The translations under genes were made by a program, and so were the position numbers. From contig JBAWWL010000005.1 in the NCBI GenBank assembly GCA_037146775.1, positions 33,848 through 97,847 of the forward strand: a stretch of 64,000 bases of DNA, read 5' to 3'. How positions within the stretch are numbered: the first letter of the stretch is position 1; each line of letters begins with the position of its first letter. The notes beneath the pieces were generated by a model. It was not told the origin of the DNA. It made no database searches and saw only the letters and a program-made list of their open reading frames with translations. The stretch comes from Candidatus Omnitrophota bacterium. GTDB taxonomy: Bacteria > Omnitrophota > Gorgyraeia > Duberdicusellales > 4484-171. Positions 1 to 64,000 of this stretch are shown piece after piece.

Positions 1-2
1 AC

Positions 3-299
3 GTGGTATCAACGGGAAAAAATAACTCTACACCGGTGGGTGTTTTTAAAATTATCAATAAAGAAATCAACCCTACCTGGTTTAAGACCGGTGCGGTTAT
101 CCCCTCCGGTAGTCCAGAGAATATTCTAGGTACGAGGTGGATGGGTATCGAGAAGAAAGGATACGGCATACACGGTACTACGGAACCAGAACAACTGGGT
201 AAACAGGTTACCCTCGGCTGCGTGCGCATGAAAAATGAAGAAGTTGAAGAGTTGTACGATATCGTTCCCACGGGAACGGAAGTTACAATTATTGATTAA
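3..299 (+). CDS. L,D-transpeptidase catalytic domain protein, C-terminal fragment (5' end outside window)
   Basis: 98-aa ORF open at the window edge. YkuD-type catalytic signature HGT...LGCVRM (His/Cys). Confidence 0.6.
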   Translation: MVSTGKNNSTPVGVFKIINKEINPTWFKTGAVIPSGSPENILGTRWMGIEKKGYGIHGTTEPEQLGKQVTLGCVRMKNEEVEELYDIVPTGTEVTIID

Positions 300-372
300 A
301 TAATAACGATTCCGGTGATTAGGAGAATGATTCCAGAGATTTCAAAAATCACTGTAATCAACTTAAAAAAAT

Positions 373-1323
373 ATGGAAAGCTGGGATTTCGAAAAACCGG
401 TTATTGAAATAGAAAAAAAGATCGGAGAGCTTAAAAAGTTTTCCGAAGAGAAAGACGTTGATTTGTCTTCGGAGATCAACAGTTTGGAGAAGAAACTAAA
501 AACACTTAAGAAAGGAATTTATTCTAATTTAGTTCCCTGGCAGAAAATTCAAATTGCCCGCCATCCTCACCGGCCAGCCACTCGTGATTATATCGATGCC
601 ATTATGAAAGATTTCGTCCTTTTGCACGGCGACCGTCTCTTTGGTGACGACAAGGCCATTATTTCAGGATTCGCCACATTAGACACTCAGAAAGTAGCGG
701 TCATCGGTCATCAAAAAGGCAGAGACACAAAAGAAAATATTGCCCGCAACTTCGGCTGCGCGAATCCCGAAGGTTATCGTAAAGCGATACGTATTATGCG
801 TTTGGCGGAACGTTTCGCCATGCCTGTTATTTGTTTCGTGGATACACCGGGCGCTTATCCCGGTATCGGCGCAGAAGAGCGGGGCCAGGCTTTAGCTATC
901 GCGGAAAATATCCGGGACATGTTTTATATAAAAACGCCTATCATAGTAGTGGTGATTGGGGAAGGCGGCAGCGGTGGAGCGCTGGGTATCGGCGTAGGAG
1001 ACAGGGTGATACTTATGGAGTACTCATACTATTCTGTCATTTCTCCCGAGGGCTGCGCCGCTATTCTTTGGAAAAATTCCGAACAAAAAAAAGAAGCCGC
1101 CAAAGTGTTAAAATTAACCGCTCCGGATTTATTAGCCTTGGGCGCGATTGATGAGATTATCCCCGAGCCGGAAGGCGGCGCTCATCGTAACCCTGCGGAA
1201 GCGGCAAAAAATTTAAAAGAAACTCTGCTTAGGAACTTGAATATATTAACCGGCATTAACCTTGATAAGCTTCTTGAACTGCGTTATATGAAGTTTAGGA
1301 AGATGGGGGTTTTTAAGGAGTGA
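373..1323 (+). CDS. accA: acetyl-CoA carboxylase carboxyltransferase alpha subunit
   Basis: 316 aa. AccA-like N-terminus (LDFEKPI.ELE.KI..L). Conserved carboxyltransferase core (FVDTPGAYPG, GEGGSGGAL). Confidence 0.85.
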   Translation: MESWDFEKPVIEIEKKIGELKKFSEEKDVDLSSEINSLEKKLKTLKKGIYSNLVPWQKIQIARHPHRPATRDYIDAIMKDFVLLHGDRLFGDDKAIISGFATLDTQKVAVIGHQKGRDTKENIARNFGCANPEGYRKAIRIMRLAERFAMPVICFVDTPGAYPGIGAEERGQALAIAENIRDMFYIKTPIIVVVIGEGGSGGALGIGVGDRVILMEYSYYSVISPEGCAAILWKNSEQKKEAAKVLKLTAPDLLALGAIDEIIPEPEGGAHRNPAEAAKNLKETLLRNLNILTGINLDKLLELRYMKFRKMGVFKE

Positions 1324-1838
1324 TAATTCAGAAACTTATCATTCTGGGGATTTTAAAAAAAGGGCCAAAACACGGATATCAGATAAAGAAAATTATTCAA
1401 AACGAATTAGGCCTTTTTTCCGAGCCGGAAACTCAATCTATTTATTATCCCCTCAAGCAGATGGAAAAGGGTGGCCTGATCAAAAAAGAAGTGGTTAAGG
1501 CCAAAGGCCGCCTGCCGCATTATACCTACACGATTACTCCCCACGGAAGTAAAGAGTTTACCAGACTGGCAATGCAAGCTTTACTTTCTCGCAAGCGCCC
1601 TTTTATTGATATCGACATCCCGTTATATTTTTTACCCTATCTGGACAAGAAGGAAGTTGTCGCCCGTCTGCGGCTGCGTAAACGTTTCCTGGAAAAAGTA
1701 AAAGAGTGGCTCGAGGCAAAGCTATGTACCCGCAAGGAATTTTCTTTTCAGCAACTGTTGTTGTTAAAGCACAATCTTAATCTGCTTACCGCCGAAGAAA
1801 AATTCTTGGAGGAAATGACCCAAGCTATACGGACATAG
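1320..1838 (+). CDS. PadR-family transcriptional regulator
   Basis: Winged-helix PadR signature (ILGIL..GPKHGYQI...YYPLKQMEKGGLI). GTG start overlaps the accA stop and the SD, so the start is uncertain. Confidence 0.55.
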   Translation: MIIQKLIILGILKKGPKHGYQIKKIIQNELGLFSEPETQSIYYPLKQMEKGGLIKKEVVKAKGRLPHYTYTITPHGSKEFTRLAMQALLSRKRPFIDIDIPLYFLPYLDKKEVVARLRLRKRFLEKVKEWLEAKLCTRKEFSFQQLLLLKHNLNLLTAEEKFLEEMTQAIRT

Positions 1839-1861
1839 GACAAAAAAGAGGTGATGCGCCA

Positions 1862-2242
1862 ATGGCAAAAAAAATTTTAATCGTCGAGGATGAACAAGAA
1901 ACATCAGCATTTCTGAAAAATAAGTTGAACCAACTTAACTTTCATACTGAAACTTCCGGAGATGGCGGTGACGCTATAAACAAGATGAAAACATTTATGC
2001 CGGATCTGGTTCTTTTGGATATTATGCTTCCCGTTATTGACGGTATAGAGGTCTTAAAATGGATAAAGACAAACCAGCCTCAGGTCCTGGTGATTATGAC
2101 TACCGCGAAAAAAGAGGTCTCGGACCTTAAAACAGGCTATTCTTTGGAAGCTGATTATTATATTACCAAGCCTTATACTTTTGAGGAAATTATAAAGGGT
2201 ATTAACGTCTTGATGTCGCTTAAGGGCGATGAAGTCAATTGA
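1862..2242 (+). CDS. stand-alone response-regulator receiver (CheY-like) domain protein
   Basis: 126 aa. ILIVEDE...DLVLLDIMLP..DG...ITKP receiver motifs with the phospho-acceptor Asp context. No output domain. Confidence 0.7.
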   Translation: MAKKILIVEDEQETSAFLKNKLNQLNFHTETSGDGGDAINKMKTFMPDLVLLDIMLPVIDGIEVLKWIKTNQPQVLVIMTTAKKEVSDLKTGYSLEADYYITKPYTFEEIIKGINVLMSLKGDEVN

Positions 2243-2323
2243 TTCCTTCGATTATATTTAGAGCTAGCCTCAAGCGTAGTCGAAGAGTTGACACCCCGTA
2301 TAAAAAGTGTTAATCTGTAATAA

Positions 2324-3664
2324 ATGAAGACAGAATTTTCTATTCATAGCCTTAGCGTAAAGAGAAAAATCTGGATTGCTATTTCGCTTGTTACCTGCAT
2401 CCCTTTCATTCTTCTGTTCCAGTATCTTAGCGGTTACCATATTTCTTTTTGGGCCGGCATGGCAGCGCTCGTGCTTGTTCTGTTAGGCTGGTGGATTGTT
2501 TTTGAGGTTTTTTCTTCAATCGCCAAACTCTATTCGCAATCAAGGAAGACGCTTGAAAAAATAGGCGAATACCCCCCGCTGATAACCAACGAAGTGGAAA
2601 GCCTTGATTCGGTCATTAATATTCTTTCTTCAAAAGTAAAAAGCAGCTTCGAGCAGCTCAAGGAATTTAGCCAGAAAACAGACGAGCTTAGCAAAGAAGT
2701 ATCGAAGAAAGTTTTTGTGTTATCAACCATACTGCAGGCAAACGATTTATTTTCCAAAGAAGTGCCTTGCGAGGAAATACTGCAATTTTTCATCCAGCGT
2801 TTATCCGAAACCTTGCGCATGAAAGTGGCCTTTTTCGCCTGCCGCAGCAATGAGGCAGGGAAATTGGTGGTGGTTACGTATATGGGAGTGGATGTTTCCA
2901 AAGTTGAGAATATTTTTGAAAAAGATCAAGCCCAGCTATCTAAAATAAAAAGGCCGGTAGTAGTTGATGCCAAAAACAAGTCCGGCGCCTATGCGGTGTT
3001 ACCCAAAGAATTGGGGACAGAAAATATTGTTCTTAACCCGGTAATATCAAAGGGTCAAATCATCGGCCTGTTGTGTGTCGGCAACAATGACGATAGTTTT
3101 GTGTTCAACGATGACGATCTGAACACCTTAAATCTTTTCTCGCAGAATGTTTCCCTTATCTGGGAACACGAGAAGCTCTCTGTCAAGGTAGATGAGCTTG
3201 AGGTGTTTGATTACTTGACCGGTTTGTATAACGAAAAGTTTTTAATAAAACGTCTGGATGAAGAGATCGGTAGGGCTTTAATTTATCAGCGGCCGTGCGG
3301 TTTCTTGTTGCTGGAAATATCGAATTACGATGATTACCAGAAAAACGTGGGGCTTTTGGAGGCCGAGAAGCTGGTTAAAAAAGCGGGAAAAATTTTTAGA
3401 GAAACTCTGCGGCCTATCGATATTCCCGCTAGGCTTGGGCCGAATCGCCTCGGCGCAATACTGATCGAAAAAAATAAACGGCAATCACAAACGGTTGCGC
3501 AGAGCGTCAAAGAAAGATTGATCTACGTGTTTAAAGAGCAAATCGACCTGACTTTTTCGGTGGCTGAGAACCCCATAGACGGCACTACCGCCCAAGAACT
3601 CATACAGTTCGCCCAAACTCACATTAGCCCGTCAGGAGCCAATGAACTCCCCCAAAAGGATTGA
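2324..3664 (+). CDS. membrane protein with a degenerate GGDEF domain (intact I-site RxxD, active site GGEEF replaced by GPNRL)
   Basis: N-terminal TM helices. GGDEF-fold start DYLTGLYNEKFL. RPID-IPAR-LGPNRL aligns to PleD RAID-LPCR-YGGEEF. Confidence 0.6.
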   Translation: MKTEFSIHSLSVKRKIWIAISLVTCIPFILLFQYLSGYHISFWAGMAALVLVLLGWWIVFEVFSSIAKLYSQSRKTLEKIGEYPPLITNEVESLDSVINILSSKVKSSFEQLKEFSQKTDELSKEVSKKVFVLSTILQANDLFSKEVPCEEILQFFIQRLSETLRMKVAFFACRSNEAGKLVVVTYMGVDVSKVENIFEKDQAQLSKIKRPVVVDAKNKSGAYAVLPKELGTENIVLNPVISKGQIIGLLCVGNNDDSFVFNDDDLNTLNLFSQNVSLIWEHEKLSVKVDELEVFDYLTGLYNEKFLIKRLDEEIGRALIYQRPCGFLLLEISNYDDYQKNVGLLEAEKLVKKAGKIFRETLRPIDIPARLGPNRLGAILIEKNKRQSQTVAQSVKERLIYVFKEQIDLTFSVAENPIDGTTAQELIQFAQTHISPSGANELPQKD

Positions 3665-4082
3665 GAAGCCTCTTGGCCAGATCTTGGTAGAAAGAGGTGT
3701 GATTAACCCCACACAACTCGAAAGGGCTCTTGATCTTCAGAAGAAAGAAGGCGGCCTTATCGGCGAGGTAATCGTAAAACTTGGTTTTGCTAAAGAGGAA
3801 GATATTGCCCATTGCCTTTCATTGCAATTCGGCTTTCCATACCTGCCCCTTGAAAACTACGAGGTATCCAGAGAGGTGGTTAGCCTTATCCCGAAAGGCG
3901 TCGCCAGCCACTACTGTTTGATTTCCCTCGATAAGATAGGCAATACCGTTACTATCGCTATGGCTAATCCGTTAAATCTTCAGGCAATAGAAGATTTGGA
4001 AGATTTAACCAAGAGTGATATTCAGGTATTTGTGAGCACGCCGACGGACATACGCAAATGTATAGAAAAATTCTATACCTAA
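3642..4082 (+). CDS. stand-alone T2SSE_N / MshEN-type domain protein (putative c-di-GMP receptor)
   Basis: 146 aa. Two 24-aa motifs PLGQILVERGVINPTQLERALDLQ and LIGEVIVKLGFAKEEDIAHCLSLQ separated by a 5-aa spacer (KKEGG). Both fit RLGxxLLxxGLLxxxxLxxxLxxQ. Confidence 0.65.
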   Translation: MNSPKRIEKPLGQILVERGVINPTQLERALDLQKKEGGLIGEVIVKLGFAKEEDIAHCLSLQFGFPYLPLENYEVSREVVSLIPKGVASHYCLISLDKIGNTVTIAMANPLNLQAIEDLEDLTKSDIQVFVSTPTDIRKCIEKFYT

Positions 4083-4120
4083 AAGTTTCAGTTTTGTGCC
4101 GTTCCCGCCGCTAGGATATT

Positions 4121-5851
4121 ATGCTGAAAGAAAAATTTACCGATTATTTGCTTGAGAAAAAATTAATTTCCAAAGAAGACCTGGAAAAGGTCCTTACTCT
4201 TCAGAAAGAGAAGGGCGGTTCCCTGGTCGAACTTTTCATAAAGCTTGGGTGCATGCAAGAGGCTCAACTTCTTAATATTCTTTCCGGCTACCTCTCTATT
4301 CCGCCGATGCGGGTGATCAATCTGGCTATCGCCCAGGAGACTATCAGCTTAATTTCCGAACGTTTTGCCCGCAGTTTCCACGTTATCCCCATCGGTAAAA
4401 TCGGTAACAGCATTACTCTGGCTATGGCAGACCCCCTGAATGTGGTGGTTATCGACGACTTAAAGAAAATTACCGGTTGTGAGATTAACCCGGTGATTGC
4501 GCCTTTGTCGGAAATAAAAGAAGCCATTATTGCCCATTACACCCGGCCGCCCACAGACTCTATCGAAGAGATCATCAAGGGCCAAAAAGCGGAAGCAATC
4601 GAAATTATTAAGCAGGAAAAAGTATTGCAGAACCAAACCCTGGAAACCATTGACGAGGCGCCGGTAATGAAATTTACCAACTCGCTGCTTAAACGGGCTG
4701 TGTCTGACCGGGCATCGGACATCCTGTTAGAGCCTTTAGAGAAATCAAGCAGGGTAAGATTCCGTATCGACGGGCTTCTGCGGGAGGTAGAGACATTTTC
4801 CAAAAAAATCCACCCTTTTGTGATATCGCGCATCAAGGTTATGTGTAATCTTAATATCGCGGAGCACCGCTTGCCTCAAGAAGGAAGGTTCCGTAGCTCA
4901 ATTTTAGAGCGTAGCGTAGACTTCCGAGTTTCGATTGTGCCTTCCAGCTTAGGGGAGAAAGTTGCTATGCGTATTTTAGATAAAAATACCGCGCTTTTGG
5001 ATTTGGAGCTGTTGGGCTTTGAGGCTGACGTGCTCAAACAGATGAGAGCAGACAGTAAAAGGCCTCACGGTTTAATGTTGGTGTGCGGCCCGACCGGCTC
5101 AGGTAAAACCACCAGCCTTTACTCGGTTATTTCCTATATTTATAGTCCGGAGCGTAACATTATCACTGTAGAAGACCCTATAGAGTATCAGTTAAAAGGT
5201 ATTAACCAGGTAAGCATTAATCCCGCCATCAACCTGACTTTTGCTTCGTGCTTGCGCTCAATCTTGCGCCAGGATCCGGATATTATCATGGTGGGTGAAA
5301 TCAGGGATTTTGAAACCGCAGATATTACCATCAAGGCGGCTCTCACCGGCCATTTGGTTTTTTCAACCCTGCATACCACAACCAGCGCCGGCTCTGTTAC
5401 CCGTCTTATCAATATGGGCATTGAACCATTCCTGCTTTCTTCTACTTTAATAAGCGTTCTCTCTCAGCGTTTAGTGAGAAAGCTATGCCCCAAATGCAAA
5501 GAAGAGGCAGTGATCCTTGAAAGTATCCGGGAAAAATATGGTATCGATAAAAAAACGAAACTATACAAGGCAGTAGGCTGTAACTCCTGCCAGCAGACAG
5601 GATATAGAGGCCGTATTGCTTTAAGCGAGTATTTACCGATTTCGCCAAAGATACGGTTTTTAGTGAATGCGGCCACTTCGGAGCACGTGATAAAAAAAGA
5701 AGCCCGTATGTTGGGTATGCGTACGCTGCGTGAAGACGGCATCCTGAAGCTCAACACCGGCCTCACTACTTTAGAGGAAGTGCTTAAGGTAACGGGGGCG
5801 GACGAACCATTGGGGTCAGAAGTCAGAGGTCAGAAGACAGAAGACAGATGA
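4121..5851 (+). CDS. pilB: type IV pilus assembly ATPase PilB/GspE family (paralog 1)
   Basis: 576 aa. N-terminal T2SSE_N domain. Walker A GPTGSGKTT, Asp box, His box. C-terminal tetracysteine (CPKC...CNSC). C-terminal tail GSEVRGQKTEDR is encoded by the heptamer-repeat array. Confidence 0.85.
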   Translation: MLKEKFTDYLLEKKLISKEDLEKVLTLQKEKGGSLVELFIKLGCMQEAQLLNILSGYLSIPPMRVINLAIAQETISLISERFARSFHVIPIGKIGNSITLAMADPLNVVVIDDLKKITGCEINPVIAPLSEIKEAIIAHYTRPPTDSIEEIIKGQKAEAIEIIKQEKVLQNQTLETIDEAPVMKFTNSLLKRAVSDRASDILLEPLEKSSRVRFRIDGLLREVETFSKKIHPFVISRIKVMCNLNIAEHRLPQEGRFRSSILERSVDFRVSIVPSSLGEKVAMRILDKNTALLDLELLGFEADVLKQMRADSKRPHGLMLVCGPTGSGKTTSLYSVISYIYSPERNIITVEDPIEYQLKGINQVSINPAINLTFASCLRSILRQDPDIIMVGEIRDFETADITIKAALTGHLVFSTLHTTTSAGSVTRLINMGIEPFLLSSTLISVLSQRLVRKLCPKCKEEAVILESIREKYGIDKKTKLYKAVGCNSCQQTGYRGRIALSEYLPISPKIRFLVNAATSEHVIKKEARMLGMRTLREDGILKLNTGLTTLEEVLKVTGADEPLGSEVRGQKTEDR

Positions 5852-5890
5852 CAGAGGACAGAGGACGGAAAGCAGAAGACAGGGGACAGG
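5814..5890. repeat. tandem heptanucleotide repeat array (GWCAGAR, about 11 units), locus A
   Basis: gtcagaa gtcagag gtcagaa gacagaa gacagat gacagag ... read directly from the sequence. Overlaps the pilB1 3' end. Confidence 0.8.
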
Positions 5891-6256
5891 GTGAAAATTA
5901 AAAGTGTAAAAGATTTGAAAGTATATAATATTGCTTACAGTTTAGCAATGGAAATATTTACAACAACAAAGAGTTTTCCCAAAGAAGAAATTTATTCATT
6001 AACAGACCAGATTAGGCGTTCTTCCCGTTCGGTGGCGATTAACATAAGGGAGGGTTTTGCAAAACGAAGATACGAGCAAGTATTTACACGTCATTTAAAT
6101 GATGCTTTTGGTTCTAGTGAAGAAACGAGAGGTTGGCTGAATTTTGCTAAAGATTGTCAATATATATCGCAGAAAATATACGAAAAATTAGATAAGCAAT
6201 ACGATGAGTTAAACGCAATGATATACGTTCTTATGAATAGTTGGCACGCTTTCTAG
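5891..6256 (+). CDS. four-helix-bundle protein (23S rRNA intervening-sequence protein family, PF05635-like)
   Basis: 121 aa. Family-typical N-terminus (IKSVKDLKVYNIAYSLAMEIF) and SSRSVAINIREG motif. GTG start. Confidence 0.6.
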   Translation: MKIKSVKDLKVYNIAYSLAMEIFTTTKSFPKEEIYSLTDQIRRSSRSVAINIREGFAKRRYEQVFTRHLNDAFGSSEETRGWLNFAKDCQYISQKIYEKLDKQYDELNAMIYVLMNSWHAF

Positions 6257-6284
6257 GTAAGAGCGATCAGGGGGGCAGATAATA

Positions 6285-6330
6285 TCTGACTTCCGACTTC
6301 TGACCTCTGTCTTCTGATCTCTGTTTTCTG
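6285..6330. repeat. tandem heptanucleotide repeat array, locus B (inverted orientation relative to locus A)
   Basis: tctgact tccgact tctgacc tctgtct tctgatc tctgttt is the reverse complement of GWCAGAR units. Confidence 0.8.
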
Positions 6331-6339
6331 GAGGAAAAC

Positions 6340-8019
6340 GTGAATGTAAAAGAGAAAATTTTAGACTACATCAAAACAACCAAGCCGATAGAGAAGGGGC
6401 TTTTGAAAAACATTGAAGGCACGGCAGATTATACTCATTTTAAACACATGCTTATTGAACACAATTTAATCAGCGAGGAGGAGTTGCTTCTTGTATTTTC
6501 CAAAGAATTCAAAATGCCTTTTTTAGACTTAAAAAAATACCGCATACCGCACAAAAGCAAAGATTTGATTCCCCGGGAAACCGCTTTTAAATACCGGGTT
6601 TTCCCTTTGTGTAAAATCGGCACTGTCCTGACTATCGCTACTTCTAATCCCCTGGATATTATTGCTTATGACGATATAAAAATAATTACCGGCGTTGAAA
6701 AGGTGGATTTGGTTCTTTGCCGCGAGGAAGATATTTTGAAAGCGCTCGATAACCTATACAAAATGGATGATATCAGCAAATTAGTAGATGAAGATTCTTC
6801 TATCGAGGTCGGTGAAGCTTTCGAAGCGAAAGAATCTTTAGAAACTTTAATCGAAGAAAGCAGCCGCCCGCCGATCGTGCGAGCGGTTGATTTGTTTATT
6901 TATAATGCGCTCAAAAAACGGGCGTCGGATATTCATATTGAACCGTATCAGGACAGGCTGCTGGTAAAATACAGGGTGGACGGAGTATTGTGCGAAGAGT
7001 TTAATTTTCCCAAAAAGAACCAGCAAGCTGTTTTAGCGCGCTTAAAAATAATTTCTTCACTGGATATTACCGAATCGCGCCTTCCCCAGGACGGCAGGTT
7101 CAAAGTTAAGTTTGAGGATCGGGAGATTGATTTTAGGGTATCCAGCCTGCCTACGAATTTCGGGGAAAAATTCGTATTGCGGGCGTTGGATAAAGAAAAC
7201 CTTTCTATTGGTTTAAGAAAATTAGGTTTTTCCGAAGAGCCGCTTAGACTCTTTGAGGGTGCGATTAAGGCGCCATTCGGCATTATTATAGTTACCGGTC
7301 CCACGGGGAGCGGGAAATCTACAACCCTGTATTCCATTGTCAGCCAAATAAATACGCCCGAGAAAAATATTGTCACTATCGAAGACCCCATAGAGTACCA
7401 ACTTGAAGGCATTACTCAATTGAGCGTGAGTACGGACATAGGGCTTACTTTTGCCGCCGGCTTGCGTTCAGTGTTACGCCAGTCACCGGATATTATCATG
7501 GTGGGGGAAATCAGAGATTCGGAAACCGCGGACATTGCTATTAAAGCCGCACTTACCGGAGAGATCATACTTTCTACTTTACATACGAATACGGCGGTAG
7601 GCGCGCTTACCCGGCTCATTGATATGGGTATAGAGCCGTTTTTACTTGCTTCCTCTCTGGTTGCTACCACGGCCCAACGTTTAATACGCAAGCTATGCCA
7701 GAAATGCCGGGAAAAATATCAGATAGAAGAAGAGGTCTTGAAAAAATTAAATGTCAACACTAAAACGAACGAATTTTACCGGCCTAAAGGCTGTCATTAT
7801 TGTAATGATACCGGTTATCATGGACGCATTGCGATCTTGGAAGTTTTGCTTTTAGATGATAGAATGAAAGAAATGATTGTTGAGCGCCGTTCAGAAGATG
7901 AGATTACCCAGTATGCCATCAAAGAGCGCGGATACAGGCCTTTGCGTGAAGATGGTATTTTGCGCTGCGTGGAGGGTGTTACTTCGCTTGAAGAAGTGTT
8001 GAGGGCGACGACGGAGTAG
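6340..8019 (+). CDS. pilB: type IV pilus assembly ATPase PilB/GspE family (paralog 2)
   Basis: 559 aa. GTG start with GGAGG SD. N-terminal T2SSE_N-like domain. Walker A GPTGSGKST. Tetracysteine CQKC...CHYC. Confidence 0.85.
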   Translation: MNVKEKILDYIKTTKPIEKGLLKNIEGTADYTHFKHMLIEHNLISEEELLLVFSKEFKMPFLDLKKYRIPHKSKDLIPRETAFKYRVFPLCKIGTVLTIATSNPLDIIAYDDIKIITGVEKVDLVLCREEDILKALDNLYKMDDISKLVDEDSSIEVGEAFEAKESLETLIEESSRPPIVRAVDLFIYNALKKRASDIHIEPYQDRLLVKYRVDGVLCEEFNFPKKNQQAVLARLKIISSLDITESRLPQDGRFKVKFEDREIDFRVSSLPTNFGEKFVLRALDKENLSIGLRKLGFSEEPLRLFEGAIKAPFGIIIVTGPTGSGKSTTLYSIVSQINTPEKNIVTIEDPIEYQLEGITQLSVSTDIGLTFAAGLRSVLRQSPDIIMVGEIRDSETADIAIKAALTGEIILSTLHTNTAVGALTRLIDMGIEPFLLASSLVATTAQRLIRKLCQKCREKYQIEEEVLKKLNVNTKTNEFYRPKGCHYCNDTGYHGRIAILEVLLLDDRMKEMIVERRSEDEITQYAIKERGYRPLREDGILRCVEGVTSLEEVLRATTE

Positions 8020-8065
8020 AACAGATGACAGACGTCAGAAGACAGAAGGCAGAGGGCAGAAGGTT
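8019..8065. repeat. tandem heptanucleotide repeat array, locus C
   Basis: aacagat gacagac gtcagaa gacagaa ggcagag ggcagaa, immediately after the pilB2 stop. Confidence 0.75.
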
Positions 8066-8083
8066 GGGGGATTAACGCGTTGC

Positions 8084-8131
8084 ACGATTAACGAATTGAG
8101 GTATTAAACAATTTTTTAATTCGTTAATTCT
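8084..8131. promoter_or_regulatory. inverted repeat (ttaacgaatt ... aattcgttaa) in a TTAAT-rich intergenic region upstream of pilC
   Basis: 10-bp arms separated by about 20 nt. Function not established. Confidence 0.3.
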
Positions 8132-8167
8132 TTAATCATTTAATGCATTAATTATTTAATAAAAACT

Positions 8168-9370
8168 ATGGCGAGTTTTTCTTATCATATCAAAAACAGG
8201 GAAGGCAAGGATGTCAAGGGTATTGCCGAAGCCGAGTCAAAAGAAAAACTAATAGAGTATTTTCAGAAGGAAGGTTTTGTCATTTTCGATATTTTCGAAA
8301 CCAAGCGGAAAACAAAAGTTTCCCGCTACGGAAAAATTTCCAGCGAAGACTTAGTGATTTTTTCCCGCCAACTTACCACCTTGATTGAAAGTAACATTTC
8401 CATCGTCGAAGCTTTAGAGATTCTTAAGTCCCAGGTGGAGAAGCCGTTTTTTAGAGAAGTATTAGGCATGGTGTTGAAAGATGTACGCGAAGGCTCTTCG
8501 CTTTCCAGCGCTTTTGCCAAGCACGCGCGGGTATTTCCGGAAATCTATATCAGCATGGTTGAAGCAGGTGAGGCCAGCGGAAATTTAGCATCCATTTTAG
8601 AGCGCGTGTCAGGGTATCTTGAGAAAAGCAGCGCTCTACGCAAAAAAGTAATTTCATCTTTATATTACCCCGTGATTATCGTTCTGATGGCAACTGCGAT
8701 TACCGGCTTCCTGCTTTTGAAGGTCATCCCGACTTTTAAGAGTGTTTTTGATTCGTTGGGAGGAAAGCTTCCTCTACCTACACAAATTTTAATATTAGTC
8801 TCCAACTTTTTACAGGCATATTTCGTTTATCTTGTTATCGGATTTGTTGCGGCTATTATTTTATTTTTGCGTTATATCAACACCAACAGAGGAAAACGGC
8901 AATACCACAAGTTACTTATCCGGCTGCCGATCGTAGGTGATTTAGTTAAAAAAATTGCCATTGCCCGTTTTTCCCGCACTTTTGCCACCTTAATCAAAAG
9001 CGGCGTATCGATTATCAAATGTTTGGACATTGTAGCTAATACTTCCGGCAACAAAATTATCGAGGACGCGGTGAAAAAATCAAAAAAACTTATCCAGGAA
9101 GGCCAAACCATTTCTACTCCCCTGGAAGAAAGTGGTATTTTTCCCCCTATGGTAGTTAAGATGGTGGCCATAGGCGAAAAAAGCGGTAAATTGGAGGAGA
9201 TGCTTTCCAAGATAGCGCAATTCTACGAAGAACAGACTGATGCCATGGTAGCCGGACTTTCCAGCCTGATTGAGCCGGTTATTATCGCCTTTTTAGGTGT
9301 GATTGTGGGTGGTATAGTTGTTTCTTTATTCCTACCGATTTTCCAGATTACTCAATATCTGAATAAATAA
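8168..9370 (+). CDS. pilC: type IV pilus inner-membrane platform protein PilC/GspF family
   Basis: 400 aa. Duplicated GspF domain. Three TM segments. Typical PilC N-terminal cytoplasmic domain. Confidence 0.85.
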   Translation: MASFSYHIKNREGKDVKGIAEAESKEKLIEYFQKEGFVIFDIFETKRKTKVSRYGKISSEDLVIFSRQLTTLIESNISIVEALEILKSQVEKPFFREVLGMVLKDVREGSSLSSAFAKHARVFPEIYISMVEAGEASGNLASILERVSGYLEKSSALRKKVISSLYYPVIIVLMATAITGFLLLKVIPTFKSVFDSLGGKLPLPTQILILVSNFLQAYFVYLVIGFVAAIILFLRYINTNRGKRQYHKLLIRLPIVGDLVKKIAIARFSRTFATLIKSGVSIIKCLDIVANTSGNKIIEDAVKKSKKLIQEGQTISTPLEESGIFPPMVVKMVAIGEKSGKLEEMLSKIAQFYEEQTDAMVAGLSSLIEPVIIAFLGVIVGGIVVSLFLPIFQITQYLNK

Positions 9371-9551
9371 CAATTTCAAGCTTAAATTTACTGCTTCCCA
9401 GCCCAGTTTGTCTATACTTCCTCTCTCTATCCCCCCACTCAATACTCACTACTATATACTCACGACTATGTTCGAGAACGCAATTTAGCTTCTTGAGCGC
9501 CAAAAGTTATAACTATTCAATGTTTATAAGGCTTTCTGGCTCCTGTCTAAA

Positions 9552-9580
9552 TTGACAAGTGAGGGGGGATGTGGTATATT
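9552..9580 (+). promoter_or_regulatory. sigma70-type promoter (TTGACA, 17-nt spacer, TATATT) about 300 nt upstream of pilA1
   Basis: Exact -35 hexamer. 4/6 -10 match (TATATT vs TATAAT). 17-nt spacing. Confidence 0.45.
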
Positions 9581-9887
9581 CAAATTGAGCCATAATGTTC
9601 TTTGAAAACAAAGAGATTCTTAAGATTAAGCGATTTTATTTAGTATAGGTAGAGGAAATAGTAATAAATTACTTGTGTTTATATATAATTCGTATTTAAA
9701 TACTGTTATATTCTATCCCGCTATTTCTATCATCTATATCTACTTTTAATCTTAAGAAATTATTACGAAATAAGCACAATTTATCTTTTTCTTCATACAT
9801 ATATTTTATATTGAGCAAAGCTCTGATGGAAGGAGGTGGATAAAGGGCAAAAGGGCTTTGAGTGATTAACCAAAAAAGGAGGATACA

Positions 9888-10310
9888 ATGAAAAAAGGTT
9901 TTACTCTTGTAGAAATTATGATCGTAGTCGCAATCATTGCCTTATTGGCGGCCTTAGCCATACCTAACCTGTTAAGGTCAAGATTAAATGCTTCGGAAGG
10001 GTATGCTCAAGCAACCTTAAGAGCTATTTCGACGGCTGCTGAAAGTTATGCTGCTGCCCATGAGGGGAAATATCCAGCGGTCAGTCTCACTGCAGATTTA
10101 TTTGGCGCTGACCCAAAATATATCAACAAAGATTACGTAGCGGATTGTACTGCTGGAAGTCCTTGTCAGGGGTATAGTTTTGCTTATACCGCTGCTGTTA
10201 CGGGTTACACTTCAACCGCCACACCGCAAGGAGCCCTTGTTGCTAAGGCAAAATCATACAGTATTACTACTGGTGGTGTTTTGACCGGCGCAGTTGCTGC
10301 GGCAGAATAG
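9888..10310 (+). CDS. pilA: type IVa major pilin (prepilin, N-methylation site G|FTLVE)
   Basis: MKKG|FTLVEIMIVVAIIALLAALAIPN class-III signal peptide. C-terminal Cys pair (DCTAGSPCQGY). AAGGAGG SD. Confidence 0.85.
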   Translation: MKKGFTLVEIMIVVAIIALLAALAIPNLLRSRLNASEGYAQATLRAISTAAESYAAAHEGKYPAVSLTADLFGADPKYINKDYVADCTAGSPCQGYSFAYTAAVTGYTSTATPQGALVAKAKSYSITTGGVLTGAVAAAE

Positions 10311-10330
10311 GACTTAGTTGTTTCGATTAT

Positions 10331-10366
10331 AACCGCCTCTTTAAAAAAGAGGCGGTTTCTTATTTT
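10331..10366 (+). terminator. rho-independent terminator after pilA1
   Basis: aaccgcctcttt-aaaa-aaagaggcggtt stem-loop followed by tcttatttt. Confidence 0.8.
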
Positions 10367-10478
10367 CTGGCAGATATTTTATGTAAATATCTGCTTTACG
10401 TTGATGCTCCATACGTATATAATAAAATATAATCTTCCTTGCATCGAATAGCAGGATTTTCCAAGGTTACGGTGAAGA

Positions 10479-10922
10479 ATGATGAAAAAATATAGCAAGA
10501 ACCATTCGATATTTAAGACATTTACTCTGGTGGAAATAATGATTGTGGTGGCCATCATAACAGTATTGGCGACATTACTCAGTCTTAACCTTTTAAGGGC
10601 AAAATTACACAGCGCTGAAGCCAATGCTCAAGCGACGTTACGGGCTATCTCTACTGCCTTAGAGTCCTATGCGAGCGCGAAAGCAGGGGCTTTCCCTGTG
10701 GGTAACAATCTTAGCCTGTTATATAACGAAGACCCAAAATATATCAACAAAGATTATGTAACTGACTGCACTGTTGGAAGCCCTTGCCAGGGATATGCTT
10801 ATAGCTGCAACTTGAGCTTAGCAGGTTATACCTGCAGCGCAACTCCTCAGGGTAACTATCATAACGCCAAAACATTTACCGTTGAAACCGGCGGCGTTTT
10901 GAAGGAATTTGCTAACCAATAG
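10479..10922 (+). CDS. pilin paralog with atypical leader (Thr instead of Gly at -1)
   Basis: MMKKYSKNHSIFKT|FTLVEIMIVVAII. C-terminal block DPKYINKDYVTDCTVGSPCQGY is nearly identical to pilA1. Confidence 0.7.
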   Translation: MMKKYSKNHSIFKTFTLVEIMIVVAIITVLATLLSLNLLRAKLHSAEANAQATLRAISTALESYASAKAGAFPVGNNLSLLYNEDPKYINKDYVTDCTVGSPCQGYAYSCNLSLAGYTCSATPQGNYHNAKTFTVETGGVLKEFANQ

Positions 10923-11093
10923 CCTTATTTCCCGCCAAACGTCATCATGTTTTTACCACTTTGGTAAAATATTCTAGCTTGCAGGCCAGGGACGGACAAC
11001 GCGATTGTCTCTTTTTATAAACCTTGAAAATAAAGCCTTTTTCACAAGAGATACGTTGACAATGCAATACCTGAGTAATAGAATAATACCAAA

Positions 11094-12089
11094 ATGCAAT
11101 TTCCATACACCAAATTTCTAAATTTTGGCGAGTTTTTCAATAAAAAGAACGAAGATTTTGTCGCTATTAATGTAGGCAATTATCACGTCAAGGGGTTGAT
11201 AGTAAAATCAGGCAAACCAACCGACTATTTTTTGAAAGAAAGAAAAGACATATCAACAACCCTCAAAGAAATCTGGCAAGAAAAAAAGATTACTACCGAT
11301 AACGTAGCAATTTCCGTTAAAGACCCCACCACATTGACCAGATATTTTCCTTTTCCGAAAATCGATAAGAAAAAACTGCGCCAGAGCCTGTTTTACGAAC
11401 TCAATAAACACATTCCTTTTTCTCCGGAAGAGGTATATTTTGATTTTGCTCTTTTAGGAGACGCAAGTCCAACGCAATCATGGTTATTGCTCGCCGTAGC
11501 TAAAAAAGAATTTATCAATAACATACTGGATATCTTCACTCGCGAAAAACTAAACGTCACGTATATCAGTTTAGACAGTATTTGCCTGGTGAATTTTTTT
11601 CTTCATTACTACGATCAGCACAAAAAAACAAATACTTGTCTTTTAGATGTCGGAAGCAGCTTTTCGACGCTGACGATATTGCGTTCTGGCGTACCGTTTT
11701 TAACCAGGGATATAAGCTTTAGCGCTAAGGATGTTTTTGGGGTTATTTCTCATATCAAAAATATTCCGTTACCTGAAATAGAAAAGCAGCTACTTTTGCC
11801 TAACAACCAGGAGCTGCTTGAGCTCGCGCAGGATAGCCTGACAAATTTGTGCAAAGAGGTGAAAAACTCCTTTGATTATTTTGAAGTGAACAAAGGCGAG
11901 CATATAGAACAAATGTATCTTTCCGGTGGCTTAACCTATCTGGCGGGTGTCGAAGCTATTTTTAAGGACTATTTAGGCATTGAGACCGCGTTATTGAGTA
12001 ATACGCAAGCCGCGGCAGCGGGATTTTCTGACGAGGCCTTTCAAAAGCTAAAGAGAAGTTTTACGGTTGCTTTCGGCCTTTTGGTATAA
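11094..12089 (+). CDS. pilM: type IV pilus assembly protein PilM (actin-like ATPase fold)
   Basis: 331 aa. Position upstream of pilNOPQ. Acetate/sugar-kinase-like fold motifs. Confidence 0.75.
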   Translation: MQFPYTKFLNFGEFFNKKNEDFVAINVGNYHVKGLIVKSGKPTDYFLKERKDISTTLKEIWQEKKITTDNVAISVKDPTTLTRYFPFPKIDKKKLRQSLFYELNKHIPFSPEEVYFDFALLGDASPTQSWLLLAVAKKEFINNILDIFTREKLNVTYISLDSICLVNFFLHYYDQHKKTNTCLLDVGSSFSTLTILRSGVPFLTRDISFSAKDVFGVISHIKNIPLPEIEKQLLLPNNQELLELAQDSLTNLCKEVKNSFDYFEVNKGEHIEQMYLSGGLTYLAGVEAIFKDYLGIETALLSNTQAAAAGFSDEAFQKLKRSFTVAFGLLV

Positions 12090-12094
12090 TAGCC

Positions 12095-12649
12095 ATGGAA
12101 AAAATAAGTATTAACTTAAATCCGCAAAAGCAACAACCCGTAAGCTCTTTCTTGGGGCAGGGCCTGCGCTATGCTTTACTTGCGGCGTTAGGTTTAGGCA
12201 TAGTGGTAATTATTGGTGGTATTTTTTTAATTATCCAAGCGGGCATACTTGGGTATTATGAAGGAAAATGGAAACAATGGGCAGATAAGTTTCAAACCAT
12301 TGATGTCATCAAGAAAGAAGTAGCCAACTTAGAAAGTGAGCGTAACGAATTCCAGAAAATAATCACTCCGCAAATCCAGATAGCAGTAATTTTTCAGGAC
12401 ATTTTTGTGTCTCTGCCCAAAAATACCTGGCTTGAACAGCTTAGTTTTAAGAAAGATTCGGTTAGCCTTCGGGGGTACGTGATTAAGATAGGAGAAGATT
12501 ACCTGGCAACATTAGATACGTTTGTCGACGCTCTTAAGGAAAAAAAATATTTTTCTTCAAAATTTAGCAAAATAACCATAAAAAGTTCGCAGACAAAAAA
12601 TTATAATGGAATGGAGGCAATGGAGTTTGTTATAGAATGCGTAAACTAA
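12095..12649 (+). CDS. pilN: PilN-like bitopic membrane protein
   Basis: 184 aa. Single N-terminal TM helix. Synteny between pilM and pilO. Confidence 0.6.
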   Translation: MEKISINLNPQKQQPVSSFLGQGLRYALLAALGLGIVVIIGGIFLIIQAGILGYYEGKWKQWADKFQTIDVIKKEVANLESERNEFQKIITPQIQIAVIFQDIFVSLPKNTWLEQLSFKKDSVSLRGYVIKIGEDYLATLDTFVDALKEKKYFSSKFSKITIKSSQTKNYNGMEAMEFVIECVN

Positions 12650-13182
12650 AAATCGAAAGAAACGTTATAATCTTTACCGCAATTATTGCAATCGCTGTCT
12701 TAGAGCTTTTGGTGTTATTGCCCCTGGAGGTGTCTCGAATTGTTGCTGTGCAGAAGAAGATTTCTGGCATAAAACGTAATCTTGTTACTATCGAAACAGA
12801 CTGGCCCAATAAAGATACCTATATCCGCAACCAAGAGGCAATTAGAGAGGCAATTGTGGGTACGCATGGAAAATTTGTCAGCCCACAAGAGGCATCCAAC
12901 CTGTTTTCTTTTATTTCTTCGGGAGGAAAAAAATTTAACGTAGAAATAAAAGTACTTAACCCTGCTGATTTGCAGGAATACGCTTCTACCAAGGCCGGAA
13001 AAATAAAATATTTGCCTATTACTATTTCTTTGCAAAGTTCGTTTCACAATCTTGCTCGCTTTTTGGAATATCTGCAGACCAGTCAATATTTCTTTGAGGT
13101 CAAGGAACTTAAAATTGGTTCTGGTTTTCCCACAAATGCGGTAGAAATGGTGTTATGTGGTTTAGTAAAAACAAAAGAATAG
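12637..13182 (+). CDS. pilO: PilO-like bitopic membrane protein
   Basis: 181 aa. Single TM helix. Synteny. Confidence 0.55.
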   Translation: MRKLKIERNVIIFTAIIAIAVLELLVLLPLEVSRIVAVQKKISGIKRNLVTIETDWPNKDTYIRNQEAIREAIVGTHGKFVSPQEASNLFSFISSGGKKFNVEIKVLNPADLQEYASTKAGKIKYLPITISLQSSFHNLARFLEYLQTSQYFFEVKELKIGSGFPTNAVEMVLCGLVKTKE

Positions 13183-13508
13183 TTATCGTGGCCGGCTTGG
13201 CGTTGCTGTGTGCCTGTACTCTTTTTGCCAAAGAAGAGAAATACCCTTTTGACCAGAATACTCGCGATCCTTTTTTACCTTTGGTCAGCAAGACAGGCCA
13301 ACTGCTTATACAAAAAGAAGCGACGCAGGGCGGTATGGTGCTTAAAGGTATCATCTATTCGTCTCGAGGGAGCTTAGCAATTATAAGTAATGAAGTATTT
13401 AAAAAAGATGATAAAATAAATGATTATAGTATAATGAAAATAGGCCGAAAGAAAGTTATTTTAAAAAAAGGTAAAGAAATACTTGTTTTAAAGTTGGAGG
13501 GAAAATGA
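13155..13508 (+). CDS. pilP: PilP-like lipoprotein
   Basis: 117 aa. Signal peptide with Cys. Conserved RDPF motif. Position immediately before the secretin. Confidence 0.5.
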   Translation: MWFSKNKRIVIVAGLALLCACTLFAKEEKYPFDQNTRDPFLPLVSKTGQLLIQKEATQGGMVLKGIIYSSRGSLAIISNEVFKKDDKINDYSIMKIGRKKVILKKGKEILVLKLEGK

Positions 13509-15133
13509 TCAAATATCGAATGTCTGATAATATGGGTCAGAAGTCAGAGGTCAGAAGTCAGAGGTCAGAAGTCAGAGGACAGATGTCAGAGGACAGACGA
13601 CAGAGGTCGGATGTCAGATTTTTCTGTTTTCTTCTTTGTGCCTTCTGTTTTCTGACAACAGCCTTCTACCCTCTGTTTTCTTTTGCCCAGGAGGAGATTA
13701 TTCCGGTTATTAAATTTAAAGACGCGGATATCAAGGTGGTGCTGCAATCTATAGCCCAGAAGGCTGTTAAGGACGGGCGGAAGGTAAATATTGTTATCAG
13801 CCCAAAGGTGGAGGGCTTGGTGACAGTTGATTTGGAAAGTGTTAACTGGCAGACTGCGCTCAAGGGTGTGCTCAATGCCTACGGTTATAGTTATCGTTGG
13901 GCAGGGGAGAACATTATTTTGGTAGCGACAATTGATGAAATTAAAGAGCGCGAGGTGCAAGATAAAGAAAGACAGGAAATCGAAGTTCCCAAGATCAAGA
14001 TTTTTAAATTAAAATATATTGATGCAAATGATGCGAAAAAAACTATTACTCCTTTGCTTTCTCCGGTTGGTAAAGTGTCTGTTTTGGAGGCTACTGGCCA
14101 AGCAGGATGGGAGTTTGGAGACGATTTTGCTAAGCGTAAGAGGGCAGAGCAGGGACAAATTTCCCGCACTAAATCATTAATAGTTTCCGATGTTTCAAAA
14201 AGCCTGGAAGAGATAGAGAAATTGCTGGTTGAGGTAGACATTATGCCCAAACAGGTGTTGATAAAAGTCAAGATTATGGAAGTTGACAAGGATGTGCTAG
14301 ATGACATTGGTTTTGAATGGGGAACAGGAAAAGGTGGAGCCGGAGGAGTGTCGTTTGATCAGTTAGACGTTAATGGTAAAAATACAAAAAATTTAGGTGG
14401 TCGCATGTGGACTGGAGTGGATCCTTCTGTTTTGACAGATGGTGGTTTAAATACGGCCAAAGAAGGATTGAAGATCGATTTTAAGAGTATTACCGGCTCA
14501 CAGTTTGAAGTGATTATGCATGCCTTGGAAAAAGACAAACGAGCAATCACCCTTTCCGCACCTTCTATTTTAACTCTGAACAATCAAGAGGCTTCGATAT
14601 TGGTGGGTTCGAAATTTCCCATAGTCAAAACCCAGGTAAGCGAACAAAGCAACCAGATTATTGGTGGTTCCTTAGAAAAATATCAGGATATCGGTATACA
14701 GTTAAATGTAGTACCGCAAATATGCGGCGAAGAGGAAAATTATGTAAATATGATTCTACACCCGGTAGTTTCAACCAAGACCGGGACTGTGGATATTAAA
14801 ACTACTGCTGACCCGCCGACAATACTTGCGCAATATCCGATGCTTGAGGTCAGAGAGGCGCAAACGCAGGCAGTCGTCAAGGATGGCGAAACCATTGTTT
14901 TAGGTGGTTTATTGAAAGACGCCAAATCAAAAGAATATAGAGGTATCCCGGTTTTAGATAAGCTTCCTTTTTTCGGTTCTCTTTTTAGGCGCGAGGGTGA
15001 TAATAGATCAAAAATAGATTTATTGATCTTTATCACCGCGCACGTGATACGGCAAGGAGAAGTTCTGCCGCAGGAAGCAATAAACATAACTCCGGTTACT
15101 TCCAAGTTCAAAAGAAAACAAAATGTATACTGA
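13505..15133 (+). CDS. pilQ: type IV pilus secretin PilQ
   Basis: C-terminal secretin signature (VLGGLL...RGIPVLDKLPFFGSLFR). The N-terminus is interrupted by heptamer repeats, so the true start may be the ATG at 13583. Confidence 0.85.
   Translation: MIKYRMSDNMGQKSEVRSQRSEVRGQMSEDRRQRSDVRFFCFLLCAFCFLTTAFYPLFSFAQEEIIPVIKFKDADIKVVLQSIAQKAVKDGRKVNIVISPKVEGLVTVDLESVNWQTALKGVLNAYGYSYRWAGENIILVATIDEIKEREVQDKERQEIEVPKIKIFKLKYIDANDAKKTITPLLSPVGKVSVLEATGQAGWEFGDDFAKRKRAEQGQISRTKSLIVSDVSKSLEEIEKLLVEVDIMPKQVLIKVKIMEVDKDVLDDIGFEWGTGKGGAGGVSFDQLDVNGKNTKNLGGRMWTGVDPSVLTDGGLNTAKEGLKIDFKSITGSQFEVIMHALEKDKRAITLSAPSILTLNNQEASILVGSKFPIVKTQVSEQSNQIIGGSLEKYQDIGIQLNVVPQICGEEENYVNMILHPVVSTKTGTVDIKTTADPPTILAQYPMLEVREAQTQAVVKDGETIVLGGLLKDAKSKEYRGIPVLDKLPFFGSLFRREGDNRSKIDLLIFITAHVIRQGEVLPQEAINITPVTSKFKRKQNVY
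13536..13618. repeat. tandem heptanucleotide repeat array, locus D (about 12 units) inside the annotated 5' end of pilQ
   Basis: gtcagaa gtcagag x3 then gacagat gtcagag gacagac ... Translates to SEVRSQRSEVRGQMSEDRRQRSDVR. Confidence 0.8.
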
Positions 15134-15920
15134 TTATTACGGCCTAAAAACTTCACCTTTTGATATTACCAGTAATCCGCACATTTTTTTCGAGAGCGGC
15201 TCGCACAAGGAAGCGCTTGCATGTCTTGTGTACGGTATCAGCGAGAAAAAAGGTATTATACTGATCACCGGCGAAGTGGGAACCGGTAAAACCACTCTTT
15301 GTAAAGCGCTGCTGACTAAATTGCCGCCGCAGGTCAAAACGTCGCTGACGCTCAACCCTTATTTTAGCGAGGTCCAGTTGTTACAGGCAATTGTTGAGGA
15401 TTTCGGTCTGACTCTGAAGAAGAAAAGCCGTTTAGATATTATAAAAACACTGAATGCTTTTTTGGTTGATATCAGCGCACAAGGTGGTAACGCAGTGGTG
15501 ATTATTGACGAGGCGCAGAATTTAACCAGCAGGCAGCTTGAACAGATTCGCCTACTGTCTAACCTGGAAACCTCAAATGAAAAGTTATTGCAGATAGTGC
15601 TTTCCGGCCAGCCGGAACTGCAAGAAAAACTTAATCAATTCAACTTGCGCCAGATCCGCCAGCGCATCTGCATTAAATATAATATTGCACCTTTGGGAGA
15701 AGAAGAAGTGAAAGACTATGTGCAGTTTCGGCTTAAACTTGCCGGACAAAATGATATTAGTATTGTACCGGAAAGTTTCAAGGTTATTTATGAATTTTCC
15801 CGAGGCGTTCCCCGCTTAATTAACGTGCTGTGCGACAGGGCCCTATTGTGCGGCTTTGTGAAGGAGCGCAAAGTTTTTGACGAAGAAATTTTCCGTACCT
15901 GCATCGAAGAATTAAAATAA
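15123..15920 (+). CDS. ExeA/GspA/MshM-like AAA+ ATPase
   Basis: 265 aa. Walker A GEVGTGKTT. ExeA-family N-terminus (YGL...PF). Lacks a long periplasmic C-terminal extension. Confidence 0.7.
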   Translation: MYTDYYGLKTSPFDITSNPHIFFESGSHKEALACLVYGISEKKGIILITGEVGTGKTTLCKALLTKLPPQVKTSLTLNPYFSEVQLLQAIVEDFGLTLKKKSRLDIIKTLNAFLVDISAQGGNAVVIIDEAQNLTSRQLEQIRLLSNLETSNEKLLQIVLSGQPELQEKLNQFNLRQIRQRICIKYNIAPLGEEEVKDYVQFRLKLAGQNDISIVPESFKVIYEFSRGVPRLINVLCDRALLCGFVKERKVFDEEIFRTCIEELK

Positions 15921-16004
15921 CTACGGTTTATATAGCGATAATATATAAAAAATTATTTCCCACCATTTTGACATTTGAGATTTGATTTTTGAATTTTACA
16001 ATAT

Positions 16005-16490
16005 ATGAGTATAATTTACGAAGCGCTACAGAAAGTTGAAAAGAAATCCGAGCTCGCGAGTATGCCTGTTATGCCGGAAAAAGAAATATTTTCTTCCCGG
16101 CCAAACACTTTTAACCTGCCGCTGGCGCTGCTTGCTTTGGTTGTCCTTCTTTCTTTGGGTTCAACCGGAGCGAAATTGATGACTGCAAAATCAGCTCGTA
16201 CCAGTAAAGTGGCTGTTATGCGCCCTCAGCCTCACAAACAAGTTGTAACGCCTTCGACTGATGTTTCTGTCGCACCCCAGGCTGATTTTGCTTCTGATAC
16301 TGTCGTTACGAATGTACCCTATAGCTTGCAAGGCATTATTTACGATAGCCAGCATCCTTTGGCGATTATCAACGGAAAACAGTTGGGCATAGGCCAAAGC
16401 ATTGAAGATGCTACGGTTATAGATATAACCCAAAAGGGAGTAGAACTGGCGGTGAAAGGAAATAAGATTTATATTTCTCTCGAAGAATAA
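16005..16490 (+). CDS. GspB/ExeB-like protein (partner of the ExeA-like ATPase)
   Basis: N-terminus MSIIYEALQKVEK resembles GspB MS.ILDALKK.E. One TM helix. C-terminal beta-rich domain. Confidence 0.45.
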   Translation: MSIIYEALQKVEKKSELASMPVMPEKEIFSSRPNTFNLPLALLALVVLLSLGSTGAKLMTAKSARTSKVAVMRPQPHKQVVTPSTDVSVAPQADFASDTVVTNVPYSLQGIIYDSQHPLAIINGKQLGIGQSIEDATVIDITQKGVELAVKGNKIYISLEE

Positions 16491-16496
16491 GAAAAC

Positions 16497-16694
16497 ATGA
16501 ACCAAGAATATAAAAGCTTTTTAATGGCCCTGGGAGCATTGCTGGCCACAGCCGTAATAACAATGAATCTGTTCTCCGCATCGCTTGATACGGGGCTTAT
16601 GTCTATGAGTTCCAACTATCTCTTTTCCGTAGGTAACGGACTTTTACTGATTAATATTGTTTTAATTCGCATTGCCTTAAAGGCTGAAAAGTAG
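16497..16694 (+). CDS. small hydrophobic hypothetical protein
   Basis: 65-aa ORF with two predicted TM segments. No recognisable motif. Confidence 0.15.
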   Translation: MNQEYKSFLMALGALLATAVITMNLFSASLDTGLMSMSSNYLFSVGNGLLLINIVLIRIALKAEK

Positions 16695-16764
16695 TTTTAC
16701 CCGTAAAACCCTTCCGCAACTATTTGGGTGTATAGCCTGCCATAGTACATACTTAAAAATACTT

Positions 16765-17820
16765 ATGGTAACTCCGGTAACCAGTAAACAAGACATAAAA
16801 TCTTTTCTGTTGGAAGAACTCGTAACGTATTTTGAGCAAAACGGCCTCGCGCGCTACATTGCCGGGCAGGTATTTAACTGGATATACGACAAGCGTTGCG
16901 AGGAGATTGAGGCAATGAGTAATCTTTCTAAAAGTACGCGGCAATTCTTGAAACATAATTTCTATTTCTCTACGCTTAAACTCATTGCCCGGCAGTCTTC
17001 TTGTGACGGCAGCGAGAAGCTTCTTTTTGGGCTCCCAGACAACTCGAGGATCGAAGCTGTTTTAATTCCTGAAAGAAACCGTTATACGCTTTGTGTTTCC
17101 AGCCAGGTAGGCTGCAAATATAATTGTACGTTTTGTCTAAGCGGCGCAAGCGGTTTTCGCCGTAACTTGAGCGTATCGGAAATAGTGAATCAGTATTTAG
17201 TAAGCGCAGCTATTGTTAAACCACAGGCCATCACTAATATTGTTTTTATGGGTATCGGTGAGCCGCTGGATAATTTTACCAATCTTGTCTCAGCCATAAA
17301 AATACTCATGTCTCCTGAAGGCTTGGGCTTGGGGAAAAGAAGAATTTGCGTTTCTACCTGCGGGCTCGTCCCGCAGATAAAAAAGCTGGCAGCGCTAAAG
17401 CTGGGCATAAAACTTTCTATATCGCTACATGCCCCTAGCGATGGCCTGCGCGATAAGATCATGCCGGTAAACAAGAAATACCCTCTAACCGAGCTTATAC
17501 AGGCAGTTAAAGAGTATAGCCGGATTGAGCAATACCCGGTTACTTTCGAATACGCTTTGCTTAGCCGAGTTAATACTTCCGGGGCCTGTGCGCTTGCTTT
17601 AGCGGCGCTTTTGCGAGGCCTGCGGTGTAAACTTAATCTTATTCCCTACAATAAGTCTTCTTTGGAATTTCATGCGCCAGATGCCCAGGAAATCGCCGAT
17701 TTTACGGCCACGTTAAAGAAAAAAGATATATTCTTTACTTTGCGAAAACCTCGGGGTACGGACATCAATGCCGCCTGCGGACAATTGCGCGCGATTTTTC
17801 CGGCCGAAAAGGAAGGCTAA
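16765..17820 (+). CDS. rlmN: 23S rRNA (adenine2503-C2)/tRNA methyltransferase RlmN (radical SAM)
   Basis: 351 aa. CKYNCTFC (CxxxCxxC). RlmN/Cfr conserved blocks GIGEPL and C-terminal Cys. Confidence 0.85.
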   Translation: MVTPVTSKQDIKSFLLEELVTYFEQNGLARYIAGQVFNWIYDKRCEEIEAMSNLSKSTRQFLKHNFYFSTLKLIARQSSCDGSEKLLFGLPDNSRIEAVLIPERNRYTLCVSSQVGCKYNCTFCLSGASGFRRNLSVSEIVNQYLVSAAIVKPQAITNIVFMGIGEPLDNFTNLVSAIKILMSPEGLGLGKRRICVSTCGLVPQIKKLAALKLGIKLSISLHAPSDGLRDKIMPVNKKYPLTELIQAVKEYSRIEQYPVTFEYALLSRVNTSGACALALAALLRGLRCKLNLIPYNKSSLEFHAPDAQEIADFTATLKKKDIFFTLRKPRGTDINAACGQLRAIFPAEKEG

Positions 17821-17821
17821 C

Positions 17822-18499
17822 ATGAAAAAATTTTTCTCTAAAGCATCAGTACGTTTTATTTTACTGCTGGCCATGGCCGGAATTTTTATCGCCTTGGGAA
17901 ATTATTTTTCTTTCGACCAGGCGAAGATTGATAAGTTTTTCAACAAAATTCCCCGGGTGTACTGGTCTGTCATCTTTATCGCGCTGTATGTTGTCTCGAA
18001 CTTCTTCATCTTTTGGGATATCAAAGATATCCTCAAGCTCATCGCTGCGATTCTGTTTGGAGCCTACACCAGCACGTTCCTTATTTATATTGCCGAGATC
18101 ATTAACGCCTATTTATTTTTCAATATCAGCAATATTCTGGGAAAAGAATTCGTAGAGAAATCATTGTCCGGAAAATTTAAGAATCTTTACGAGAAATTAG
18201 GGCATTTGCGGTTTAGCTGGGTGGTTTTATTACGGCTTATTCCGCTTATTCCGTACCGAGTGTTGGACATCAGTTTCGGCTTAAGCAAGATACCTTTTCG
18301 CACTTATCTTCTGGCGGTCATTCTGGCCTCGCTGCCGCGCATTTTTTTAATTCAATTTCCGCTCGCTGCCATCAAAGACTTTTCAAGCCAGAAAATGATG
18401 GTTTATTTTCAAAGCCACCCGTTCATTCTTTGGGCCTATTTCGCCTACTTTAGCATTTCCATAGTTATTGCCGTCAAAGCAAAAAAGAAACTCCAGTGA
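17822..18499 (+). CDS. DedA/TVP38/TMEM64-family membrane protein
   Basis: Multi-TM protein. DedA signature LRLIPLIPYRVLDISFGLSK. Start moved to the ATG at 17822, which has an AAGGAAGG SD. Confidence 0.7.
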   Translation: MKKFFSKASVRFILLLAMAGIFIALGNYFSFDQAKIDKFFNKIPRVYWSVIFIALYVVSNFFIFWDIKDILKLIAAILFGAYTSTFLIYIAEIINAYLFFNISNILGKEFVEKSLSGKFKNLYEKLGHLRFSWVVLLRLIPLIPYRVLDISFGLSKIPFRTYLLAVILASLPRIFLIQFPLAAIKDFSSQKMMVYFQSHPFILWAYFAYFSISIVIAVKAKKKLQ

Positions 18500-19395
18500 C
18501 AAGCTATCTTATCTGTCACCAGCAAGGAAAATTAGATACGATAAAACAGCGTTTATTAAACCGCTTGTCAAGCTGCACGCTTTGCCCCAGAGTTTGCCGG
18601 GTAGACAGGTCACAGCAGCCCATGGGATTTTGCCGTACCGGCCGCCACGCAAGAGTAAATAGTTTTTTTTCGCATTTTGAAGAAGAACCGGAATTGGTAG
18701 GCCCTGGCGGTTCCGGGACTATATTTTTTTCTTACTGTAATCTGGGCTGCCTCTATTGCCAAAATTATACGCTTTCCCATCAAGGAGAGGGAACGGAGGT
18801 GGATGCGGATAAGCTTGCGCAGATGATGTTGCGCCTACAGGAAGATGGAGCGGAGAATATCAATTTTGTAACGCCTACGCATGTTATCGCTCAAATCATC
18901 GAAGCATTACCGCTGGCCATCGAGAAAGGCTTGCATATACCTCTGGTGTATAACTGCGCAGGCTATGAAAGCGTGGAAGTAATCAAAGAGCTTGCCGGAA
19001 TATTTGACCTTTACATGCCGGATATAAAATATTGCGATGATACCTTGGCTGTACGGTATTCTCAAGCGCCGGATTACTGGAGTACGGTGCGGGCGGCAGT
19101 ATGCGAAATGCACCGGCAAGTGGGCGACTTAGTCATAGAAAACGGTATCGCAAAGGCTGGGCTTTTAATCAGGCATCTGGTATTACCCAATGGTTTAGCC
19201 GGTTCGTTCGCCGTGCTTGATTTTATCAGAGAGCTTTCCCCGCAAAGCTATGTTAATATCATGGACCAGTATCGTCCCCATTATCGGGCACACGAGTTCC
19301 CAGAGCTGTCGCGTCCCGCAAGCCGCGACGAATACGCGCGCGTTGTTGAGTACGCGAAAAAAATAGGATTGCACCGCGGTTTTTTAACTGTTTAA
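18496..19395 (+). CDS. radical SAM protein, PflX/pyruvate-formate-lyase-activase-like family
   Basis: CTLCPRVCRV N-terminal Cys motif plus CNLGCLYC (CxxxCxxC). 299 aa. GTG start. Confidence 0.65.
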   Translation: MTSYLICHQQGKLDTIKQRLLNRLSSCTLCPRVCRVDRSQQPMGFCRTGRHARVNSFFSHFEEEPELVGPGGSGTIFFSYCNLGCLYCQNYTLSHQGEGTEVDADKLAQMMLRLQEDGAENINFVTPTHVIAQIIEALPLAIEKGLHIPLVYNCAGYESVEVIKELAGIFDLYMPDIKYCDDTLAVRYSQAPDYWSTVRAAVCEMHRQVGDLVIENGIAKAGLLIRHLVLPNGLAGSFAVLDFIRELSPQSYVNIMDQYRPHYRAHEFPELSRPASRDEYARVVEYAKKIGLHRGFLTV

Positions 19396-19428
19396 AAATA
19401 ATATTTTTAGCTTATAATAGTTATTGTC

Positions 19429-19980
19429 ATGAAAGTAGAGATAGGGAAAGAGAAGGCCAGCCGGCTGATTAATTGCGGCCAGGTTATTTTGGTTACCAGC
19501 GCTTATCAGGATAAAAGAACTATCACTCCTTGCGCCTGGCATATGCCCATCTCTAAAGACCCGGCCCTGGTAGCGGTGGCTTTGGCCAAGAAACATTTTT
19601 CTTCGCAGCTGATTCAACAGAGTAAAGAATTTGTTATCAATATTCCTTCCTGGCAGATTCTGGATAAAGTGATGCTTTGCGGCTCAATGTCCGGCCGTAC
19701 CTGTGATAAATTCTCCCACGCCGGTCTTACTGCCGAAAAGCCACACAAGTTGGCCGTAGCTGTCCCGATTGCCGAATCTCTCGGCACACTTGAGTGTGGT
19801 TTACGCGAAAGCAAAGACGCGGGTGATCATTATATGTTTATTGGAGAAGTGCAATACGCCCAAGCCGACGACCGCTTTTTTATAAATGACATATGGGATA
19901 CCGAAACCGCCCAACTTATCTTTCATGTAGGCGGAAAATATTTCTTTCCATCTCAAAAAACCAGCGAGTTTAAAAAATGA
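19429..19980 (+). CDS. flavin reductase-like (FMN-binding split-barrel) domain protein
   Basis: 183 aa. Pattern typical of the flavin reductase-like domain (VILVTS...TITPCAWHMPIS). Confidence 0.55.
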   Translation: MKVEIGKEKASRLINCGQVILVTSAYQDKRTITPCAWHMPISKDPALVAVALAKKHFSSQLIQQSKEFVINIPSWQILDKVMLCGSMSGRTCDKFSHAGLTAEKPHKLAVAVPIAESLGTLECGLRESKDAGDHYMFIGEVQYAQADDRFFINDIWDTETAQLIFHVGGKYFFPSQKTSEFKK

Positions 19981-20927
19981 TAGAAGCAATTTATCGTTTA
20001 CCTCACGCTTTTTTACAGAAATTAGAGAAACTGTACCCGTCATATCACCAGCAGATTCTTAATACTTTTTTGACCAAAAAAGAAACAACGTTTCGCATCA
20101 ATTTTCTTAAAATAAACCTGGTAAGCTTGCGCAAGCGGCTGCTTGAGGAGCGAATCTATTTTCAGGAACTTTCGTTTCCTCCGGGAGCATTCATTTCCAG
20201 AAGCAGCTTAAAAGACCTGCAAGGTACCCGGCTTTATCAGGAAGGTTGTATCTATGTGCAGAATGTATCCAGTATGCTTCCGGTGTGCGTGCTTGGGCCA
20301 GAAAAAGGGGATAAAATCCTTGATTTATGCGCTGCTCCCGGCGCAAAGACAACTCAGATTGTATCGCTTGCTCCCGAGTCCGAGGTGGTAGCTTTCGAAA
20401 AGGATCACATCCGGCACTGCAAGCTGGTTTCCAATTTGAAAATACAAGGCGTTGACGCAAAAGTAAAAACATTCCAGCTGGACGGTTTCTGGGCGCGTAA
20501 AAAGTTCCCCGAATACTTCGATAAGGTTTTGGTCGATGTACCCTGTTCGGCCGAGGGGCTTTTCGATTTGCATAATCCGCGCAGTTACAAATATTGGAAC
20601 GAGCGAAAAGTAAGAGAAGTGAAACATAAACAACGATTTTTGCTGCAATCCGCGTTTTTCACGTTAAAAGAGCAGGGTACGCTGGTTTATTCAACCTGCA
20701 CTTTTTCTCCGGAGGAAAACGAAGAGGTGATTGACTGGTTTATCAATAAATTTAAAGACAAAGTCGAGGTTGTCCCCGTAGAAATTCCTTTAAAGGGCGT
20801 ATTTCAGGGGTTGACCCAGTGGCAAGGCCGGCCATTTTCTCCGTCGTGTAAATTAACCCGGCGCGTTATTCCCAATGAATTCATGGAAGCATTTTTTGTA
20901 GCGAAGCTACGAAAAATATCCGCATGA
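19977..20927 (+). CDS. RsmB/NOP2/Sun-family RNA (m5C) methyltransferase
   Basis: LDLCAAPGAKT SAM motif. DVPCSAEG and TCTFSPEENE catalytic Cys motifs. Confidence 0.7.
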   Translation: MIEAIYRLPHAFLQKLEKLYPSYHQQILNTFLTKKETTFRINFLKINLVSLRKRLLEERIYFQELSFPPGAFISRSSLKDLQGTRLYQEGCIYVQNVSSMLPVCVLGPEKGDKILDLCAAPGAKTTQIVSLAPESEVVAFEKDHIRHCKLVSNLKIQGVDAKVKTFQLDGFWARKKFPEYFDKVLVDVPCSAEGLFDLHNPRSYKYWNERKVREVKHKQRFLLQSAFFTLKEQGTLVYSTCTFSPEENEEVIDWFINKFKDKVEVVPVEIPLKGVFQGLTQWQGRPFSPSCKLTRRVIPNEFMEAFFVAKLRKISA

Positions 20928-22597
20928 GAATCCTGCTCATCGCCCCTCCTATCGAGGATTTTTACTTCACGCCTCAACGAGCATATCCGCTGGGAATATT
21001 ATATTTGGCCTCATCGTTAGCCGTCCGCGGGTTTACCGTTAAAGTTCTTAATGCTTTAGAAACTAACAAAAAAATAACGCTAAAAATACCCGATGATTTT
21101 ACCTATCTTAAGCGGTATTACCAGCCAAACAGGTCTCCTTTTTGTCTTTTTTCGAATTATTATCATTTTGGTTTGACCTATCCGGAAATCGAGGCGGTCG
21201 TCAGGCAGTTTCGGCCCGCTCTCGTGGGTATTTCTTCCAATTTCTCGCCTTATTTCGACACCAGCCGTCAAGTTGCCCGGATAGTAAAATATGTCGACGC
21301 CCGGATCCCGGTAGTGATGGGCGGAAGATTTCCCACCTCAAACCCCGAGCTTGTCTTGGGGGAAAAAAGTGTTGATTTTGTGATACGGGGGGAGGGAGAA
21401 GAAGCTTTTTGTGCACTCTGTTCGGCTGTTGCCGAAGGAAGAAGGATTTCTCGTATCAAAGGTTTATGCTATAAAGTAAACCAACGCCTCCACATCGCAT
21501 CCGCTCCCGTGTTGATTAAAAAACTTGATGCTTTACCGTTTCCTGATCGCCGTCTGATCGATTATCAGCGCTATGTTTTCGGCGGCACGGTCATGACTTC
21601 GCTTATTTCTTCCAGAGGTTGTGTGCTTGGTTGTAAGTTTTGTGCGATACAAGAGAAATTTCGTAGCCGCAGCGCGGACAATGTTTTTAAGGAGATAGTA
21701 TATTGTTATAGCTTAGGTATACGGCATTTTAATTTCGAGGATGACAATATCAACATTAACCCTCATTTTGGCAAGGTTTTAGACCACCTCATTGATAACT
21801 TTGCGGGGAAAATAACAGTGTCGTTTATGAACGGTTTATTGGCTCAAGGGCTGCACGCTGGCTTACGGAAGAAATTGCTTGCAGCCGGCCTTACCCATAT
21901 TGATTTGTCGCTGGTTACCAGCAACAGGAAAGTCCGGCTAAAAACCGAAAGGCCGTCCTGGCAGAAAAGCATTTTTGATCTTTCTAGTTTTATGGCCCGG
22001 CGCGGCATTGCGCCAACAGTTCATTTCATTATTGCTTTGCCTGGCCAGAGGTTTATCCAGGCACTGGCAGACGTGAAGTTGCTGGCAAAAAAAACAGTTA
22101 AGCTTGGCCCAAGCATATTTTATCCGGTTATCGAGAGCGGTTTTTTCCAAGAGCTAAAGGAAAGATTTGGTTTTAGCGCGCAGGGCTATAGGCTTTTTCG
22201 TTCTAGTTGCGCTTGTTTTGACCGGTACATGTCTCGCGATGAAATATTTACCATTTTCTATCTTTCCCGTGTGGTGAATTTTGTCAAAGATTTGATCGAT
22301 AACGGTGTTATTCAAGAAGACACCCTGTCTTCATTTTTGCTTACAGTCCCAGAAAAAACCAATAGTACCAATGACAATCTTGTTACTGTGCAAAGAATCG
22401 AGAGAGAGCGTTTGGGTGTAATTCTTTTAAAAAAGCTGATTGAAGAAAAGAGTGTTTATCGGGTAGAAGAAAAACAAAAAAACGGGCAATTTTATTACGC
22501 TTTTTTCCGGGATGATTTTATTTCCGCCCACCATATCCGGTTGGCGCTTGAAGGCCTTTCTGTACGGGGTTTATCCGGCAGGGCTATAAAAATATAA
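20924..22597 (+). CDS. B12-binding-domain radical SAM protein of unknown function
   Basis: 557 aa. N-terminal Rossmann-like B12-binding region (MRILLIAPP). SSRGCVLGCKFC CxxxCxxC. Confidence 0.7.
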   Translation: MRILLIAPPIEDFYFTPQRAYPLGILYLASSLAVRGFTVKVLNALETNKKITLKIPDDFTYLKRYYQPNRSPFCLFSNYYHFGLTYPEIEAVVRQFRPALVGISSNFSPYFDTSRQVARIVKYVDARIPVVMGGRFPTSNPELVLGEKSVDFVIRGEGEEAFCALCSAVAEGRRISRIKGLCYKVNQRLHIASAPVLIKKLDALPFPDRRLIDYQRYVFGGTVMTSLISSRGCVLGCKFCAIQEKFRSRSADNVFKEIVYCYSLGIRHFNFEDDNININPHFGKVLDHLIDNFAGKITVSFMNGLLAQGLHAGLRKKLLAAGLTHIDLSLVTSNRKVRLKTERPSWQKSIFDLSSFMARRGIAPTVHFIIALPGQRFIQALADVKLLAKKTVKLGPSIFYPVIESGFFQELKERFGFSAQGYRLFRSSCACFDRYMSRDEIFTIFYLSRVVNFVKDLIDNGVIQEDTLSSFLLTVPEKTNSTNDNLVTVQRIERERLGVILLKKLIEEKSVYRVEEKQKNGQFYYAFFRDDFISAHHIRLALEGLSVRGLSGRAIKI

Positions 22598-22628
22598 AAG
22601 GGGCATAGTATATATGCCCCTTTTATAT
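22596..22628. terminator. bidirectional rho-independent terminator between convergent genes
   Basis: aaaa-ggggcata-gta-tatgcccc-tttt: perfect 8-bp stem flanked by A-run and T-run. Confidence 0.8.
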
Positions 22629-22643
22629 TTGTTTTCAATTCAA

Positions 22644-22910
22644 TTATAGAATTGACTTAAGTTCTTTGGAAGCCTTGAAAGCGACTTTCTTTTTTGCCGG
22701 GATCTGAATCGCTTCGCCGGTTTTCGGGTTTCTTCCCATTCTGGCCTTGGTTTCTTTTACCTTGAAGGTTCCGAATCCGGAAATGGCGACTGGGTCTTTT
22801 TTCTTCAATGAACCCTTGATGGCATCAAAAACTGATTCCACTGCTGTCTGCGCTTCTTTCTTTGTGCATGTGCTCTTTGCGACTGTTTCGACCAACTCTG
22901 CCTTATTCAT
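22644..22910 (-). CDS. hup: HU-family DNA-binding protein
   Basis: 88 aa. MNKAELVE...GFGTF...R.GRNP.TGE..I signature. Confidence 0.85.
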   Translation of the reverse strand: MNKAELVETVAKSTCTKKEAQTAVESVFDAIKGSLKKKDPVAISGFGTFKVKETKARMGRNPKTGEAIQIPAKKKVAFKASKELKSIL

Positions 22911-23017
22911 CTAACACACCTCCTTTTACTAAAAACGTTAATATTCTCAACCACTTTCACTATTTTATAATCGAAGAAGGTATTGTCAAGAGATTTTGCA
23001 AGCTTTATAATGGCTGT

Positions 23018-23827
23018 ATGATTCTTACCCGTAAGGAGCTTGATTATATCATCTCGCACAAAAAAGAGCATGTATGTAATATTAAAGTCGATTTTGGCCT
23101 CGATCAAGCGTGCGTGAAGATCGAGGAGGATAAAGTTTTTTTTGAAAACGGCTGTGTGCTTGATTTGAACGAAGAAATAAAAGAAAATTTCTGTTACGAT
23201 TTAGATAAGCAGGGTTTGCATAAGGTTGCTTTCTTCGCCGAAGACACCAATAGATTCTATAAACTTACTCCTACTGCGGACTGGCCAACTTTTTCCGTAG
23301 GCTCGGTGCCGATGCATAAACTGCGTTCTCCCCGGCTGGATACGCAGCAAAAGATAGATTTTTTAAGGCCTTACGGCCTGGTACTTGATACCTGTACAGG
23401 TTTAGGATACACCGCTATAGCTTCTGCAAGCCGCGCCGAAAAGGTAATTACTTTTGAGAGAGATGAAAATGTGATTACTCTGGCAGGAGTAAATCCTTGT
23501 TCGCGGCAATTGTTTCTTCTAAGCAATATCGAGCGCAAAATACAGGATGTCACAGAAGGTATCAAAACCTTTCCCGATGAATACTTTAATTGTATTATTC
23601 ACGATCCACCTACTTTTAAGCTTTCTCCCGAGCTTTATTCTCCCGCTTTTTATGCCCAGTTGCTAAGGGTTTTAAAGCGGGCAGGTAAGCTTTTTCACTA
23701 TACTCCTTTATATAAGATCAGGCAGGGGGTTGATTTTCCTTTGAGAATAAAGCAGAAACTTATCAAAACAGGTTTTAAAGCGTTGGAATACTCTTTGGAA
23801 AAAGGAGGAATCCTGTGTCGAAAGTAG
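23018..23827 (+). CDS. putative SAM-dependent methyltransferase with DPPF motif (RNA m2G/N6-type)
   Basis: Motif I LDTCTGLG. Motif IV IIHDPPTF. Start set to the internal ATG at 23018 because the upstream ORF extension overlaps hup antisense. Confidence 0.5.
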   Translation: MILTRKELDYIISHKKEHVCNIKVDFGLDQACVKIEEDKVFFENGCVLDLNEEIKENFCYDLDKQGLHKVAFFAEDTNRFYKLTPTADWPTFSVGSVPMHKLRSPRLDTQQKIDFLRPYGLVLDTCTGLGYTAIASASRAEKVITFERDENVITLAGVNPCSRQLFLLSNIERKIQDVTEGIKTFPDEYFNCIIHDPPTFKLSPELYSPAFYAQLLRVLKRAGKLFHYTPLYKIRQGVDFPLRIKQKLIKTGFKALEYSLEKGGILCRK

Positions 23828-24408
23828 ATTTGGAGAGAGAGCGTAAGATATTAGACCGGGAGATAACCCTTTTCCATTTTAAAAAAGCTAAAAAAAGAAT
23901 CAACCGCTGCCTTGGCTTTGCCAACCAACAGCATGACCGGTTCTTTTTCTTCTATTTCTTGAGCCAGCACTTTATCTTGCGGGAAGATTCTCGTATGGCT
24001 CTGCGTTATCTAAACTCCTGTCTGAAGCTCAAGCCTTACGACGGCTGCAGCTATAATGATAAAGCGCTTTGTTTCGCCCAGCTCGGTAAACACAAGGAAG
24101 CCATGTGTTGTTTTGATGAGGGGATACGGGCTGAGAGGGATTGCGTTTCGCTCTATCACAACAAAGGCTGGCTGCTGCATTTGTTAGGCCGGTATCGGGA
24201 AGCAATACTCTATTTTAGAAAAGCCTTAGAATTAGAGGAGAACAGGGCCGAATCTCTGTATAGTTTAGCTGACGCTTATGAAAAATTAAATCAGCTCAAA
24301 GAAGCAAAACGCTATTTTCAGAAAGCTCTTGGACAGCTTAAAGGAAAAAGCTCTATTTTATATAAAGAAGCAACGCAGCGCTTACGTGCATTAGCAAAGA
24401 ATCAATAA
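23815..24408 (+). CDS. tetratricopeptide-repeat protein
   Basis: Several 34-aa TPR-like repeats (YNDKALCFAQLGKHKEA, LYHNKGWLLHLLGRYREA, LYSLADAYEKLNQLKEA). GTG start with AAAGGAGG SD. Confidence 0.6.
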   Translation: MSKVDLERERKILDREITLFHFKKAKKRINRCLGFANQQHDRFFFFYFLSQHFILREDSRMALRYLNSCLKLKPYDGCSYNDKALCFAQLGKHKEAMCCFDEGIRAERDCVSLYHNKGWLLHLLGRYREAILYFRKALELEENRAESLYSLADAYEKLNQLKEAKRYFQKALGQLKGKSSILYKEATQRLRALAKNQ

Positions 24409-24465
24409 TCGTATTTTCTATCAAGTTTTGCTGCGGTTACGGTGGTGGTTGATACGCGGGGGTGA

Positions 24466-26937
24466 TTATCGCAGTATTTTCTCGAGTATATTTTTGATTC
24501 CCTCGACGTTAGAGAGGAATACCGGCTTTACTTTGTAGGTTGGTTTTTGTACTGTACCGCCCAATTCGATAGCCAAACTACCCTGGCCTAATATGCCGCT
24601 AATGACTTTTTGAAGGCCGCTGGAAGCGGCAATTAAATTCTGGTTGAATTCCGTGATAAGAATAAAATTCAAGTCGCCCTTTAAGGAAATTCTTCCCGTT
24701 CCCTTCAGGATCATCTGGTATGATGTCAACTCAAGATTCTCAAAAACAACGTCCTGGCCTTTAAAGAATAGGTCGCTATAGCCATTCTCAAATTTAATTT
24801 CTCCAAACTCCGGGATAAAAATAAATTCTCCCAAACCTTTCAAAAAGTCTATTTCCCAGATATTGCCTTCTTTTATCGAAACCTTCCCCTGGCCCTGGAG
24901 TTTGTCCCACTGGGTCAGGCTTTCGTTTTGTACATCAGCCTCGAGCGACAAAATGCCCGATAAGTTTTTTTGTTTCAAATTAAGTTGCGCCCTTAGATAC
25001 CCCAGGTTAATGTCATTTATCAAGAGGTTCGTGGTTAGCCTGTTTTTTAGAGCATCGGCTCTGAAACGCCACTGGATTTTTCCTTGGGCGACGGTGGCGG
25101 TCAGCGGGCTGATAACCAGCTCATTTTTGTCGCGATAAAGCTCAATAGTAGCCTGCAGGGCCTCGACGCCATAGACTTTTATTTTATCGCTTGCTCCGGC
25201 AAGCTTTATTTCCCACTCGTTTATTTTATTACCGCCGGTTACGATAAATTTCACCTTGGCCGTTCCTTCGGGTTGAGCTTTTTTTAAAGCGGGAACTGGT
25301 ATGCTAAAAGCGTCAGCCAAAGCAATCATATCTTTCCCTTCAAGAGAGCCCGCGCCCTGTATCGTGGCTTGCACGTTGGGTGTGAGGCTAATGTTTCCTT
25401 GGGAGGTTATCTGCGAGTTCGCGCTTTTTAAGCTTAAGCTTTGAATGTCGATATTCTGGTGCGCGTATTCTGCCTGGACATCGGCCTTCAGTAAGTTGCT
25501 GGTAAGGTTTAGAGTTATGGTAGGAGAAGAGAAATGCTTTAGTTGCGCCTTGAGTTGAAAAGGGATCGCCTTATAACGGAAGCTGCTATCTTCTACGATG
25601 AGCAGGTCATTCTTTACAAAGCCTTTAGCTTCAATGTCTTTTACTTCTTTTAGCTGTGCGCCTTTTATTCCGTATTCTACATAATAATCCAGCGTTTTTT
25701 GTGTAAGGTTGCCTTTGCATATGGCTTTGAGTGCGATGTTCCCTCCCTCGCCATAGGCAAAACTAAACGGGACTGTTTTTTTGGCGGCGGCTATCGCATC
25801 CATAAGGGAAGAAGATGTTTCTGCTTCAAGATAAAATTCAGACGTCTCTAGATTCATCTCTCCTTTTCCTTTTAGGTGTAAAGTTTTTTTGGTTTTTTCT
25901 TGAGCGGACTCTTTTGAGAAAGGAAACAATGCTTTTACGGACGATAATTCGAGCTTTTTATTATCAAGGATGAATTGGCTCTGCATATCGGTGAGTGAAC
26001 CGACTGAAGGAAGATTATTAATGCCGCCCTTGGTAATGGTACCTGCGAGCCGATAGGAAAACCGTTCTTTAGAGAAGCCAGCCTGGCCGGTTATATTCAG
26101 GCCACCCTTAAATTCTATGTTGTTTTTTACGACAGTAAGATCAGCCAATGTCGTTGTTCCTTTGAGGACGTAAGTATCTTTTCCTTCGAATCTTAATCGT
26201 GCTTCTACAAGGGAACCACTCCGTGCGACGCAGCCTTTATAATAAGGATTAAAGTCGCTTACGTTGATGTCTTTAAGTGAGATATCGGCGTGTATACCGT
26301 TTTTTGGGTCATACGTGCCTTCCGCAGCCAACTTATTTTCCCAGTTGAGCGTGAAATTGACCACTGAAAGAGGGGCCCAGGAGGCCTTGAGGTCAACGTT
26401 AGAAAACTCTTTTTTGAAATGGAAAACTTTATCTTCGAAGTCAACTCGTAATCCTTTTATTTCTATATCTTTGACCAGGAAAAAAGGTTCTTTCTTTGTG
26501 GCTGTTTTTACTTTTTGAGAGGAGGGAGATGCCGGGAGTGGTTGATTTTGTTTTTGAGTAAAAGCTTCAACTATTTCGGAAAGATTAAGTTTTCCGTCTT
26601 CTTCTCTTTGTATGGGGATGCTTATGTTATATACCTTTACCGAGAGAATTAGTTTTTTTTGGAAAAGCAGCGAGGGATAAAATGGTATCACCTGGAGTTG
26701 TTTTATTGCCAAGATAGGGTGTGTTTTGTCGTTTTCATATATGGCTACATCATCAAGGGCGATGCCATTGATGATGCTGACGCGCACTCTGGAGATATCT
26801 GTATTTTTATCGGTAGTTTCTTTGATGAATTGCTGTGTCTGGGTGCGTATTTTTTCAGGCAAGAAAATATTAAGGCCGTAAGTTATAACAGCGTAGAGCC
26901 CGACGATAAATATTGCGAGAATTAAAAATTTTTTCAT
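24466..26937 (-). CDS. AsmA-family outer-membrane-biogenesis protein
   Basis: 823 aa. N-terminal TM/signal anchor. Long beta-rich repetitive body typical of the AsmA/TamB-like family. Confidence 0.55.
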   Translation of the reverse strand: MKKFLILAIFIVGLYAVITYGLNIFLPEKIRTQTQQFIKETTDKNTDISRVRVSIINGIALDDVAIYENDKTHPILAIKQLQVIPFYPSLLFQKKLILSVKVYNISIPIQREEDGKLNLSEIVEAFTQKQNQPLPASPSSQKVKTATKKEPFFLVKDIEIKGLRVDFEDKVFHFKKEFSNVDLKASWAPLSVVNFTLNWENKLAAEGTYDPKNGIHADISLKDINVSDFNPYYKGCVARSGSLVEARLRFEGKDTYVLKGTTTLADLTVVKNNIEFKGGLNITGQAGFSKERFSYRLAGTITKGGINNLPSVGSLTDMQSQFILDNKKLELSSVKALFPFSKESAQEKTKKTLHLKGKGEMNLETSEFYLEAETSSSLMDAIAAAKKTVPFSFAYGEGGNIALKAICKGNLTQKTLDYYVEYGIKGAQLKEVKDIEAKGFVKNDLLIVEDSSFRYKAIPFQLKAQLKHFSSPTITLNLTSNLLKADVQAEYAHQNIDIQSLSLKSANSQITSQGNISLTPNVQATIQGAGSLEGKDMIALADAFSIPVPALKKAQPEGTAKVKFIVTGGNKINEWEIKLAGASDKIKVYGVEALQATIELYRDKNELVISPLTATVAQGKIQWRFRADALKNRLTTNLLINDINLGYLRAQLNLKQKNLSGILSLEADVQNESLTQWDKLQGQGKVSIKEGNIWEIDFLKGLGEFIFIPEFGEIKFENGYSDLFFKGQDVVFENLELTSYQMILKGTGRISLKGDLNFILITEFNQNLIAASSGLQKVISGILGQGSLAIELGGTVQKPTYKVKPVFLSNVEGIKNILEKILR

Positions 26938-26966
26938 GGCCGCAAGGTTAAGAATGGGAAATGGTA

Positions 26967-29588
26967 TTAGTCCAAATATACGTGGACGAGGATCTCTTCA
27001 TTCGTGATACGTTCCAGCACTTCTTTACGTATGAGGCAGCGGTTAGTCCCCGTAGTAACGCTCTGGTCGTTGAGGCGCACATTTTTGATGAGATAAACGC
27101 CGGATTTTTTCTTGCCGCCTTCAAATATCACAGTGATAGCTTTGTTCTTGAGCCGGCAGCGCACCTCAATGGCGCGGCCGGAAAAGTTAGCGGCAATGAG
27201 TTTTGGCTCAATAACCAGGTCTCCGAAAACAAACTTGATGCCGACAATCTCCTCAAACAGCGTGTACATATACCAGCTGGCCGAACCGGTAAGATAACTA
27301 TAAAGCCCCCTCCCTTCGGTATTAAAGTATTCCGGAATACCCGGGTAAAGGCAGGCTTTCGGCGCTCGAGCCATGCGGTAGATAGAATTAATTACCTCAA
27401 AACCTTCTTTGATAAAGCCTCTTTTATAAAGCGCATATGCAAGCATCACCACCATGTGATTAAAACAGGCGCCGTTTTCCTTGTCGCCATAGGAAAAACC
27501 GAAAGCCCTGCCGAAATCCATATACGTTGATTTGATGTCGGTGTTAAGCCGGAATCCGCCTGTGCGAGTATCATAAAGATAGCGCTTTATCGCTCGCCAT
27601 ATCTGGCGGATATGTTCGTTTCCCGCGACACCGCTCATAATAGCAAATACCTGTGAAGGCAGGAGCATGGTTACTGTGCCGCGAGCCCGTCCCTCCACGC
27701 GGTTACCTTTATTGTCGTAGTAGCCGTTAAAGAACCCTTCGGCGAGCCACTCCTTTTCCTGCAGCCACTGGTTGAGATGGTTGGATTTCTCCCGTAGGTC
27801 ATGAATGAGTGCCTCGAGAGTTATTTCAATTTTTTCTCCGGAGATAATTTTTGTTTTTTCGAAATAACGTTCAAGCCGCGCCTGCTTTTCTTCGTAACGG
27901 CTATAATGTATTGGTTCGTTTGAGCAGTCCAGAAGAATTGCCAGTTCTTTTAAAAGAAAAACGCTTTTTGTTTCTTGTTTTAATTTTTCTAAAAGCAAAC
28001 ACAAGTCAGCCAAATTATGGGCATACATAAAGCTAAAGGCTACGCTTTCTCCCTTTTGGGCTGCCATATCCAGGCCGTCGTTCCAGTCAGCGTTTTCCAA
28101 CCGGATAATATTATGCTCGCCCACGTTAAAAAATTGCACCAGATTCTGGATAAGGACGTGTTCCAGTATACTGCCTGTATAGGTTCGGTTATCTTGTGTG
28201 CGCAGAAGAAAATCTTTTTGGGAAAAGCCCGTATCAATTTCCTTGGCTCGTTTTAACTGGTGGTCTCTAAAATATGTGGTCTCTTCAAGCAGCAAGTTTA
28301 TGTCCGCGTTTCGATGTATGTAAGAACATAGTGTGAGGTATGGCCATACGCCATGGTCCATCCAGACCCGGCTGATTTTATTTCTATCCGCGATAAAACC
28401 GCCTTCTTTGGTGATAATGGTAGCGTTTGAGCCGTCAAGCCGCACTCCCCGGAAGTTGCTGACGATTAGGTCTTTTGCTTTTTCCGGTTCGGTAAACGAT
28501 AGAGCCAGCGCGTCCTGCCAAAGGTCTCGCCAGCCTCTCCCACCCTTTCCGTAATCAAAATGGGGCAGGAAGGAACACCCGAAGAGCTTACGCAAGGTCG
28601 GCTGAAGTTTTACCCAGCGCAGCCAGTTTGTGAAGTTTTTATCTTTGAAGTCAAAATCAACCGCCGCTAAGCTTGTGTGCCAGTATTGTGTGGTTTCGGT
28701 AAGGCATTTTTCGATTTTCTCCGGAGTGTTCAACTGTTGAAAAATAGTTTCTATATTTTTTCGCTGTTCCTCAATGCCCATGATAAGGCAATAGGTTGCG
28801 GTAGAGTGAGGCGGCAGCGTCCTGTCTCTGAAACGAAATGCCGCGCACGCTTCTTTGCCGTCAAAACAAGGGAGTTTCTTGCGCGCACAAGAGATATTTT
28901 TAACCACTGCATCGGGCGAAAGGATATCACCTTCGCCGTAAAAATATTCTAAGGTTGGAAATTGCCCCTTAGGCGCGATCGTTTTGTCTTCGTAACCGAG
29001 TACAAAATAGAAAGAAGTATTTTCTTTGTGGCCTTGTTCATCGAAAATCATAGTGGGTTTAAGCACTATTCCATATTTTTCCAGCTCGACGCGGTTAAGC
29101 AGCGAGCTGACATGCCGGTGGTCTCTGAGGTTTTTCTCGGCTCTGCCATAAAGGGGAATAAATGAGGTTGGTCTGATCAGCATTGGTTTTTTACTTGTGT
29201 TGGTAACTTTCAGCTGCATTACCTCGCAGGGTATATCATGGGGAATAAAATTAGTAATTTCGATAACCAGGCCGGCGGCCTTTTTGGTGATGGTATGATA
29301 GAGGAGGCCGGCTGTTATGGTATCTTCGGCCGGCTCGGAAAGCCGCAATAATTTCTTATTAGTTTTAATAAAAAACTCTCTGCGACAGAGAAGATTGCTG
29401 CGGATATCTTCGATGCTTGCCGGGGGAGTGAGAAAATGTTCATTATCTTTTTTAATATCTCCGGCTAAATCAGGGCTGATTGAGCTCAATAGCTTTCCAT
29501 TTCTATCGGTAAGCGGGAAATAGAGGTTGTATGGTTGAGGGTGCTGTACCGTAAAAGTGCCTTTCTGGTCTATAAAACTATATTTCAT
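26967..29588 (-). CDS. GH94-like (alpha/alpha)6-barrel glycoside phosphorylase/hydrolase family protein
   Basis: 873 aa. ADWNDGLD motif resembles the GH94 catalytic-acid block (GDWNDG). The assignment is tentative. Confidence 0.45.
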   Translation of the reverse strand: MKYSFIDQKGTFTVQHPQPYNLYFPLTDRNGKLLSSISPDLAGDIKKDNEHFLTPPASIEDIRSNLLCRREFFIKTNKKLLRLSEPAEDTITAGLLYHTITKKAAGLVIEITNFIPHDIPCEVMQLKVTNTSKKPMLIRPTSFIPLYGRAEKNLRDHRHVSSLLNRVELEKYGIVLKPTMIFDEQGHKENTSFYFVLGYEDKTIAPKGQFPTLEYFYGEGDILSPDAVVKNISCARKKLPCFDGKEACAAFRFRDRTLPPHSTATYCLIMGIEEQRKNIETIFQQLNTPEKIEKCLTETTQYWHTSLAAVDFDFKDKNFTNWLRWVKLQPTLRKLFGCSFLPHFDYGKGGRGWRDLWQDALALSFTEPEKAKDLIVSNFRGVRLDGSNATIITKEGGFIADRNKISRVWMDHGVWPYLTLCSYIHRNADINLLLEETTYFRDHQLKRAKEIDTGFSQKDFLLRTQDNRTYTGSILEHVLIQNLVQFFNVGEHNIIRLENADWNDGLDMAAQKGESVAFSFMYAHNLADLCLLLEKLKQETKSVFLLKELAILLDCSNEPIHYSRYEEKQARLERYFEKTKIISGEKIEITLEALIHDLREKSNHLNQWLQEKEWLAEGFFNGYYDNKGNRVEGRARGTVTMLLPSQVFAIMSGVAGNEHIRQIWRAIKRYLYDTRTGGFRLNTDIKSTYMDFGRAFGFSYGDKENGACFNHMVVMLAYALYKRGFIKEGFEVINSIYRMARAPKACLYPGIPEYFNTEGRGLYSYLTGSASWYMYTLFEEIVGIKFVFGDLVIEPKLIAANFSGRAIEVRCRLKNKAITVIFEGGKKKSGVYLIKNVRLNDQSVTTGTNRCLIRKEVLERITNEEILVHVYLD

Positions 29589-30412
29589 GAGAGTTTTTCC
29601 TCGATAGATTTCAATGTGTCTTGAGGCGTAGAGGCGCCGCCGATAATCGCTATTGTTTTAAACCCGCGAAATTTCTCCTTTTTAATATTGTCCGCGACTA
29701 CCCAGAACGCGTTGTGATTGATTTTTTTGGCAACCTGATACAATCGTTTAGTGTTCGCGCTTTGTTTTGAGCCGACAACAATAACCGCCGCGCAAGTCTT
29801 CGCCAGCTTTTCTATCTCTTCCTGGCGCAGCCTTGTGGGGTGGCATATCGTATTAAGAAAACAGAGCTCTTCGGTATGCCTGGTTAAGCCGCCCACTATC
29901 TCAGAAACATTTTCTATATTCTGGGTAGATTGGCATACGACACAGACTTTTTTTTCTATAGCGCTTTTTAGCCCTTTTAAATGGTCTTTACTTTCTATCA
30001 CGAGCCCATTCTTTACATTGCCTAGTATCCCCCTGGTTTCTTCATGATTTTTATCGCCAACGATAATGACTTGATACCCCTTGGTTTCCATCTCTTTTGC
30101 TTTTTTATGTATATCTTTTACCATGGGGCAGGTAGCGTCGACAATGGTTATGTGTTTTTCTTCGGCTTCGCAGTACGTTTCGAAAGGCTCGCCGTGCGCT
30201 TTAATAATAAGCGTCGCACCGGAGGGAATGGCTTTAAGCGAATCAATTTTCTTTATACCTTTTTTTTCTACGGCTTCACAGACCAGCTCATTATGTACGA
30301 GCCCGCCTTTTATGTAGACATTAGTATAGTTTGCGGCAGTTTCGTGAGCAATTTTAATTGCCCGTTGTACACCGAAACAGAAACCACCGTGCTTGGCTAA
30401 ACATATTTTCAT
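29585..30412 (-). CDS. ispH: 4-hydroxy-3-methylbut-2-enyl diphosphate reductase
   Basis: GFCFGVQRAI, HNE, CPMV and IVGDKNHE motifs. Start taken at MKICLAKHGG. Confidence 0.85.
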   Translation of the reverse strand: MKICLAKHGGFCFGVQRAIKIAHETAANYTNVYIKGGLVHNELVCEAVEKKGIKKIDSLKAIPSGATLIIKAHGEPFETYCEAEEKHITIVDATCPMVKDIHKKAKEMETKGYQVIIVGDKNHEETRGILGNVKNGLVIESKDHLKGLKSAIEKKVCVVCQSTQNIENVSEIVGGLTRHTEELCFLNTICHPTRLRQEEIEKLAKTCAAVIVVGSKQSANTKRLYQVAKKINHNAFWVVADNIKKEKFRGFKTIAIIGGASTPQDTLKSIEEKLS

Positions 30413-30656
30413 AGGAGTATATTCTACAATAAAATCCTTATTTTTCATCATTTTTTTTGATTAACGGGTTATGTCGGATGAATAGAATAAAACTGCAATT
30501 TTGGACGTGTCTCTTTTTTATCCCTACCCCGTTCCAGCAACCTCGTTTTAATGTGGGAAGAACTCGAGTTGGAGGGGGGGAGACGGTATTTCTTACTGGC
30601 GTGTGATTTAAAACCGCTTGCGAAGGTTATAATTTTATGGATTTTTGACACCAACT

Positions 30657-30665
30657 TGGTATAAT
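30657..30665 (+). promoter_or_regulatory. extended -10 promoter element (TGgTATAAT) just upstream of the thioredoxin-CcdA gene
   Basis: TGGTATAAT at 30657-30665. Start codon at 30675, suggesting a near-leaderless transcript. Confidence 0.4.
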
Positions 30666-30674
30666 CTAACCATA

Positions 30675-31802
30675 ATGAAAAAATTAATCTTGTCTCTGGC
30701 GCTTCTTTTTTTGTCTTTTTCTGCTCTTGCGGCCGAAAAGCCGACAGTCACCTTCTTTTATTCCCCACAGTGTAAAAAATGTATGGACTTAAAGCAGGAA
30801 TTTTTACCTTCCTTAAAAGAAAAATACAAAGATAAGGTGGTTTGGAAAGATCTGAATACTCAGGAAAAGAATAATATCATTTTTTTAATGGCGGTTACGA
30901 CGCGTCTGAAGAAAACAGGTTCGTATGTTCCGTCTGTTTTAGTGGGGGATATATTCTTAATCGGGAAGAATGAAATCAAAGATAAACTGGAAAAAACTAT
31001 TTCTACAGTCCTCAATAAAAAAACCACTCCGCTCGATTTTTTAAAGGTAGACGTACTGCAAATATTCAATAAGCTTTCAGTTTTTACTATCATAACCAGC
31101 GGCCTCATCGACGGTATAAACCCCTGTGCTTTTGCCGTGATTGTATTTTTCGTTTCGTTCTTGGCGGTGTACGGATATCGTAAGCGCTCAATTTTGTACG
31201 TAGGCATATTTTATTGCCTTGCCGTATTTACCGCTTATTTACTTATCGGCCTGGGCGTGTTCAAGTTTCTTTATGCCATGAGTGGTTTTTATCGAGTGAT
31301 AAAGTATTTCTATTACTTCGTAGCTGGTTTTTGTTTTATTTTGGCCGCTTTCGCACTCTACGATTATTTCCGGTATAAAAGAACCAAGGAAACAGACGGT
31401 TTAGTGTTGCAGCTGCCTTCTTTTTTAAAAAAGCATATTACTGCGGTGATAGGCTCTCAGCTAAGAGAGAAGAAAGATGAGGGGGTGGCCAGTTTGGCTA
31501 TCAGTGCTTTTGTGGTGGGTTTTCTTGTTTCTTTGCTCGAAGCAGCCTGCACAGGCCAAATATATTTGCCCACTATTATATTTATTTTACGCAACACTTC
31601 TCTGCAGGCAAAAGCATTCGCTTACCTTGTTCTTTATAATCTTATGTTCGTGGCGCCTCTGATAGTGGTATTTGTGCTGTCACTTCTCGGTTTTAGTTCG
31701 CGGCGGTTTGATACATTCTTAAAAGAAAATATGGCGGGTATAAAATTTTTAATGTTTTTGCTTTTTATGTTATTAGGAGTGGTGATACTATGCGTAAGTT
31801 AA
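30675..31802 (+). CDS. thioredoxin-like domain fused to a CcdA/DsbD-type transmembrane thiol-disulfide transporter
   Basis: Signal peptide. FFYSPQCKKC thioredoxin-like CxxC. DGINPCAF CcdA motif. Second Cys in LLEAACTGQ. Confidence 0.65.
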   Translation: MKKLILSLALLFLSFSALAAEKPTVTFFYSPQCKKCMDLKQEFLPSLKEKYKDKVVWKDLNTQEKNNIIFLMAVTTRLKKTGSYVPSVLVGDIFLIGKNEIKDKLEKTISTVLNKKTTPLDFLKVDVLQIFNKLSVFTIITSGLIDGINPCAFAVIVFFVSFLAVYGYRKRSILYVGIFYCLAVFTAYLLIGLGVFKFLYAMSGFYRVIKYFYYFVAGFCFILAAFALYDYFRYKRTKETDGLVLQLPSFLKKHITAVIGSQLREKKDEGVASLAISAFVVGFLVSLLEAACTGQIYLPTIIFILRNTSLQAKAFAYLVLYNLMFVAPLIVVFVLSLLGFSSRRFDTFLKENMAGIKFLMFLLFMLLGVVILCVS

Positions 31803-32131
31803 TATTATTGATATTGTTAGTTTGCTCATCTTCTCTTGTCTACGCCAAAGGCATGGACCGGCTCATGGAATTTGATCTGGGAAAAATTCCTCCCCACAAA
31901 ACCGCCTCCTATCGTCACGAATTTCACGAGGAAATAGTAAATGTTACCAGTCTGTGCGAATGCATCAAGGCGCACGTATACAAAAAGTACGATCATAGCA
32001 CCGAACCCATCTATGTGGTTAGTATAGAGTTTGAGCCCAGCGGCTACAATGGAGAAGTAAGCCAGGACGTTCTGCTTTTAGACAGTAAAGGTAATCTGAT
32101 CACGTTACGGCTGAAAATGTTTGTCGAATAA
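31790..32131 (+). CDS. secreted DUF1573-domain protein
   Basis: Signal peptide MRKLILLILLVCSSSLVYA. FDLGKI and SLCECI match the DUF1573 FDFG / SCGCT motifs. Confidence 0.5.
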   Translation: MRKLILLILLVCSSSLVYAKGMDRLMEFDLGKIPPHKTASYRHEFHEEIVNVTSLCECIKAHVYKKYDHSTEPIYVVSIEFEPSGYNGEVSQDVLLLDSKGNLITLRLKMFVE

Positions 32132-32214
32132 ACCGGCTCCGTCACTATCGCCGCTCATCTCACGCATAAAGCCGCTTTTACTGCCAACGTTTGCTAAAAC
32201 TTTCTTGGTAAATC

Positions 32215-33504
32215 ATGATATCGACCTTGCCGTATCTTGCGTTCGCCGACAAAAAAGGAACTGTCTATAGCCATCCTTTTTTACGTATGGCTGTCTCTGA
32301 CTTAAGCCAATTTAAATTACCTACGCAGGAAGAATTGATCCGGTTGCCTAAGGGGAGCGCTATTTTTTATCTTCCCGGACGCACGCCAATCGGTTTTAAC
32401 CCTAATACCGGGAATTTCGAAGCGTTAACTACCTTTGAGGGTAAAGAAGTTTGCGCCGTCGCGGCATCGCTTATTCCCGCGTATGTGCGCTTATATCATC
32501 CTGCCGCAATATTAAAACAGCATTACCAGCTGCCGTTATGGGCATACACCGCGGCTGGATGTTGTGGGAAAAATGTTTATGTGACGAGCCGGCGTATTGA
32601 CATAAGAACCAGGCACAATCCTCATTTTTACGATACTCACGTTATAAGAGAAAAAATAAATATTTTAATCAAGCGTTATCCTCAAAATCGGCTGATCAAA
32701 CATTTTGCCTATTGCGCTCTTAATTATAATTGTCTTACGGCCAGACATCTTTTTTTAGCCAGGGGCGAAGCACCGGTCGTTGCTTCGCGTCATTGCAATG
32801 CGTCTTGCCTGGGTTGCCTTTCGCGCCGAGGGTCTGATTGTCTTTCCTCACACGCGCGAATAAATTTTATTCCCAACGAAAATGAAATTATCGAGGTAAT
32901 GAAACACCATTTACGCCTCGCAGCAGAACCTATTATTAGTTTTGGCCAGGGTTGCGAGGGTGAGCCGCTTTTAGAGGCGGAACGGATAGCTTCGGCAATA
33001 AAAAAAGTGCGCGAGCAAACCGCTCGGGGAACCATTAATATGAATACCAACGCCAGTTTACCGAAAAAAATAGAACTTCTTTGCCGTGCCGGTATAGATT
33101 CGTTTCGGGTGAGCTTAAACAGCCCGCGCCAGCATTTTTACCAGCTTTATTTTAGGCCCCGAAGATACTCTTTTAAGGATGTACTTTCTTCTATCGCGAT
33201 AGCGAAAAAATACCGCAAGTTTGTTTCGGTTAACTTGTTTGTTTTTCCGGGATTCTCCGACACCGCCGAGGAAATTAAAGCTTTGAAACTTTTTATAAAA
33301 AATACCGGCATCGACATGATCCAATGGCGCAATCTTAATATTGACCCCGCGTATTATGCGCAAAAGCTTTTTCCTCATTCTTCAAAGCCTCTGGGTGTGT
33401 CCCAGCTTTTAAAGACCATCACCGATACATTTCCGTATCTTAAGATGGGCTATTTCAATCTGCCAAAGGAACAGTTTGCAAGTTTTAGAAACGTGATAAA
33501 ATAA
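32215..33504 (+). CDS. radical SAM protein of unknown function with about 180-aa N-terminal domain
   Basis: HCNASCLGC (CxxxCxxC). GQGCEGEPLL SAM-binding glycine motif. Confidence 0.6.
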   Translation: MISTLPYLAFADKKGTVYSHPFLRMAVSDLSQFKLPTQEELIRLPKGSAIFYLPGRTPIGFNPNTGNFEALTTFEGKEVCAVAASLIPAYVRLYHPAAILKQHYQLPLWAYTAAGCCGKNVYVTSRRIDIRTRHNPHFYDTHVIREKINILIKRYPQNRLIKHFAYCALNYNCLTARHLFLARGEAPVVASRHCNASCLGCLSRRGSDCLSSHARINFIPNENEIIEVMKHHLRLAAEPIISFGQGCEGEPLLEAERIASAIKKVREQTARGTINMNTNASLPKKIELLCRAGIDSFRVSLNSPRQHFYQLYFRPRRYSFKDVLSSIAIAKKYRKFVSVNLFVFPGFSDTAEEIKALKLFIKNTGIDMIQWRNLNIDPAYYAQKLFPHSSKPLGVSQLLKTITDTFPYLKMGYFNLPKEQFASFRNVIK

Positions 33505-33522
33505 TTAAAAAGGAGGGTTATT

Positions 33523-33744
33523 ATGGCGACAAAAACTGTAGAACTAAATATGCCGGGAGATTTGAAAAAGGATCCTTTTTTCTACAATATTATTAAAAAC
33601 TTCGATGTCGTTCCCCGCATACTGGAGGCATCATTTTCTACCGAGATGGGCTGGGCAATCGTTGAATTCGAAGGAAAAGAAAAAGAATTAAACAGGCTTT
33701 TTACTTTTCTCAAAGAAAAAGGCGTAGAGCTAAACTTTCTATAA
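33523..33744 (+). CDS. small ferredoxin-fold (NIL/ACT-like) protein
   Basis: 73 aa. Good AGGAGGG SD. Beta-alpha-beta pattern. Adjacent to the radical SAM gene. Confidence 0.3.
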   Translation: MATKTVELNMPGDLKKDPFFYNIIKNFDVVPRILEASFSTEMGWAIVEFEGKEKELNRLFTFLKEKGVELNFL

Positions 33745-34001
33745 TAAACAATTATTTTTGACACCGTTTTTCATTTTTTCTGGCAGCCTCGTAAAATCAA
33801 TCATAATCCGAAGTCTCGCTGTGATGGTCGGATGAACAAAATCACTGCAAACTAAAAGACATCAAATTTATTAATAATTTTTCCATTAGCTAGTAAACCA
33901 CCGCGGTAAAGCACAGAACTGCGCTAAAATTTCTGTTAACTAACAACTAACAGACATACTATCGTCAAGGTAAATAATGTAATTATTGACGTAGAGTAAT
34001 T

Positions 34002-35117
34002 ATGAAAAAAAATATAATTATATTAATTTTCACGATACTTTTTGTAAGTTATTTTCATGTCGATATATTCTGTGCCGATGTGGGGAATAAAACTATATCC
34101 CATCCGGCGCGTTATTGGCAAAAAATAAACAATAAAATTGTCCAATGTCTTTTATGCCCGCGTAAATGTATCCTTGATGTGGGCCAGCGCGGAGTATGTA
34201 CTGTACGGATCAACCAAGATGGGCAACTGTATTCTCTCGGCTATGGCAATCCTGTTGCCATGCATATCGATCCCATAGAAAAAAAACCTTTTTTCCATGT
34301 ATTACCCGGTGAAACCGCATTTTCTATCGCTGTAGCCGGCTGTAATATGCGTTGTCTGTTTTGCCAAAACTGGCAGATATCACAATCTCGGCCCGATGAA
34401 GTAGATCATTATAATATGTCGCCGGAAAACATTGTTAATGAAGCCTCAAAGAATAGCTGTCCGTTTATTGTGTATACGTATACCGAGCCCACTGTATTTT
34501 ATGAGTATATGCTGGATATTTCAAAATCAGCTAAAAAAGTAGGTTTGAAAAATGGTATGCATACCTGTGGCTATATCAATCCCGAGCCGCTCAAAGAATT
34601 ATTGAAATATATGGATGCAATTAATGTGGATATAAAAAGTTTTAATACCGAATTTTACCGTAAAATGGGGATGATGGCCCAGTTACAGCCGGTTCTAGAC
34701 ACGATAAAGACTATCAAGCAAGAGGGCGTGTGGCTTGAATTAACCAATCTCATCATTCCCAATGAAAATGATAGCCAGGTCGAAATTGAAAAGATGTGTG
34801 TCTGGATTAAGGAAAATTTAGGCGACGAAGTGCCCGTACATTTTAGCCGCTTTGTACCGCAATTTCGGCTGCAGAATTTGCCGTCCACGCCAATCAGTAA
34901 ATTAGAAGAAGCAAGCAGGATAGCCAAAAGTGTAGGCTTGAAATATGTGTATATAGGTAATGTTCCCGGCCACCCCCAGGAAGACACCTATTGCCCTAAT
35001 TGTAAAAAACTATTGATAGATAGAATTGGCTATGAAATTCTCGAAAATCACGTCAAAGAAGGAAAATGTAAATTCTGCGGTTATAAGATTGCTGGCATAT
35101 GGCGTGATGCAAAATAA
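34002..35117 (+). CDS. AmmeMemoRadiSam-system-type radical SAM enzyme (orphan: no AMMECR1/Memo genes adjacent)
   Basis: CLLCPRKCIL...GVC...GCNMRCLFCQNWQISQS. Family-specific QNW after CxxxCxxC. DPIEKKPFFH block. Confidence 0.8.
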   Translation: MKKNIIILIFTILFVSYFHVDIFCADVGNKTISHPARYWQKINNKIVQCLLCPRKCILDVGQRGVCTVRINQDGQLYSLGYGNPVAMHIDPIEKKPFFHVLPGETAFSIAVAGCNMRCLFCQNWQISQSRPDEVDHYNMSPENIVNEASKNSCPFIVYTYTEPTVFYEYMLDISKSAKKVGLKNGMHTCGYINPEPLKELLKYMDAINVDIKSFNTEFYRKMGMMAQLQPVLDTIKTIKQEGVWLELTNLIIPNENDSQVEIEKMCVWIKENLGDEVPVHFSRFVPQFRLQNLPSTPISKLEEASRIAKSVGLKYVYIGNVPGHPQEDTYCPNCKKLLIDRIGYEILENHVKEGKCKFCGYKIAGIWRDAK

Positions 35118-35120
35118 TAG

Positions 35121-35792
35121 ATGCAAAACAGCTTTATTACCACCCTACAACTTTTTTTTATCGGCTTTAGTTTCGGTATTACCGGCCCATGTATTTTTAG
35201 CTGCACCCCGATTATCATAACCTATCTTTGCGCTACAAAAAAAGAACGGTTTTCTGCTTTTGTGGATATTTTTATTTTTTTGGCCGGCAGATTCCTAGCA
35301 TATTTAGTTTTGGGTTTTTTAACCGGCCTGGGGCTGGGTTTATTAAAGCAGTTCATTGATTCAGGGCTTACTCAATTTTTGCGTTTTGCCGGTGGGATTA
35401 TTACCGTGCTTATGGGATTGGCTATTTTATTTTTTAAAGAACGGAATAACTTTTGGTGTAAACTTATACAGGCAAAAGCTACCGGGCTTGGCAGTTTATG
35501 TATGTTGGGTTTTATTGTAGGCATAAGCCCATGCGTACCGCTGGTGACGCTTTTAACTGAGGTAGCTTTGATGTCAAAAAACATCTATGACAGTGTATGG
35601 TATACTTTTTCTTTTGCGTGCGGAATATTTCTTTCAACCTTTGTAGTATTAGCAAGCTTAGGGGGGATATGCACGTGGGTTCCTAAAAAAATCATAAAAT
35701 CAAAAATAAGCGAAATTATTTTTAAAATAATTTGTTCAATTCTGCTTATTATTCTTGGTATGGATATTGTGATGAAAAATCTTCCTCAGTAA
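35121..35792 (+). CDS. DsbD_2/CcdA-like membrane protein with two conserved PC motifs
   Basis: 6 TM segments. GPCIFSC and SPCVPL motifs. Confidence 0.4.
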   Translation: MQNSFITTLQLFFIGFSFGITGPCIFSCTPIIITYLCATKKERFSAFVDIFIFLAGRFLAYLVLGFLTGLGLGLLKQFIDSGLTQFLRFAGGIITVLMGLAILFFKERNNFWCKLIQAKATGLGSLCMLGFIVGISPCVPLVTLLTEVALMSKNIYDSVWYTFSFACGIFLSTFVVLASLGGICTWVPKKIIKSKISEIIFKIICSILLIILGMDIVMKNLPQ

Positions 35793-35793
35793 C

Positions 35794-38085
35794 ATGAAAA
35801 AAATAACATCATTTTCTTTTTTCCTTATAGGTTTTACTGCTATGAGCGCGCAAATCATCTTTGCGCGGGAACTATTGATTACCTTTTACGGTAACGAATT
35901 GTCTCTCGGCTTAATTTTATCATGTTGGCTCTTTTTTACGGCCACAGGCAGTATTGTTTTAGGTTTCTTCAGCGGCAGGATTAAAAACAAGTTGAATTTC
36001 TTTGCCTCTTGCCAGATTGTTGTTGGTATTTTTCTTGTTTCCATTCCTTTAGAAATTCGTGCGATCAAAAGTATCTTTCAGGTAGCTACCGGTGAAGTTA
36101 TGCCTTTAGGGATTATTTCTGTATCCAGCATTATTGTTACTGCACCATTCTGTGCATTGCTTGGTTTCATGTTTGCGCTCGCCTGCCGCATCAATGAGCG
36201 TAAGCCAACCTTAGAGGCTGTCGTAATTAACAGTGTGTATGTATTAGAAACGACAGGCGCAATATTCGGTGGCATAATTGCCAGCGTCATATTGATAAAT
36301 TTCTTAAATACCTTCTACGCCGTTAGTGTGCTGGCTTTAGTAAATTTTTTTGCCGCGCTGTTGTTGATATATTTTTCTCAAGAGAGATATATTAAGAAGT
36401 TTTTGACTACTTTAGTTTTATTATTAATAGTAGTTTTCGTTTCGGCTTATTTTTTAAAAGGCTGGACCAAGATTGATAACTACTCGCAGAGATTACAATG
36501 GAGGGGTTTTCATATCATTGCTTCAGAAAATTCTATTTACGGAAACATTACTTTAGCCAGCAAAAATGAAGAGATCAGCTTTTTTAATAATGGGCTATTG
36601 CTTTATACTATTCCCGATACGCAAACAGCCGAAGAGGCCGTACACTTTGCTTTACTCCAGCATAAGAACCCTAAAGATATACTTTTGGTCGGCGCGGGCA
36701 TAGCCGGATTAACCCAAGAAATTTTAAAATATCCTTCGACAAAGATAGACTACATAGAGCTTGACCCTTTGATCATTAAAATGGCCGACACATATGTCTT
36801 GAGAGAAACACAAATATATCGCGATAATGCAAGATTAACAATAAAGAATATCGATGGCAGGTTGTTTGTTAAAAGTAGTCAGAAAAAATACGACTGCATC
36901 ATTATACATTTAGGCGACCCTTTACTGGCACAACTAAATAGATATTATACTTTTGAATTCTTTAAGGAAGTAAAAAACATTTTGAAAAAAGACGGAGTTT
37001 TTTCTTTTACTGTCAGTTCTTCGGAAAATTATATCAATGCCGACCTAAAAAAAGTTTTGCAATCGTTTTATATAACGCTACAAAAAGTTTTTCCTGACGT
37101 AAAAGTCATACCCGGCGATACTGCTTGTTTTTTGGCTTCAACCAGCAAGAATGCGCTTACGTATGATTACGATATTCTCACTAAAAGGGCACATCAAAGA
37201 ATGGTCGATCTAAAATATATACGTGAATACTATCTTGCCTCAAAAATGTCCGCCCAAAGAGTGCATTATTTTGAAACAATACTCTCGAAAAAAAATCAAG
37301 CAGCGATTAATTATGACTTTTACCCGACAAGCTATTTTTATGAAACGATTTTTCATTTAAGCCTTTTTAGGGATTCACAATTTGCCAAGATACTTAGGTC
37401 CACAACTGCTGATAAGATTTGGGTTATTTTTAATATTCTTGTCGTCGCCATTTTAATTTGGTTTATTTCATTCAAAAATAAAGCAAACTACTCACACATC
37501 TTTATATTCGCAATAGGAGTGACTGGTTTCGGTCAGATGGCATTTCAGATGCTCATTTTACTCTCATTTCAGATAATATACGGCTACATGTTTTATAAAC
37601 TAGGGTTTATTTTAACTTCTTTTATGCTCGGGCTGGCATTAGGAGCATTATGGATCAATACGCATGCTTCCAAGCTAAAAAAAACAGTTAACAGCTTTCT
37701 TTATGCTCAATTAGCACTTACTGCGTATTCGGTTGTTTTACCCCTATTTTTTTGGTGGCAGAAAAGTCAGACAATTGATATGATGTATAAATTAGGAGCA
37801 GGAGTATTTTTCCCTTTATTATCCGGGATAGGCGGTTTTATCGGTGGTTGGCAATTTTCTTTGGCAAATATAATATGTCTAAAACATTATCGCAAACCTG
37901 CTATAATAGGGAACTTTATCTATGCCGCAGATTTATTCGGCGCATGTTTAGGAGCATTTTTAGTGAGTACTTTTCTTATCCCAGTTATCGGCATACCTAA
38001 TAGCTGTGCGATGCTGACAATGATAAATCTGATAGTGTGCGGCCTGCTTTTGGCCTCGGCTAAATCTAATAATATTGGCAATTAA
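35794..38085 (+). CDS. polytopic membrane protein fused to a spermidine-synthase-like (aminopropyltransferase-fold) domain
   Basis: 763 aa. About 8 N-terminal TM helices. Central LLVGAGIAGLTQEI...DYIELDP...IIIHLGDP Rossmann-type SpeE-like block. More TM helices C-terminally. Confidence 0.6.
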   Translation: MKKITSFSFFLIGFTAMSAQIIFARELLITFYGNELSLGLILSCWLFFTATGSIVLGFFSGRIKNKLNFFASCQIVVGIFLVSIPLEIRAIKSIFQVATGEVMPLGIISVSSIIVTAPFCALLGFMFALACRINERKPTLEAVVINSVYVLETTGAIFGGIIASVILINFLNTFYAVSVLALVNFFAALLLIYFSQERYIKKFLTTLVLLLIVVFVSAYFLKGWTKIDNYSQRLQWRGFHIIASENSIYGNITLASKNEEISFFNNGLLLYTIPDTQTAEEAVHFALLQHKNPKDILLVGAGIAGLTQEILKYPSTKIDYIELDPLIIKMADTYVLRETQIYRDNARLTIKNIDGRLFVKSSQKKYDCIIIHLGDPLLAQLNRYYTFEFFKEVKNILKKDGVFSFTVSSSENYINADLKKVLQSFYITLQKVFPDVKVIPGDTACFLASTSKNALTYDYDILTKRAHQRMVDLKYIREYYLASKMSAQRVHYFETILSKKNQAAINYDFYPTSYFYETIFHLSLFRDSQFAKILRSTTADKIWVIFNILVVAILIWFISFKNKANYSHIFIFAIGVTGFGQMAFQMLILLSFQIIYGYMFYKLGFILTSFMLGLALGALWINTHASKLKKTVNSFLYAQLALTAYSVVLPLFFWWQKSQTIDMMYKLGAGVFFPLLSGIGGFIGGWQFSLANIICLKHYRKPAIIGNFIYAADLFGACLGAFLVSTFLIPVIGIPNSCAMLTMINLIVCGLLLASAKSNNIGN

Positions 38086-38105
38086 TAAATTTGAGGAGGG
38101 AGTCT

Positions 38106-38267
38106 ATGTTCGATCTTAGTAAACTAGGCGATATGGCTAAAATTGCCCAGGAAGCAAAGCAAATTCAGGAAAAACAGGAACGTTTTCAGAAAGAGCAGAT
38201 TGACCTGCTGAAAAAAATATCCCAGCAGTTAGAGGAGCTAATACGGCTGGCAAAGGAAACGAAATAA
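38106..38267 (+). CDS. unannotated 53-aa coiled-coil protein (YbaB-N-terminus-like)
   Basis: Not in the ORF track (below 60 aa). GGAGGGAG SD 5 nt upstream. MFDLSKLGDMAKIAQEAKQIQEKQ resembles the YbaB/EbfC N-terminus. Confidence 0.35.
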   Translation: MFDLSKLGDMAKIAQEAKQIQEKQERFQKEQIDLLKKISQQLEELIRLAKETK

Positions 38268-38320
38268 TCTAAGCTATTGCGGTCATTTTCCTTCCGTTAT
38301 TATTCTTAACCTATATAAAG

Positions 38321-39331
38321 ATGAAAGCGTTAGCATTATTTTCCGGCGGATTGGACAGCACTCTCGCCGTAAAAGTAATTTTAAACCAAGGGGTGGAGGT
38401 GATCGCCTTACATTTTTTAACGCCCCTTTCCTGTACAGACGCAGTCCATCAAGAAGCTCTCAGGAAAAAAGTTCAGGAACAATTAGAGGTCGAGCTTAAA
38501 ATAATTAAACTTGCCGATGATTATCTGGAAATCCTCAAACATCCCGTGTTTGGTTACGGCAGAAATCTAAATCCCTGCATAGACTGTAAAATTTTAATGC
38601 TCAAACACGCAAAAGCGTTGTTGTCTGAAACAGGCGCTTCTTTTGTTGTTACCGGAGAAGTGCTTGGCCAGCGGCCAAAATCTCAACATAAAGATGCTCT
38701 TGGCTCGATAGAAAAGTGCTCGGGGCTGGAAGGGCTTCTGCTCAGGCCTTTGTCGGCAAAACTTCTGCCTCTTACTGTTGTGGAGGAGAAAGGTTGGATA
38801 AAAAGAGAGGATCTTTATGGTTTTCAAGGACGCAACCGTACCCCCCAGATTAACTTAGCGAAGCAGTTGGGGATTCAAGATTATGCTCAGCCGGCGGGAG
38901 GGTGTCTTTTGACCAACCCTTCATTTTGTCCCCGGGTAAAAGACTTTCTGGAAAAAGACGGAATAGATTTACATAGCTTGGAGCTCTTGAAATGGGGTAA
39001 GCATTTTCGTATAACTCCAACTTTTAAACTGGTGGTGGGCAGGGATGAAGCAGAGAACAAGCTGCTTATGGAACACATACAGAAAGGCGATATCATTTTT
39101 GAGCCGCAAGAATTACCCGGCCCCACCGCTATCGGCAGGGGAATCATCAACGACGAGATAAAAACTCTATGTAGCTGTATTGTCGCGCGTCACACTGTTT
39201 CCGATGGCCGGCAGGTAAAGATAACAATTACGGCGGATGATGGTGTGCGGCAGGTTGTCTTGGCGTCGGGCATTGACGAGATAAGACTAAAAGAGTTACT
39301 CATACAGCAAGAAGGGTATAATAGCCGATGA
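38321..39331 (+). CDS. PP-loop ATPase of the MnmA/ThiI-like tRNA sulfurtransferase superfamily
   Basis: LFSGGLDS PP-loop. NPCIDCKILMLK aligns to MnmA NPDILCNKEIKF (catalytic Cys). GGCLLTN second Cys block. Confidence 0.5.
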   Translation: MKALALFSGGLDSTLAVKVILNQGVEVIALHFLTPLSCTDAVHQEALRKKVQEQLEVELKIIKLADDYLEILKHPVFGYGRNLNPCIDCKILMLKHAKALLSETGASFVVTGEVLGQRPKSQHKDALGSIEKCSGLEGLLLRPLSAKLLPLTVVEEKGWIKREDLYGFQGRNRTPQINLAKQLGIQDYAQPAGGCLLTNPSFCPRVKDFLEKDGIDLHSLELLKWGKHFRITPTFKLVVGRDEAENKLLMEHIQKGDIIFEPQELPGPTAIGRGIINDEIKTLCSCIVARHTVSDGRQVKITITADDGVRQVVLASGIDEIRLKELLIQQEGYNSR

Positions 39332-41061
39332 AATTATTCTTTTTTGTAGTCTTCTTGCTTTTCCCGCTGCTCTGTGTGGCGCAAAGTATAACCTTAGAAC
39401 CAATTACTATAACCACGCAAAATTACGAAGATTCCACGCAAAGCGTAGATGAATTTTCACTTCCGGACATAGAAAACCTTCCCGCATCGTCACCGGAAGA
39501 GCTTCTGGATTATTCTTCCGATGTTAACTTAATAAAACGTGCGCCTTTTGGGCTACAACAGGATGTTTCGATTCGCGGTTCTATCTTTGAGGATGCTTCC
39601 GTGAGCTTGGCCGGCGTTAAGATCAATGATCCGCAGACCGGACATTTTAGCTTAGAAATACCTTTAACCAGCGCGGACTTGAATAAGGTGGCGATCTATA
39701 AGAATTCACAAAAGATAGAATTCACGCCTAAAAAACCAACAGATAAAGGTTTTCTTCTTAAAACTTCTTTTGGCCAGCACGCGCTTTGGGAGAATCTCGC
39801 CTCTGTAAATTTTCCTCTGGCAGGGACAAAAAACAGATTGTCCATAGAACATAAGGTTGCCAAGGGCGGCCGCCGTGACACCGACTTTGATATATATAAT
39901 TTTTCCTATCATTCTTTTTGGCAAGGAGAAGGAAGTGACGCGGAGTTTTTGTTTGGTTTAACCAAAAAGGATTTTGGCGCGGACAGTTTTTATTCTTCGA
40001 GTTTCACTCAAGAAGAGGAACATACCAACCAGAGGTTTTTATTGGCGCGCTTAGGGATAGAGGCAAATTCTTTTAAGCTCAATAACACGGTATATTGGCG
40101 CAGGCACCGCGATAAATTTATTTTAAACCGCGCCAACCCTTCTTTCTATACCAATTTTCACACTACTAACGTATATGGTTTAAAGCAGGAATTTAATTTT
40201 TATAATGATTTATTCGCCGCCTTGAATGTAGAGCAGGAAAAAATAGACAGCACTAATTTGAGCAAACATTATCGCCTGCGAAAGGGCTTAGGTTTGGGTT
40301 TAAAGGACAAACAGTTTGGTAAGTTCCTGCTGGGATTTTCCGGCGGCACCGATTATTACGATAAATGGCGTTACTTAGAGAACGCGCATCTGGGATTAGG
40401 ATATTTACTTAAAGATGAGCTAAAGTTACGTTTTTCTTTTGACCGTATCTGGCGCGTGCCGTCTTTTACGGAATTGTATTATTCTGATCCGGCAAATATA
40501 GGCAATGCCAATCTGGGTGTGCAAAAATCAAACAATTTTGAGGCTGGTTTTGACTATGCGCCTTTTGACTTTTTAAGTACCGCTTACGGATTTTTTTTTC
40601 GAGACCAATCCCACACTATCGATTGGGTAAAGAATAATTCCGCCGATGCCTGGCAGGCGCAGAATGTAGGCAATGTCGGCGCATATGGTTTTGACTTTAG
40701 CTCAAAAGTTAAATTTAAAAATCTTGTTTTAGAGGACGTCTCTTTTAATTATACCTATCTCAATCTCAATAAGAGCAGTCCATATAGTTATTCCAAATAT
40801 GTTTTTGATTATGATAAGCATAAGGTAGTTACCAACCTCGGTTTTAATTACAAAGGGGTCAAAGCCAACGTAATCAGCAATTTTTCAAAACCGGTAGACA
40901 GGGAAAAATACGTTACCTTTGATTTAAGGATAGAAAAACAAATCCGCAACCTTACCCTTGCCTTAGAAGGCACTAATATTTTTAACGCAAATTACGAAGA
41001 AATGAAAGATATTGACGCTACCGGCAGATGGTATAAGCTAAGTTTAGCCTACGCTTTCTAA
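39328..41061 (+). CDS. TonB-dependent-receptor-like outer-membrane beta-barrel protein
   Basis: Signal peptide. Plug-like N-terminal region (IRGS...AGVKINDPQTGH). Alternating beta pattern. C-terminal LSLAYAF with terminal Phe. Confidence 0.6.
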   Translation: MKLFFFVVFLLFPLLCVAQSITLEPITITTQNYEDSTQSVDEFSLPDIENLPASSPEELLDYSSDVNLIKRAPFGLQQDVSIRGSIFEDASVSLAGVKINDPQTGHFSLEIPLTSADLNKVAIYKNSQKIEFTPKKPTDKGFLLKTSFGQHALWENLASVNFPLAGTKNRLSIEHKVAKGGRRDTDFDIYNFSYHSFWQGEGSDAEFLFGLTKKDFGADSFYSSSFTQEEEHTNQRFLLARLGIEANSFKLNNTVYWRRHRDKFILNRANPSFYTNFHTTNVYGLKQEFNFYNDLFAALNVEQEKIDSTNLSKHYRLRKGLGLGLKDKQFGKFLLGFSGGTDYYDKWRYLENAHLGLGYLLKDELKLRFSFDRIWRVPSFTELYYSDPANIGNANLGVQKSNNFEAGFDYAPFDFLSTAYGFFFRDQSHTIDWVKNNSADAWQAQNVGNVGAYGFDFSSKVKFKNLVLEDVSFNYTYLNLNKSSPYSYSKYVFDYDKHKVVTNLGFNYKGVKANVISNFSKPVDREKYVTFDLRIEKQIRNLTLALEGTNIFNANYEEMKDIDATGRWYKLSLAYAF

Positions 41062-41085
41062 CAAAAATTACAAAGGTTTATTGCT

Positions 41086-41607
41086 TTGAGTGATATTGTA
41101 TATTCACAGATTCCTACCGACAACTTTTCTACCGTTAAACTGCCCGATGATTTTTATTTTTGGCTGTGGCGTCCGGCGCTTCTTAAAATAATCCCGCCAG
41201 GATTAAGTTCTAGAAGAATACTCCATTGGTTATGCCATTGGCTACATTTATTTTATAATAAAGATTATGCGGTGTTATATATCGTAAAAAATAATAAAAT
41301 TTTACATCGCTCATGCATAATTCCTTCTTCGATACGCTGCCTGTTTATGGATAAAAAAGACATTTGTGTTTCTATGGTCTGGACAGATCCGAAATACCGC
41401 CGGCAGGGTTTAGCAACATCAGCATTAAGGCAGGTAATGTTTTTGATGAAAAAGCCGGGAAGAGTGTTTTGGTACATTACTCAAGACAGTAACCATGCTT
41501 CTAGTTGGGCCTGCCTAAAAGCTGGATTTAAGCCTGTAGGCAAAGCAAAACGGGTGCGCATTAAGGGTTATTTCTTTGAGCAGTTAACCTTAGAGATATT
41601 TAAGTAA
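41086..41607 (+). CDS. GNAT-family N-acetyltransferase
   Basis: Motif A RRQGLATSAL. No in-frame ATG in the first 88 codons, so TTG start assumed. Confidence 0.45.
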   Translation: MSDIVYSQIPTDNFSTVKLPDDFYFWLWRPALLKIIPPGLSSRRILHWLCHWLHLFYNKDYAVLYIVKNNKILHRSCIIPSSIRCLFMDKKDICVSMVWTDPKYRRQGLATSALRQVMFLMKKPGRVFWYITQDSNHASSWACLKAGFKPVGKAKRVRIKGYFFEQLTLEIFK

Positions 41608-41639
41608 TATGCAGCTTACTTAAGGAATGTAATATTAAT

Positions 41640-41930
41640 TTGATTTATGCATTCACGGCGCTTCCCGATGATGTCGGGATTTCGCTTATTAGCGTATTAA
41701 GGTGCTCAAAAAACCGTGGTATTCACCCCGAGAAATTCCAAAGGAATTTCCGGGACTAAAGTCCTCGTAATCCTTCGGATTGCAGAGGGTACCGCGTGCG
41801 TCTGCCGGCAAGGCAGGGATTATGTGATGCGCCGTTCAGTATTAGCCCAGCAGGCGCCCGTAGGGCAGCCTGCTGGGTAGCCATACTGAAACCTTGGGCT
41901 TTCGCCCGAGGAGCTATGGAAGGCTTCATT
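41640..41930 (+). ncRNA. candidate structured non-coding RNA of unknown class
   Basis: GC-elevated, ORF-poor segment. At least 7 local hairpins, several capped by UUCG/GNRA-type loops. Confidence 0.3.
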
Positions 41931-42107
41931 TACCACTATTTTATAACAACTACAGATATTTTTAGTTTTTATACCGGTATTATCCATGCTCCCTACGTTT
42001 TTATTTTTTCATTGACATCTTTGGCTTAAGGTATACAATATTCCAATTTTTTCATTACACCGCGAAAAGTCTTGTTGTAGAGATTTTTTCATATATACCG
42101 TAATAAA

Positions 42108-43949
42108 ATGTTAAATTTATTCAATATCAGTATATCTTTTTTGCATGACCCACTTTCCTTATTTTTCGTATTTACTATCCTGCTCATCTCTCTGCCTTCG
42201 GTAATTTATTCCCTTGGGTATCTCAAGGGTGAATACTCTTTGAAGAAAAGGTTCTACGGCTTGACGCTTTTTACCATTTTTGTCATTTCGATGTGTTTAG
42301 TGGTAACCGTAGATAACGCGCTTATGTTCCTTATTTGCTGGGAGCTGATGTCGTTGGTTTCTTATTTCCTGGTTATCTTCGACCATGAGAACGAAAAATC
42401 TATACGTGCCGGAACGATTTATGTGGTGATGATGCATATCGGAACCGCCTTTATTGCCGCCGCTTTCCTTATTATGTATAAACATGCCGGCTCTTTTGAT
42501 TTCGCGGCCCTTAAGGCGGCTTGTCAAAGTATGCCTATTGCTACCAAAAACTTACTTTTTGTATTTTTCCTTCTTGGTTTCGGCACTAAAGCCGGGATTG
42601 TGCCTTTGCATATATGGCTTCCTTTGGCACATCCTCAGGCACCCAGTCATATTTCAAGTCTGATGTCGGGAGTGATGATTAAAACCGCTATTTACGGAAT
42701 AATCAGGTTTATTATTTTTGTTCTCGGGGTTAGCTCTTTGTGGTGGGGGAATTTAGTTTTAATCCTGGCCGCGTTTTCCTGCCTTATCGGAGTTATCTAC
42801 GCGCTGATGGAGCACGACATAAAAAAGCTTCTGGCTTATCATAGCGTAGAAAATATCGGAATAATTCTTTTAGGCGTGGGCGCTTGTATGGTATTTTTAC
42901 AATGCAATCTGCCCTATATGGCGGTGTTTTCTCTGGCCGCCGGCTTGTATCATTTGATTAATCACGCTATCTTTAAGAGCCTTCTGTTTCTCTGTGCAGG
43001 AAGCGTATATAAAGTAACCGGAACGCGTGACATGGAAAAGCTCGGAGGCCTCATTAAAAAAATGCCTTGGACTGCCGCCGCCTTTCTTATGGGAGCAATG
43101 GCAATCTCGGCATTACCTCCTCTAAACGGTTTTGTGAGCGAGTGGTTGATCCTGCAGACGTTTTTTTTAGGTATGTTAAAGGTCTCGGGCGGCCTTAAAG
43201 TCTTTTTCGCACTTTGTGCTGCCGCTTTAGCTTTGACCGGAGGCCTGGCGGCTGCCTGCTTCGTAAAAGCTTTCGGTATTACTTTCCTGGCGATGCCAAG
43301 AAGCAGTAAAGCGAAAGAGGCGAAAGAGGTGGTTTTTTCCATGAAGGCGGGTATGGTTTTTTTAAGCGCACTGACGCTTATTTTTGGCCTAGCTGCAGGG
43401 GTAATATTCAAGGTATTGGCGGCAATCGCTCAGAGTATAGTAGCTGCGGACGCTCCTGCGATGAATTTTAGTTTGAACAATTTTACGCTCGCAACCGTCT
43501 CGGACAACCCAACCTATCTTTCTCCTCTGGCGGTTGCTTTGGTGCTTGTCGCGGTGATGGCGGTAACGGCAATTCTGGTTTTTGTAGTGGCAGGCAAGGC
43601 GAGAGTGAAGAAATACGGCACCTGGGATTGCGGGTATTATAAGTTGACCGGCCGCAATGAATATACCTCAACGGCATTTTCCAAGCCTTTCAGGATAGCG
43701 TTTAGTTTCTTTCTGCGGCCTTACAGAAAAACAGAAAAAATTAGAGAATCTTTTTACCACGTCAAAGCTTTCAAGTACGAAACATTTACTACGCCGGTTT
43801 TTAAAAAGTATATATACGCGCCGATTTTGGCTATCACGTTCGGTTCAGCCCGCCTTATGCGCCGGATTCAGCCCGGAAGCATACACTTATATATTGCGTA
43901 TATTTTTGTAACCATAGTCACTTTAATTATTTTTATGAAGATATTTTAA
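42108..43949 (+). CDS. NuoL/HyfB/MnhA-like antiporter-type membrane subunit of an Ehr-type complex
   Basis: 613 aa. About 16 TM helices. PF00361 proton-pumping-subunit pattern (WLPLAHPQAPSHISSLM). Confidence 0.8.
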   Translation: MLNLFNISISFLHDPLSLFFVFTILLISLPSVIYSLGYLKGEYSLKKRFYGLTLFTIFVISMCLVVTVDNALMFLICWELMSLVSYFLVIFDHENEKSIRAGTIYVVMMHIGTAFIAAAFLIMYKHAGSFDFAALKAACQSMPIATKNLLFVFFLLGFGTKAGIVPLHIWLPLAHPQAPSHISSLMSGVMIKTAIYGIIRFIIFVLGVSSLWWGNLVLILAAFSCLIGVIYALMEHDIKKLLAYHSVENIGIILLGVGACMVFLQCNLPYMAVFSLAAGLYHLINHAIFKSLLFLCAGSVYKVTGTRDMEKLGGLIKKMPWTAAAFLMGAMAISALPPLNGFVSEWLILQTFFLGMLKVSGGLKVFFALCAAALALTGGLAAACFVKAFGITFLAMPRSSKAKEAKEVVFSMKAGMVFLSALTLIFGLAAGVIFKVLAAIAQSIVAADAPAMNFSLNNFTLATVSDNPTYLSPLAVALVLVAVMAVTAILVFVVAGKARVKKYGTWDCGYYKLTGRNEYTSTAFSKPFRIAFSFFLRPYRKTEKIRESFYHVKAFKYETFTTPVFKKYIYAPILAITFGSARLMRRIQPGSIHLYIAYIFVTIVTLIIFMKIF

Positions 43950-44017
43950 AAAAGGTAGTTTATTCAAAAAAACGCAAAAACAGTTTCTTTAAAAACAGAT
44001 TGTTAACCATATAACAC

Positions 44018-44935
44018 ATGAGAACAGTATTTAGTATTTTGCAAATCATTATGTTGATAGTCATTGCTCCTTTGGTGAGCGGATTGATTACTAAGATAAA
44101 GAACAATGTGCGTCTGCGCCGCGGGCAAAGTGTATTCCAACCCTACTATAATTTAGCTAAGTTATTTTCTAAAGAAGAGGTGATCTCCGAGCATACTTCT
44201 TGGATATTCAGCGTTACGCCTTACGTGGTGTTTGCTTCGACGGTTACCGCTTTATTCTTGGTGCCGACATTTATAGCGAAGAATCCGCAGGGGTGTATGG
44301 GTGATTTATTTTTATTAGTATTTATTTTATCTTTGGGCCGCTTTTTTCTGGCTTTGGCCGGCTTAGACAGCGGAAGCGCTTTTGGCGGTATGGGTTCTTC
44401 TCGAGAAATGTTTATTTCAAGCTTTGCCGAGCCGGCGGCTATATTGGTATTTTTTGCGGTTTCTTTAAGTGCGGGCAGCACAAATTTAGGTGCGGTAACC
44501 ACAGGTGGATTCAGGCTTTCTTGGTTGGTCGCGGCGGTTTCTCTTTTGCTGGTAGTTTTGGCGGAGACCTCGCGTATACCGGTGGACAATCAGGAAACGC
44601 ACTTAGAACTTACCATGGTCCACGAGGCGATGATTTTAGAATATTCCGGCCGTTCGCTCGCTTTAATCGAGCTTGCGTCTTACGTGAAACAAATTGTCTT
44701 TTTTTCTCTGCTTGGCGCGATTGTCTGGCCTTGTATGGCGGCCGCTTCGGCAGGTTATGCAGAAATCATCGCGGCGCTGGCCGCTTACCTTTTAAAGATA
44801 GCTGGCCTTGTGCTGGTAGTGGCGTTAGTCGAGGTGTCATTGGCGAAGATGCGGCTGTTTAGGGTAGTTGATTTTCTCTATTTCTCTTTTGTTATCGCAT
44901 TGGTAGCCGTAATCGCGGCGGTATTTGGAGTATAA
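44018..44935 (+). CDS. NuoH/HycD-like membrane subunit
   Basis: 305 aa. NuoH-family N-terminus (QPYYNLAKLFSKE) and SSREM motif. Confidence 0.75.
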   Translation: MRTVFSILQIIMLIVIAPLVSGLITKIKNNVRLRRGQSVFQPYYNLAKLFSKEEVISEHTSWIFSVTPYVVFASTVTALFLVPTFIAKNPQGCMGDLFLLVFILSLGRFFLALAGLDSGSAFGGMGSSREMFISSFAEPAAILVFFAVSLSAGSTNLGAVTTGGFRLSWLVAAVSLLLVVLAETSRIPVDNQETHLELTMVHEAMILEYSGRSLALIELASYVKQIVFFSLLGAIVWPCMAAASAGYAEIIAALAAYLLKIAGLVLVVALVEVSLAKMRLFRVVDFLYFSFVIALVAVIAAVFGV

Positions 44936-45575
44936 CATGCATACATATATTTTTCTTTTAGGGATATTGGTGATGACTTATTTTATGATGATGGTAAAGC
45001 GGTTGCCGGCTCTCATCAACGGTTTTCGCTGGCAGTCGTTATTTTTATTTTTGTTAACCCTTTTGCTGGCCAAGAGAGAAGCCGATGGTGCTCTTTATGT
45101 TGTCGCGGGCTTAATTTTTCTTCTAAAGGTTGTGTTGGTCCCGTATTTTTTGTTGCGTATCGTAAAGAGGATAAAAGTAAACGAGAATCTCGGCTTTTTT
45201 ATGAACCCGCAGCTTTCGCTTTTAAGTGGTTTGCTTTTGACATATCTTTCTTATTTGTTTACGTTCAAGGTGATGCTCCTGGCTGATAGGATGCAGAGCG
45301 TTTCTTTTGCGCTTTCTCTGTGCGTGACTTTGATGGGCCTTTTTATAATGATTTTCCGGATGAAGGCGGTAGTACAGATTGTAGGGCTTTTGGTGATGGA
45401 GAACGGCTTATTTCTTACCGCAGTGACTATGTGCGGCGGCATGCCTTTTATTGTTGAACTTTCTACTTTTTTAGATATCTTTATCAGCGTTATCATTTTA
45501 GGAGTTTTTGTTTACCGGATAAATACTCTCTTTACGCACATTGATGTGAATAAACTGGATAGTTTGAGGGGATAA
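44925..45575 (+). CDS. HyfE-like small membrane subunit
   Basis: 216 aa with 6-7 TM helices. Same length class as E. coli HyfE. Operon position. Confidence 0.5.
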   Translation: MEYNMHTYIFLLGILVMTYFMMMVKRLPALINGFRWQSLFLFLLTLLLAKREADGALYVVAGLIFLLKVVLVPYFLLRIVKRIKVNENLGFFMNPQLSLLSGLLLTYLSYLFTFKVMLLADRMQSVSFALSLCVTLMGLFIMIFRMKAVVQIVGLLVMENGLFLTAVTMCGGMPFIVELSTFLDIFISVIILGVFVYRINTLFTHIDVNKLDSLRG

Positions 45576-45607
45576 GTAAATTATGGGCTGTATACGTTCG
45601 AGGTAAG

Positions 45608-47059
45608 ATGCACATATTTTGTATTTTTGCTATTCCTTTGTTGATGATGCTGGGGGCGCTAGGGATTAATAACATTCGTGTCTTGGGGCGCCTAAACGCT
45701 TTTGGCTATGCGGTGATATTGGGATACGCTGCCTTTCTGGCATATACCCTCAAGCAGCCGTTAGTGCTCTTTAATTTTTTCTATATAGACGCTTTAAGCG
45801 CTTTTTTTCTCTTTGTCATAGCTTTGGTTACTTCCGCTGCGGCACTTTTTTCCATAGAGTATATTGCCAAAGATCTTGCCGCGGGCGCTTTTTCGCAAAA
45901 AAAAGCCAAAGGGTACTACCTGCTTTTTAATTTGTTTTCTCTTTCCATGTTTTTTGTACCGGTAGTAAATAACCTGGGAATGGTATGGGTCGGTATCGAG
46001 CTCACTACGCTTGCCTCGGCGTTCTTGGTCGGTTTTTACAATAATAAAGCATCGCTTGAGGCGGCATGGAAATACATTATTATCTGTTCCGTGGGAATAA
46101 TTTTTGCTTTGTTTGGAACGATCATTTTTTATTATACCGCTTCACATCACGCCGGTATCAATAGTCTTAATTGGACCGACATGGCCGCCGGAGCCAAGAA
46201 TTTAAACGCCAACATAGTAAAAATCGCCTTTTTGTTCATTCTGGTGGGTTATGGCACCAAGGCCGGCCTCGCACCCATGCATACCTGGCTTCCCGACGCT
46301 CACAGCCAGGCGATTTCTCCGGTAAGCGCGATGCTTTCCGGCGTGCTATTAAAAACCGCTCTTTACGCGATCTTACGTTTTAATGTGATTACCAATATTT
46401 GTGTTGGCAGCCAATATACCTCAAGGCTTTTTATTTTGTTTGGGCTTATTTCTTTGGGGGTAGCCTGCCTTTTCCTTTTAGTGCAAAAACACATAAAAAG
46501 ATTTTTTGCCTACAGCAGCATCGAACACGTAGGAATAATCAGCGTGGGTTTCGGTATAGGAGGAAGTTTAGGGTTTTATGCCGCATTGTTGCATATTTTT
46601 AACCATGCGGTGACCAAGTCGTTGTTGTTTTTTGCCGCGGCAGATGTGGTAAAAAAATATAAAAAAGATAATATGCATATTATCAAAGGCGTCGTAAATG
46701 CCTTACCGTTTACCGGAATAATGCTTGTCTTGGGCATGTTTGCCATAGCGGGTATGCCCCCGTTTTCCATATTTTTTAGCGAGCTTTTGATATTGATTGC
46801 AGGGTTTTCAAAGGGCGCATACGCGGTTTCAAGCCTGCTTTTACTGTTTATAGTAGTTATTTTCGGCGCGATAATCTTTCATTTGAGCCAGATACTTTTC
46901 GGAAAAAAGCCGCAGGATATGCCGGTAGGTAGAGAAGCGGCCAGCAGCAAGCTCGCTTTTATTATTTTAATGATCTGTATGTGTGTGGTAGGTTTTAGGG
47001 TGCCGGCATTTTTACACAGCTTAATTTCACTAGCTGCAGCAGTATTAATGAAGGTATAG
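45608..47059 (+). CDS. NuoM/NuoN/HyfF-like antiporter-type membrane subunit
   Basis: 483 aa. PF00361 signature (WLPDAHSQAISPVSAMLSG). Confidence 0.8.
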   Translation: MHIFCIFAIPLLMMLGALGINNIRVLGRLNAFGYAVILGYAAFLAYTLKQPLVLFNFFYIDALSAFFLFVIALVTSAAALFSIEYIAKDLAAGAFSQKKAKGYYLLFNLFSLSMFFVPVVNNLGMVWVGIELTTLASAFLVGFYNNKASLEAAWKYIIICSVGIIFALFGTIIFYYTASHHAGINSLNWTDMAAGAKNLNANIVKIAFLFILVGYGTKAGLAPMHTWLPDAHSQAISPVSAMLSGVLLKTALYAILRFNVITNICVGSQYTSRLFILFGLISLGVACLFLLVQKHIKRFFAYSSIEHVGIISVGFGIGGSLGFYAALLHIFNHAVTKSLLFFAAADVVKKYKKDNMHIIKGVVNALPFTGIMLVLGMFAIAGMPPFSIFFSELLILIAGFSKGAYAVSSLLLLFIVVIFGAIIFHLSQILFGKKPQDMPVGREAASSKLAFIILMICMCVVGFRVPAFLHSLISLAAAVLMKV

Positions 47060-47060
47060 T

Positions 47061-48644
47061 ATGGTTTACCAAGATTTATTAAAAGGCATAGGGGAAATTT
47101 GCGGGATACAGCTGCTGGACGTTAGTGAGCGTTACCATGACGAAGTATACGTAAGCGTTCAGAAAGAAGATTTTAAAAAAGCCTGTATAGCGCTGCATAA
47201 ATACCTGCGTTCTCCGGTCATGACGCAGTTTGCCTTAGACAACCGCCAGGAACAGAAAGTTTTTGTTCTGTATTGCGGTTTTATGAGTATAAGATACAAA
47301 AAATGGGTTTTTGTGGTTACTGAAATTCCGGCTGATACCGCGCAATTCGATTCTCTGTCTAAAGAACTCTATTCAGCTACTTTGTTTGAGCGCGAAATTA
47401 AAGAAATGTTTGGCATAGAGCCATGTAACAGTCCCGATACGCGCAGCTTGCGGTTGCATGACGAAGTCTGGCCGAGAGGCCAGTACCCTTTAAGAAAAGA
47501 TTTTAAGACAGGTTTGTCCCAAGCTAATTTATTGGGAGAATATGCTTTTGCTAAAGTTGAGGGTGAGGGCATTTTTGAGGTTCCGGTCGGCCCGGTCCAT
47601 GCGGGTATTATCGCGCCCGGGCATTTTCGTTTTAGCTCGGCAGGCGAGCCGATTATCAATTTGGAAATCAGGCTCGGTTTTACGCATAGAGGAGTAGAAA
47701 AACTTTTTGAAGGTAAAAATATTTTCGAAGCAATAAAGCTTTCGGAGTGTGTCGCGGGCGACGCCGCCTTCGGCCACAGTTGGTCATTTTGCCAGGCAAT
47801 TGAAAAAAACTGCGGCGTAACTGTGCCGAAAAATTCTTCGGCTGCCCGGGCAATCCTTTTAGAGCTGGAGCGGATGTATAATCACGTAAACGATATAGGC
47901 GGTATCGCCATTGATGTGGGGTTTAGTTTTCCTGCGGCTTACGCTTCTTTAATGAAAGAAACGATATTACAATTAAACGAGAAAATTACCGGCAGCCGCT
48001 ACCTAAAAGGAGCGAACACGATAGGCGGAGTAAACTTTGATTTAAACGAAGAAAAGAAAAGACTCATTAAAAGCTCTTTAGGTGCCTTTGCGAAAGATTT
48101 CGAAGAGCTTAAAAACATATTGTTTTCCAGTGTTTCTTTTATGGACAGGGTAGATGGCACCGGTATATTGAGGAAAAAAACCGCAGAGGATTTTGGCGTG
48201 GTAGGCCTTTGTGCCAGAGCCTCCGGGATAGCCGCGGATTTGAGAAAAGATTTTACCGGCATATATGATAAAGTTAAGTTTCATTCAGAGAAACAGGAAA
48301 CAGGGGATGTTTTGGCCAGACTGAATCTGCGGATTCTTGAATGCGAAGAATCTATGCGTTTAATAGAACAATTTTTGCGTATCGTAGGTGGGTCAGAGAA
48401 TAAAATCTTAATCAGGCCGCAACCCAAGGCAGGTTTTGCTTTGGGGTACATAGAAAGCTGGCGCGGCCCGGTGCTCTATTGGGTTAAGATCGATGCTCAA
48501 GGTTTTATTGAACGCTGTAAGATTGTCGACCCTTCATTTCATAACTGGCCGGCTCTTGCGTACGCGGTGTTAGGTAATATTATTCCCGATTTTCCTTTGT
48601 GTAACAAGAGTTTCGATCTGTCATATGCGGGTAACGACCTATAG
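47061..48644 (+). CDS. fused NuoC-NuoD-like / group-4 hydrogenase large-subunit-like protein lacking all four NiFe-ligating cysteines
   Basis: N-terminal 30-kDa-subunit-like domain. GPVHAGIIAPGHFRF block. L1 position reads SECVAGDAAFGH instead of ERxCGxCxxxH. C-terminus SFDLSYAGNDL instead of DPCxxCxxR. Confidence 0.75.
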   Translation: MVYQDLLKGIGEICGIQLLDVSERYHDEVYVSVQKEDFKKACIALHKYLRSPVMTQFALDNRQEQKVFVLYCGFMSIRYKKWVFVVTEIPADTAQFDSLSKELYSATLFEREIKEMFGIEPCNSPDTRSLRLHDEVWPRGQYPLRKDFKTGLSQANLLGEYAFAKVEGEGIFEVPVGPVHAGIIAPGHFRFSSAGEPIINLEIRLGFTHRGVEKLFEGKNIFEAIKLSECVAGDAAFGHSWSFCQAIEKNCGVTVPKNSSAARAILLELERMYNHVNDIGGIAIDVGFSFPAAYASLMKETILQLNEKITGSRYLKGANTIGGVNFDLNEEKKRLIKSSLGAFAKDFEELKNILFSSVSFMDRVDGTGILRKKTAEDFGVVGLCARASGIAADLRKDFTGIYDKVKFHSEKQETGDVLARLNLRILECEESMRLIEQFLRIVGGSENKILIRPQPKAGFALGYIESWRGPVLYWVKIDAQGFIERCKIVDPSFHNWPALAYAVLGNIIPDFPLCNKSFDLSYAGNDL

Positions 48645-48650
48645 AGAAAC

Positions 48651-48724
48651 GATTACACAGATTTTTAGGAATGATTACACAGATTGAGAAATCAGTGTAA
48701 TCTGCATTTAATCGGTGTAATCTT
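48651..48724. promoter_or_regulatory. array of four GATTACAC boxes (two direct, two inverted; 20-22 nt phasing) between the large- and small-subunit genes
   Basis: gattacacagatt at 48651 and 48673. cagtgtaatctg at 48693. cggtgtaatctt at 48713. Confidence 0.55.
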
Positions 48725-48735
48725 ATTTAAAAAAT

Positions 48736-49272
48736 ATGATTCAGATACTTAAAAACAGATTGATAAAAGGCATCGTATCGCAGCCGGTTGAGCTAAAATC
48801 TTTAGTCAAAGATAATCTTGCTGCCGTGGAGCTTGAATCTGTTGGTTCGGAGCTGCAAAAATTAATACGCAAAAAATTCGGCAGGTCTTTACATATCAGG
48901 GAAGTAGACACCGGTTCCTGCGGCGCCTGCGATTCGGAAATAATTTCTACTACTAATCCCCTGTATGATGTGCAGCGTTTCGGTGTCAATTTTGTCGCTT
49001 CGCCCCGTCATGCTGACGCGCTTATGGTTACCGGGCCGGTATCAAAAAATATGCTTGGCGCTTTAAAAAAAACCTATGGGGCTATGCCGGAGCCAAAGTT
49101 TGTAATTACTGTCGGAGATTGCGCTCTTGCCGGAGGGGTATTTAAAGATTCTTATTATACCGCCGGCGGCGTTAATGCGATTCTCCCGGTTGCTCTGCAT
49201 ATTCCGGGTTGTCCGCCAAAACCATTGGAAATAATCACTTCACTGCTTACATTTCTTTCCTGTTGTAAATAA
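48736..49272 (+). CDS. NuoB/HycG-like small subunit with intact [4Fe-4S] ligands
   Basis: GSCGACDSE, GDCALAGG and HIPGCPP motifs. Confidence 0.8.
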   Translation: MIQILKNRLIKGIVSQPVELKSLVKDNLAAVELESVGSELQKLIRKKFGRSLHIREVDTGSCGACDSEIISTTNPLYDVQRFGVNFVASPRHADALMVTGPVSKNMLGALKKTYGAMPEPKFVITVGDCALAGGVFKDSYYTAGGVNAILPVALHIPGCPPKPLEIITSLLTFLSCCK

Positions 49273-49324
49273 CAGCCTTGTGACTTGCTTATTTTTCTAC
49301 TGATGATATATTGGCGCTACGTAT

Positions 49325-50494
49325 ATGAAAAAACAACATATCCATCAATCTGAGCAAAAAAATAATAAGTTTCCTTTTAACGCAATCAAAATCGCTATGT
49401 TCTATGCTATTGTTTTTGTTCTTTTGGCCATTACGGTGTACCTGGCCTGGGTTAACCACAGTAATTTCGAAGATGCCATGATAACTCAGGCGCATAATCA
49501 ACTTTTCCTTATTGCTAAATCGCAGGCGCAGAGCATTGAAGAACATATGGGTGATATTTATGAAGAGTTATCAATAACATCGCAGCAGCCGGCAGTTCAC
49601 GATTTTCTTAAGCAAAAAACACAACGATCTTCCACGGCAGCCCGAGAGAGCTTATTAAGTGCTGCATATAAAGATATACAAAAATTAACCGACTCACTAT
49701 GTTTACTAAACGCAGAAGGAATTGTAGTAGACGCTATGCCGGTTGGTATTATTTCCGTCGGCGATGACTTATCTTCGTTGGCTGAGATAAAAAGTATTAC
49801 CATGCAGCCGCAGGCTGTTTTCAGCAATGTATTTAAGCTTACAAACGGAAAATTGGCAATTGCTTATACGTATCCCGTTATTGATCAAGGCCGGTTCATA
49901 GGCTCGCTCAGAACAGTTATTGTATTAGAGAGGATCCAGCGTCTGGTAGATCATATTAACCGGATCGGAAAAATAAAAGCCTTGGTTGTCGGTTCCGGCC
50001 AGACGCTTATTGTCTATCCTGACTCGCAGTATGTAGGAAAGAATTTTACTTCTGTAATAAAGGAAAGAGCCTTCCGTTCCGGTAGTTTTGATCCGGCTAT
50101 GCTTGCAGAAAAGATGAGCAAGGGCGAAGAAGGGAAGGGGGTTGTGTATTGTTTCTTCGATCAAGTTGCACATATTGAAAAAAACTTGATTGCGTTTATT
50201 CCTATCCATCTTGGCAAAGAGGTATGGTCGATAGCGGCCTTTATGCCATATCAGGAAATCGCCGGCCCCATTCATCGAAACGTGCTCGATAATATTCTTT
50301 TTGTCGGACTTATCTTGCTTATTTTTGTGATAGTCGGTACGGTGATATATATCATGCAGCAAAAAAAAGTAAAGCTCGAAGTCGAAACTCTGGCGCTCAA
50401 TATCATTAATCGCCAGTTACATTCGGATATTAGCGAGCGTAAACGCATAGAAGAAGAGTTCTATAAATCCTTCGGTCGGAAGCCGCGAAAATGA
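49325..50494 (+). CDS. membrane sensor-domain protein (dCache-like periplasmic domain, second TM helix, no output domain)
   Basis: TM1 residues about 25-43. About 260-aa extracytoplasmic domain. TM2 (ILFVGLILLIFVIVGTVIYIM). Ends after a short coiled coil. Confidence 0.5.
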   Translation: MKKQHIHQSEQKNNKFPFNAIKIAMFYAIVFVLLAITVYLAWVNHSNFEDAMITQAHNQLFLIAKSQAQSIEEHMGDIYEELSITSQQPAVHDFLKQKTQRSSTAARESLLSAAYKDIQKLTDSLCLLNAEGIVVDAMPVGIISVGDDLSSLAEIKSITMQPQAVFSNVFKLTNGKLAIAYTYPVIDQGRFIGSLRTVIVLERIQRLVDHINRIGKIKALVVGSGQTLIVYPDSQYVGKNFTSVIKERAFRSGSFDPAMLAEKMSKGEEGKGVVYCFFDQVAHIEKNLIAFIPIHLGKEVWSIAAFMPYQEIAGPIHRNVLDNILFVGLILLIFVIVGTVIYIMQQKKVKLEVETLALNIINRQLHSDISERKRIEEEFYKSFGRKPRK

Positions 50495-50543
50495 TTACGA
50501 TGACATCTTTTTTGTCATAGCCAAAAAACTTTAATTTTTTTTC

Positions 50544-50571
50544 TTGACAAATGATACTAATATGGTATCAT
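50544..50571 (+). promoter_or_regulatory. sigma70-type promoter (TTGACA-16-TATCAT) with embedded palindrome GATACtaatatgGTATC
   Basis: Exact -35. 5/6 -10. Palindrome 50553-50569 within the spacer. Confidence 0.45.
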
Positions 50572-50593
50572 TATAGTGAAAAGGAGGTGTGCC

Positions 50594-50677
50594 ATGAGGA
50601 TAACTATAAGGTATATGTTGCGTCCGGTAGCTCACTGTAAAGAAGGTTGTAGTACGTTGTCCCGGGCAAGACGTTAA
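50594..50677 (+). CDS. 27-aa upstream ORF (possible leader peptide) MRITIRYMLRPVAHCKEGCSTLSRARR
   Basis: AAGGAGG SD 6 nt upstream. Lies between the promoter and the rrf2 gene. Confidence 0.2.
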   Translation: MRITIRYMLRPVAHCKEGCSTLSRARR

Positions 50678-50730
50678 ACTGCCCACCCGTCTTAAAATAT
50701 TGCGATACTATAAAAACAGAAAAGGAAACA

Positions 50731-51129
50731 ATGAAACTAATTACTCGTAACACCGACTATGCTCTGAGATCTATATGTTTTATCGCCCGGCACGAAGAAA
50801 GAACGATTTCGGTTTCGGAATTGGTAAAAGAATTAAAAATACCCCGATCATTCTTAAGAAAGATTCTGCAGATATTGACCAAAAAAGAAATTCTTAAATC
50901 GGCGAGAGGTTTGGGGGGGGGATTTTTGTTGGCTGTACCAACACGCAAGATTCTACTGACAGATTTGATTAAAATATTTCAAGGCCAGTTGAATCTAAAC
51001 GAATGTTTTTTTAAAAAAATGCCATGCCCGAATATGGAAAAATGTATTTTAAGGAAAAAAATAAGTAAAATCGAGCGATATGTATTACGTGAATTGAAAA
51101 CTATTACCATAGCTTCTTTATTGGGATAA
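50731..51129 (+). CDS. Rrf2-family transcriptional regulator with three-Cys Fe-S ligation motif
   Basis: N-terminal wHTH (TDYALRSICFIA). C(103)-x5-C-x5-C pattern (NECFFKKMPCPNMEKC) like IscR/NsrR. Confidence 0.8.
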   Translation: MKLITRNTDYALRSICFIARHEERTISVSELVKELKIPRSFLRKILQILTKKEILKSARGLGGGFLLAVPTRKILLTDLIKIFQGQLNLNECFFKKMPCPNMEKCILRKKISKIERYVLRELKTITIASLLG

Positions 51130-51132
51130 AAC

Positions 51133-51951
51133 ATGGCAAAAAGAAAAATTATTAAAATTGATGAAAAAAAATGTAATGGCTGCGGCCTGTGTATACCGAA
51201 TTGTCCGGAAGGTGCTATCCAGGTTATCAATAATAAAGCGCGTTTAATCAGTGATATATGCTGCGATGGTTTAGGCGCCTGCATCGGTTACTGTCCGCTT
51301 GGTGCAATTACTATTGAAGAAAGAGAAGCCAAAGCTTACGATGAATGGCAGGTAATGGAACAAATGATAAAACAGGGAGAAGAGGTAATAAAAGCGCATC
51401 TCAAACATCTTAAAGAGCACAATCAGGAGAGTTACTTACAGCAAGCCTTAAATTTTTTAAAAGAAAAGAATATAACCGTGTCTATAGATGATAAAAACGA
51501 CAATAAAGCTTGTGCTTGTTCCGGAAGCCAAAGTAGAGATTTGAGTAAGCGGACAGCTTCGTTTTCCGGCACGGTTACTACAGGTTCACAATTAAGGCAA
51601 TGGCCTATTCAACTACATTTGATCAATCCGGCCGCGCATTATTTTAAAAATGCAGACTTACTTATTGCGGCAGATTGTACGCCGTTTACTTTTTCTAACT
51701 TCCATGAACGTTTTTTGAAAGGAAAGATACTTCTTATTTGTTGCCCGAAACTGGATCAAACAAAAGAGTTGTACATAGAAAAATTGACTCAGCTATTCAG
51801 AGATAACGCAATAAAATCAATAACTGTTGTGCACATGGAAGTTCCCTGTTGTTTTGGCTTGGTGAATATAGTTCAAGAGGCGGTGAATCAATCTCAAGAA
51901 AACATGCTTATTAAAGAATACAATATTTCTATCGGTGGAGAAATATTATGA
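51133..51951 (+). CDS. 2x[4Fe-4S] ferredoxin-domain protein with Cys-rich C-terminal domain
   Basis: CNGCGLCIPNCP and CCDGLGACIGYCP cluster motifs. C-terminal CC pairs (ICCPK, VPCCFG). Confidence 0.65.
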   Translation: MAKRKIIKIDEKKCNGCGLCIPNCPEGAIQVINNKARLISDICCDGLGACIGYCPLGAITIEEREAKAYDEWQVMEQMIKQGEEVIKAHLKHLKEHNQESYLQQALNFLKEKNITVSIDDKNDNKACACSGSQSRDLSKRTASFSGTVTTGSQLRQWPIQLHLINPAAHYFKNADLLIAADCTPFTFSNFHERFLKGKILLICCPKLDQTKELYIEKLTQLFRDNAIKSITVVHMEVPCCFGLVNIVQEAVNQSQENMLIKEYNISIGGEIL

Positions 51952-52132
51952 AAATATTTAAGGGGAGATTTTGAAAAATTATTTGATGTGTGGGGTTGCA
52001 AGGTTTATCTCGATGTATCTGAATACTCGGAAAATCTCTCCGATATTTTCCGAGAATACATCGAGATCAATTCAACTAAGTGTTTTTTAGGCAAGGCGCC
52101 GAAAAAACACAAGTTTCATTGAGGAGGTTGTT

Positions 52133-53800
52133 ATGGCAATGTTTTGTCGGCAATGTGAGCAGACTGCCCGGGGAACGGGTTGTAATGTGAAAGGTGTTTG
52201 CGGAAAAAACGAAGATGTAGCCAAACTGCAGGATGTACTTGTGCACAGCCTGAAAGCCATTGCCATATATGGCAATTTAGCGCGCCAGCTGGGAGTAAAA
52301 GACAGGACAGTAGATCATTTTATGATGCAAGGGCTGTTTACTACCGTAACCAATGTGAATTTTTCTCTTCAACGTATTGCCGAGATGATTTATAAATCTC
52401 AAGAAATAAAACAAAAGATAAAAAAGCTGTTTTTGGAAGAACACAAAAAGAAAAACAATAACAATTTTACAGAAACTTTGCCGGATCTAATAAGCTGGGA
52501 GCCGGCAAGTTTCTTGGACGGCCTGCTGCTTCAGGCTCAGCGGGTAGGAATTTCGTCTGGTGAAATAAGCGATGATCTGCGCAGCCTTCAGGAAATGCTC
52601 CTTTACGGGTTAAAGGGAATGGCTGCTTATGCGGATCACGCCTTTATATTAGGTAAAGAAAGTGAAGAAGTAAATGCATTCTTTTTCAAGGCTTTAGCTG
52701 CCCTCAGTAATAATCGGCTCGTCGCTGGAGACTACCTGGCATTATTAATGGAGTGCGGCACGGTAAATTTGAAATGTATGGAAATGCTCGATCAGGCACA
52801 TAATGAACATTTTGGAGCTCCTGTGCCGACTCAGGTTACATTAGGAGTAAGAAAGGGGCCCGCGATTATTGTTTCCGGGCATGATTTGTATGATTTAGAA
52901 CAACTTCTTGAGCAAACAAAGGATAAGGGAATTAATATATATACGCACGGAGAAATGCTTGCCGCTCACGGTTATCCCGGATTGAAAAAATATAAACATT
53001 TAGCCGGACATTTTGGTACTGCCTGGCAAAATCAGCAGAAAGAATTTGATAATATCGCGGCGGTAATATTGATGACAACCAATTGTATTCAGGAGCCGAA
53101 AGTATCCTACAAAGACAGGATATTTACCACTGGCTTAGTTGCCTGGCCGGATGTTATGCATATTGAAGAAAAAGCAGGGAATAAAGATTTCAGCCCGCTT
53201 ATTGTAAAAGCAACACAGCTTGGCGGTTTTATAAATGATTCAATAGAAAAAGAAATTACCGTAGGATTTGGGCATCATGCTGTCTTGGCCGCCGCTGATA
53301 AAATTATTAGCGCAGTCAATGCCGGCCAGATTAAACATTTTTTCTTAATCGGCGGTTGCGACGGCGCAAAGCCTGGAAGGAACTATTACACCGATTTTGC
53401 GCAAAAAGTTCCCAAGGATTGCATGATCCTGACCCTTGCGTGCGGAAAATTTCGTTTTAACCGGCTCGATTTTGGTACAATCGGAGTGTTTCCGAGGTTA
53501 TTGGATTGCGGTCAATGCAACGACGCATATTCTGCGATAAAAATAGCCGTGGCTTTAGCTAATGCATTCAAGTGCAGCGTTAATGAATTACCCCTTTCGC
53601 TAATTCTTTCCTGGTATGAACAAAAAGCAGTGGTTATATTGCTTACTCTATTATCCCTGGGTATAAAAAATATCCGTCTCGGTCCAAGCTTGCCGGCATT
53701 CGTTTCGGCTGGTATACTAAAAATACTGGTAGAACAGTTTGATATAAAACCAATTACTACCGCCGACAACGATCTCAAGGAGATATTGAAAGCGGTATGA
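52133..53800 (+). CDS. hcp: hybrid-cluster protein (hydroxylamine reductase)
   Basis: N-terminal MFCRQCEQT...GCNVKGVCGK Cys motif. 555 aa. Conserved Hcp blocks throughout. Confidence 0.9.
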   Translation: MAMFCRQCEQTARGTGCNVKGVCGKNEDVAKLQDVLVHSLKAIAIYGNLARQLGVKDRTVDHFMMQGLFTTVTNVNFSLQRIAEMIYKSQEIKQKIKKLFLEEHKKKNNNNFTETLPDLISWEPASFLDGLLLQAQRVGISSGEISDDLRSLQEMLLYGLKGMAAYADHAFILGKESEEVNAFFFKALAALSNNRLVAGDYLALLMECGTVNLKCMEMLDQAHNEHFGAPVPTQVTLGVRKGPAIIVSGHDLYDLEQLLEQTKDKGINIYTHGEMLAAHGYPGLKKYKHLAGHFGTAWQNQQKEFDNIAAVILMTTNCIQEPKVSYKDRIFTTGLVAWPDVMHIEEKAGNKDFSPLIVKATQLGGFINDSIEKEITVGFGHHAVLAAADKIISAVNAGQIKHFFLIGGCDGAKPGRNYYTDFAQKVPKDCMILTLACGKFRFNRLDFGTIGVFPRLLDCGQCNDAYSAIKIAVALANAFKCSVNELPLSLILSWYEQKAVVILLTLLSLGIKNIRLGPSLPAFVSAGILKILVEQFDIKPITTADNDLKEILKAV

Positions 53801-53840
53801 TGGTTGGAGGATCGTCACTATTATCTGAAGGAGGTATGCT

Positions 53841-54152
53841 ATGATGATGCCAATGGCAAAATTGCATGGTTTCGCTATGTTTGTTCCGGCTACTCTCTTG
53901 TTGACCGTGAGTTTTTTTGTGCTCGTACAGCTTCGTAAAATCGAAGAGCAAGGGCTAAAATTTTTTGGACATGCGGTCGTTGTACTCCTGTGGCTAAGCG
54001 CGGCGCTCATCTTTTCTACGGGCATGTATAATACATCGAAATGTTGTTCTATGATGTCCGAACGTCAGGGGATGATGGGGCACTCAATGAAATCTATGGG
54101 TAAATGTATGGACAAGACAGGAATGCCGGCAGAAATGAAAGTGCAACAATAA
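53841..54152 (+). CDS. small membrane protein with Met/His/Cys-rich C-terminal tail
   Basis: Two TM helices. Tail KCCSMMSERQGMMGHSMKSMGKCMDKTGMP. GAAGGAGG SD. Confidence 0.4.
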   Translation: MMMPMAKLHGFAMFVPATLLLTVSFFVLVQLRKIEEQGLKFFGHAVVVLLWLSAALIFSTGMYNTSKCCSMMSERQGMMGHSMKSMGKCMDKTGMPAEMKVQQ

Positions 54153-54285
54153 TGTTGTACTGCATGCGCATTTTTGAGAAGATTAACGGGAATAAGAAAA
54201 CCGGGACGACAGTGTTGACGAGTAATGCATGATAACCAATATTTGTTGTGGTTAAGAGATAAAAAACAGAAGCATAGGAGGGATT

Positions 54286-54864
54286 ATGGCTAAGGTACTT
54301 AAGGGCACCAAAACAGAGGCAAATTTGCTGAAGGCGTTCGCAGGGGAGTCTCAAGCGCGTAATAGATATACTTACTTTGCTTCCGCCGCTAAAAAAGAAG
54401 GCTATGAACAGATAGCCAATATTTTTCTTGAGACGGCCGAGAACGAAAAAGAACATGCCAAGGTATTTTTTAAACATCTCGAAGGCGGAGAGCTTGAGAT
54501 TACCGCGCGCTATCCGGCCGGAATTATCAAAGATACCAAATCCAATCTTCAAGAAGCCGCCAACGGAGAGAACGCGGAATGGACAGTTATTTATTCTGAC
54601 TTTGCCCAAGTAGCCAAGAAGGAAGGTTTTCCTGATGTGGTGCGTTCGTTTGAACAGATTGCTAAGGTAGAAAAATTTCATGAGTCACGCTATCGCAAGC
54701 TTATAAGCAACCTTACTGAAAAGGAAGTTTTTAAGAAAAAGCAGTCAGTTAAGTGGCACTGTATAAATTGCGGGTATGTTTTTGAAGGTACCGAAGCGCC
54801 AAAAGAATGTCCTGCGTGTAAGCATCCACAGGCATACTATGAAGTATTGGCGGAAAATTTCTAG
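54286..54864 (+). CDS. rbr: rubrerythrin
   Basis: Ferritin-like diiron domain (E..H repeats). C-terminal rubredoxin-like CINC...CPAC. Confidence 0.9.
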   Translation: MAKVLKGTKTEANLLKAFAGESQARNRYTYFASAAKKEGYEQIANIFLETAENEKEHAKVFFKHLEGGELEITARYPAGIIKDTKSNLQEAANGENAEWTVIYSDFAQVAKKEGFPDVVRSFEQIAKVEKFHESRYRKLISNLTEKEVFKKKQSVKWHCINCGYVFEGTEAPKECPACKHPQAYYEVLAENF

Positions 54865-54869
54865 AGCGT

Positions 54870-55295
54870 ATGAGTGCTGTTTCCGGTCAATCCGATAAAC
54901 AAAAATCGCTTTCTGCAAAGATGGCCCGCCTGGGTATACGGGAAGAAGATATTGTAGAAAAATTTGTCAACTCGTCTGGCCCGGGCGGACAGCATGTTAA
55001 TAAAACCGCCTCCTGTGTATACTTAAAACACATTCCTACAGATGTTGAGGTGAAATGCCAAACCCAGCGTTCCCAGGCCTTGAATCGTTTCTTGGCAAGG
55101 TCGCTTTTAGCGCAAAAAATCGAGCGAAAGGCGTTCTTGGCATTGGCAGGTAAACGCCAGCAGATCGAAAAAATCAAGCGGCAAAATCGCAGACGGTCTT
55201 TACGCGCTAAACGTAAGATTGCTCAAGAAAAACATGAGCGTTCCGAGAAGAAAGGTTTACGCCGCAAAATCCGCGACGTAAGTGCTCTGGAATAG
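54870..55295 (+). CDS. arfB: alternative ribosome-rescue factor ArfB (peptidyl-tRNA hydrolase, GGQ motif)
   Basis: SSGPGGQHVNKTAS. Basic C-terminal tail. Alternative start possible at 54921. Confidence 0.75.
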   Translation: MSAVSGQSDKQKSLSAKMARLGIREEDIVEKFVNSSGPGGQHVNKTASCVYLKHIPTDVEVKCQTQRSQALNRFLARSLLAQKIERKAFLALAGKRQQIEKIKRQNRRRSLRAKRKIAQEKHERSEKKGLRRKIRDVSALE

Positions 55296-55404
55296 AAATA
55301 AGGAAAAGATAGGCCAGGCAAGCATTTTTGTATCCTTGTAAAAGCAGCGCAAATATGTTATATACAAGGTGTAAAGTGTAAAAGTGACAATTTGGTATTT
55401 ACCC

Positions 55405-55490
55405 AGTGAAAAGGCAAACCAAGAGTAATCTTGGGACGCAAAGCTAAAGGTCCCGCGAGTAGCGGGAAGCCTGGCTGCCAAAGGGGAGGA
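55405..55490 (+). promoter_or_regulatory. c-di-GMP-I (GEMM) riboswitch aptamer
   Basis: GGCAAACC + 12-nt GNRA hairpin (aagaGUAAucuu) + GGGACGCAAAGC in the same order and spacing as the Vc2 aptamer. Followed by a P2-like hairpin cccgc-gagua-gcggg. Confidence 0.75.
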
Positions 55491-55491
55491 A

Positions 55492-55520
55492 AAACCTTGA
55501 GTCCGCCTCAAGGTTTTTTT
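55492..55520 (+). terminator. intrinsic terminator (riboswitch expression platform)
   Basis: aaccttgag-tccgc-ctcaaggtt followed by T7. Confidence 0.8.
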
Positions 55521-55530
55521 ATGTATAGAC

Positions 55531-55560
55531 AACCCTAAGCTTTGCTTAGGGTTTTTTTTT
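55531..55560 (+). terminator. second intrinsic terminator in tandem
   Basis: ccctaagc-tttg-gcttaggg followed by T9. Confidence 0.8.
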
Positions 55561-55587
55561 GACTATAACCCGTGGAGGGAGGCGACC

Positions 55588-55857
55588 ATGTATAGAGGTA
55601 ATGATATTCCTAGTAGATTGAGGCATCGCGTGATTACCATGCTAAACCGTGAAGAGCTGGATTTCTTGGATAAGTTGGGCAAAGACGCGCTTTTTACTAC
55701 CGGGCACAAGCTTTCTTACAATGAGATCTTAGTCGGCCTGGTTGAATTTGTCAAAGAAATCGGCCTTTCCGGAGAACGCATTGATTCGTACAATGCGCTT
55801 AAAGCAAGGATAGTTCAGCGGGTGCGCACTGTTGCGGGGAAAAACGAACATGAATAG
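55588..55857 (+). CDS. small protein with ribbon-helix-helix-like N-terminal pattern
   Basis: 89 aa. GGAGGGAGG SD. HRVITMLNREELDFLDKLGKD fits the beta-strand/helix-A pattern of CopG/RHH proteins (inference). Confidence 0.35.
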   Translation: MYRGNDIPSRLRHRVITMLNREELDFLDKLGKDALFTTGHKLSYNEILVGLVEFVKEIGLSGERIDSYNALKARIVQRVRTVAGKNEHE

Positions 55858-55894
55858 TATTGTGATATTGAATATGAACAAGAGGAGGTGCCCC

Positions 55895-56371
55895 ATGAAA
55901 AGGACAATCGTTTTCATCGCGTTAGAGCTTGTTTTGTTGTTGGTGGCAGTCAGTCTTTATGCGCAGGCTCCCGGTAAGGTCGATCCGCTTTTGTCGACGA
56001 TGCCCTCGCGAGAAGCGGGCGTGCAGCAGCCATCGATACGGATTGATGAGGAGAATATGAAGTTGATTAACAAAAATACCACTGCGTATACAGAGCCAGC
56101 AAATAAAATGGGCACCGGCATAGTCAATGTAGCTACCGGCTGGGCGGACGTGCCTAAGAAAATTTCCGACAGGTCTGCAGAACAAAATCCTTTGGCCGGG
56201 CTCACAATTGGTTTCGGAGAAGGAGTCGTAACCGGAGTGGCGCGTACTACTGCGGGCGCGCTTGACGTGGCTATGTTTAGTATACCCCCGTATGATGCGC
56301 CATTAATGGAGAGCGAATATAAAGTTAGCAATCCCAACGAGGGATTTAAGATAGATCTTTTAAGTTGGTAA
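55895..56371 (+). CDS. secreted hypothetical protein
   Basis: GAGGAGG SD. Signal peptide MKRTIVFIALELVLLLVAVSLYAQA. Gly/Thr-rich mature region. Confidence 0.4.
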   Translation: MKRTIVFIALELVLLLVAVSLYAQAPGKVDPLLSTMPSREAGVQQPSIRIDEENMKLINKNTTAYTEPANKMGTGIVNVATGWADVPKKISDRSAEQNPLAGLTIGFGEGVVTGVARTTAGALDVAMFSIPPYDAPLMESEYKVSNPNEGFKIDLLSW

Positions 56372-56380
56372 AGATATGAA

Positions 56381-56412
56381 TGGGGCTGTGATGCGACAGC
56401 CCCATTTTCTTT
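56381..56412 (+). terminator. rho-independent terminator
   Basis: tggggctgt-gatgcg-acagcccca followed by ttttctttg. Confidence 0.75.
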
Positions 56413-56500
56413 GCCATTTCCTAGCTTCCATTCCCAGTCCACTGTTTCTTATTATTTCCCTACACCTTTCCCCGGTGATATAATACTGTCATAATAAATT

Positions 56501-56896
56501 ATGGATATTGCTGTTAAAGTACAGGCTGCGGCGGAAGATAAATTTACCATTGAGTGTTCTTCCGGAGCGAAATTGCGTGTGGACAAAAGCAAAGAGGGTT
56601 CTATCCCCGAAGGCCCCAATCCGTTAGAGCTATTTCTTTCTTCTCTGGCTGCCTGTGTAGGCGTGTACGCGAAAAGATACCTAACCACGCACGCTATTTC
56701 CTTTAACGAATTAACGATTAACGCGCATGCATTGTTTTCTCAAGATTCTCCCAATCGTTTAGTGAACATACAGGTGCGCGTGCATACCGACGCTAAGCTT
56801 GACGATAAAAAAGAAGTATTCCTGCGCTTCATTCGGGGCTGTCCCGTCCACAACACAGTGATTCATACCAAAGAAGTCGACATAAATATAGCCTAA
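56501..56896 (+). CDS. OsmC/Ohr-family peroxiredoxin-like protein
   Basis: GPNPLELFLSSLAACVG and GCPVHNT motifs (two conserved Cys). Confidence 0.8.
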   Translation: MDIAVKVQAAAEDKFTIECSSGAKLRVDKSKEGSIPEGPNPLELFLSSLAACVGVYAKRYLTTHAISFNELTINAHALFSQDSPNRLVNIQVRVHTDAKLDDKKEVFLRFIRGCPVHNTVIHTKEVDINIA

Positions 56897-56912
56897 GGGC
56901 AAAGAAATTGTT

Positions 56913-58070
56913 ATGGCAGTTGACCCAATTTGTCACATGACGGTAGACGAGCACGCCGCGATAAAGGCCGTTAAGGACCAGAAAGAGTATTATTTTTGTA
57001 GCACTCATTGCCGCGACACTTTTATTAAAGAACAGCATAGTAGCCCCACAGGTTGCTGTAATAAGCAAACGTCATTTTTTAAAAATAAACTGTTTCTCGT
57101 ATCGAGCATCTCAATACTTCTCGTAGCTGCTTCTTATTTTTTTGTTGCTCTTTCGGCCTTTCGTGTCATTTTTCTGACCTATCTTAAAAGCATCTGGTGG
57201 GCGGTGCTGGCGGGATTTATTTTAGGCGGTATCATTGATTACTATGTGCCGCAGGAATATATTGTAAAAGTTCTTGCTCAAAGAAAACCACGCAGTATTG
57301 TTAATGCAGTGCTTCTGGGTTTCTTGATGAGTGCCTGTAGCCACGGTATCTTAGCTTTATCCATACAATTACATAAAAAAGGCGCATCAAATCCGGCAGT
57401 GGTAAGTTTTTTACTGGCTAGTCCTTGGGCAAATCTTACCATCACCATACTTTTGGTAAGTTTGTTTGGCATAAAGGGGTTGTTAATTATTGCCGCGACG
57501 CTTGTGGTGGCGATTAACACCGGTTTTATATTTTTATTTTTAGAAAAAGCCGGCCTTATCGAGCGGAACAAAAACACCATTGAAGTAGCCGAACATTTTT
57601 CTATTACCCGCGACATAAAAATACGCGCCAAGAATTATTCTTTTAGCAGGAAAACTCTTTTTTTCGATATACAAGGAATCTTGAGGGGCTCACGAGCTCT
57701 TTCTGATATGGTGCTGTGGTGGCTTCTCATCGGCATGTTGATTGCGAGTTTCGCCGGAGCGTATATACCCTCTCACGTCTTTCATCGGTTTATGGGGCCT
57801 ACGTTTTTAGGGCTTTTGGTTACTTTAGCTTTGGCTACCGTCATTGAGGTTTGTTCGGAAGGCTCTTCGCCGCTTGCCTTTGAAATTTATCGCAACACCG
57901 GCGCCCTGGGAAACAGTTTTGTTTTTCTTATGGCCGGGGTTGCCACTGATTATACCGAAATCGGGCTTCTGTGGACGAACGTAGGCAGGCGTACCGCGCT
58001 TTGGCTCCCGGTTGTTACTGTCCCGCAAATTATTGTTTTGGGCTATATATTCAATTTATTTATGAAATGA
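56913..58070 (+). CDS. YHS/TRASH metal-binding domain fused to a DUF318/ArsP-like permease
   Basis: DPICHMTVDE (YHS CHM motif). 8 TM helices. Cys motifs SACSHG and EVCSEGSSP. Confidence 0.55.
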   Translation: MAVDPICHMTVDEHAAIKAVKDQKEYYFCSTHCRDTFIKEQHSSPTGCCNKQTSFFKNKLFLVSSISILLVAASYFFVALSAFRVIFLTYLKSIWWAVLAGFILGGIIDYYVPQEYIVKVLAQRKPRSIVNAVLLGFLMSACSHGILALSIQLHKKGASNPAVVSFLLASPWANLTITILLVSLFGIKGLLIIAATLVVAINTGFIFLFLEKAGLIERNKNTIEVAEHFSITRDIKIRAKNYSFSRKTLFFDIQGILRGSRALSDMVLWWLLIGMLIASFAGAYIPSHVFHRFMGPTFLGLLVTLALATVIEVCSEGSSPLAFEIYRNTGALGNSFVFLMAGVATDYTEIGLLWTNVGRRTALWLPVVTVPQIIVLGYIFNLFMK

Positions 58071-58111
58071 ACCTCTCACAATATATTGCAAAATCGCTGT
58101 TAATTGTTTCA

Positions 58112-58140
58112 TTGACAAGGGTATAGAGACATGCTATACA
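58112..58140 (+). promoter_or_regulatory. sigma70-type promoter (TTGACA-17-TATACA) with embedded palindrome GTATAGagacatgcTATAC upstream of nifU
   Basis: Exact -35. 5/6 -10. 6-bp inverted arms inside the spacer. Confidence 0.4.
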
Positions 58141-58164
58141 CTTATAGAAAAGGTGGTGTAAACA

Positions 58165-59022
58165 ATGTGGGATTATTCAGAAAAGGTCAAAGAACTGTTC
58201 AAAAACCCGCGTAATGTAGGAGAAATTGAAAATCCTGAGGCAGTGGGTGAAGTGGGCAGTATTATCTGCGGAGATGCCCTTAAATTAACCCTGCGTGTCG
58301 ATAAAAAGACCGATACTATAAGCGATGCTAAATTTAAGACTTTTGGCTGCGCGAGCGCTATTGCTTCTTCGTCGGCACTTACTGAAATGATTAAGGGTAT
58401 GACTATCGAGCAGGCGGCGAAAATTACTAACCAGGATATTGCCCAATATTTGGGGGGGTTACCCGAAGAAAAAATGCATTGTTCGGTTATGGGTATGGAG
58501 GCGTTAGAGGTGGCTATTGCGAACTACCGCGGCCGAGCCATAAAGAAAGAAATGGTAGGCGAAGAAAAAATTATCTGTAAATGTTTCAGCGTAACCGATA
58601 AAAAAATAGTTAGGGCGATAAAAGAAAATAATTTACGAAGCGTCGAAGAAGTTACTAACTATACCAAGGCCGGAGGCGGGTGCGGTAAGTGTAAGCCGGA
58701 GATTGAAAAACTGCTCAAAGAATTCTGGGAGAAAGAGTCTACCAAACCGGTACCTAAAAAAATAGTTCAGAAACAAACCCTTACTAATTTGCAGAAGATT
58801 TCTCTCATTCAGGAAACTATAGAAAGAGAAATTCGTCCCAGTCTTAAAGCCGACGGTGGAGATATAGAGCTGGTGGATATAGACCACAATAAAGTATATG
58901 TAAGATTTTTGGGTACCTGCCTGGGTTGCCCGGCAACAGGAATTACTCTTAAAGCTTTAGTAGAATCAAAGCTGAAAGAATTCGTGAACGATAGTATTAT
59001 AGTAGAGGAGATGAAAAATTGA
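58165..59022 (+). CDS. nifU: NifU-type Fe-S cluster scaffold (IscU-like + BFD-like [2Fe-2S] + Nfu C-terminal domains)
   Basis: GDALKL...GCASAIASS...HCSVMG scaffold Cys. Central CKC...CGKC. C-terminal CLGCP. Confidence 0.85.
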   Translation: MWDYSEKVKELFKNPRNVGEIENPEAVGEVGSIICGDALKLTLRVDKKTDTISDAKFKTFGCASAIASSSALTEMIKGMTIEQAAKITNQDIAQYLGGLPEEKMHCSVMGMEALEVAIANYRGRAIKKEMVGEEKIICKCFSVTDKKIVRAIKENNLRSVEEVTNYTKAGGGCGKCKPEIEKLLKEFWEKESTKPVPKKIVQKQTLTNLQKISLIQETIEREIRPSLKADGGDIELVDIDHNKVYVRFLGTCLGCPATGITLKALVESKLKEFVNDSIIVEEMKN

Positions 59023-60176
59023 GGGTTACTTACGTAGACAATAACGCGACCACCGCGGTAGCGCCGGAAGTTTTTGAAGCGATGAAGCCATTCCTTACCA
59101 CACGTTATGGCAACCCCTCGAGTATGCATGCTTTCGGCGGAGAAGTGCATCATGATATCGAAGAAGCAAGGCAAAATATAGCTAATTTATTGGGAGTGTC
59201 CGACCTTTCGGAAATAATTTTCACAAGTTGCGGTACCGAAAGCGATAACACCGCTATCATGAGCACTTTAAGGTCCAACCCGGATAAGCGGCATATTATA
59301 ACCACCAAGGTGGAGCATCCGGCGATTTTAAGTTTATGCAGATATTTAGAAACTGCAGGATACCGCGTGACTTATCTAAACGTTGACGGTGAAGGGCTGA
59401 TAGATATAAATGAACTAAGATCAGCCATAGACCATGATACCGCGCTCGTTTCTGTTATGTATGCCAACAACGAAACCGGGGTAATTTTTCCCATCGAAGA
59501 GATTGCGGAAATCGCCAGAGTGCACAACGTAGTTTTTCATACCGATGCGGTACAGGCAGTAGGAAAAATTCCTTTTAAGTTAACCGAAATACCTGTAGAT
59601 TTGCTTTCTTTATCCGGCCACAAACTGCATGCGCCAAAAGGCGTGGGAGCTTTATATGTCCGGCGTGGGACAAAATTCAGCCCCTTCTTAATCGGCGGCC
59701 ATCAAGAAGGCGGCCGTAGGGGCGGAACAGAGAATGTTGCTTCAGTCGTAGGTTTAGGAAAAGCTTGCGCGTTGGCTCAGGCTCATATAATAGAAGAAAA
59801 TTCCCGGGTAAAAATTTTACGCGACAAACTGGAAAAAGAAATCTTACAAAAAATACCACATACGCGCGTAAACGGAAATAGAGAAAAAAGGCTTCCCAAT
59901 ACCACCAACATAAGCTTTGAGTTTATTGAGGGAGAGGCGATTCTGCTTATGCTTGATGAAAAGGGTATAGCCGCGTCCAGCGGTTCCGCTTGTACTTCCG
60001 GCTCGCTTACTCCTTCCCATGTGCTAAGGGGTATGGGGGTTCCCTTTACTTACCTGCAAGGGTCTATCCGTTTTAGTTTAAGCCGCTACAATACAGAAGA
60101 GGATATCGGGTATATTATGGAACATCTACCCCCAGTTATTAAGCGCTTAAGAGAAATCTCTCCTTACGGGAAATAA
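59019..60176 (+). CDS. nifS: cysteine desulfurase (class I, NifS/IscS-type)
   Basis: YVDNNATT N-terminus. SGHKLHAPKG PLP-Lys motif. SSGSACTS active-site Cys. TTG start overlapping the nifU stop. Confidence 0.85.
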   Translation: MRVTYVDNNATTAVAPEVFEAMKPFLTTRYGNPSSMHAFGGEVHHDIEEARQNIANLLGVSDLSEIIFTSCGTESDNTAIMSTLRSNPDKRHIITTKVEHPAILSLCRYLETAGYRVTYLNVDGEGLIDINELRSAIDHDTALVSVMYANNETGVIFPIEEIAEIARVHNVVFHTDAVQAVGKIPFKLTEIPVDLLSLSGHKLHAPKGVGALYVRRGTKFSPFLIGGHQEGGRRGGTENVASVVGLGKACALAQAHIIEENSRVKILRDKLEKEILQKIPHTRVNGNREKRLPNTTNISFEFIEGEAILLMLDEKGIAASSGSACTSGSLTPSHVLRGMGVPFTYLQGSIRFSLSRYNTEEDIGYIMEHLPPVIKRLREISPYGK

Positions 60177-60248
60177 ATATTCTTCCATCCTTGTTGTCTT
60201 GTCCCAGATAGTTTATTACACTAAAAAATTATTTCAAAAAAATTATAC

Positions 60249-60277
60249 TTGACAAAAAGCTTTTTAAATGTTATATC
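60249..60277 (+). promoter_or_regulatory. candidate sigma70 promoter (TTGACA-17-TATATC) upstream of second rrf2 gene
   Basis: Exact -35. Weak -10. Confidence 0.3.
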
Positions 60278-60325
60278 CTACTAAAACAATAGAAATAGTA
60301 GAGATTAAATATATGAGGAAATACA

Positions 60326-60763
60326 ATGAAATTATCCACTAAGGGTCGTTACGGAGTACGCTTGATGGCAGACTTGGCTCTTCATTTTGGTCAAAAACCG
60401 GTCTTACTAAAAGATATTGCCCAGCGGCAGGATATTTCGGAAAAATACCTTTGGCAGTTAATCCCACCGCTTAAAGTCGCTGGGCTTGTAAGCTCGACAC
60501 GTGGGGTGCATGGCGGATACAAACTTGCCAAATCCCCAGCCCAGATAACCCTGAAAGACATTGTGCTCGTATTGGAAAAGCCGATATGTTTTGCTGAATG
60601 TGTAAACGCCCCATCCCTCTGTAATCGTGCAAGTAACTGTACTTTTAGGGAGATATGGGAAGAAATAACACAAAGCACGCTTTCAATCTTGGAGTCATTT
60701 ACTTTGGAAAAAATAATCGATAAGCACCAGCGAAAAACTAAGGTTGCCACGTACCATATTTAA
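60326..60763 (+). CDS. Rrf2-family transcriptional regulator (CymR/IscR-like) with Cys cluster
   Basis: wHTH N-terminus (GRYGVRLMADLAL). PICFAECVNAPSLCNRASNC Cys motif. Confidence 0.75.
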   Translation: MKLSTKGRYGVRLMADLALHFGQKPVLLKDIAQRQDISEKYLWQLIPPLKVAGLVSSTRGVHGGYKLAKSPAQITLKDIVLVLEKPICFAECVNAPSLCNRASNCTFREIWEEITQSTLSILESFTLEKIIDKHQRKTKVATYHI

Positions 60764-60768
60764 GAACA

Positions 60769-60972
60769 ATGGAGAATAAAATGGCTTACCAAAAAGATAA
60801 AAAGAATATTGTAAACGATGCTATTGTCAAAGATATTAGCGATGCGATACATAATTTAAAATATGGAACAGTGACTATAATGGTACATAATTCGAGAATA
60901 GTCCAGGCTGAGGTTACGGAAAAAAAACGTTTTGACGATATTTGGTTGGTAGAGGGAGGGGGTGGTATATAG
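60769..60972 (+). CDS. DUF2292/YezD-family small protein
   Basis: LKYGTVTIMVHNSRIVQAEVTEKKRF matches the YezD core (GSV.I..HD.RVVQIE..EK.R). Confidence 0.5.
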   Translation: MENKMAYQKDKKNIVNDAIVKDISDAIHNLKYGTVTIMVHNSRIVQAEVTEKKRFDDIWLVEGGGGI

Positions 60973-61099
60973 CACTAAAGAAAGTCGAAAATGTTTCAAC
61001 CGGACCGACCGGACAGTTTTTATTATTAAAATATTAATAGCAAGTATTACCGGTTAACTGGATAGCCTTGCTCATGTGTTTGATCTAGGAGGCTATCCA

Positions 61100-61945
61100 A
61101 TGAAAAAAATTTTACTGACACTTTTAATTTCCGGTTATCTGATAAATAACCCAGCTCTTTCTTATGCAGGTGTACCTTTGAATAATCTTGAGGGCGTGGG
61201 AGGGATAGCTTTTAATCCTCTGGCGTATACTGCAGGAACTGATTTTGACACAGACCCCGCAGCCCAAGAGCAGAAGTTTTCACCCAAAAGCTTGATCAAA
61301 AAACCACAGTTTGGTGCTTGGTATGTTAATCTGGATAAGGTTGATGTTGACTGGACAAGCTTTGGTTTTGCCGACACTTTTTTCAAACGTTTAGAGCTTT
61401 CGTATGGTTACGAAACCATTGCGCCTAACGGCAAGAATATTCATAAAAACAATCTTGGTGCCAAACTATTGTTAATTAAAGAAAATTATCAAGATTTGAA
61501 GTTTATCCCGGCTCTTTCTGTTGGTGCTGTTTGGAAGAACGCCTCGAATGTGGCAGTTGGTATCCATGATTCCGGATCAGATTTCTATCTGGTTACGACG
61601 AAGTTAATAAACGAACTTCCCAAACCAGTACTGTTATCTGCCGGAATAATTTCTACCAAAGGCCGTGTAACAGGGGTGTATGGGTTTGACAAAGACAGGA
61701 ATGAAACATTCTTTGGTAACATCGATATATTACCACTTAAAAACGTTGCAGTTGGTTTTGAATATAAACAAGGAGCCCGCTTTAAAGATTTTAAGAATGA
61801 CAATTACTGGGATGCTCATGTTGCCTGGTTTGTTAATAAGAATATTTCTTTGGTGGCAGCTTATGTTGATGCCGGAAATCATAAATCTGTTAGCAAAACA
61901 GGCCTGGGCAACGGTTTTACCGTAAGTGCCCAGTATGCTTTTTGA
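61100..61945 (+). CDS. outer-membrane beta-barrel (porin-like) protein
   Basis: GGAGG SD + ATG at 61100. Signal peptide MKKILLTLLISGYLINNPALSYA. Alternating amphipathic strands. C-terminal AQYAF. Confidence 0.45.
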   Translation: MKKILLTLLISGYLINNPALSYAGVPLNNLEGVGGIAFNPLAYTAGTDFDTDPAAQEQKFSPKSLIKKPQFGAWYVNLDKVDVDWTSFGFADTFFKRLELSYGYETIAPNGKNIHKNNLGAKLLLIKENYQDLKFIPALSVGAVWKNASNVAVGIHDSGSDFYLVTTKLINELPKPVLLSAGIISTKGRVTGVYGFDKDRNETFFGNIDILPLKNVAVGFEYKQGARFKDFKNDNYWDAHVAWFVNKNISLVAAYVDAGNHKSVSKTGLGNGFTVSAQYAF

Positions 61946-61954
61946 TAACAATAT

Positions 61955-61990
61955 GGCTGGGCAATAAAATTATTGCCCAGCCCCGTCTTT
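61955..61990 (+). terminator. hairpin (possible weak terminator) after porin gene
   Basis: ggctgggcaata-aaat-tattgcccagcc followed by ccgtcttt (interrupted T-run). Confidence 0.35.
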
Positions 61991-61992
61991 AA

Positions 61993-63303
<1,311 letters not shown>

Positions 63304-63360
63304 GTCAGAAGACAGACGTCAGAAAACAGAAGTCAGATGACAGAAGTCAGACGTCAGAAA
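63304..63360. repeat. tandem heptanucleotide repeat array, locus E
   Basis: gtcagaa gacagac gtcagaa aacagaa gtcagat gacagaa gtcagac gtcagaa, between metY and cysK. Confidence 0.8.
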
Positions 63361-63410
63361 AATCTGATTTCTAATTCATAAGATTAGTATAATAAGAAGG
63401 AGAGGAATTT

Positions 63411-64000
63411 ATGAGTAGAATATTCAGCGATATTACAAAAACTATAGGGAATACTCCGTTAGTAAGATTGAATCGTATTGCACAAGGGTTAGAGGCAATA
63501 ATACTTGTGAAGTTAGAGTCTTTCAACCCCTTATCAAGCGTAAAAGATCGCATCGGCGTTGCTATGATTGAGGATGCCCAAAAGAAAGGAGTTCTAAAAA
63601 AGGATTCAGTGATCATTGAGCCAACTAGTGGCAATACCGGTATCGCCTTAGCATTTGTAGCAGCTTCCAGGGGGTATCGATTAATTTTGACCATGCCGGA
63701 AACCATGAGCATTGAAAGAAGGCAGCTACTTTCTATTTTTGGAGCGGAATTAGTTTTGACTCCTGGTACTGAGGGTATGCGAGGGGCAGTAGCGAAAGCC
63801 GAGGAGTTGGCTAAAACCATTCCCAATGCGGTTATCTTGCAACAGTTTGCCAATCCGGCGAATCCGGAAATCCATCGTAAAACTACCGCCGAAGAAATTT
63901 GGCGGGACACTGACGGTAAGCTCGACTTTTTTGTTGCCGGCATAGGTACCGGAGGCACTATCACTGGCGTAGCCGAAGTGCTCAAGAAAAAGAAAAAAGA
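63411..64000 (+). CDS. cysK: cysteine synthase A (O-acetylserine sulfhydrylase), 3' end outside window
   Basis: Not in the ORF track (no stop in window). SVKDRIG (PLP-Lys), [10 protein letters not shown] and [10 protein letters not shown] motifs. AAGGAGAGG SD. Confidence 0.85.

Follow-up and report, generated by a model that had tools for sequence, protein, structure and literature searches.

How the c-di-GMP signal passes from an MshEN domain to the ATPase is still an open question for MshE and PilB, and in fused MshEN-ATPase proteins the sensor and the motor are not cleanly separable. The locus described here, at one end of a 64-kb window (the whole 64,000-nucleotide stretch of Omnitrophota DNA that was analysed), raises the question of which protein reads c-di-GMP when a separate MshEN gene precedes two pilus extension ATPases. 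A first-pass annotation had placed a pair of c-di-GMP receptor candidates at 2324-3664 and 3642-4082, and both open reading frames (ORF A and ORF B) are present at these positions. The locus is organized as follows.

1320..1838, + strand: PadR-family transcriptional regulator (Pfam PadR, 52 bits)
1862..2242, + strand: single-domain CheY-like receiver (REC), syntenic (Pfam Response_reg, 93 bits)
2324..3664, + strand: ORF A, 446 aa, with a membrane hairpin, long coiled coil, GAF domain, linker helix and degenerate GGDEF domain (Pfam, AlphaFold2)
2357..2512, + strand: predicted transmembrane hairpin of ORF A, about aa 12-35 and 42-63 (hydrophobic stretches in the translation; helices in the model)
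2771..3157, + strand: GAF domain of ORF A, aa 150-278 (Pfam GAF, GAF_2 and GAF_3)
3410..3421, + strand: RPID of ORF A, aa 363-366, an I-site-type RxxD (alignment of homologs)
3437..3451, + strand: GPNRL of ORF A, aa 372-376, at the position of the catalytic GG(D/E)EF (alignment of homologs)
3634..3638, + strand: AGGAG Shine-Dalgarno sequence of ORF B (read from the sequence)
3642..4082, + strand: ORF B, free-standing MshEN protein, 146 aa (Pfam, NCBIfam, AlphaFold2)
3669..3740, + strand: predicted c-di-GMP motif 1 of ORF B, aa 10-33, PLGQILVERGVINPTQLERALDLQ (alignment, 121 sequences)
3741..3755, + strand: five-residue spacer KKEGG of ORF B, aa 34-38 (alignment)
3756..3827, + strand: predicted c-di-GMP motif 2 of ORF B, aa 39-62, LIGEVIVKLGFAKEEDIAHCLSLQ (alignment, 121 sequences)
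3828..4079, + strand: T2SSE_N1 (MshEN_C) subdomain of ORF B (Pfam MshEN, residues 63-145)
4121..5851, + strand: PilB1, full-length type IV pilus extension ATPase with its own N-domain (T2SSE 441 bits, TIGR02538 581 bits)
4133-4291, + strand: degenerate c-di-GMP motif of PilB1, aa 5-57 (motif comparison)
6340..8019, + strand: PilB2, second full-length extension ATPase (T2SSE 440 bits)
8168..9370, + strand: PilC platform protein (two T2SSF stretches, 202 bits)
9888..15133, + strand: remaining pilus machine, comprising two pilins, PilM, PilN, PilO, a small ORF and the PilQ secretin (Pfam N_methyl, PilM_2, PilN, PilO, Secretin)

The REC gene lies directly 5' of ORF A, and the PadR gene is a syntenic member of the upstream cluster in the window's clade, occupying the same slot in L001, L002, L003, L007, L008 and L052. 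ORF A and ORF B overlap by 23 nt, and the Shine-Dalgarno sequence of ORF B sits 3 nt 5' of its start codon, within the 3' end of ORF A. We propose, with a probability of roughly 55%, that ORF B is a free-standing MshEN c-di-GMP receptor that acts in trans on the downstream type IV pilus assembly motor. The analysis establishes the identity of the domains, the integrity of the motifs, the predicted fold, the conservation and the synteny, and it shows that the PilB motifs and the GGDEF active site are degenerate.

ORF B was described in the first pass as a free-standing T2SSE_N domain, and the domain searches agree. Residues 63-145 match Pfam MshEN (67.3 bits), and residues 10-62 match all 53 profile positions of NCBIfam NF053729 ('cyclic di-GMP-binding domain, MshE-related') at 65.5 bits (cutoff 38 bits, E 2.7e-18). 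Only the MshEN domain was found by Pfam and NCBIfam; a T2SSE ATPase domain with Walker motifs is absent. We found 673 homologs of ORF B, and those among the 120 matches listed are 142-218 aa long, mostly about 145 aa. The exact ORF B sequence has no record in the assembly index. JGI labels the homologs 'type IV pilus assembly protein PilB', a name that would be in keeping with an annotation or assembly artefact, or with a pseudogene fragment created by a frameshift that split off the N-terminus of PilB1. The comparative data refute such a split-gene or pseudogene origin, which we consider to have a negligible probability: PilB1 has a complete N-domain and a start codon of its own, ORF B lies in a different frame with a separate Shine-Dalgarno sequence and stop codon, and a distinct gene of about 145 aa is found in 50 non-redundant loci (up to 96% identity), those that are named all belonging to Omnitrophota.

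The module of ORF B has the layout 24+5+24 residues. Its spacer, KKEGG, is where the first pass had read it, and spacer length is five in 54 out of 54 free-standing homologs examined. Both of the 24-residue motifs that had been claimed are intact, as the NF053729 score indicates, but the fit to the consensus is incomplete at position 1, where the consensus Arg is replaced by Pro in motif 1 and by Leu in motif 2. The Pro lies outside both the strict and the extended consensus, and the Leu fits the extended one. When comparing 121 homologs, we found G12 and G41 (Gly3 of the two motifs) to be invariant, and the glutamines at position 24 to be kept in 118/121 (Q33) and 121/121 (Q62). K9, the residue preceding motif 1, is conserved, as are the hydrophobic triads L11/L26/L30 and I40/I55/L59; L11, I14, L15, G19, L26, L30 and Q33 of motif 1 are near-invariant, and L39, G41, I55 and Q62 of motif 2 are invariant. 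These conserved residues are exactly those singled out by published mutants of MshE and NfrB: MshE G11L abolishes c-di-GMP binding and G40I lowers it 72-fold (PMC5013675 supplement), and in NfrB the strongest effect comes from G491L (PMC8669469). In MshEN motifs the backbone amides of the position 3 Gly contact guanine, and the residue at position 1 (Arg, Lys or Leu) stacks on guanine. Motif 1 opens with 'PLGQ' in the validated binders PA14_29490 and NfrB, and PilF GSPII-B, with a native Leu at position 1 of motif 2, binds with a KD of 6 nM (2 nM in the K167L variant; PMC11731258). From its residues, ORF B is predicted to bind c-di-GMP. An intact MshEN motif is necessary and not sufficient for binding, as illustrated by PilF GSPII-A, which still does not bind after its consensus has been restored, because its helix alpha1 is extended and N-capped and because of contacts between its subdomains (PMC12002112).

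Structure prediction, which had been named as a possible refutation, gives the MshEN fold. The AlphaFold2 model of ORF B (pLDDT 90.3, pTM 0.80) consists of the four-helix module and T2SSE_N1, with residues 1-7 disordered and helix alpha1 beginning at residue 11, and its best PDB match in Foldseek is 5HTL, MshE with c-di-GMP (E 1e-11, TM 0.79/0.83). The second-best match is the non-binder PilF GSPII-A. Because this non-binder matches almost as well as ligand-bound MshE, we rejected the fold as a test of binding. The N1 subdomain matches EpsE N1 with EpsL (2bh1) and GspE-GspL (4pht), and, going by the model, is probably a protein-docking surface.

The N-domains of the two PilB paralogs have taken a different course. 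Substitution of their glycines, as claimed in the first pass, was borne out in the window and in about 80 orthologs, Gly3 being missing from all 43 PilB1 and all 37 PilB2 orthologs examined. PilB1 reads KFT... and SLV... at the two 'xhG' positions, so that Gly3 is gone from both halves, and its final Q is changed to Y. PilB2 lacks a recognisable motif 1; it has no NF053729 match, a motif score of 12/22 and no recognisable c-di-GMP motif. At 41.2 bits PilB1 remains just over the NF053729 cutoff, which indicates a loss at specific ligand-contact residues with retention of the helical scaffold. We infer, from the glycine substitutions only, that PilB1 has lost c-di-GMP binding.

This arrangement extends well beyond the window. 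A PilB gene lies within 400 nt downstream of the MshEN gene in 39 out of 40 loci, an A-family gene lies upstream in 40 out of 46, and the A/B junction overlaps or spans at most 15 nt in 21 out of 24 clade-1 loci. Exceptions are L023, L032 and L048, where the MshEN gene occurs without an A-family gene, and L081, where it stands outside a pilus context. Mean identity in clade 1 is 71% for ORF B and likewise for its T2SSE_N1 subdomain, 65-72% for the ATPase cores and 50-54% for the PilB N-domains. ORF B itself is closer to the motif-intact PilB N-domains of Nitrospirota, Elusimicrobia and Thermoanaerobaculia (40-44% identity) than to those of its neighbours PilB1 (35%) and PilB2 (29%). Both this relationship and the phylum-wide synteny back the earlier suggestion that c-di-GMP sensing has been transferred to a polypeptide of its own.

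The same conservation could be read in another way, namely that ORF B is a ligand-free structural adaptor: a spare PilB N-domain that serves as a 'landing pad' or competes for docking on PilM/PilC, with its motif kept for the sake of fold or interface. Such an adaptor would suit the close fold match to PilF GSPII-A and the C-terminal docking subdomain of ORF B, conserved to the same degree as the motif half. However, PilB1 and PilB2 show that the fold survives the loss of Gly3 and of the second Gln; both residues are dispensable for folding, and yet the glycines and glutamines of ORF B are invariant or nearly so. Moreover, some relatives of ORF B contain two complete 53-residue modules with both copies intact, and cyclase and HD-GYP genes occur within the same operons. 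We therefore regard the adaptor as unlikely and retain the receptor reading of ORF B.

If ORF B is a receptor, the nature of its upstream neighbour becomes relevant. ORF A matches Pfam GGDEF (57.5 bits, E 1.9e-15, residues 295-432) and Pfam GAF (30.6 bits, residues 150-278), the GAF domain being its least conserved part (mean identity 36%). Its AlphaFold2 model (pLDDT 78) has helices at 12-35, 42-80, 90-144 and 263-292, GAF at 149-262 and GGDEF at 296-432, and the best Foldseek matches are GAF/PHY-GGDEF cyclases. The outer loop of the predicted hairpin is very short, so ORF A would lack a periplasmic sensor domain. Its homologs number 405, the named ones being from Omnitrophota.

Within the GGDEF domain the sequence runs R363-P-I-D366-I-P-A-R370-L-G372-P-N-R-L376. 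The first pass had claimed that GPNRL replaces the catalytic motif and that RPID keeps the canonical distance, and both observations hold: GPNRL occupies G372-L376, and the RxxD precedes it by five residues, with the spacing of PleD (RAID-LPCRY-GGEEF). Further catalytic positions are altered, ORF A having EISNYDDYQKNVGLLEAE where WspR has DVDYFKAYNDNFGHLEGD in the alignment, and the metal- and substrate-binding residues of an active cyclase (DxD..FK..ND..GH..GD) are not kept. Across ORF A homologs the GG(D/E)EF columns drift ([GSAD][PSLA][NDSK][TKRA]L). We rejected an active cyclase on the basis of GPNRL and the altered catalytic residues; judged by its sequence, ORF A is clearly non-catalytic. 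Nor did a regular-expression scan of the window for GGDEF, EAL, HD-GYP and PilZ reveal an active cyclase: it returned no GGDEF or PilZ, and only short-pattern matches to EAL and HD-GYP. GGDEF and PilZ genes are reported in the phylum (bioRxiv 10.1101/2023.11.21.568195), and from these reports the source organism presumably synthesizes c-di-GMP.

ORF A had further been called a hallmark receptor and one half of a receptor pair. The non-catalytic domain and the RxxD of its close relatives agree with this, but the RxxD is lost in deeper orthologs (TEID or TEIG in clade 2, EVGQ in L016, L018 and L019), where other family motifs (DxLTGLYN, EExxR, YQRPC, E348, R370 and ExNK[RK]) remain invariant. 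The I-site is thus not what the family is conserved for, and since only the window's clade retains the RxxD, the case for a receptor role is weaker than the first pass had it. The proposed alignment to the PleD and PelD I-sites had a similarly divided outcome: the RxxD and its spacing resemble PleD, but no secondary I-site Arg (such as PleD R390, PelD R402 or B. cereus PelD R395) is clearly conserved in the homologs. Positions 28-32 residues past D366 vary, and K396 (K or R in 92/121) is a candidate only. PelD was not brought up by a PDB-chain sequence search and is not among the top 50 Foldseek matches of ORF A; we therefore rejected PelD membership and keep PelD as an architectural analogue only. 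These points would suit an ORF A that is no c-di-GMP receptor, in which the degenerate GGDEF is an interaction or scaffold module, GAF provides the signal input and RPID is a relic of the cyclase. Conversely, among close homologs R363 (109/121), D366 (121/121) and R370 are held while the GGDEF columns drift, indicating that the I-site loop is under selection in the window's clade, and PelD, in both P. aeruginosa and B. cereus, is a precedent for c-di-GMP binding by the RxxD of a degenerate GGDEF (PMC7112168). On balance, we give this non-receptor role of ORF A a little less than even odds.

A divergent lineage illuminates where ORF A came from. In L078, L079 and L080 its slot is filled by an intact TM-HAMP-GGDEF protein that keeps DIDNFK, RRYD and YGGDEF and scores 147 bits on Pfam GGDEF (L078; 57.5 bits for ORF A). 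Overlaps of 4 nt link the cyclase gene to the MshEN gene and the MshEN gene, in turn, to PilB. A REC-HD-GYP gene lies within the operon of L077, and the named relatives of L077-L080 and L082 are Omnitrophota only. ORF A is homologous to the L078 cyclase in the GGDEF domain and the membrane hairpin (N-terminus, BLASTP E 1e-8). ORF A is therefore better read as descended, in degenerate form, from a dedicated diguanylate cyclase.

For the receptor model of ORF B, we infer ligand binding, protein partners and the direction of regulation as follows. The four-helix module (aa 10-62) would bind one c-di-GMP, and T2SSE_N1 would then dock on a pilus component, either the PilB1/PilB2 ATPases or the PilM/PilC platform, thereby switching pilus extension. 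The PilB N-domains, their ligand-contact glycines lost, would no longer sense c-di-GMP themselves. ORF A would be the membrane-anchored, dead descendant of a cyclase that once fed ORF B locally; it would have gained its GAF domain along the window's lineage, its most likely role is to keep ORF B at the membrane as a scaffold or sensor, and it may supply a second c-di-GMP-binding site through its RxxD. More broadly, and more tentatively than for ORF B itself, we suggest that Omnitrophota and related lineages represent a natural fission of sensor and motor, in which a membrane cyclase, a high-affinity MshEN protein and 'blind' PilBs would form a local relay. In the window's clade the cyclase would have become a non-catalytic receptor or scaffold with GAF input, so that ORF B would read global or foreign c-di-GMP while tethered at the pilus base.

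A naturally split lineage offers a direct in-trans test of whether ligand-bound MshEN activates, recruits or releases the ATPase, and via which surface. Such a test is possible because the sensor is conserved like the motor core, the N-domain of the motor is degenerate, and a translationally coupled cyclase, or the dead descendant of one, lies upstream. The analysis also provides a functional lead for a gene labelled 'hypothetical', or wrongly 'PilB', in hundreds of assemblies of Omnitrophota, whose cells are small and possibly host-dependent and for whose lifestyle pili are thought to be central. In addition, it shows how a cyclase of local signalling decayed step by step into a pseudo-enzyme.

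Overall, the locus is a variant of the known c-di-GMP/MshEN theme: a split sensor and motor module. In the literature searched, we found no description of a stand-alone MshEN protein adjoining pilB, only PA3740 and multi-domain architectures. Like ORF B, V. cholerae MshE (5HTL) and the c-di-GMP-binding PilB/GspE N-domains have the two-subdomain fold, the 24+5+24 layout and Gly3 and Gln24 in both halves, and MshE is likewise tied to a type IV pilus extension ATPase. In MshE, however, the domain is fused to the ATPase and position 1 of the motifs is Arg, whereas ORF B is a separate protein with Pro and Leu at these positions, next to PilB1 and PilB2 that keep a degenerate copy. PA3740 of P. aeruginosa is, as ORF B, a small MshEN-only protein without ATPase, and it binds c-di-GMP (Wang 2016, Supplementary Table 4). 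Compared by domains, its N1 is highly divergent, whereas that of ORF B is canonical and highly conserved, and the Omnitrophota protein has fixed synteny with pilB. T. thermophilus PilF divides labour among three GSPII domains (A a non-binder, B and C binders) that serve one ATPase, similar to the proposed division among MshEN-type copies here, and GSPII-B shares with ORF B the Leu at position 1 of motif 2; yet all GSPII domains reside on one polypeptide, whereas here the copy predicted to be binding-competent is a separate gene product.

Two further systems provide precedents that support the model for ORF B, one for input in trans and one for local signalling by a cyclase. In the FimX-PilZ-PilB complex of Xanthomonas (PDB 7LKM, which is also among the Foldseek matches of ORF B), the PilB N-domain receives its c-di-GMP input in trans through separate proteins, one of them with degenerate GGDEF/EAL domains; there the sensor is a degenerate EAL and the adaptor a PilZ protein, whereas here the sensor is an MshEN domain. 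DgcJ-NfrB of E. coli combines a membrane cyclase with an MshEN receptor (motif 1 PLGQ) in local signalling, matching the overlapping GGDEF-MshEN pairs of L078-L080. It differs in that the output of NfrB is a glycosyltransferase fused to MshEN, and in that the cyclase partner in the window's lineage is catalytically dead. Finally, PelD resembles ORF A in having a membrane anchor, a GAF domain and a degenerate GGDEF with RxxD, and in adjoining an envelope-spanning machine; apart from these common domains, no resemblance in sequence or among the top-ranked folds was detected between the two, and the PelD-type RxxD varies across the ORF A family.

Every gene of the pilus cluster in the first 15 kb of the window lies on the + strand.

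Genes of the pilus cluster in the window
1320-1838, +, PadR regulator
1862-2242, +, single-domain receiver
2324-3664, +, ORF A (446 aa)
3642-4082, +, ORF B (146 aa)
4121-5851, +, PilB1, full-length PilB-type ATPase
5891-6256, +, 23S rRNA intervening-sequence (IVS)/four-helix-bundle protein, between PilB1 and PilB2 (PF05635, 116 bits; TIGR02436)
6340-8019, +, PilB2, full-length PilB-type ATPase
further along the first 15 kb, +, PilC, two pilins, PilM, PilN, PilO and PilQ
15123-15920, +, AAA_22 ATPase, directly 3' of the PilQ secretin gene (101 bits)

Our analysis confirms the observation made on ORF A and ORF B, supports the reading of ORF B as an MshEN protein and of the sensor as relocated to a separate polypeptide, and supports only in part the reading of ORF A as a receptor. 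The start region of ORF B sits within the final 23 nt of ORF A, with a Shine-Dalgarno sequence (AGGAG) 3 nt ahead of the ATG, and no convincing terminator separates ORF A, ORF B and PilB1 from one another. The only match to the four-helix-bundle protein at the PilB1/PilB2 gap among the other loci examined is a weak one (26 bits), in L030 (9199-9564).

The first-pass annotation described ORF B as free-standing, with two 24-residue c-di-GMP motifs and a 5-residue spacer, and this is what we found: the motifs PLGQILVERGVINPTQLERALDLQ and LIGEVIVKLGFAKEEDIAHCLSLQ are separated by KKEGG, the C-terminal half is MshEN (Pfam, 67 bits), and the protein matches the 53-residue c-di-GMP module profile end to end (NCBIfam, 65.5 bits; cutoff 38). 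Gly3 and Gln24 of both motifs and the hydrophobic triads, which are the ligand-contacting residues in MshE (PMC5013675), are invariant or near-invariant among 121 ORF B family members. The consensus Arg at motif position 1 is absent in all 121, which carry Pro or Gln in motif 1 and Leu in motif 2. Such a binding site would have experimental precedent: PLGQ opens motif 1 in the c-di-GMP binders PA14_29490 (Wang 2016) and NfrB (Kd ~1 µM; PMC8669469), and PilF GSPII-B, with a native Leu at position 1 of motif 2, has an affinity of 6 nM (2 nM in its K167L variant), the consensus having been widened by its authors to (R/K/L)LG (PMC11731258). The AlphaFold2 model of ORF B is confident (pLDDT 90.3), with helices at 11-17, 23-36, 40-46 and 52-63 and then an alpha/beta subdomain. 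Its closest PDB match is MshE with c-di-GMP (Foldseek, E 1e-11, TM 0.79/0.83, rmsd 2.4 Å); in the predicted structure the motif helices therefore do form the MshEN fold, and a prediction without it is what the first-pass annotation had named as a refutation. The fold alone is no proof of binding, because second among the matches is PilF GSPII-A, which is inactive in c-di-GMP binding even with the consensus restored (PMC12002112).

The N-domain glycines of the PilB paralogs were said to be substituted, and they are, both in the window and across 43 PilB1 and 37 PilB2 orthologs with the same motif loss. PilB1 scores 41.2 bits against the motif profile, barely above the cutoff, and retains the helical pattern, with Gly3 replaced by Thr in motif 1 and by Val in motif 2 and with Tyr instead of the second Gln; motif comparison found no recognisable motif 1 in PilB2. 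Since in MshE G11L abolishes binding and G40I weakens it 72-fold (PMC5013675), and since the importance of Gly3 was again highlighted in PilF (PMC12002112), it is a well-founded inference that both ATPases no longer bind c-di-GMP. The paralogs also serve as an internal control: their fold persists although both glycines and the second Gln are lost, so the invariance of these residues in ORF B points to selection for ligand, not folding. Both PilBs are full-length, with Walker A and tetracysteine motifs, and the pair is conserved in ~32 Omnitrophota loci; the tandem may point to an extension motor that is hetero-oligomeric or has a dual function.

ORF B has 673 homologs; the best 120 of these are 142-218 aa long (mostly ~145 aa) and 53-96% identical, and the named ones among them all belong to Candidatus Omnitrophota. 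Beyond this group, the same search gives only N-domains fused to full-length PilB. We found the free-standing gene in 50 non-redundant loci, with a PilB start at most 400 nt downstream in 39/40 and two PilB paralogs downstream in 32. Upstream, at a distance of at most 1.5 kb, 40/46 loci have an ORF A homolog, directly adjacent in 21 and with a PilT-like gene between in 19; within the clade of the window, the A and B genes overlap or are at most 15 nt apart in 21/24. Mean conservation is 71% for ORF B, 65-72% for the ATPase cores, 50-54% for the PilB N-domains and 47% for ORF A. ORF B is 40-44% identical to motif-intact PilB N-domains of Nitrospirota, Elusimicrobia and Thermoanaerobaculia, which contain '...ALDLQKKEGGRIG...', and only 35% and 29% identical to its neighbours PilB1_N and PilB2_N. 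Thus the ancestral sequence of the sensor has been retained in the free-standing copy, with drift in the fused ones, and the proposed relocation of the c-di-GMP input gains support from phylum-wide synteny, these identities and the Gly3 loss in the PilBs.

The family also varies. In four members (P0002, P0003, P0005 and P0112; 202-218 aa) the 53-residue module occurs twice in tandem, complete both times, ahead of one N1 subdomain. In a second Omnitrophota clade (L024-L047), a PilT-like ATPase of ~355 aa without an N-domain (e.g. L024 5921-6988) separates the ORF A homolog from the free-standing MshEN gene. L023 (11182-11634) and L048 (11090-11551) have a second, divergent free-standing MshEN paralog between PilB2 and PilC, with no ORF A homolog nearby, and L081 (5001-5465) encodes a 154-aa Omnitrophota MshEN-only protein away from pilus genes, its motif 2 poorly kept. 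On the complete chromosome CP070797.1 (L002), PilB1 is seemingly truncated (297 aa), PilB2 and PilC are missing, and the pil region is bordered by huge ORFs of at least 2118 and at least 2310 aa (1-2608 and 16363-16453), both of which run past the ends of the locus.

ORF A is built from a membrane hairpin whose outer loop is minimal, a long coiled coil, GAF, a linker helix and GGDEF (Pfam and model), and its top fold matches are GAF/PHY-GGDEF cyclases. Its GGDEF domain had been called non-catalytic, and rightly so: the active-site position reads GPNRL, in columns free to drift among 121 homologs, and metal- and substrate-binding positions are altered too. The further claim, that ORF A is a c-di-GMP receptor through RPID, holds in part. 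RxxD stands at the canonical distance and is kept in close homologs (R363 109/121, D366 121/121, R370 121/121), and degenerate GGDEF domains of PelD bind c-di-GMP via RxxD (PMC7112168), which together support a putative I-site in the window's clade. Against it, distant orthologs have TEID, TEIG or EVGQ at this site, and the alignment of homologs gave no clearly conserved secondary I-site arginine. The family-wide invariant residues lie elsewhere (YQRPC, EExxR, ExNK[RK]), and the family as a whole is therefore conserved for a role other than the I-site, of which a protein interface is the simplest.

A search of representative proteins yielded divergent loci that bear on the origin of the pair. 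L078, L079 and L080 share the order MreCD-PBP2-RodA, a 304-aa TM-HAMP-GGDEF protein, a 148-aa MshEN protein, PilB, PilC and PilS/PilR, with a 4-nt overlap at both the GGDEF/MshEN and MshEN/PilB junctions. Here the GGDEF protein is intact (DIDNFK..NDKYGH, RRYD, YGGDEF; Pfam 147 bits), as are the MshEN motifs, and Gly3 is once more missing from the PilB N-domain. In L082 a 1333-aa GGDEF-AAA-HEAT protein overlaps the MshEN gene upstream of the pilus ATPases, and in L077 a REC-like/HD-GYP gene (9821-10861; HD_5 152 bits, HHERYDGKGYP), possibly a local c-di-GMP sink, lies between PilB and PilC of a divergent MshEN-PilB operon. What recurs across these loci is therefore a trio of an enzyme for c-di-GMP turnover, a free-standing MshEN protein and a pilus ATPase, which we liken to the local-signalling pair DgcJ-NfrB. 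ORF A aligns with the L078-type cyclase over the GGDEF domain (29% identity, E 7e-13) as well as over the membrane hairpin at the N-terminus (E 1e-8). The cyclase of the window's lineage appears to have decayed to a pseudo-enzyme and gained a GAF domain.

Beyond the demonstrated identities, motif states, predicted folds, conservation and gene coupling, we propose that ORF B would bind c-di-GMP, engage PilB1/PilB2 or PilM/PilC via its N1 subdomain and so control extension, whether by activation or by inhibition. The homologous N1 domain of GspE docks on GspL; 2bh1 and 4pht are among the fold matches. A regular-expression scan for GGDEF, EAL, HD-GYP and PilZ signatures found no active cyclase encoded in the 64-kb window; c-di-GMP metabolism in Omnitrophota has support from reports of GGDEF domains in giant proteins with PilZ genes beside them (bioRxiv 10.1101/2023.11.21.568195).

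All domains involved are already known. In the literature searched we found no description of a free-standing MshEN receptor that is fixed in an operon throughout a phylum and paired with a cyclase or pseudo-cyclase and with blind PilB ATPases, and this split MshEN/PilB arrangement is open to direct testing. Its elements have precedents: PA3740 for a small MshEN-only protein, and FimX-PilZ for an input to PilB that acts in trans.

Follow-up and report, generated by a model that had tools for sequence, protein, structure and literature searches.

An intervening-sequence-type stem-loop cassette with tandem heptamer arms in the pilus operon of an Omnitrophota bacterium

Intervening sequences (IVSs) are inserted in helix 9, 25 or 45 of 23S rRNA genes, and an IVS stem-loop cassette is known from helix 45. 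In Coxiella burnetii, two to three GACAGAT repeats and one GACAGAA lie ahead of the start of the S23p reading frame, the number of repeats differs among strains, and the 5′ cut of RNase III was mapped experimentally to the first GACAGAT repeat (PMC4990558). The Coxiella reading frame is decaying and its protein is apparently not made (PMC4990558). A true 23S rRNA gene on an Azospirillum plasmid (locus L167) holds the open reading frame (ORF) of an IVS protein (IVP) in a helix loop, between arms (CAGAGGACGGATGACAGAGGACGGAGGACAGA and TCCGTCCTCTGTCTTCTGTCATCCGTCTTCTGA) whose units are GACAGAG and GACGGAG.

Tandem heptamers are also known from cyanobacterial STRR elements, which have the units CCCCAGT, TTGGTCA and CAACAGT. 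Like the arrays described here, the dispersed heptamers of Xanthomonas (GGGAATC) and Nostoc (GGGGAYT) are scattered tandem 7-nt units, mostly intergenic; they often form convergent inverted pairs, 70 of them in X. campestris, and being G-rich they were read as G-quadruplex formers (Rehm et al. 2015, PMC4692102). That paper draws no link to IVP/S23p or rRNA IVSs, and the terms ‘S23’ and ‘intervening’ are absent from its text (PMC4692102). A further comparison is offered by REP/BIME (REPIN) elements and their RAYT gene, in which a single-copy gene is likewise flanked by inverted short repeats that are also scattered between genes and within operons. As RNA stem-loops, REP elements are known to affect mRNA as well.

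Heptamer arrays of the window

The window is a stretch of 64,000 nucleotides from a Candidatus Omnitrophota assembly. Tandem Repeats Finder returned period-7/14/21 arrays at 5817-5889, 6285-6330 (with reverse-complement units), 8021-8063, 13535-13618 and 63304-63359, containing 11, 7, 6, 12 and 8 in-register units, respectively. An earlier note had described five GWCAGAR arrays of period 7 at these places, with 6-12 units each, as a dispersed tandem-heptamer family at gene boundaries, and both statements are borne out. It omitted the gene between the first two arrays and a sixth, degenerate and inverted array at 13620-13680. The features are as follows:

5814..5890, + strand: 5′ arm of the IVP cassette, 11 purine-rich heptamers (GTCAGAA ... 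GACAGGG)
[quoted passage not shown]
6285..6330, + strand: 3′ arm of the IVP cassette, 7 inverted heptamers (TCTGACT, TCTGTCT and similar)
8019..8065, + strand: purine-rich solo array with 6 units that begins at the stop codon of pilB2 (8017-8019)
13535..13618, + strand: 5′ arm of an ORF-less hairpin, 12 heptamers in the 5′ coding region of pilQ
13620..13680, + strand: degenerate pyrimidine-rich 3′ arm (TTTTCTG type) of the same pilQ hairpin (Tandem Repeats Finder row 13620-13654)
63304..63360, + strand: solo purine-rich array of 8 units, directly 3′ of the TAG stop of ORF 62008-63303 (metY in the earlier note)

The consensus over 44 units, G(38) W(40) C(44) A(41) G(44) A(42) N, defines CAGA as the core of the unit. 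Runs of at least three CAGA cores at 7-nt spacing occurred 5 times in the window versus 0.01 times per dinucleotide-type shuffle, so chance does not explain the arrays. Assembly artefact, which the earlier note had left as a way for its claim to fail, is ruled out because L172 and L173, independent JGI contigs that come from other samples, carry the same arrays at corresponding sites. Nor are the repeats confined to the window, as a local duplication would be; the family is present in many genomes and phyla. The same note had three arrays spilling into reading frames. This holds for pilB1 (its last 12 codons) and pilQ (codons ~11-38), but not for metY, whose ORF ends with TAG before the array begins at 63304.

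The cassette between pilB1 and pilB2

The ORF between the first two arrays matches Pfam PF05635 (E=1.1e-33; 116 bits versus a cut-off of 33.8) and TIGR02436 (106 bits), has PDB relatives in 2GSC and 2RLD, and encodes a protein 100% identical to one from an NCBI Omnitrophota MAG. Relative to its relatives, dN is 0.16-0.26 and dS is saturated or above 2.5; by this measure the IVP gene is under purifying selection. The protein also has weak matches to PF22296 and NF033474 (Avd, from diversity-generating retroelements), with which it shares a homologous four-helix-bundle fold and a pentameric form. Identity as an Avd was rejected, since its NF033474 score of 26.7 bits is far below the cut-off of 80 and its neighbours are pilB1 and pilB2; among the flanking genes listed, none hinted at a reverse transcriptase or at paired template and variable repeats.

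The last units of the upstream array (GGGGACAGGG) directly precede the GTG start of IVP. The downstream array ends 9 nt 5′ of the GTG start of pilB2, with a GGAGG ribosome-binding site directly after it. Over 46 nt (5817-5862 and 6285-6330) the two arms are 78% Watson-Crick complementary, and pairing is near-continuous when G-U is allowed (fold z = -4.0). The IVP ORF is cargo in the loop of this ~46-bp stem. The earlier note called the function of the arrays unknown, which overlooks that its first two arrays are the arms of a stem-loop around a 23S rRNA IVS protein gene.

Compared with the ORF-containing 23S rRNA IVSs of Coxiella burnetii, Leptospira and Azospirillum, the cassette has the same cargo family (PF05635/S23p), the same inverted-repeat stem enclosing the ORF, and an ORF that lies in the loop, in sense orientation within the host transcript. 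It also has tandem GACAGAx-type heptamers just upstream of the ORF (11 units at 5814-5890), a common arm heptamer with the GACAGAT/GACAGAA of Coxiella (PMC4990558) and the GACAGAG/GACGGAG of Azospirillum. As in Coxiella, the number of units varies between strains. We are highly confident that the GWCAGAR arrays are IVS-type arms. However, the cassette is hosted by a type IV pilus mRNA rather than a pre-23S rRNA: it lies between pilB1 and pilB2 in a type IV pilus operon, in a window without any rRNA match, and not in the loop of a 23S rRNA helix. It is therefore IVS-type, but not an IVS in the strict sense. Its arms are longer (7-11 units versus 3-4), its ORF is intact whereas that of Coxiella is decaying, and ORF-less and solo copies are scattered nearby.

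Orthologous loci show that the cassette is an insertion. A syntenic locus with 75% PilB2 identity (L082) has a 61-nt pilB1-pilB2 spacer with neither IVP nor arrays, and its pilB1 ends ...DEPL* at the exact point where the window array begins. Because the array starts at the position of the ortholog's pilB1 stop codon, pilB1 gains 12 array-encoded codons in the window (GSEVRGQKTEDR*). In L172, whose host genes have 94-97% nucleotide identity to the window, the 3′ arm is rewritten, and identity drops to 79.8% in the IVP ORF, which is conserved in its middle but diverged at either end. Comparing array lengths between strains, as the earlier note had suggested, yielded a difference of one unit: the arm at 5814-5890 differs from its counterpart in L172 and L173 by exactly one 7-nt unit, the extra unit being in L172, a closer strain than L082. 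The cassette turns over fast, much faster than its flanks.

Presence and absence among orthologous loci would also be expected of a non-autonomous transposon or MITE-like cassette, for which the arrays would be terminal inverted repeats, the transposase or recombinase would be encoded elsewhere, and RNA structure would be a by-product. The existence of ORF-less hairpin derivatives fits this explanation, as does spread over phyla and domains, with IVPs 65-76% identical in Omnitrophota, Planctomycetota, Atribacterota, Desulfobacterota and a Methanophagales MAG. Nevertheless, we regard it as improbable. No target-site duplication or direct repeat is visible at the cassette junctions in the window, no transposase adjoins the cassette in the window or in loci with neighbouring genes listed, and no other mobility machinery was found for it; hence, ‘mobile’ is meant here in a purely distributional sense. 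The arms are too variable in length and sequence for a typical transposase end, and the strand asymmetries described below point to selection on RNA.

The pilQ hairpin and the solo arrays

The array in pilQ opens with three perfect 14-nt copies; with a translation start at 13505 it would encode a charged stretch (GQKSEVRSQRSEVRGQMSEDRRQRSDVR). The NCBI start, 13583, falls within the array (P0121, 516 aa, versus P0241, 542 aa). Its inverted partner supplies the hydrophobic core (FFCFLLCAFCFLTTAFYPLFSFA) of the PilQ signal peptide, and pilQ orthologs exist both with and without this 13620-13680 arm. The fold of 13530-13679 reaches -59.1 kcal/mol on the sense strand versus -46.2 on the antisense strand. 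A Logan contig of identical sequence breaks within the pilQ array.

The array at 8019-8065 lacks a partner array in the customary order; pairing across pilB2 with 6285-6330 is conceivable, although the pyrimidine arm would then, unusually, come first. It is present with different unit sequences in L172 and absent from L082. The array at 63304-63360 ends 53 nt before the next gene and has only a vestigial partner (AAAATCTGATTTCT) on its 3′ side. Since neither array has a usable partner, a role in stem cleavage cannot directly apply to either.

In Haemophilus, heptamer repeats are known to phase-vary in an RNase III-dependent manner (PMC12721329), and this precedent raises the question of whether slipped-strand 7-nt changes could shift frames or 5′-UTR structure and thereby switch pilus genes, especially pilQ. 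A period that is not a multiple of 3 is suited to such switching, as are the perfect copies at the start of the pilQ array, which is part of the ORF given a start at 13505, the one-unit indel between close strains and the variable copy number in Coxiella (PMC4990558). However, the arrays are imperfect (71-80% matches at period 7), pilQ has the alternative in-array start used by NCBI, and the observed indel sits 3′ of the pilB1 stop codon, where it alters no reading frame. Phase variation also leaves unexplained why most arrays form intergenic inverted pairs around one particular gene, and we consider it highly improbable.

Relatives and proposed mechanism

Out of 79 IVP genes, which represent many bacterial phyla and one archaeal MAG, 61 are flanked by significant inverted arms of short tandem units. 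Loop sizes in a set of 112 inverted array pairs peak sharply at 350-450 nt, and 53 of these pairs enclose an IVP match. Period 7 is dominant (226/547 arrays). Units vary by lineage and the arms stay complementary, for example GACAGAA/TTCTGTC, GGGACGA/TCCCTCG, ACGATGG/TCCATCA and AGCAGGGG/CCCCCTGC. IVP is co-directional with both neighbours in 56/73 cases, with spacers of ~80-90 nt. Nearly all plasmid-borne IVP homologs come from cyanobacteria (of 43 records, 21 are from Nostoc and 3 from Calothrix), and inverted period-7/8 arrays lie on both sides of IVP in four of five cyanobacterial plasmid loci examined, whereas the fifth has an array on one side only. The STRR likeness proposed in the earlier note holds to this extent, and the window arrays are indeed scattered, mainly intergenic tandem heptamers. 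However, their unit matches none of the STRR units, it lacks the G-runs of the Xanthomonas and Nostoc heptamers, and the host is no cyanobacterium.

Could heptamer tracts simply expand neutrally from chance intergenic duplications, with IVP nearby by coincidence? The change in unit number between strains, a vestigial ACAGATGACAGAT in the empty site of L082 and the co-occurrence of many unit families in single loci are what such slippage would produce. Yet it is already largely refuted by the complementarity of arms kept across lineages, the array pairs around IVP and the enrichment of strict period-7 runs in IVP upstream flanks (33/89 versus 4/258 random segments). Moreover, the purine arm comes first in 13 of the 14 ORF-less hairpins with clearly purine- or pyrimidine-rich arms between same-direction genes, and a GACAGAR-type unit recurs in rRNA IVSs of distant bacteria. 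We hold functionless slippage to be extremely improbable.

Strand asymmetries in the stems were significant yet modest, at about 60:40 to 67:33. G-U pairs exceeded A-C mismatches (123 versus 81; p=0.004; 30 loci versus 13), and the sense fold was more stable than the antisense fold in 37/55 IVP stems (p=0.006) and 18/27 ORF-less hairpins (p=0.012). The pairing looks like that of sense-strand RNA. Conservation of the CAGA core, with C and G present in 44/44 units, goes beyond the needs of pairing and therefore suggests that a protein or enzyme may also read the sequence.

One candidate for such a reader is IVP itself, a toroidal pentamer of four-helix bundles. By analogy with REP/RAYT, it would be the trans-acting partner of the arrays: it would bind their regularly spaced CAGA cores, either in RNA or in single-stranded DNA, and would stabilise, regulate or spread them. 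Solo arrays would accordingly be functional binding sites rather than debris. This idea is compatible with RNase III cleavage. The invariant core with two to three variable positions per unit is as expected for spaced protein contacts, and 33% of the arrays that lie apart from an IVP gene share their unit with the IVP of the same locus, compared with 9% for other loci. Locus L005 has two IVP paralogs with their own flanking unit families (GTCAGAA and ATAGCGT), the second of which is scattered nearby. IVP is strongly conserved and related to Avd, a nucleic-acid-associated accessory protein. Among the 186 GGGAATC arrays of Xanthomonas is one that overlaps the XCC0516 start codon (PMC4692102 supplement); XCC0516 is the IVP with the solved structure 2GSC. 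Nevertheless, a GACAGAR unit accompanies an IVP only 32% identical to that of the window (Azospirillum), and IVPs that are 55-63% identical carry other units, so unit and protein do not simply co-diverge. REPs are single 20-40-nt palindromes rather than tandem heptamers, and whereas RAYT belongs to the tyrosine (HUH) transposases, IVP, a helical bundle of 120 aa, is not known to be catalytically active and has no evident catalytic site for transposition. Given also the decaying ORF of Coxiella, a gene-plus-repeat system is possible but doubtful.

We favor, as the probable explanation, a selfish multi-copy cassette of IVS type whose sense-strand stems are processed by RNase III. A full copy comprises a purine-rich heptamer array, a promoterless IVP/S23p gene and an inverted pyrimidine-rich array. 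One such copy is inserted between pilB1 and pilB2 and is probably co-transcribed with both, and in the sense transcript its two arrays would pair into a long, imperfect double-stranded stem. RNase III would probably cut this stem, splitting the transcript at the insertion point and releasing the IVP mRNA. Excision by RNase III has been shown for Coxiella and other rRNA IVSs, and extrapolating from Coxiella, Leptospira and Salmonella rRNA to the Omnitrophota host, we put processing of the window arrays at slightly better than even. Presence or absence at orthologous loci, fast evolution and arm-length changes in 7-nt steps would reflect the selfish nature of the family. The remaining window arrays are probably its derivatives: a hairpin that lacks an ORF and is now translated into the PilQ signal peptide, plus two orphaned 5′-type arms abutting stop codons. 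The cassette may influence pilus gene expression and may have spread as a selfish element. An element known from rRNA genes resides here within the pilus operon of an Omnitrophota bacterium.

Heptamer arrays and an IVP gene in the pil operon

Tandem heptamer arrays at five loci, as claimed in the earlier note, are real: Tandem Repeats Finder (TRF) called all five, and they are also visible directly in the sequence. That note described their function as unknown, but its context was incomplete because it missed a 121-aa open reading frame (ORF) between arrays 1 and 2. It also overlooked a sixth, degenerate array.

Arrays and the IVP gene in the window
5817-5889, + strand: array 1, TRF period 7 (also 14/21), 11 units in register
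5891-6256, + strand: intervening-sequence protein (IVP) ORF, 121 aa, GTG start, PF05635 at E=1.1e-33
6285-6330, reverse-complement units: array 2, TRF, 7 units
8021-8063 (8019-8065), purine-rich on the sense strand: array after pilB2, TRF, 6 units, solo
13535-13618: pilQ array, TRF, 12 units
13620-13680, inverted: sixth array, degenerate, TTTTCTG type, directly 3' of the pilQ array
63304-63359 (to 63360), purine-rich on the sense strand: array after the upstream ORF 62008-63303, TRF, 8 units, solo

Cutting the five arrays in register gave 44 units with the consensus G-W-C-A-G-A-N, with hardly any deviation in the CAGA core (C 44/44, A 41/44, G 44/44, A 42/44). The window has five runs of three or more CAGA cores spaced 7 nt apart, versus 0.01 in shuffled sequence. 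We rejected a G-quadruplex role because the GWCAGAR unit has no G-runs, and assembly artefact because assemblies made independently show the arrays too. One Logan contig, which matches the window exactly, stops inside the pilQ array, which is a typical repeat break.

The ORF between arrays 1 and 2 encodes an IVP (S23p, the 23S rRNA intervening-sequence protein). It fits the TIGR02436 model ("four helix bundle protein") as well, and structures are available for its relatives 2GSC (Xanthomonas XCC0516) and 2RLD. Arrays 1 and 2 show complementarity along 46 nt (78% Watson-Crick, near-continuous when G-U pairs are counted), and the predicted fold of 5800-6345 places them as the closing stem around the ORF (z = -4.0). 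In this Candidatus Omnitrophota MAG, the resulting cassette is flanked by two PilB-type ATPases of 42% mutual identity, followed by PilC and, farther on, PilQ. Exact look-up of the ORF translated from GTG gave no match, and the protein was recovered via a neighbouring gene and homology. The window IVP is no Avd protein of a diversity-generating retroelement (DGR), as it scored 26.7 bits against a cut-off of 80. A viral scan returned one distant IVP relative (L168, 32% identity).

Three arrays had been thought to spill into reading frames. This holds for the pilB1 tail (12 aa) and the 5' coding region of pilQ, but metY (62008-63303) is not entered, as the array begins right after its TAG stop. 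The pilB2 array likewise lies outside its ORF and begins at the stop codon, such that both solo arrays (8019-8065 and 63304-63360) start at or just past a stop. Neither has a partner in the usual arrangement. Array 2 (6285-6330) could pair with 8021-8063 around pilB2, although this pairing is pyrimidine-first and non-canonical and was treated as incidental.

The window contains other small elements. Period-7 arrays occur at 15965-15997 (ATTTTGA x4.7, in the 85-nt spacer 15921-16004) and at 9437-9469 (ACTCAAT or its 14-mer, in the 500-nt pilC-pilin spacer), and may be members of other heptamer families like those coexisting in related loci. An AT-rich palindromic element of ~95 nt with TTAATTCGTTAAT-type repeats (8066-8160, with a fold predicted at -29.2 kcal/mol) separates the pilB2 array from the start of pilC; because it is missing in the close strain L172, it is a separate recent insertion. 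The sole Rfam family in the window is a c-di-GMP-I riboswitch aptamer at 55403-55482 (+) (RF01051, 63.7 bits).

IVP loci in rRNA and across phyla

A tblastn search of plasmids matched a site without annotated protein on Azospirillum lipoferum plasmid AZO_p2 (locus L167). This site falls within a gene for 23S rRNA (Rfam LSU, 2159 bits), where an ORF-bearing insert replaces the hairpin loop at model position 1218, consistent with the helix-45 site reported for 23S rRNA intervening sequences (IVSs). The arms of the insert, CAGAGGACGGATGACAGAGGACGGAGGACAGA and TCCGTCCTCTGTCTTCTGTCATCCGTCTTCTGA, are the heptamer family of the window. In Coxiella burnetii, a 428-nt IVS in helix 45 carries an S23p ORF, has a terminal stem of 28 bp, and contains two or three tandem GACAGAT units plus one GACAGAA right before the start codon, with repeat number varying among strains (PMC4990558). 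RNase III excises it, making its 5' cut where the first repeat begins (PMC4990558). From the shared anatomy of Azospirillum and Coxiella, we therefore take arrays 1 and 2 with their ORF to be an element of the IVS kind. The cassette and ORF-bearing 23S rRNA IVSs have four defining features in common: cargo family, enclosing stem, arm repeats of the GACAGAx type, and a unit number that varies. However, the window has no rRNA match and its cassette sits in an mRNA operon rather than in 23S rRNA. Hence, we call the element IVS-type and not an rRNA IVS. The identification of the window arrays as IVS-type arms is well supported.

We fetched 80 genome loci encoding relatives of the window IVP, 79 of which were testable for arms. 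They cover Omnitrophota, Planctomycetota, Atribacterota, Desulfobacterota, Cloacimonadota, Bacteroidota, a Methanophagales MAG, and others, and IVP identities of 65-76% were found even between phyla. A significant inverted repeat of short tandem units surrounded the IVP gene in 61 of the 79 loci, searching 150 nt upstream and ~200 nt downstream of the gene. The arm unit varied from lineage to lineage, yet the two arms were nevertheless complementary (GACAGAA/TTCTGTC, GACGGAG/TCTGTCC, GGGACGA/TCCCTCG, ACGATGG/TCCATCA, GTGGCA/TGCCAC). Among tandem periods, 7 clearly predominated (226 of 547 arrays in 1.14 Mb of loci plus the window), with a further 43 arrays at period 14 and 13 at period 21. Loop lengths of 112 inverted array pairs peaked sharply at 350-450 nt, the size of the IVP ORF, and 53 pairs enclosed an IVP-profile match; a second class with loops <60 nt comprised hairpins without an ORF. 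Strict period-7 runs were detected in 33 of 89 IVP upstream flanks versus 4 of 258 random segments, using a self-similarity detector that under-calls imperfect arrays and served solely for enrichment against controls. Other array calls relied on TRF and arm-complementarity scoring.

In 56 of 73 cases, the genes on either side of the IVP gene ran in its direction, at median distances of 92 and 78 nt; the IVP gene therefore as a rule travels within host operons. Purifying selection acts on it (dN 0.16-0.26, with synonymous sites saturated or nearly so, leaving out the misaligned pair with L023). Solo arrays made up 141 of the 285 period-7-type arrays across all loci, and ORF-less hairpins occupied short intergenic spacers. 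The purine arm came first in 13 of 14 ORF-less hairpins between co-directional genes with clearly purine- or pyrimidine-rich arms. This arrangement is a chirality of the element and no evidence of strand: we rejected it as an orientation relative to transcription, since such a hairpin is purine-first on both strands.

Several unit families may share one locus. Single Omnitrophota and Desulfobacterales loci (L005, L006, L013, L023) carry several heptamer families as hairpins and solo arrays, with coexisting units AGCGGAC, ATAGCGT, AGCTGAA, GGTGTCA, and others. Two IVP paralogs occur in L005 (JAZDOX010000094.1, 300-13500), each with a unit family of its own; the second, divergent paralog (13119-13451) has the ATAGCGT family before it and scattered nearby. 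In L018 (JAFNKG010000050.1, 6888-7247), an IVP 68% identical to that of the window has AGAAAAT/TCTGACT arms on a contig binned as an archaeon (Methanophagales), reflecting either cross-domain transfer or a binning error.

The earlier comparison with cyanobacterial short tandemly repeated heptamers (STRRs) was upheld in part. The window element resembles STRRs and the heptamers GGGAATC of Xanthomonas and GGGGAYT of Nostoc (PMC4692102): all are tandem and scattered, and many form convergent pairs. Inverted arrays of period 8 or 7 lay on both sides of plasmid IVP genes of Nostoc, Calothrix, and Leptolyngbya in 4 of 5 loci examined, and the Nostoc PCC 7120 plasmid locus had a clear array downstream only. 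Thus, the analogy probably goes beyond resemblance, although unit and host differ. Xanthomonas has 186 GGGAATC arrays, of which repeat #15 overlaps the start codon of XCC0516 (supplementary table, PMC4692102), the IVP of solved structure, a link that PMC4692102 does not mention. A figure legend of the FLSHclust study lists '23S rRNA IVP' among CRISPR-array-linked genes (PMC10910872), and we speculate that tandem arrays flanking IVP genes might have been called there as CRISPR-like arrays.

Insertion, turnover, and translated hairpins

A metagenome scan with PilB2 found one close ortholog (L082), while the other 79 loci were generic PilB at ~45% identity. L082 has the gene order of the window and a PilB2 75% identical, with neither an IVP gene nor TRF arrays. 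Its pilB1-pilB2 spacer is 61 nt versus 488 nt in the window, its pilB2-pilC spacer is 34 nt versus 148 nt, and the empty spacer holds only a vestigial ACAGATGACAGAT. PilB1 ends in ...VTGPDEPL* in L082 and in ...VTGADEPL followed by GSEVRGQKTEDR* in the window; therefore, array 1 begins exactly at the former stop codon. Sequence comparison thus indicates that the cassette is an insertion. Neither a transposase nor a target duplication was seen that would account for its spread.

Two JGI contigs of a much closer strain (L172 and L173) carry the cassette at the identical site. The comparison of array length between strains suggested in the earlier note revealed a change of one 7-nt unit in the 5' arm.

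Window compared with L172
pilB1: 93.6% nucleotide identity
pilB2: 97.0% nucleotide identity
pilC: 94.2% nucleotide identity
5' arm (A1): exactly one 7-nt unit difference
3' arm (A2): longer, largely rewritten
Array after pilB2: equal length, other unit sequences
IVP ORF (window 5891-6256, L172 2432-2863): 79.8%, near-identical middle, diverged ends

The near-identical middle and diverged ends suggest recombination with other IVP copies. Such fast turnover of arms and IVP is the behaviour of a recombining multi-copy family.

Together with the degenerate, U-rich array at 13620-13680, the pilQ array (13535-13618) forms an ORF-less hairpin inside the pilQ coding region (-59.1 kcal/mol sense vs -46.2 antisense). 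Its purine arm is translated as the charged stretch GQKSEVRSQRSEVRGQMSEDRRQRSDVR and its pyrimidine arm as FFCFLLCAFCFLTTAFYPLFSFA, the signal peptide's hydrophobic core. The PilQ orthologs P0122, P0132, and P0135 have a like array-encoded N-terminus (SEVRSQK ... CLLTSALC), confirmed by DNA in L169 and L170. A heptamer hairpin is translated as the PilQ signal peptide in four Omnitrophota orthologs, with hydrophobic cores such as CLLTSA... and FFCFLLCAF... from the pyrimidine arm. In the closest PilQ orthologs of the window (P0123-P0131, L171), arrays are lacking and the signal peptide is of the ordinary type.

Translated hairpin regions
Window: 13505-13700
L169: 3456-3670
L170: 6001-6130

Arrays can extend or truncate gene calls and break assemblies, which is a warning for annotation. 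PilB1 (window 5851) has a 12-aa array-encoded tail, PilQ is on record as both 542 aa and 516 aa (starts 13505 vs 13583), and the L172 IVP was called 22 codons too long, starting at 2432 inside the 5' arm.

Mechanism and meaning

Evidence on strand came from counts of G-U pairs and A-C mismatches, sense and antisense energies, IVP co-orientation, and the orientation of solo arrays. G-U pairs outnumbered A-C mismatches 123 to 81 (p=0.004; 30 loci vs 13; symmetric scoring). IVP stems folded more stably as sense than as antisense strand in 37 of 55 cases (p=0.006), and ORF-less hairpins did so in 18 of 27 (p=0.012). Among solo arrays between co-directional genes, the purine strand was the sense strand in 40 versus 18. 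The G-U excess and fold energies are strand-specific evidence that arm pairing probably matters in sense RNA.

By analogy with rRNA of Coxiella, Leptospira, and Salmonella, the cassette stem would be an RNase III substrate. A cut would separate the pil transcript between pilB1 and pilB2 and free the IVP mRNA, and the hairpin at the pilQ head may be cleaved likewise. Any role of the IVP itself is one that we infer. The pentameric IVP may read the arrays, as RAYT reads REP sequences, which is compatible with the RNase III model. Conservation of the CAGA core exceeds what pairing requires, and 33% of arrays distant from an IVP gene have the unit that flanks the IVP of their own locus, versus 9% for other loci. 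Both observations allow for such reading, as does the Xanthomonas repeat overlapping the XCC0516 start codon.

Already published are rRNA IVSs with an S23p ORF, the Coxiella IVS heptamers, and an excess of heptamer repeats in some genomes. No paper that connects non-rRNA IVP genes with heptamer arrays at their flanks turned up, in a search whose coverage excluded most subscription journals and which is no proof. The searched literature likewise did not describe non-rRNA IVP genes as generally lying within heptamer-arm stem-loops in ordinary operons of many phyla, dispersed heptamer arrays as arms, ORF-less hairpins, or orphan arms of an IVP element, or such hairpins translated as signal peptides.

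A broader and, taken as a whole, rather unlikely reading is that STRRs, GGGAATC, GWCAGAR, and the other unit families of Omnitrophota, Planctomycetota, and Bacteroidota form a single element class. The IVP/S23p cassette would be the founding, autonomous member of each family, the IVP pentamer the sequence-reading partner of its own arrays in a RAYT/REPIN-like symbiosis, and the 23S rRNA IVS a special case that landed in rRNA. If so, translated hairpins could supply ready-made signal peptides as a side effect, in which charged residues come from the purine arm and hydrophobic ones from the pyrimidine arm.

Three puzzles have been treated apart for decades: the nature of 23S rRNA IVSs and S23p ORFs, the abundance of "four helix bundle protein" genes in some phyla, and the nature of dispersed, STRR-like heptamer repeats in bacteria. 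A single anatomy joins them: an IVP gene enclosed by a stem-loop with heptamer arms. Beyond rRNA, this element resides in ordinary operons of many phyla, turns over quickly, and can become coding, as in the PilQ signal peptide.

Follow-up and report, generated by a model that had tools for sequence, protein, structure and literature searches.

A gene for a four-helix-bundle (4HB) protein lies between two PilB genes in a Candidatus Omnitrophota MAG, with tandem heptamer arrays of opposite orientation on its two sides. What kind of unit is this, and how did it come to lie in a pil operon? The window, by which we mean the whole 64 kb stretch of DNA that was analysed, holds five GWCAGAR arrays in all, and the features that matter here are the following.

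4121-5851, + strand: pilB1, a T2SSE+MshEN PilB-type ATPase gene (Pfam PF00437, E=2.8e-132)
5814-5890, + strand: upstream purine-rich arm, exactly 11 tandem heptamers of consensus GWCAGAR
5891-6256, + strand: 4HB / 23S rRNA IVS-protein gene, GTG start, 121 aa (PF05635, TIGR02436)
6257-6284, + strand: non-repeat spacer of 28 nt, from the 4HB stop codon to the downstream arm
6285-6330, + strand: downstream pyrimidine-rich arm, 6.5 heptamers whose consensus, YTCTGWC, is the upstream unit in reverse complement
6331-6335, + strand: GGAGG ribosome-binding site of pilB2, immediately 3′ of the downstream arm
6340-8019, + strand: pilB2, a T2SSE+MshEN PilB-type ATPase gene
8021-8062, + strand: another purine-rich array of GWCAGAR units, which begins 2 nt past the pilB2 stop
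13535-13680, + strand: ORF-less hairpin of the same unit, a run of 12 GWCAGAR units that leads straight into a degenerate inverted arm
63304-63359, + strand: solo array of 8 GWCAGAR units that begins where the upstream gene has its stop codon

An earlier note on this DNA had described a forward GWCAGAR array at 5814-5890 and an inverted array at 6285-6330, and both were confirmed, with 11 and 6.5 heptamers, respectively. The upstream units read, in order, GGTCAGA, AGTCAGA, GGTCAGA, AGACAGA, AGACAGA, TGACAGA, GGACAGA, GGACGGA, AAGCAGA, AGACAGG and GGACAGG, and the downstream arm consists of six heptamers plus 4 nt (TCTGACT, TCCGACT, TCTGACC, TCTGTCT, TCTGATC, TCTGTTT and TCTG). The gene had been said to be precisely flanked by them. 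This holds at the 5′ side, where the array ends directly at the GTG start and its inner units, GACAGGG and GACAGGG, abut the start and are Shine-Dalgarno-like, but not at the 3′ side, where the downstream arm begins 28 nt past the stop. Allowing one mismatch, the double heptamer GWCAGARGWCAGAR occurs 29 times in the window, compared with 0.13 occurrences expected from shuffles. The arms are 88% complementary over 34 nt (5816-5849 with 6284-6317) or 78% over 46 nt, the downstream arm (6285-6330) pairing with 5816-5862. The energy of this duplex is -58.7 kcal/mol (z=-6.3 versus a shuffled arm), and mismatches interrupt it about once per 7-8 bp, where the unit has its W. Folding of the whole 561-nt stretch gave z=-3.7, and the arm stem is present in the minimum-free-energy fold. 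The inverted arrays may also act at the DNA level, as a cruciform or a ssDNA hairpin, since their complementarity is no less in DNA.

The family assigned to the ORF on first inspection was borne out by profile searches, in which it matched PF05635 (23S_rRNA_IVP; E=1.1e-33, 116 bits, cut-off 33.8) and TIGR02436 ('four helix bundle protein'; E=9e-31). PDB entries 2GSC and 2RLD are sequence matches of the 121-aa protein, and they were again the best fold matches of its AF2 model (pLDDT 66). The nearest solved folds are homopentamers, and next comes the DGR protein Avd bound to RT-RNA (8UB7); the likeness of the model to the Avd structures 8UB7 and 4DWL amounts to a TM of about 0.6-0.66. By homology, the protein is a putative nucleic-acid-binding homopentamer. 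Compared with its homologs, the gene shows a dN/dS of 0.06-0.16 (about 0.1); the protein is under purifying selection and, on these values, functional. An exact-sequence look-up of the window's own gene returned no record, hence no independent assembly was found.

The related fold and the weak profile matches raise the possibility that the gene encodes a DGR accessory protein. We rejected this assignment, as the ORF scored 25.6 bits with PF22296 (bAvd) and 26.7 bits with NF033474, below the family cut-offs of 40 and 80 bits, its neighbours are PilB genes, and neither a reverse transcriptase nor a pair of template and variable repeats (TR/VR) was found nearby. Nor are Avd genes known to be bracketed by hairpins. 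A second possibility, which had been offered as the alternative in the earlier note, takes its cue from the two flanking PilB genes and sees in the unit a recombination footprint that duplicated pilB. Both flanks do encode T2SSE+MshEN ATPases, as had been noted. PilB1 and PilB2 are only 42% identical, and are therefore old paralogs, and the pair exists, directly adjacent and in the same syntenic operon, in four related lineages that lack the cassette (L082/83, L085/86, L087 and L089/90). Either origin, as a duplication footprint or as an Avd gene, is extremely improbable.

In these four cassette-free relatives PilB2 is 74-77% identical to that of the window, and the pilB1-pilB2 spacers measure 35-225 bp and contain no 4HB gene. 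The cassette is present in a 98%-identical relative recovered from two samples (L081 and L097) and represented in JGI 3300013137; in L081 the upstream arm has 12 units, compared with 11 here. Since the paralogs are only 42% identical and four lineages have the two genes side by side with no cassette, the unit, as judged from these comparisons, is an inserted cassette and not a scar of pilB duplication. The empty junctions that the earlier note had proposed to look for in relatives were found, together with filled ones. Searching metagenome contigs with a 21-mer from the 3′ end of pilB1 yielded no empty allele at the strain level (>95% flank identity); it matched only the L081 contig and another sample of that strain, each with the cassette in place. 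The insertion has also left its mark on the upstream gene: the last 12 pilB1 codons (GSEVRGQKTEDR) are encoded by the upstream arm, with the TGA stop (5849-5851) inside it, and the pilB1 ortholog of L081 likewise runs into the array, ending in DEPLETEVRGQKTDDR before its stop, while the cassette-free orthologs end in DEPL(G).

The earlier note had proposed a check for target-site duplications at 5806-5814 and 6330-6340. None was found, as no direct repeat is common to the left flank (...CCATTGGG) and the right flank (GGAGGAAAAC...). The cassette contains no transposase, the 4HB gene being its sole ORF, and membership among TIR transposons or MITEs was rejected on these two grounds. The proposal of a minimal mobile element therefore stands as regards an inserted cassette, with empty and filled junctions, and is not supported in the transposon sense, for want of a target-site duplication and a transposase and in view of arrays that stand alone.

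Such arrays occur in the window at three sites without a 4HB gene (8021-8062, 13535-13680 and 63304-63359), and all strong solo arrays in the window have the cassette's unit. The array at 8021-8062 can also pair with the downstream arm (-49.6 kcal/mol, z=-6.1), and pilB2 ranks second of 114 ORFs in flank complementarity; this array is either an alternative pairing partner or a remnant of another cassette. At 13535-13680 the hairpin forms an in-frame part of the 5′ portion of the secretin (PilQ) ORF. In related loci, too, arrays of the same and of other units stand alone, so the arrays are not exclusively cassette ends.

Could the arrays then be host-wide intergenic STR hairpins of the STRR or Xanthomonas GGGAATC type, which arose in place by slippage, with the 4HB gene merely sitting there or being regulated, and gene and arms forming no insertion unit? 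Dispersed heptamer repeats (cyanobacterial STRR, Xanthomonas GGGAATC, Beggiatoaceae TAACTGA) are likewise intergenic arrays of 7 nt. They often start just past stop codons, sometimes form inverted pairs and vary in copy number among relatives (PMC4692102, PMC4679880), and in Xanthomonas the arrays are often convergent pairs, with no gene mentioned (PMC4692102). The window, with 7-nt tandem units at several intergenic sites, is STRR-like in this respect. The three solo sites in the window favour this explanation, as do the pil-operon junctions of relatives, which carry arrays of the unrelated units CTGAAAG, GATAGAT and AAAATCA, and locus L004, where ACGCTAW hairpins occupy every spacer of a chemotaxis operon; moreover, only 28% of the solo arrays near cassettes have the resident cassette's unit (null expectation, 15%).

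A survey of homologous loci drawn from many phyla argues against it. Complementary flanks were found at 57 of 78 4HB loci (73%) but at only 20 of 463 control ORFs (4%; Fisher p=5e-42), and several of these control ORFs are further 4HB or GxxExxY genes. A locus was counted as positive at an ungapped complementarity score of at least 12; we used this score because a first periodicity detector missed short or degenerate arms. The earlier note had proposed a search for other repeat-flanked copies, and had named as evidence against a cassette a gene always found in place without repeats, or the lack of other flanked copies; neither situation was encountered. Both the period of the repeat (6, 7 or 8 nt) and its unit follow the clade of the 4HB protein across host phyla, with the 7-nt units GWCAGAR, GATRGAA, GGTGACA and GGGACGA, the 8-nt units GGGAGAAA and GGGGTGAA and the 6-nt unit GGCAGT in different clades. 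Both arms of one locus share a common unit in 35 of 45 cases, compared with 16% for arms taken from different clades, and two 4HB paralogs of a single genome (L034) have two different units, GGTGACA and CCATGCAT. Gene and arms also occur together within 23S rRNA (below), which is no ordinary spacer. Whereas the dispersed arrays have been described without an enclosed gene, here the array pair encloses a gene family and its unit tracks the phylogeny of that family. We therefore regard host-wide arrays as an unlikely explanation of the unit.

The same layout was found in finished genomes of cultured Nostoc and Leptolyngbya, and some cassettes lie inside tRNA clusters or directly after tRNA-Leu. 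Proteins 65-76% identical are encoded in Omnitrophota, Planctomycetota, Atribacterota, Desulfobacterota (including the closed chromosome CP070694), Cloacimonadota and others, a cross-phylum range in which some MAG taxonomic labels may be binning errors. The 4HB family as a whole comprises 10,640 clusters at 50% identity. Carriage by phages was considered and rejected: a scan of viral contigs gave one distant match, at 32% identity, and no evidence of phage vectors.

Several observations bear on whether the unit acts as RNA or as DNA. In 58 of 62 loci the 4HB gene points the same way as its upstream neighbour (p=1.5e-4 versus 75%), and stem mismatches on the sense strand comprise 121 G:U but 77 A:C (p=0.002), a modest excess that could also stem from a transcription-linked C-to-T bias. 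No sigma-70-like promoter was found on the + strand in 5146-6403, and no terminator between pilB1 and pilB2. Co-orientation, the absent promoter and terminator, the G:U excess and the sites in tRNA clusters hint at co-transcription and action at the RNA level. A mobile element acting at the DNA level, with the arrays as TIRs or ssDNA hairpins for an enzyme encoded elsewhere and the ORF-less hairpins as non-autonomous derivatives, would instead account for the presence/absence polymorphism at the pilB1-pilB2 junction, the ORF-less purine/pyrimidine hairpin at 13535-13680 and the patchy distribution across phyla. It also has a formal counterpart in locus L036, where a RAYT gene lies between REP palindromes in the same layout, and in REP/BIME-RAYT systems and MITEs generally a gene lies between inverted copies of a short dispersed repeat, with ORF-less hairpin derivatives. 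Unlike these, the 4HB protein lacks an HUH/Y1 or any other transposase domain and has a fold without known catalytic activity, the arms are tandem arrays rather than single palindromes, and a target-site duplication is absent. Recognition ends would not be expected to differ as freely in length and sequence as the arms do between 98%-related strains, and neither the G:U excess on the sense strand nor the strong tendency of the gene to share the orientation of its upstream neighbour is expected for a purely DNA-level element, which we consider quite unlikely.

23S rRNA intervening sequences (IVS) have been known since about 1990, and it is with those bearing an ORF that the unit compares best. 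In Coxiella burnetii the 23S IVS has GACAGAT/GACAGAA heptamers (GACAGAT two to three times) upstream of the S23p ORF, in numbers that vary by strain, and a 28-bp terminal stem within which RNase III cuts in vitro (PMC4990558). Our own example comes from a plasmid collection: in Azospirillum lipoferum 4B plasmid AZO_p2 (L095) an ORF homologous to that of the window (32% identity, E=3e-15) lies within a 23S rRNA gene (Rfam LSU, 2545 bits), between GACGGAT, GACAGAG, GACGGAG and GACAGAA on one side and the inverse ATCCGTC, CTCTGTC, TTCTGTC and ATCCGTC on the other. These are GACRGAR-type units, and the arm duplex energy is -60.4 kcal/mol, compared with -58.7 for the window's cassette. The helix 45 IVS of Coxiella burnetii, Leptospira, Brucella and Azospirillum share with the cassette the S23p / PF05635 family, a size class of about 430-520 nt, a sense ORF in the loop of a long terminal-inverted-repeat stem and tandem GACAGAD/GACGGAD heptamer arms of strain-variable copy number (PMC4990558). 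They differ in replacing the loop of an rRNA helix, while the cassette sits in an mRNA operon, between the pilB1 stop and the pilB2 ribosome-binding site. The arms of the cassette are longer and less perfect (11 + 6.5 units, 78-88%) than the near-perfect stem of about 28-30 bp of the rRNA IVS, and purifying selection acts on its ORF, while that of Coxiella is in decay and is probably not translated. Rfam detected no rRNA in the window, and none of five conserved 23S motifs is present in the genome and metagenome loci L001-L091. As its flanks are PilB genes and the window has no rRNA, the cassette is probably IVS-like in its working rather than a strict IVS member, and the closer description is that of an IVS-type hairpin cassette, of the same kind as the ORF-bearing 23S rRNA IVS.

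Our preferred reading, which we consider probable, is that 5814-6330 is an IVS-type hairpin cassette with a promoterless 4HB gene (S23p / 23S_rRNA_IVP, Avd-like), which lodged at the pilB1 stop in an ancestor of the lineage and is excised from the operon RNA by RNase III. The cassette would be co-transcribed with the pil operon, and the purine and pyrimidine arms of the transcript are predicted to form an imperfect duplex, some 34-46 bp long, whose loop contains the ORF. RNase III, whose excision has been demonstrated for the 23S rRNA IVS and is extrapolated to the window's cassette by analogy with the experiments on the Coxiella element, would then cut the duplex, free an ORF-bearing RNA of about 450 nt and also part the pilB1 and pilB2 messages. 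Because of such excision the insertion would, we propose, be of little cost to the host, and removal by RNA processing may be what makes insertions of this kind tolerable. The 4HB protein would be made and maintained, in keeping with the purifying selection observed, and the arms change fast through repeat slippage yet keep their complementarity. The cassette family would spread across lineages and phyla, over which it is in fact distributed.

A further proposal gives the protein a larger part: it would bind its own unit sequence-specifically, one subunit per unit, and help the arrays to multiply or persist, perhaps together with a reverse transcriptase of the host in the manner of Avd, so that cassette and dispersed arrays are one system. 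The clade-specific units and periods fit such a role, as do the shared unit of all strong solo arrays in the window, the homopentameric nearest folds followed by Avd bound to RT-RNA (8UB7), and the purifying selection on the protein. On the other side, solo arrays match the unit of the resident cassette only slightly above chance (28% versus 15%), too weak a signal to serve as support; GACRGAR also accompanies proteins whose identity is as low as 32%; no RT adjoins the cassette; and the 121-aa protein falls under the Avd family cut-offs. We find this role of the protein decidedly unlikely. The same low credence goes to its widest form, in which the 4HB family and short tandem-repeat hairpins would make up one widespread system, each clade recognising its own 6-8-nt unit (perhaps one per pentamer subunit) and maintaining or propagating arrays as RAYT does for REP, without a transposase fold and possibly via an RNA intermediate as with Avd-RT. 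If it were true, it would explain both where rRNA IVSs come from and the heptamer arrays, such as STRR, that many bacteria have.

Returning to the cassette reading, our results indicate that rRNA IVSs with an ORF represent just one setting of a far larger family of cassettes bracketed by hairpins, a family that occupies ordinary operons, tRNA clusters and rRNA in many phyla. IVS origin, mobility and the role of the ORF thereby become testable in many more systems, and tandem heptamer arrays so far treated as anonymous are tied to a named gene family. Stand-alone 4HB / S23 genes such as XCC0516 (PDB 2GSC) and BT_0352 (PDB 2RLD) resemble the gene of the window in family and fold and in sitting between co-directional operon genes. 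Inverted tandem arrays around such non-rRNA copies are not described in the searchable full-text literature, which leaves out most subscription journals; in that literature heptamers at an IVS ORF are mentioned only for Coxiella (PMC4990558), and the Xanthomonas repeat paper makes no mention of the XCC0516 flanks (PMC4692102). Copies of the family have also been reported wedged inside cas operons (PMC3936711), and the reported 'CRISPR association' of the 4HB family may simply reflect its wedging into operons.

A comparable arrangement with an unrelated protein was found in L084, a 78% relative, where a different small gene, GxxExxY (TIGR04256 / PF13366 PDDEXK_3), occupies the same pilB1-pilB2 junction as well as the pilB2-pilC junction. 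In these cassettes direct repeats (GCARACGGAT) lie upstream of the gene and inverted copies lie on its downstream side, as in the cassette of the window, but their protein has a PD-(D/E)XK fold and their repeat unit is longer and non-heptameric. Finally, cassettes affect annotation, as the arms lengthen upstream ORFs (pilB1 here) or pass as coding sequence (the PilQ N-terminus here).

The earlier note had assigned the ORF at 5891-6256 to the four-helix-bundle (4HB) family of the 23S rRNA intervening sequences (IVS), and profile searches bore this out, with PF05635 ('23S rRNA-intervening sequence protein'; Pfam) matching at E = 1.1e-33 and TIGR02436 ('four helix bundle protein'; NCBIfam) at E = 9e-31. 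The genes that the cassette was said to separate are indeed both PilB-type ATPases (T2SSE and MshEN on each side). The claim that repeat arrays flank the ORF precisely held on the 5′ side, where the array abuts the ORF, but not on the 3′ side, where a spacer intervenes:

5814-5890, plus strand, purine-rich arm of exactly eleven heptamers, consensus GWCAGAR, abutting the ORF
5891-6256, plus strand, 4HB ORF, GTG start, 121 aa
28 nt, spacer between the 4HB ORF and the pyrimidine-rich arm
6285-6330, plus strand, pyrimidine-rich arm of six and a half heptamers, the reverse complement of the purine-rich unit

With 10,640 clusters (50% identity, E ≤ 0.001), the family is a large one. The only solved structures related to the protein by sequence are XCC0516 (2GSC) and BT_0352 (2RLD); a protein identical to it (100%) is assigned to Candidatus Omnitrophota at NCBI. 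AlphaFold predicted an all-helical protein with moderate confidence (pLDDT 66.5), whose best fold matches are the same pair, followed with much weaker E-values by Avd, the accessory protein of diversity-generating retroelements. The 4HB protein is under purifying selection: dN/dS was 0.16 when compared with a 98% relative. It was 0.06-0.13 in the six other pairs without saturation, and two more pairs were saturated at synonymous sites.

The arms of the cassette are complementary, with IVS-like stability. Complementarity is 88% along a match of 34 nt, or 78% along one of 46 nt, their predicted RNA duplex reaches -58.7 kcal/mol (z = -6.3 versus a shuffled arm), and the minimum-energy fold of the full 561-nt region contains the arm stem (z = -3.7). 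The window has 29 occurrences of the double heptamer, where shuffles predict 0.13. Copy number differs between the window and the 98% relative, with 11 versus 12 units upstream and 6.5 versus about 10 downstream. The upstream gene, pilB1, reads 12 codons into the purine arm and ends at a TGA (5849-5851) inside it.

To examine the junction we fetched the contigs of the closest PilB2 homologs. Four lineages (PilB2 74-77% identical; L082/83, L085/86, L087, L089/90) share the operon order GGDEF, MshEN, pilB1, pilB2, pilC, pilins, pilM, and each of them has pilB1 right next to pilB2, with 35-225 bp and no 4HB gene between the two. These are the empty sites that the earlier note had proposed to look for. 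PilB1 ends in ...DEPL(G) in the four cassette-free lineages and in ...DEPLGSEVRGQKTEDR in the window; therefore the cassette starts exactly at the former stop codon, and the insertion took place at the pilB1 stop codon. The 98% relative, seen in two samples (L081 and L097), carries the cassette at the same junction; it was the only strain found at strain-level flank identity among metagenome contigs, where no empty allele was found. The proposal of a minimal mobile or insertion cassette thus stands as to insertion, but the target-site duplication sought for it was not visible at the cassette flanks on inspection of the sequence. The alternative, a recombination footprint that duplicated pilB, is excluded: PilB1 and PilB2 are only 42% identical and therefore old paralogs, and the pair exists without the cassette in the four lineages.

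A further relative, L084 (PilB2 78% identical), carries genes of another small-gene family, GxxExxY/PDDEXK_3 (TIGR04256/PF13366), at four junctions or more along the same operon (L084:4906-5370, 7092-7505, 11523-11984 and 1-138). The two junctions read, pilB1-pilB2 and pilB2-pilC, show GCARACGGAT as direct repeats on the upstream side and as inverted copies on the downstream side. The same cassette layout is thus seen in a second gene family, GxxExxY. The pilB1-pilB2 junction occurs in filled, empty and GxxExxY-occupied states, and is thus a site where small hairpin-bracketed genes come and go.

Bracketing is not peculiar to this locus. A homolog scan using one genome per GTDB species yielded 80 loci (47-76% identity), and a purine-rich array 5′ of the gene with its reverse complement 3′ was found in nearly all closer loci and many distant ones. 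We scored bracketing as ungapped complementarity between 130 nt upstream and 170 nt downstream (threshold, at least 12); 57 of the 78 4HB genes passed, versus 20 of 463 other ORFs of the same loci (Fisher p = 5e-42), so that other repeat-flanked copies, for which the earlier note had proposed a search, do exist. Many of the top-scoring control ORFs were further 4HB paralogs with different repeat units; among the rest were one GxxExxY gene, one DUF559-like gene, the gene of a RAYT (REP-associated tyrosine) transposase and a large unclassified ORF. The last two are neighbours at L036 (6504-7187 and 8712-10082), each flanked by the palindrome GGTACACTCCGGGAGTGTACC, the classical REP/RAYT arrangement, at the same locus as a 4HB cassette.

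When repeat units were compared after clustering the 4HB proteins, the window's clade (at least 60% identity; hosts in Omnitrophota, Planctomycetota, Atribacterota, Desulfobacterota, Cloacimonadota, Acetothermia and others) had the 7-nt GWCAGAR. Other clades had 7-nt units (GATRGAA, GGTGACA, or GGGACGA in Brocadiales), 8-nt units (GGGAGAAA or GGGGTGAA; Bacteroidales, Acidobacteriota, Chloroflexota) or the 6-nt GGCAGT (Bacteroidota, Calditrichia). At L034 (2283-2750 and 5001-5369) and at L031 (382-804 and 2607-2975), two 4HB paralogs separated by a few kb within one Neomarinimicrobiota genome differ in unit, 8-nt CCATGCAT-type versus 7-nt GGTGACA-type. The unit was common to both arms (at most two mismatches) at 35 of 45 loci, versus 16% for arms of different clades. 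The arms therefore change in sequence without losing complementarity, an outcome to be expected under selection for pairing, and also if one source renews both arms. The same layout, with G-rich 8-mers, is present in cultured Nostoc and Leptolyngbya whose genomes are finished, and is therefore not a metagenome-assembly artefact.

The published counterpart is the 428-nt IVS in helix 45 of the Coxiella burnetii 23S rRNA, which carries the S23p ORF; upstream of this ORF stand a GACAGAA and, depending on the strain, two or three GACAGAT heptamers in tandem (PMC4990558). A tblastn search with the 4HB protein found a second case on the Azospirillum lipoferum plasmid AZO_p2 (32% identity, E = 3e-15), where no feature is annotated and the match lies within a 23S rRNA gene (Rfam LSU model, 2545 bits). 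There the rRNA reads ...GAAGCTGCGGAT, then TCAGAG GACGGAT GACAGAG GACGGAG GACAGAA and the ORF, which is followed by ATCCGTC CTCTGTC TTCTGTC ATCCGTC TTCTGA before the rRNA resumes. We take this position to be helix 45, going by the E. coli 23S sequence. The arm duplex (-60.4 kcal/mol) is about equal to that of the window. ORF-bearing rRNA IVSs thus share gene family, heptamer, arm arrangement and size with the window's unit, which differs in sitting in an mRNA operon; Rfam found no rRNA in the window, and five conserved 23S motifs were absent from L001-L091. As location in rRNA defines an IVS, we file the unit as a variant that works like an IVS and not as a member of the class. That it is an IVS-type cassette insertion we hold to be very likely.

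As to how it works, the cassette would be co-transcribed with its host operon, which is supported indirectly. Neither a promoter-like site on the plus strand of 5146-6403 nor a terminator between the two PilB genes was found; the 4HB gene is co-oriented with the upstream gene at 58 of 62 loci (p = 1.5e-4 versus a 75% baseline) and with the downstream gene at 52 of 63, and at 21 of 39 loci the stop codon of the upstream gene falls in the array, or no more than 10 nt from where the array begins. RNase III may then cut the arm stem, freeing an RNA of ~450 nt with the ORF and parting the pilB1 from the pilB2 message. The ribosome-binding site of the 4HB gene would come from those inner units of the purine arm, the longer one, that stay unpaired (AGGGG/ACAGGG before GTG); the GGAGG of pilB2 lies just outside the pyrimidine arm. 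Stem mismatches on the sense strand are more often G:U than A:C (121 versus 77, p = 0.002), which points modestly to pairing as RNA over DNA. We lean towards this full mechanism, RNase III excision included. Some 4HB cassettes adjoin tRNA genes, immediately after tRNA-Leu(taa), immediately before tRNA-Arg(ccg), or within a tRNA cluster with tRNA-Leu on one side and tRNA-Gly on the other (L007:402-910, L011:4891-5399, L013:4871-5369, L026:5001-5475, L046:892-1524), in transcripts that are processed anyway.

The 4HB gene family, the rRNA IVS and its excision by RNase III are already published, as are the Coxiella heptamers (PMC4990558), and the family has been seen wedged within cas operons, interpreted as CRISPR association (PMC3936711; PMC10910872). 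In the searchable literature we found no general rule of inverted tandem arrays enclosing non-rRNA 4HB genes, no tracking of repeat period and unit with 4HB protein clade, and no insertion of 4HB cassettes at stop codons within operons and in tRNA clusters across phyla.

Several observations fit poorly. Between the window and L081, dS is 0.75 for the 4HB gene (5891-6256 versus L081:2489-2863), 3-6 times that of pilB1 (0.29) and pilB2 (0.12), and nucleotide identity is 96-98% in the flanks versus 71-87% in the cassette. The history or mutation rate of the cassette differs from its surroundings; possible explanations are replacement of the cassette, gene conversion from paralogs and a mutation rate that is raised locally. 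Identity to L081 is 79-92% over 3400-4500 (GGDEF 3′ end, MshEN gene, 5′ part of pilB1) and rises to 96-98% across 4500-8000, a recombination mosaic, so inter-strain recombination is common here.

Hairpins also occur apart from 4HB genes. In several 'empty' spacers of relatives there are small hairpins built from different heptamers (CTGAAAG in L082 and L087), their pilB2-pilC junctions hold hairpins of yet others, and heptamer arrays of many units lie near cassettes, only 28% matching the cassette's unit versus 15% by chance. In an Omnitrophota chemotaxis operon (L004:5800-8200), ACGCTAW hairpins fill the spacers on both sides of cheD, a cheY-like gene and cheB; the locus also has a 4HB cassette, to whose GWCAGAR arms these hairpins are unrelated. 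These genomes have some means of forming tandem-repeat hairpins that does not depend on 4HB genes, which keeps alive a less likely rival to the IVS-type insertion, namely that the arrays are a host-wide feature. The window itself has three GWCAGAR arrays without a 4HB gene:

8021-8062, array immediately 3′ of the pilB2 stop
13535-13680, ORF-less hairpin
63304-63359, array

The first can pair with the pyrimidine arm (6285-6330) almost as well as the purine arm can (-49.6 kcal/mol), and the two bracket pilB2 itself in the order pyrimidine arm, purine arm. In the pilB2-pilC spacer (8021-8160) it is followed by a small hairpin of 8-nt TTAATNNN units; in L081 this spacer is 74 nt shorter and the array longer. 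The secretin (PilQ) ORF (13505-15133) runs in frame through the second (region 13505-13700), the purine arm coding for a charged stretch, GQKSEVRSQRSEVRGQMSEDRRQRSDVR, and the pyrimidine arm for a hydrophobic, signal-peptide-like one, FFCFLLCAFCFLTTAFYPLFSFA; the ortholog in L082 has an ordinary N-terminus without the hairpin. Genes 3′ of cassettes in L001, L002/L003, L027, L030 and L040 start before the pyrimidine arm, which appears to serve as their signal-peptide coding sequence. The pil operon of the window is headed by a GAF-GGDEF gene, and the only Rfam match in the window is a c-di-GMP-I riboswitch aptamer at 55403-55482 (RF01051, 63.7 bits).
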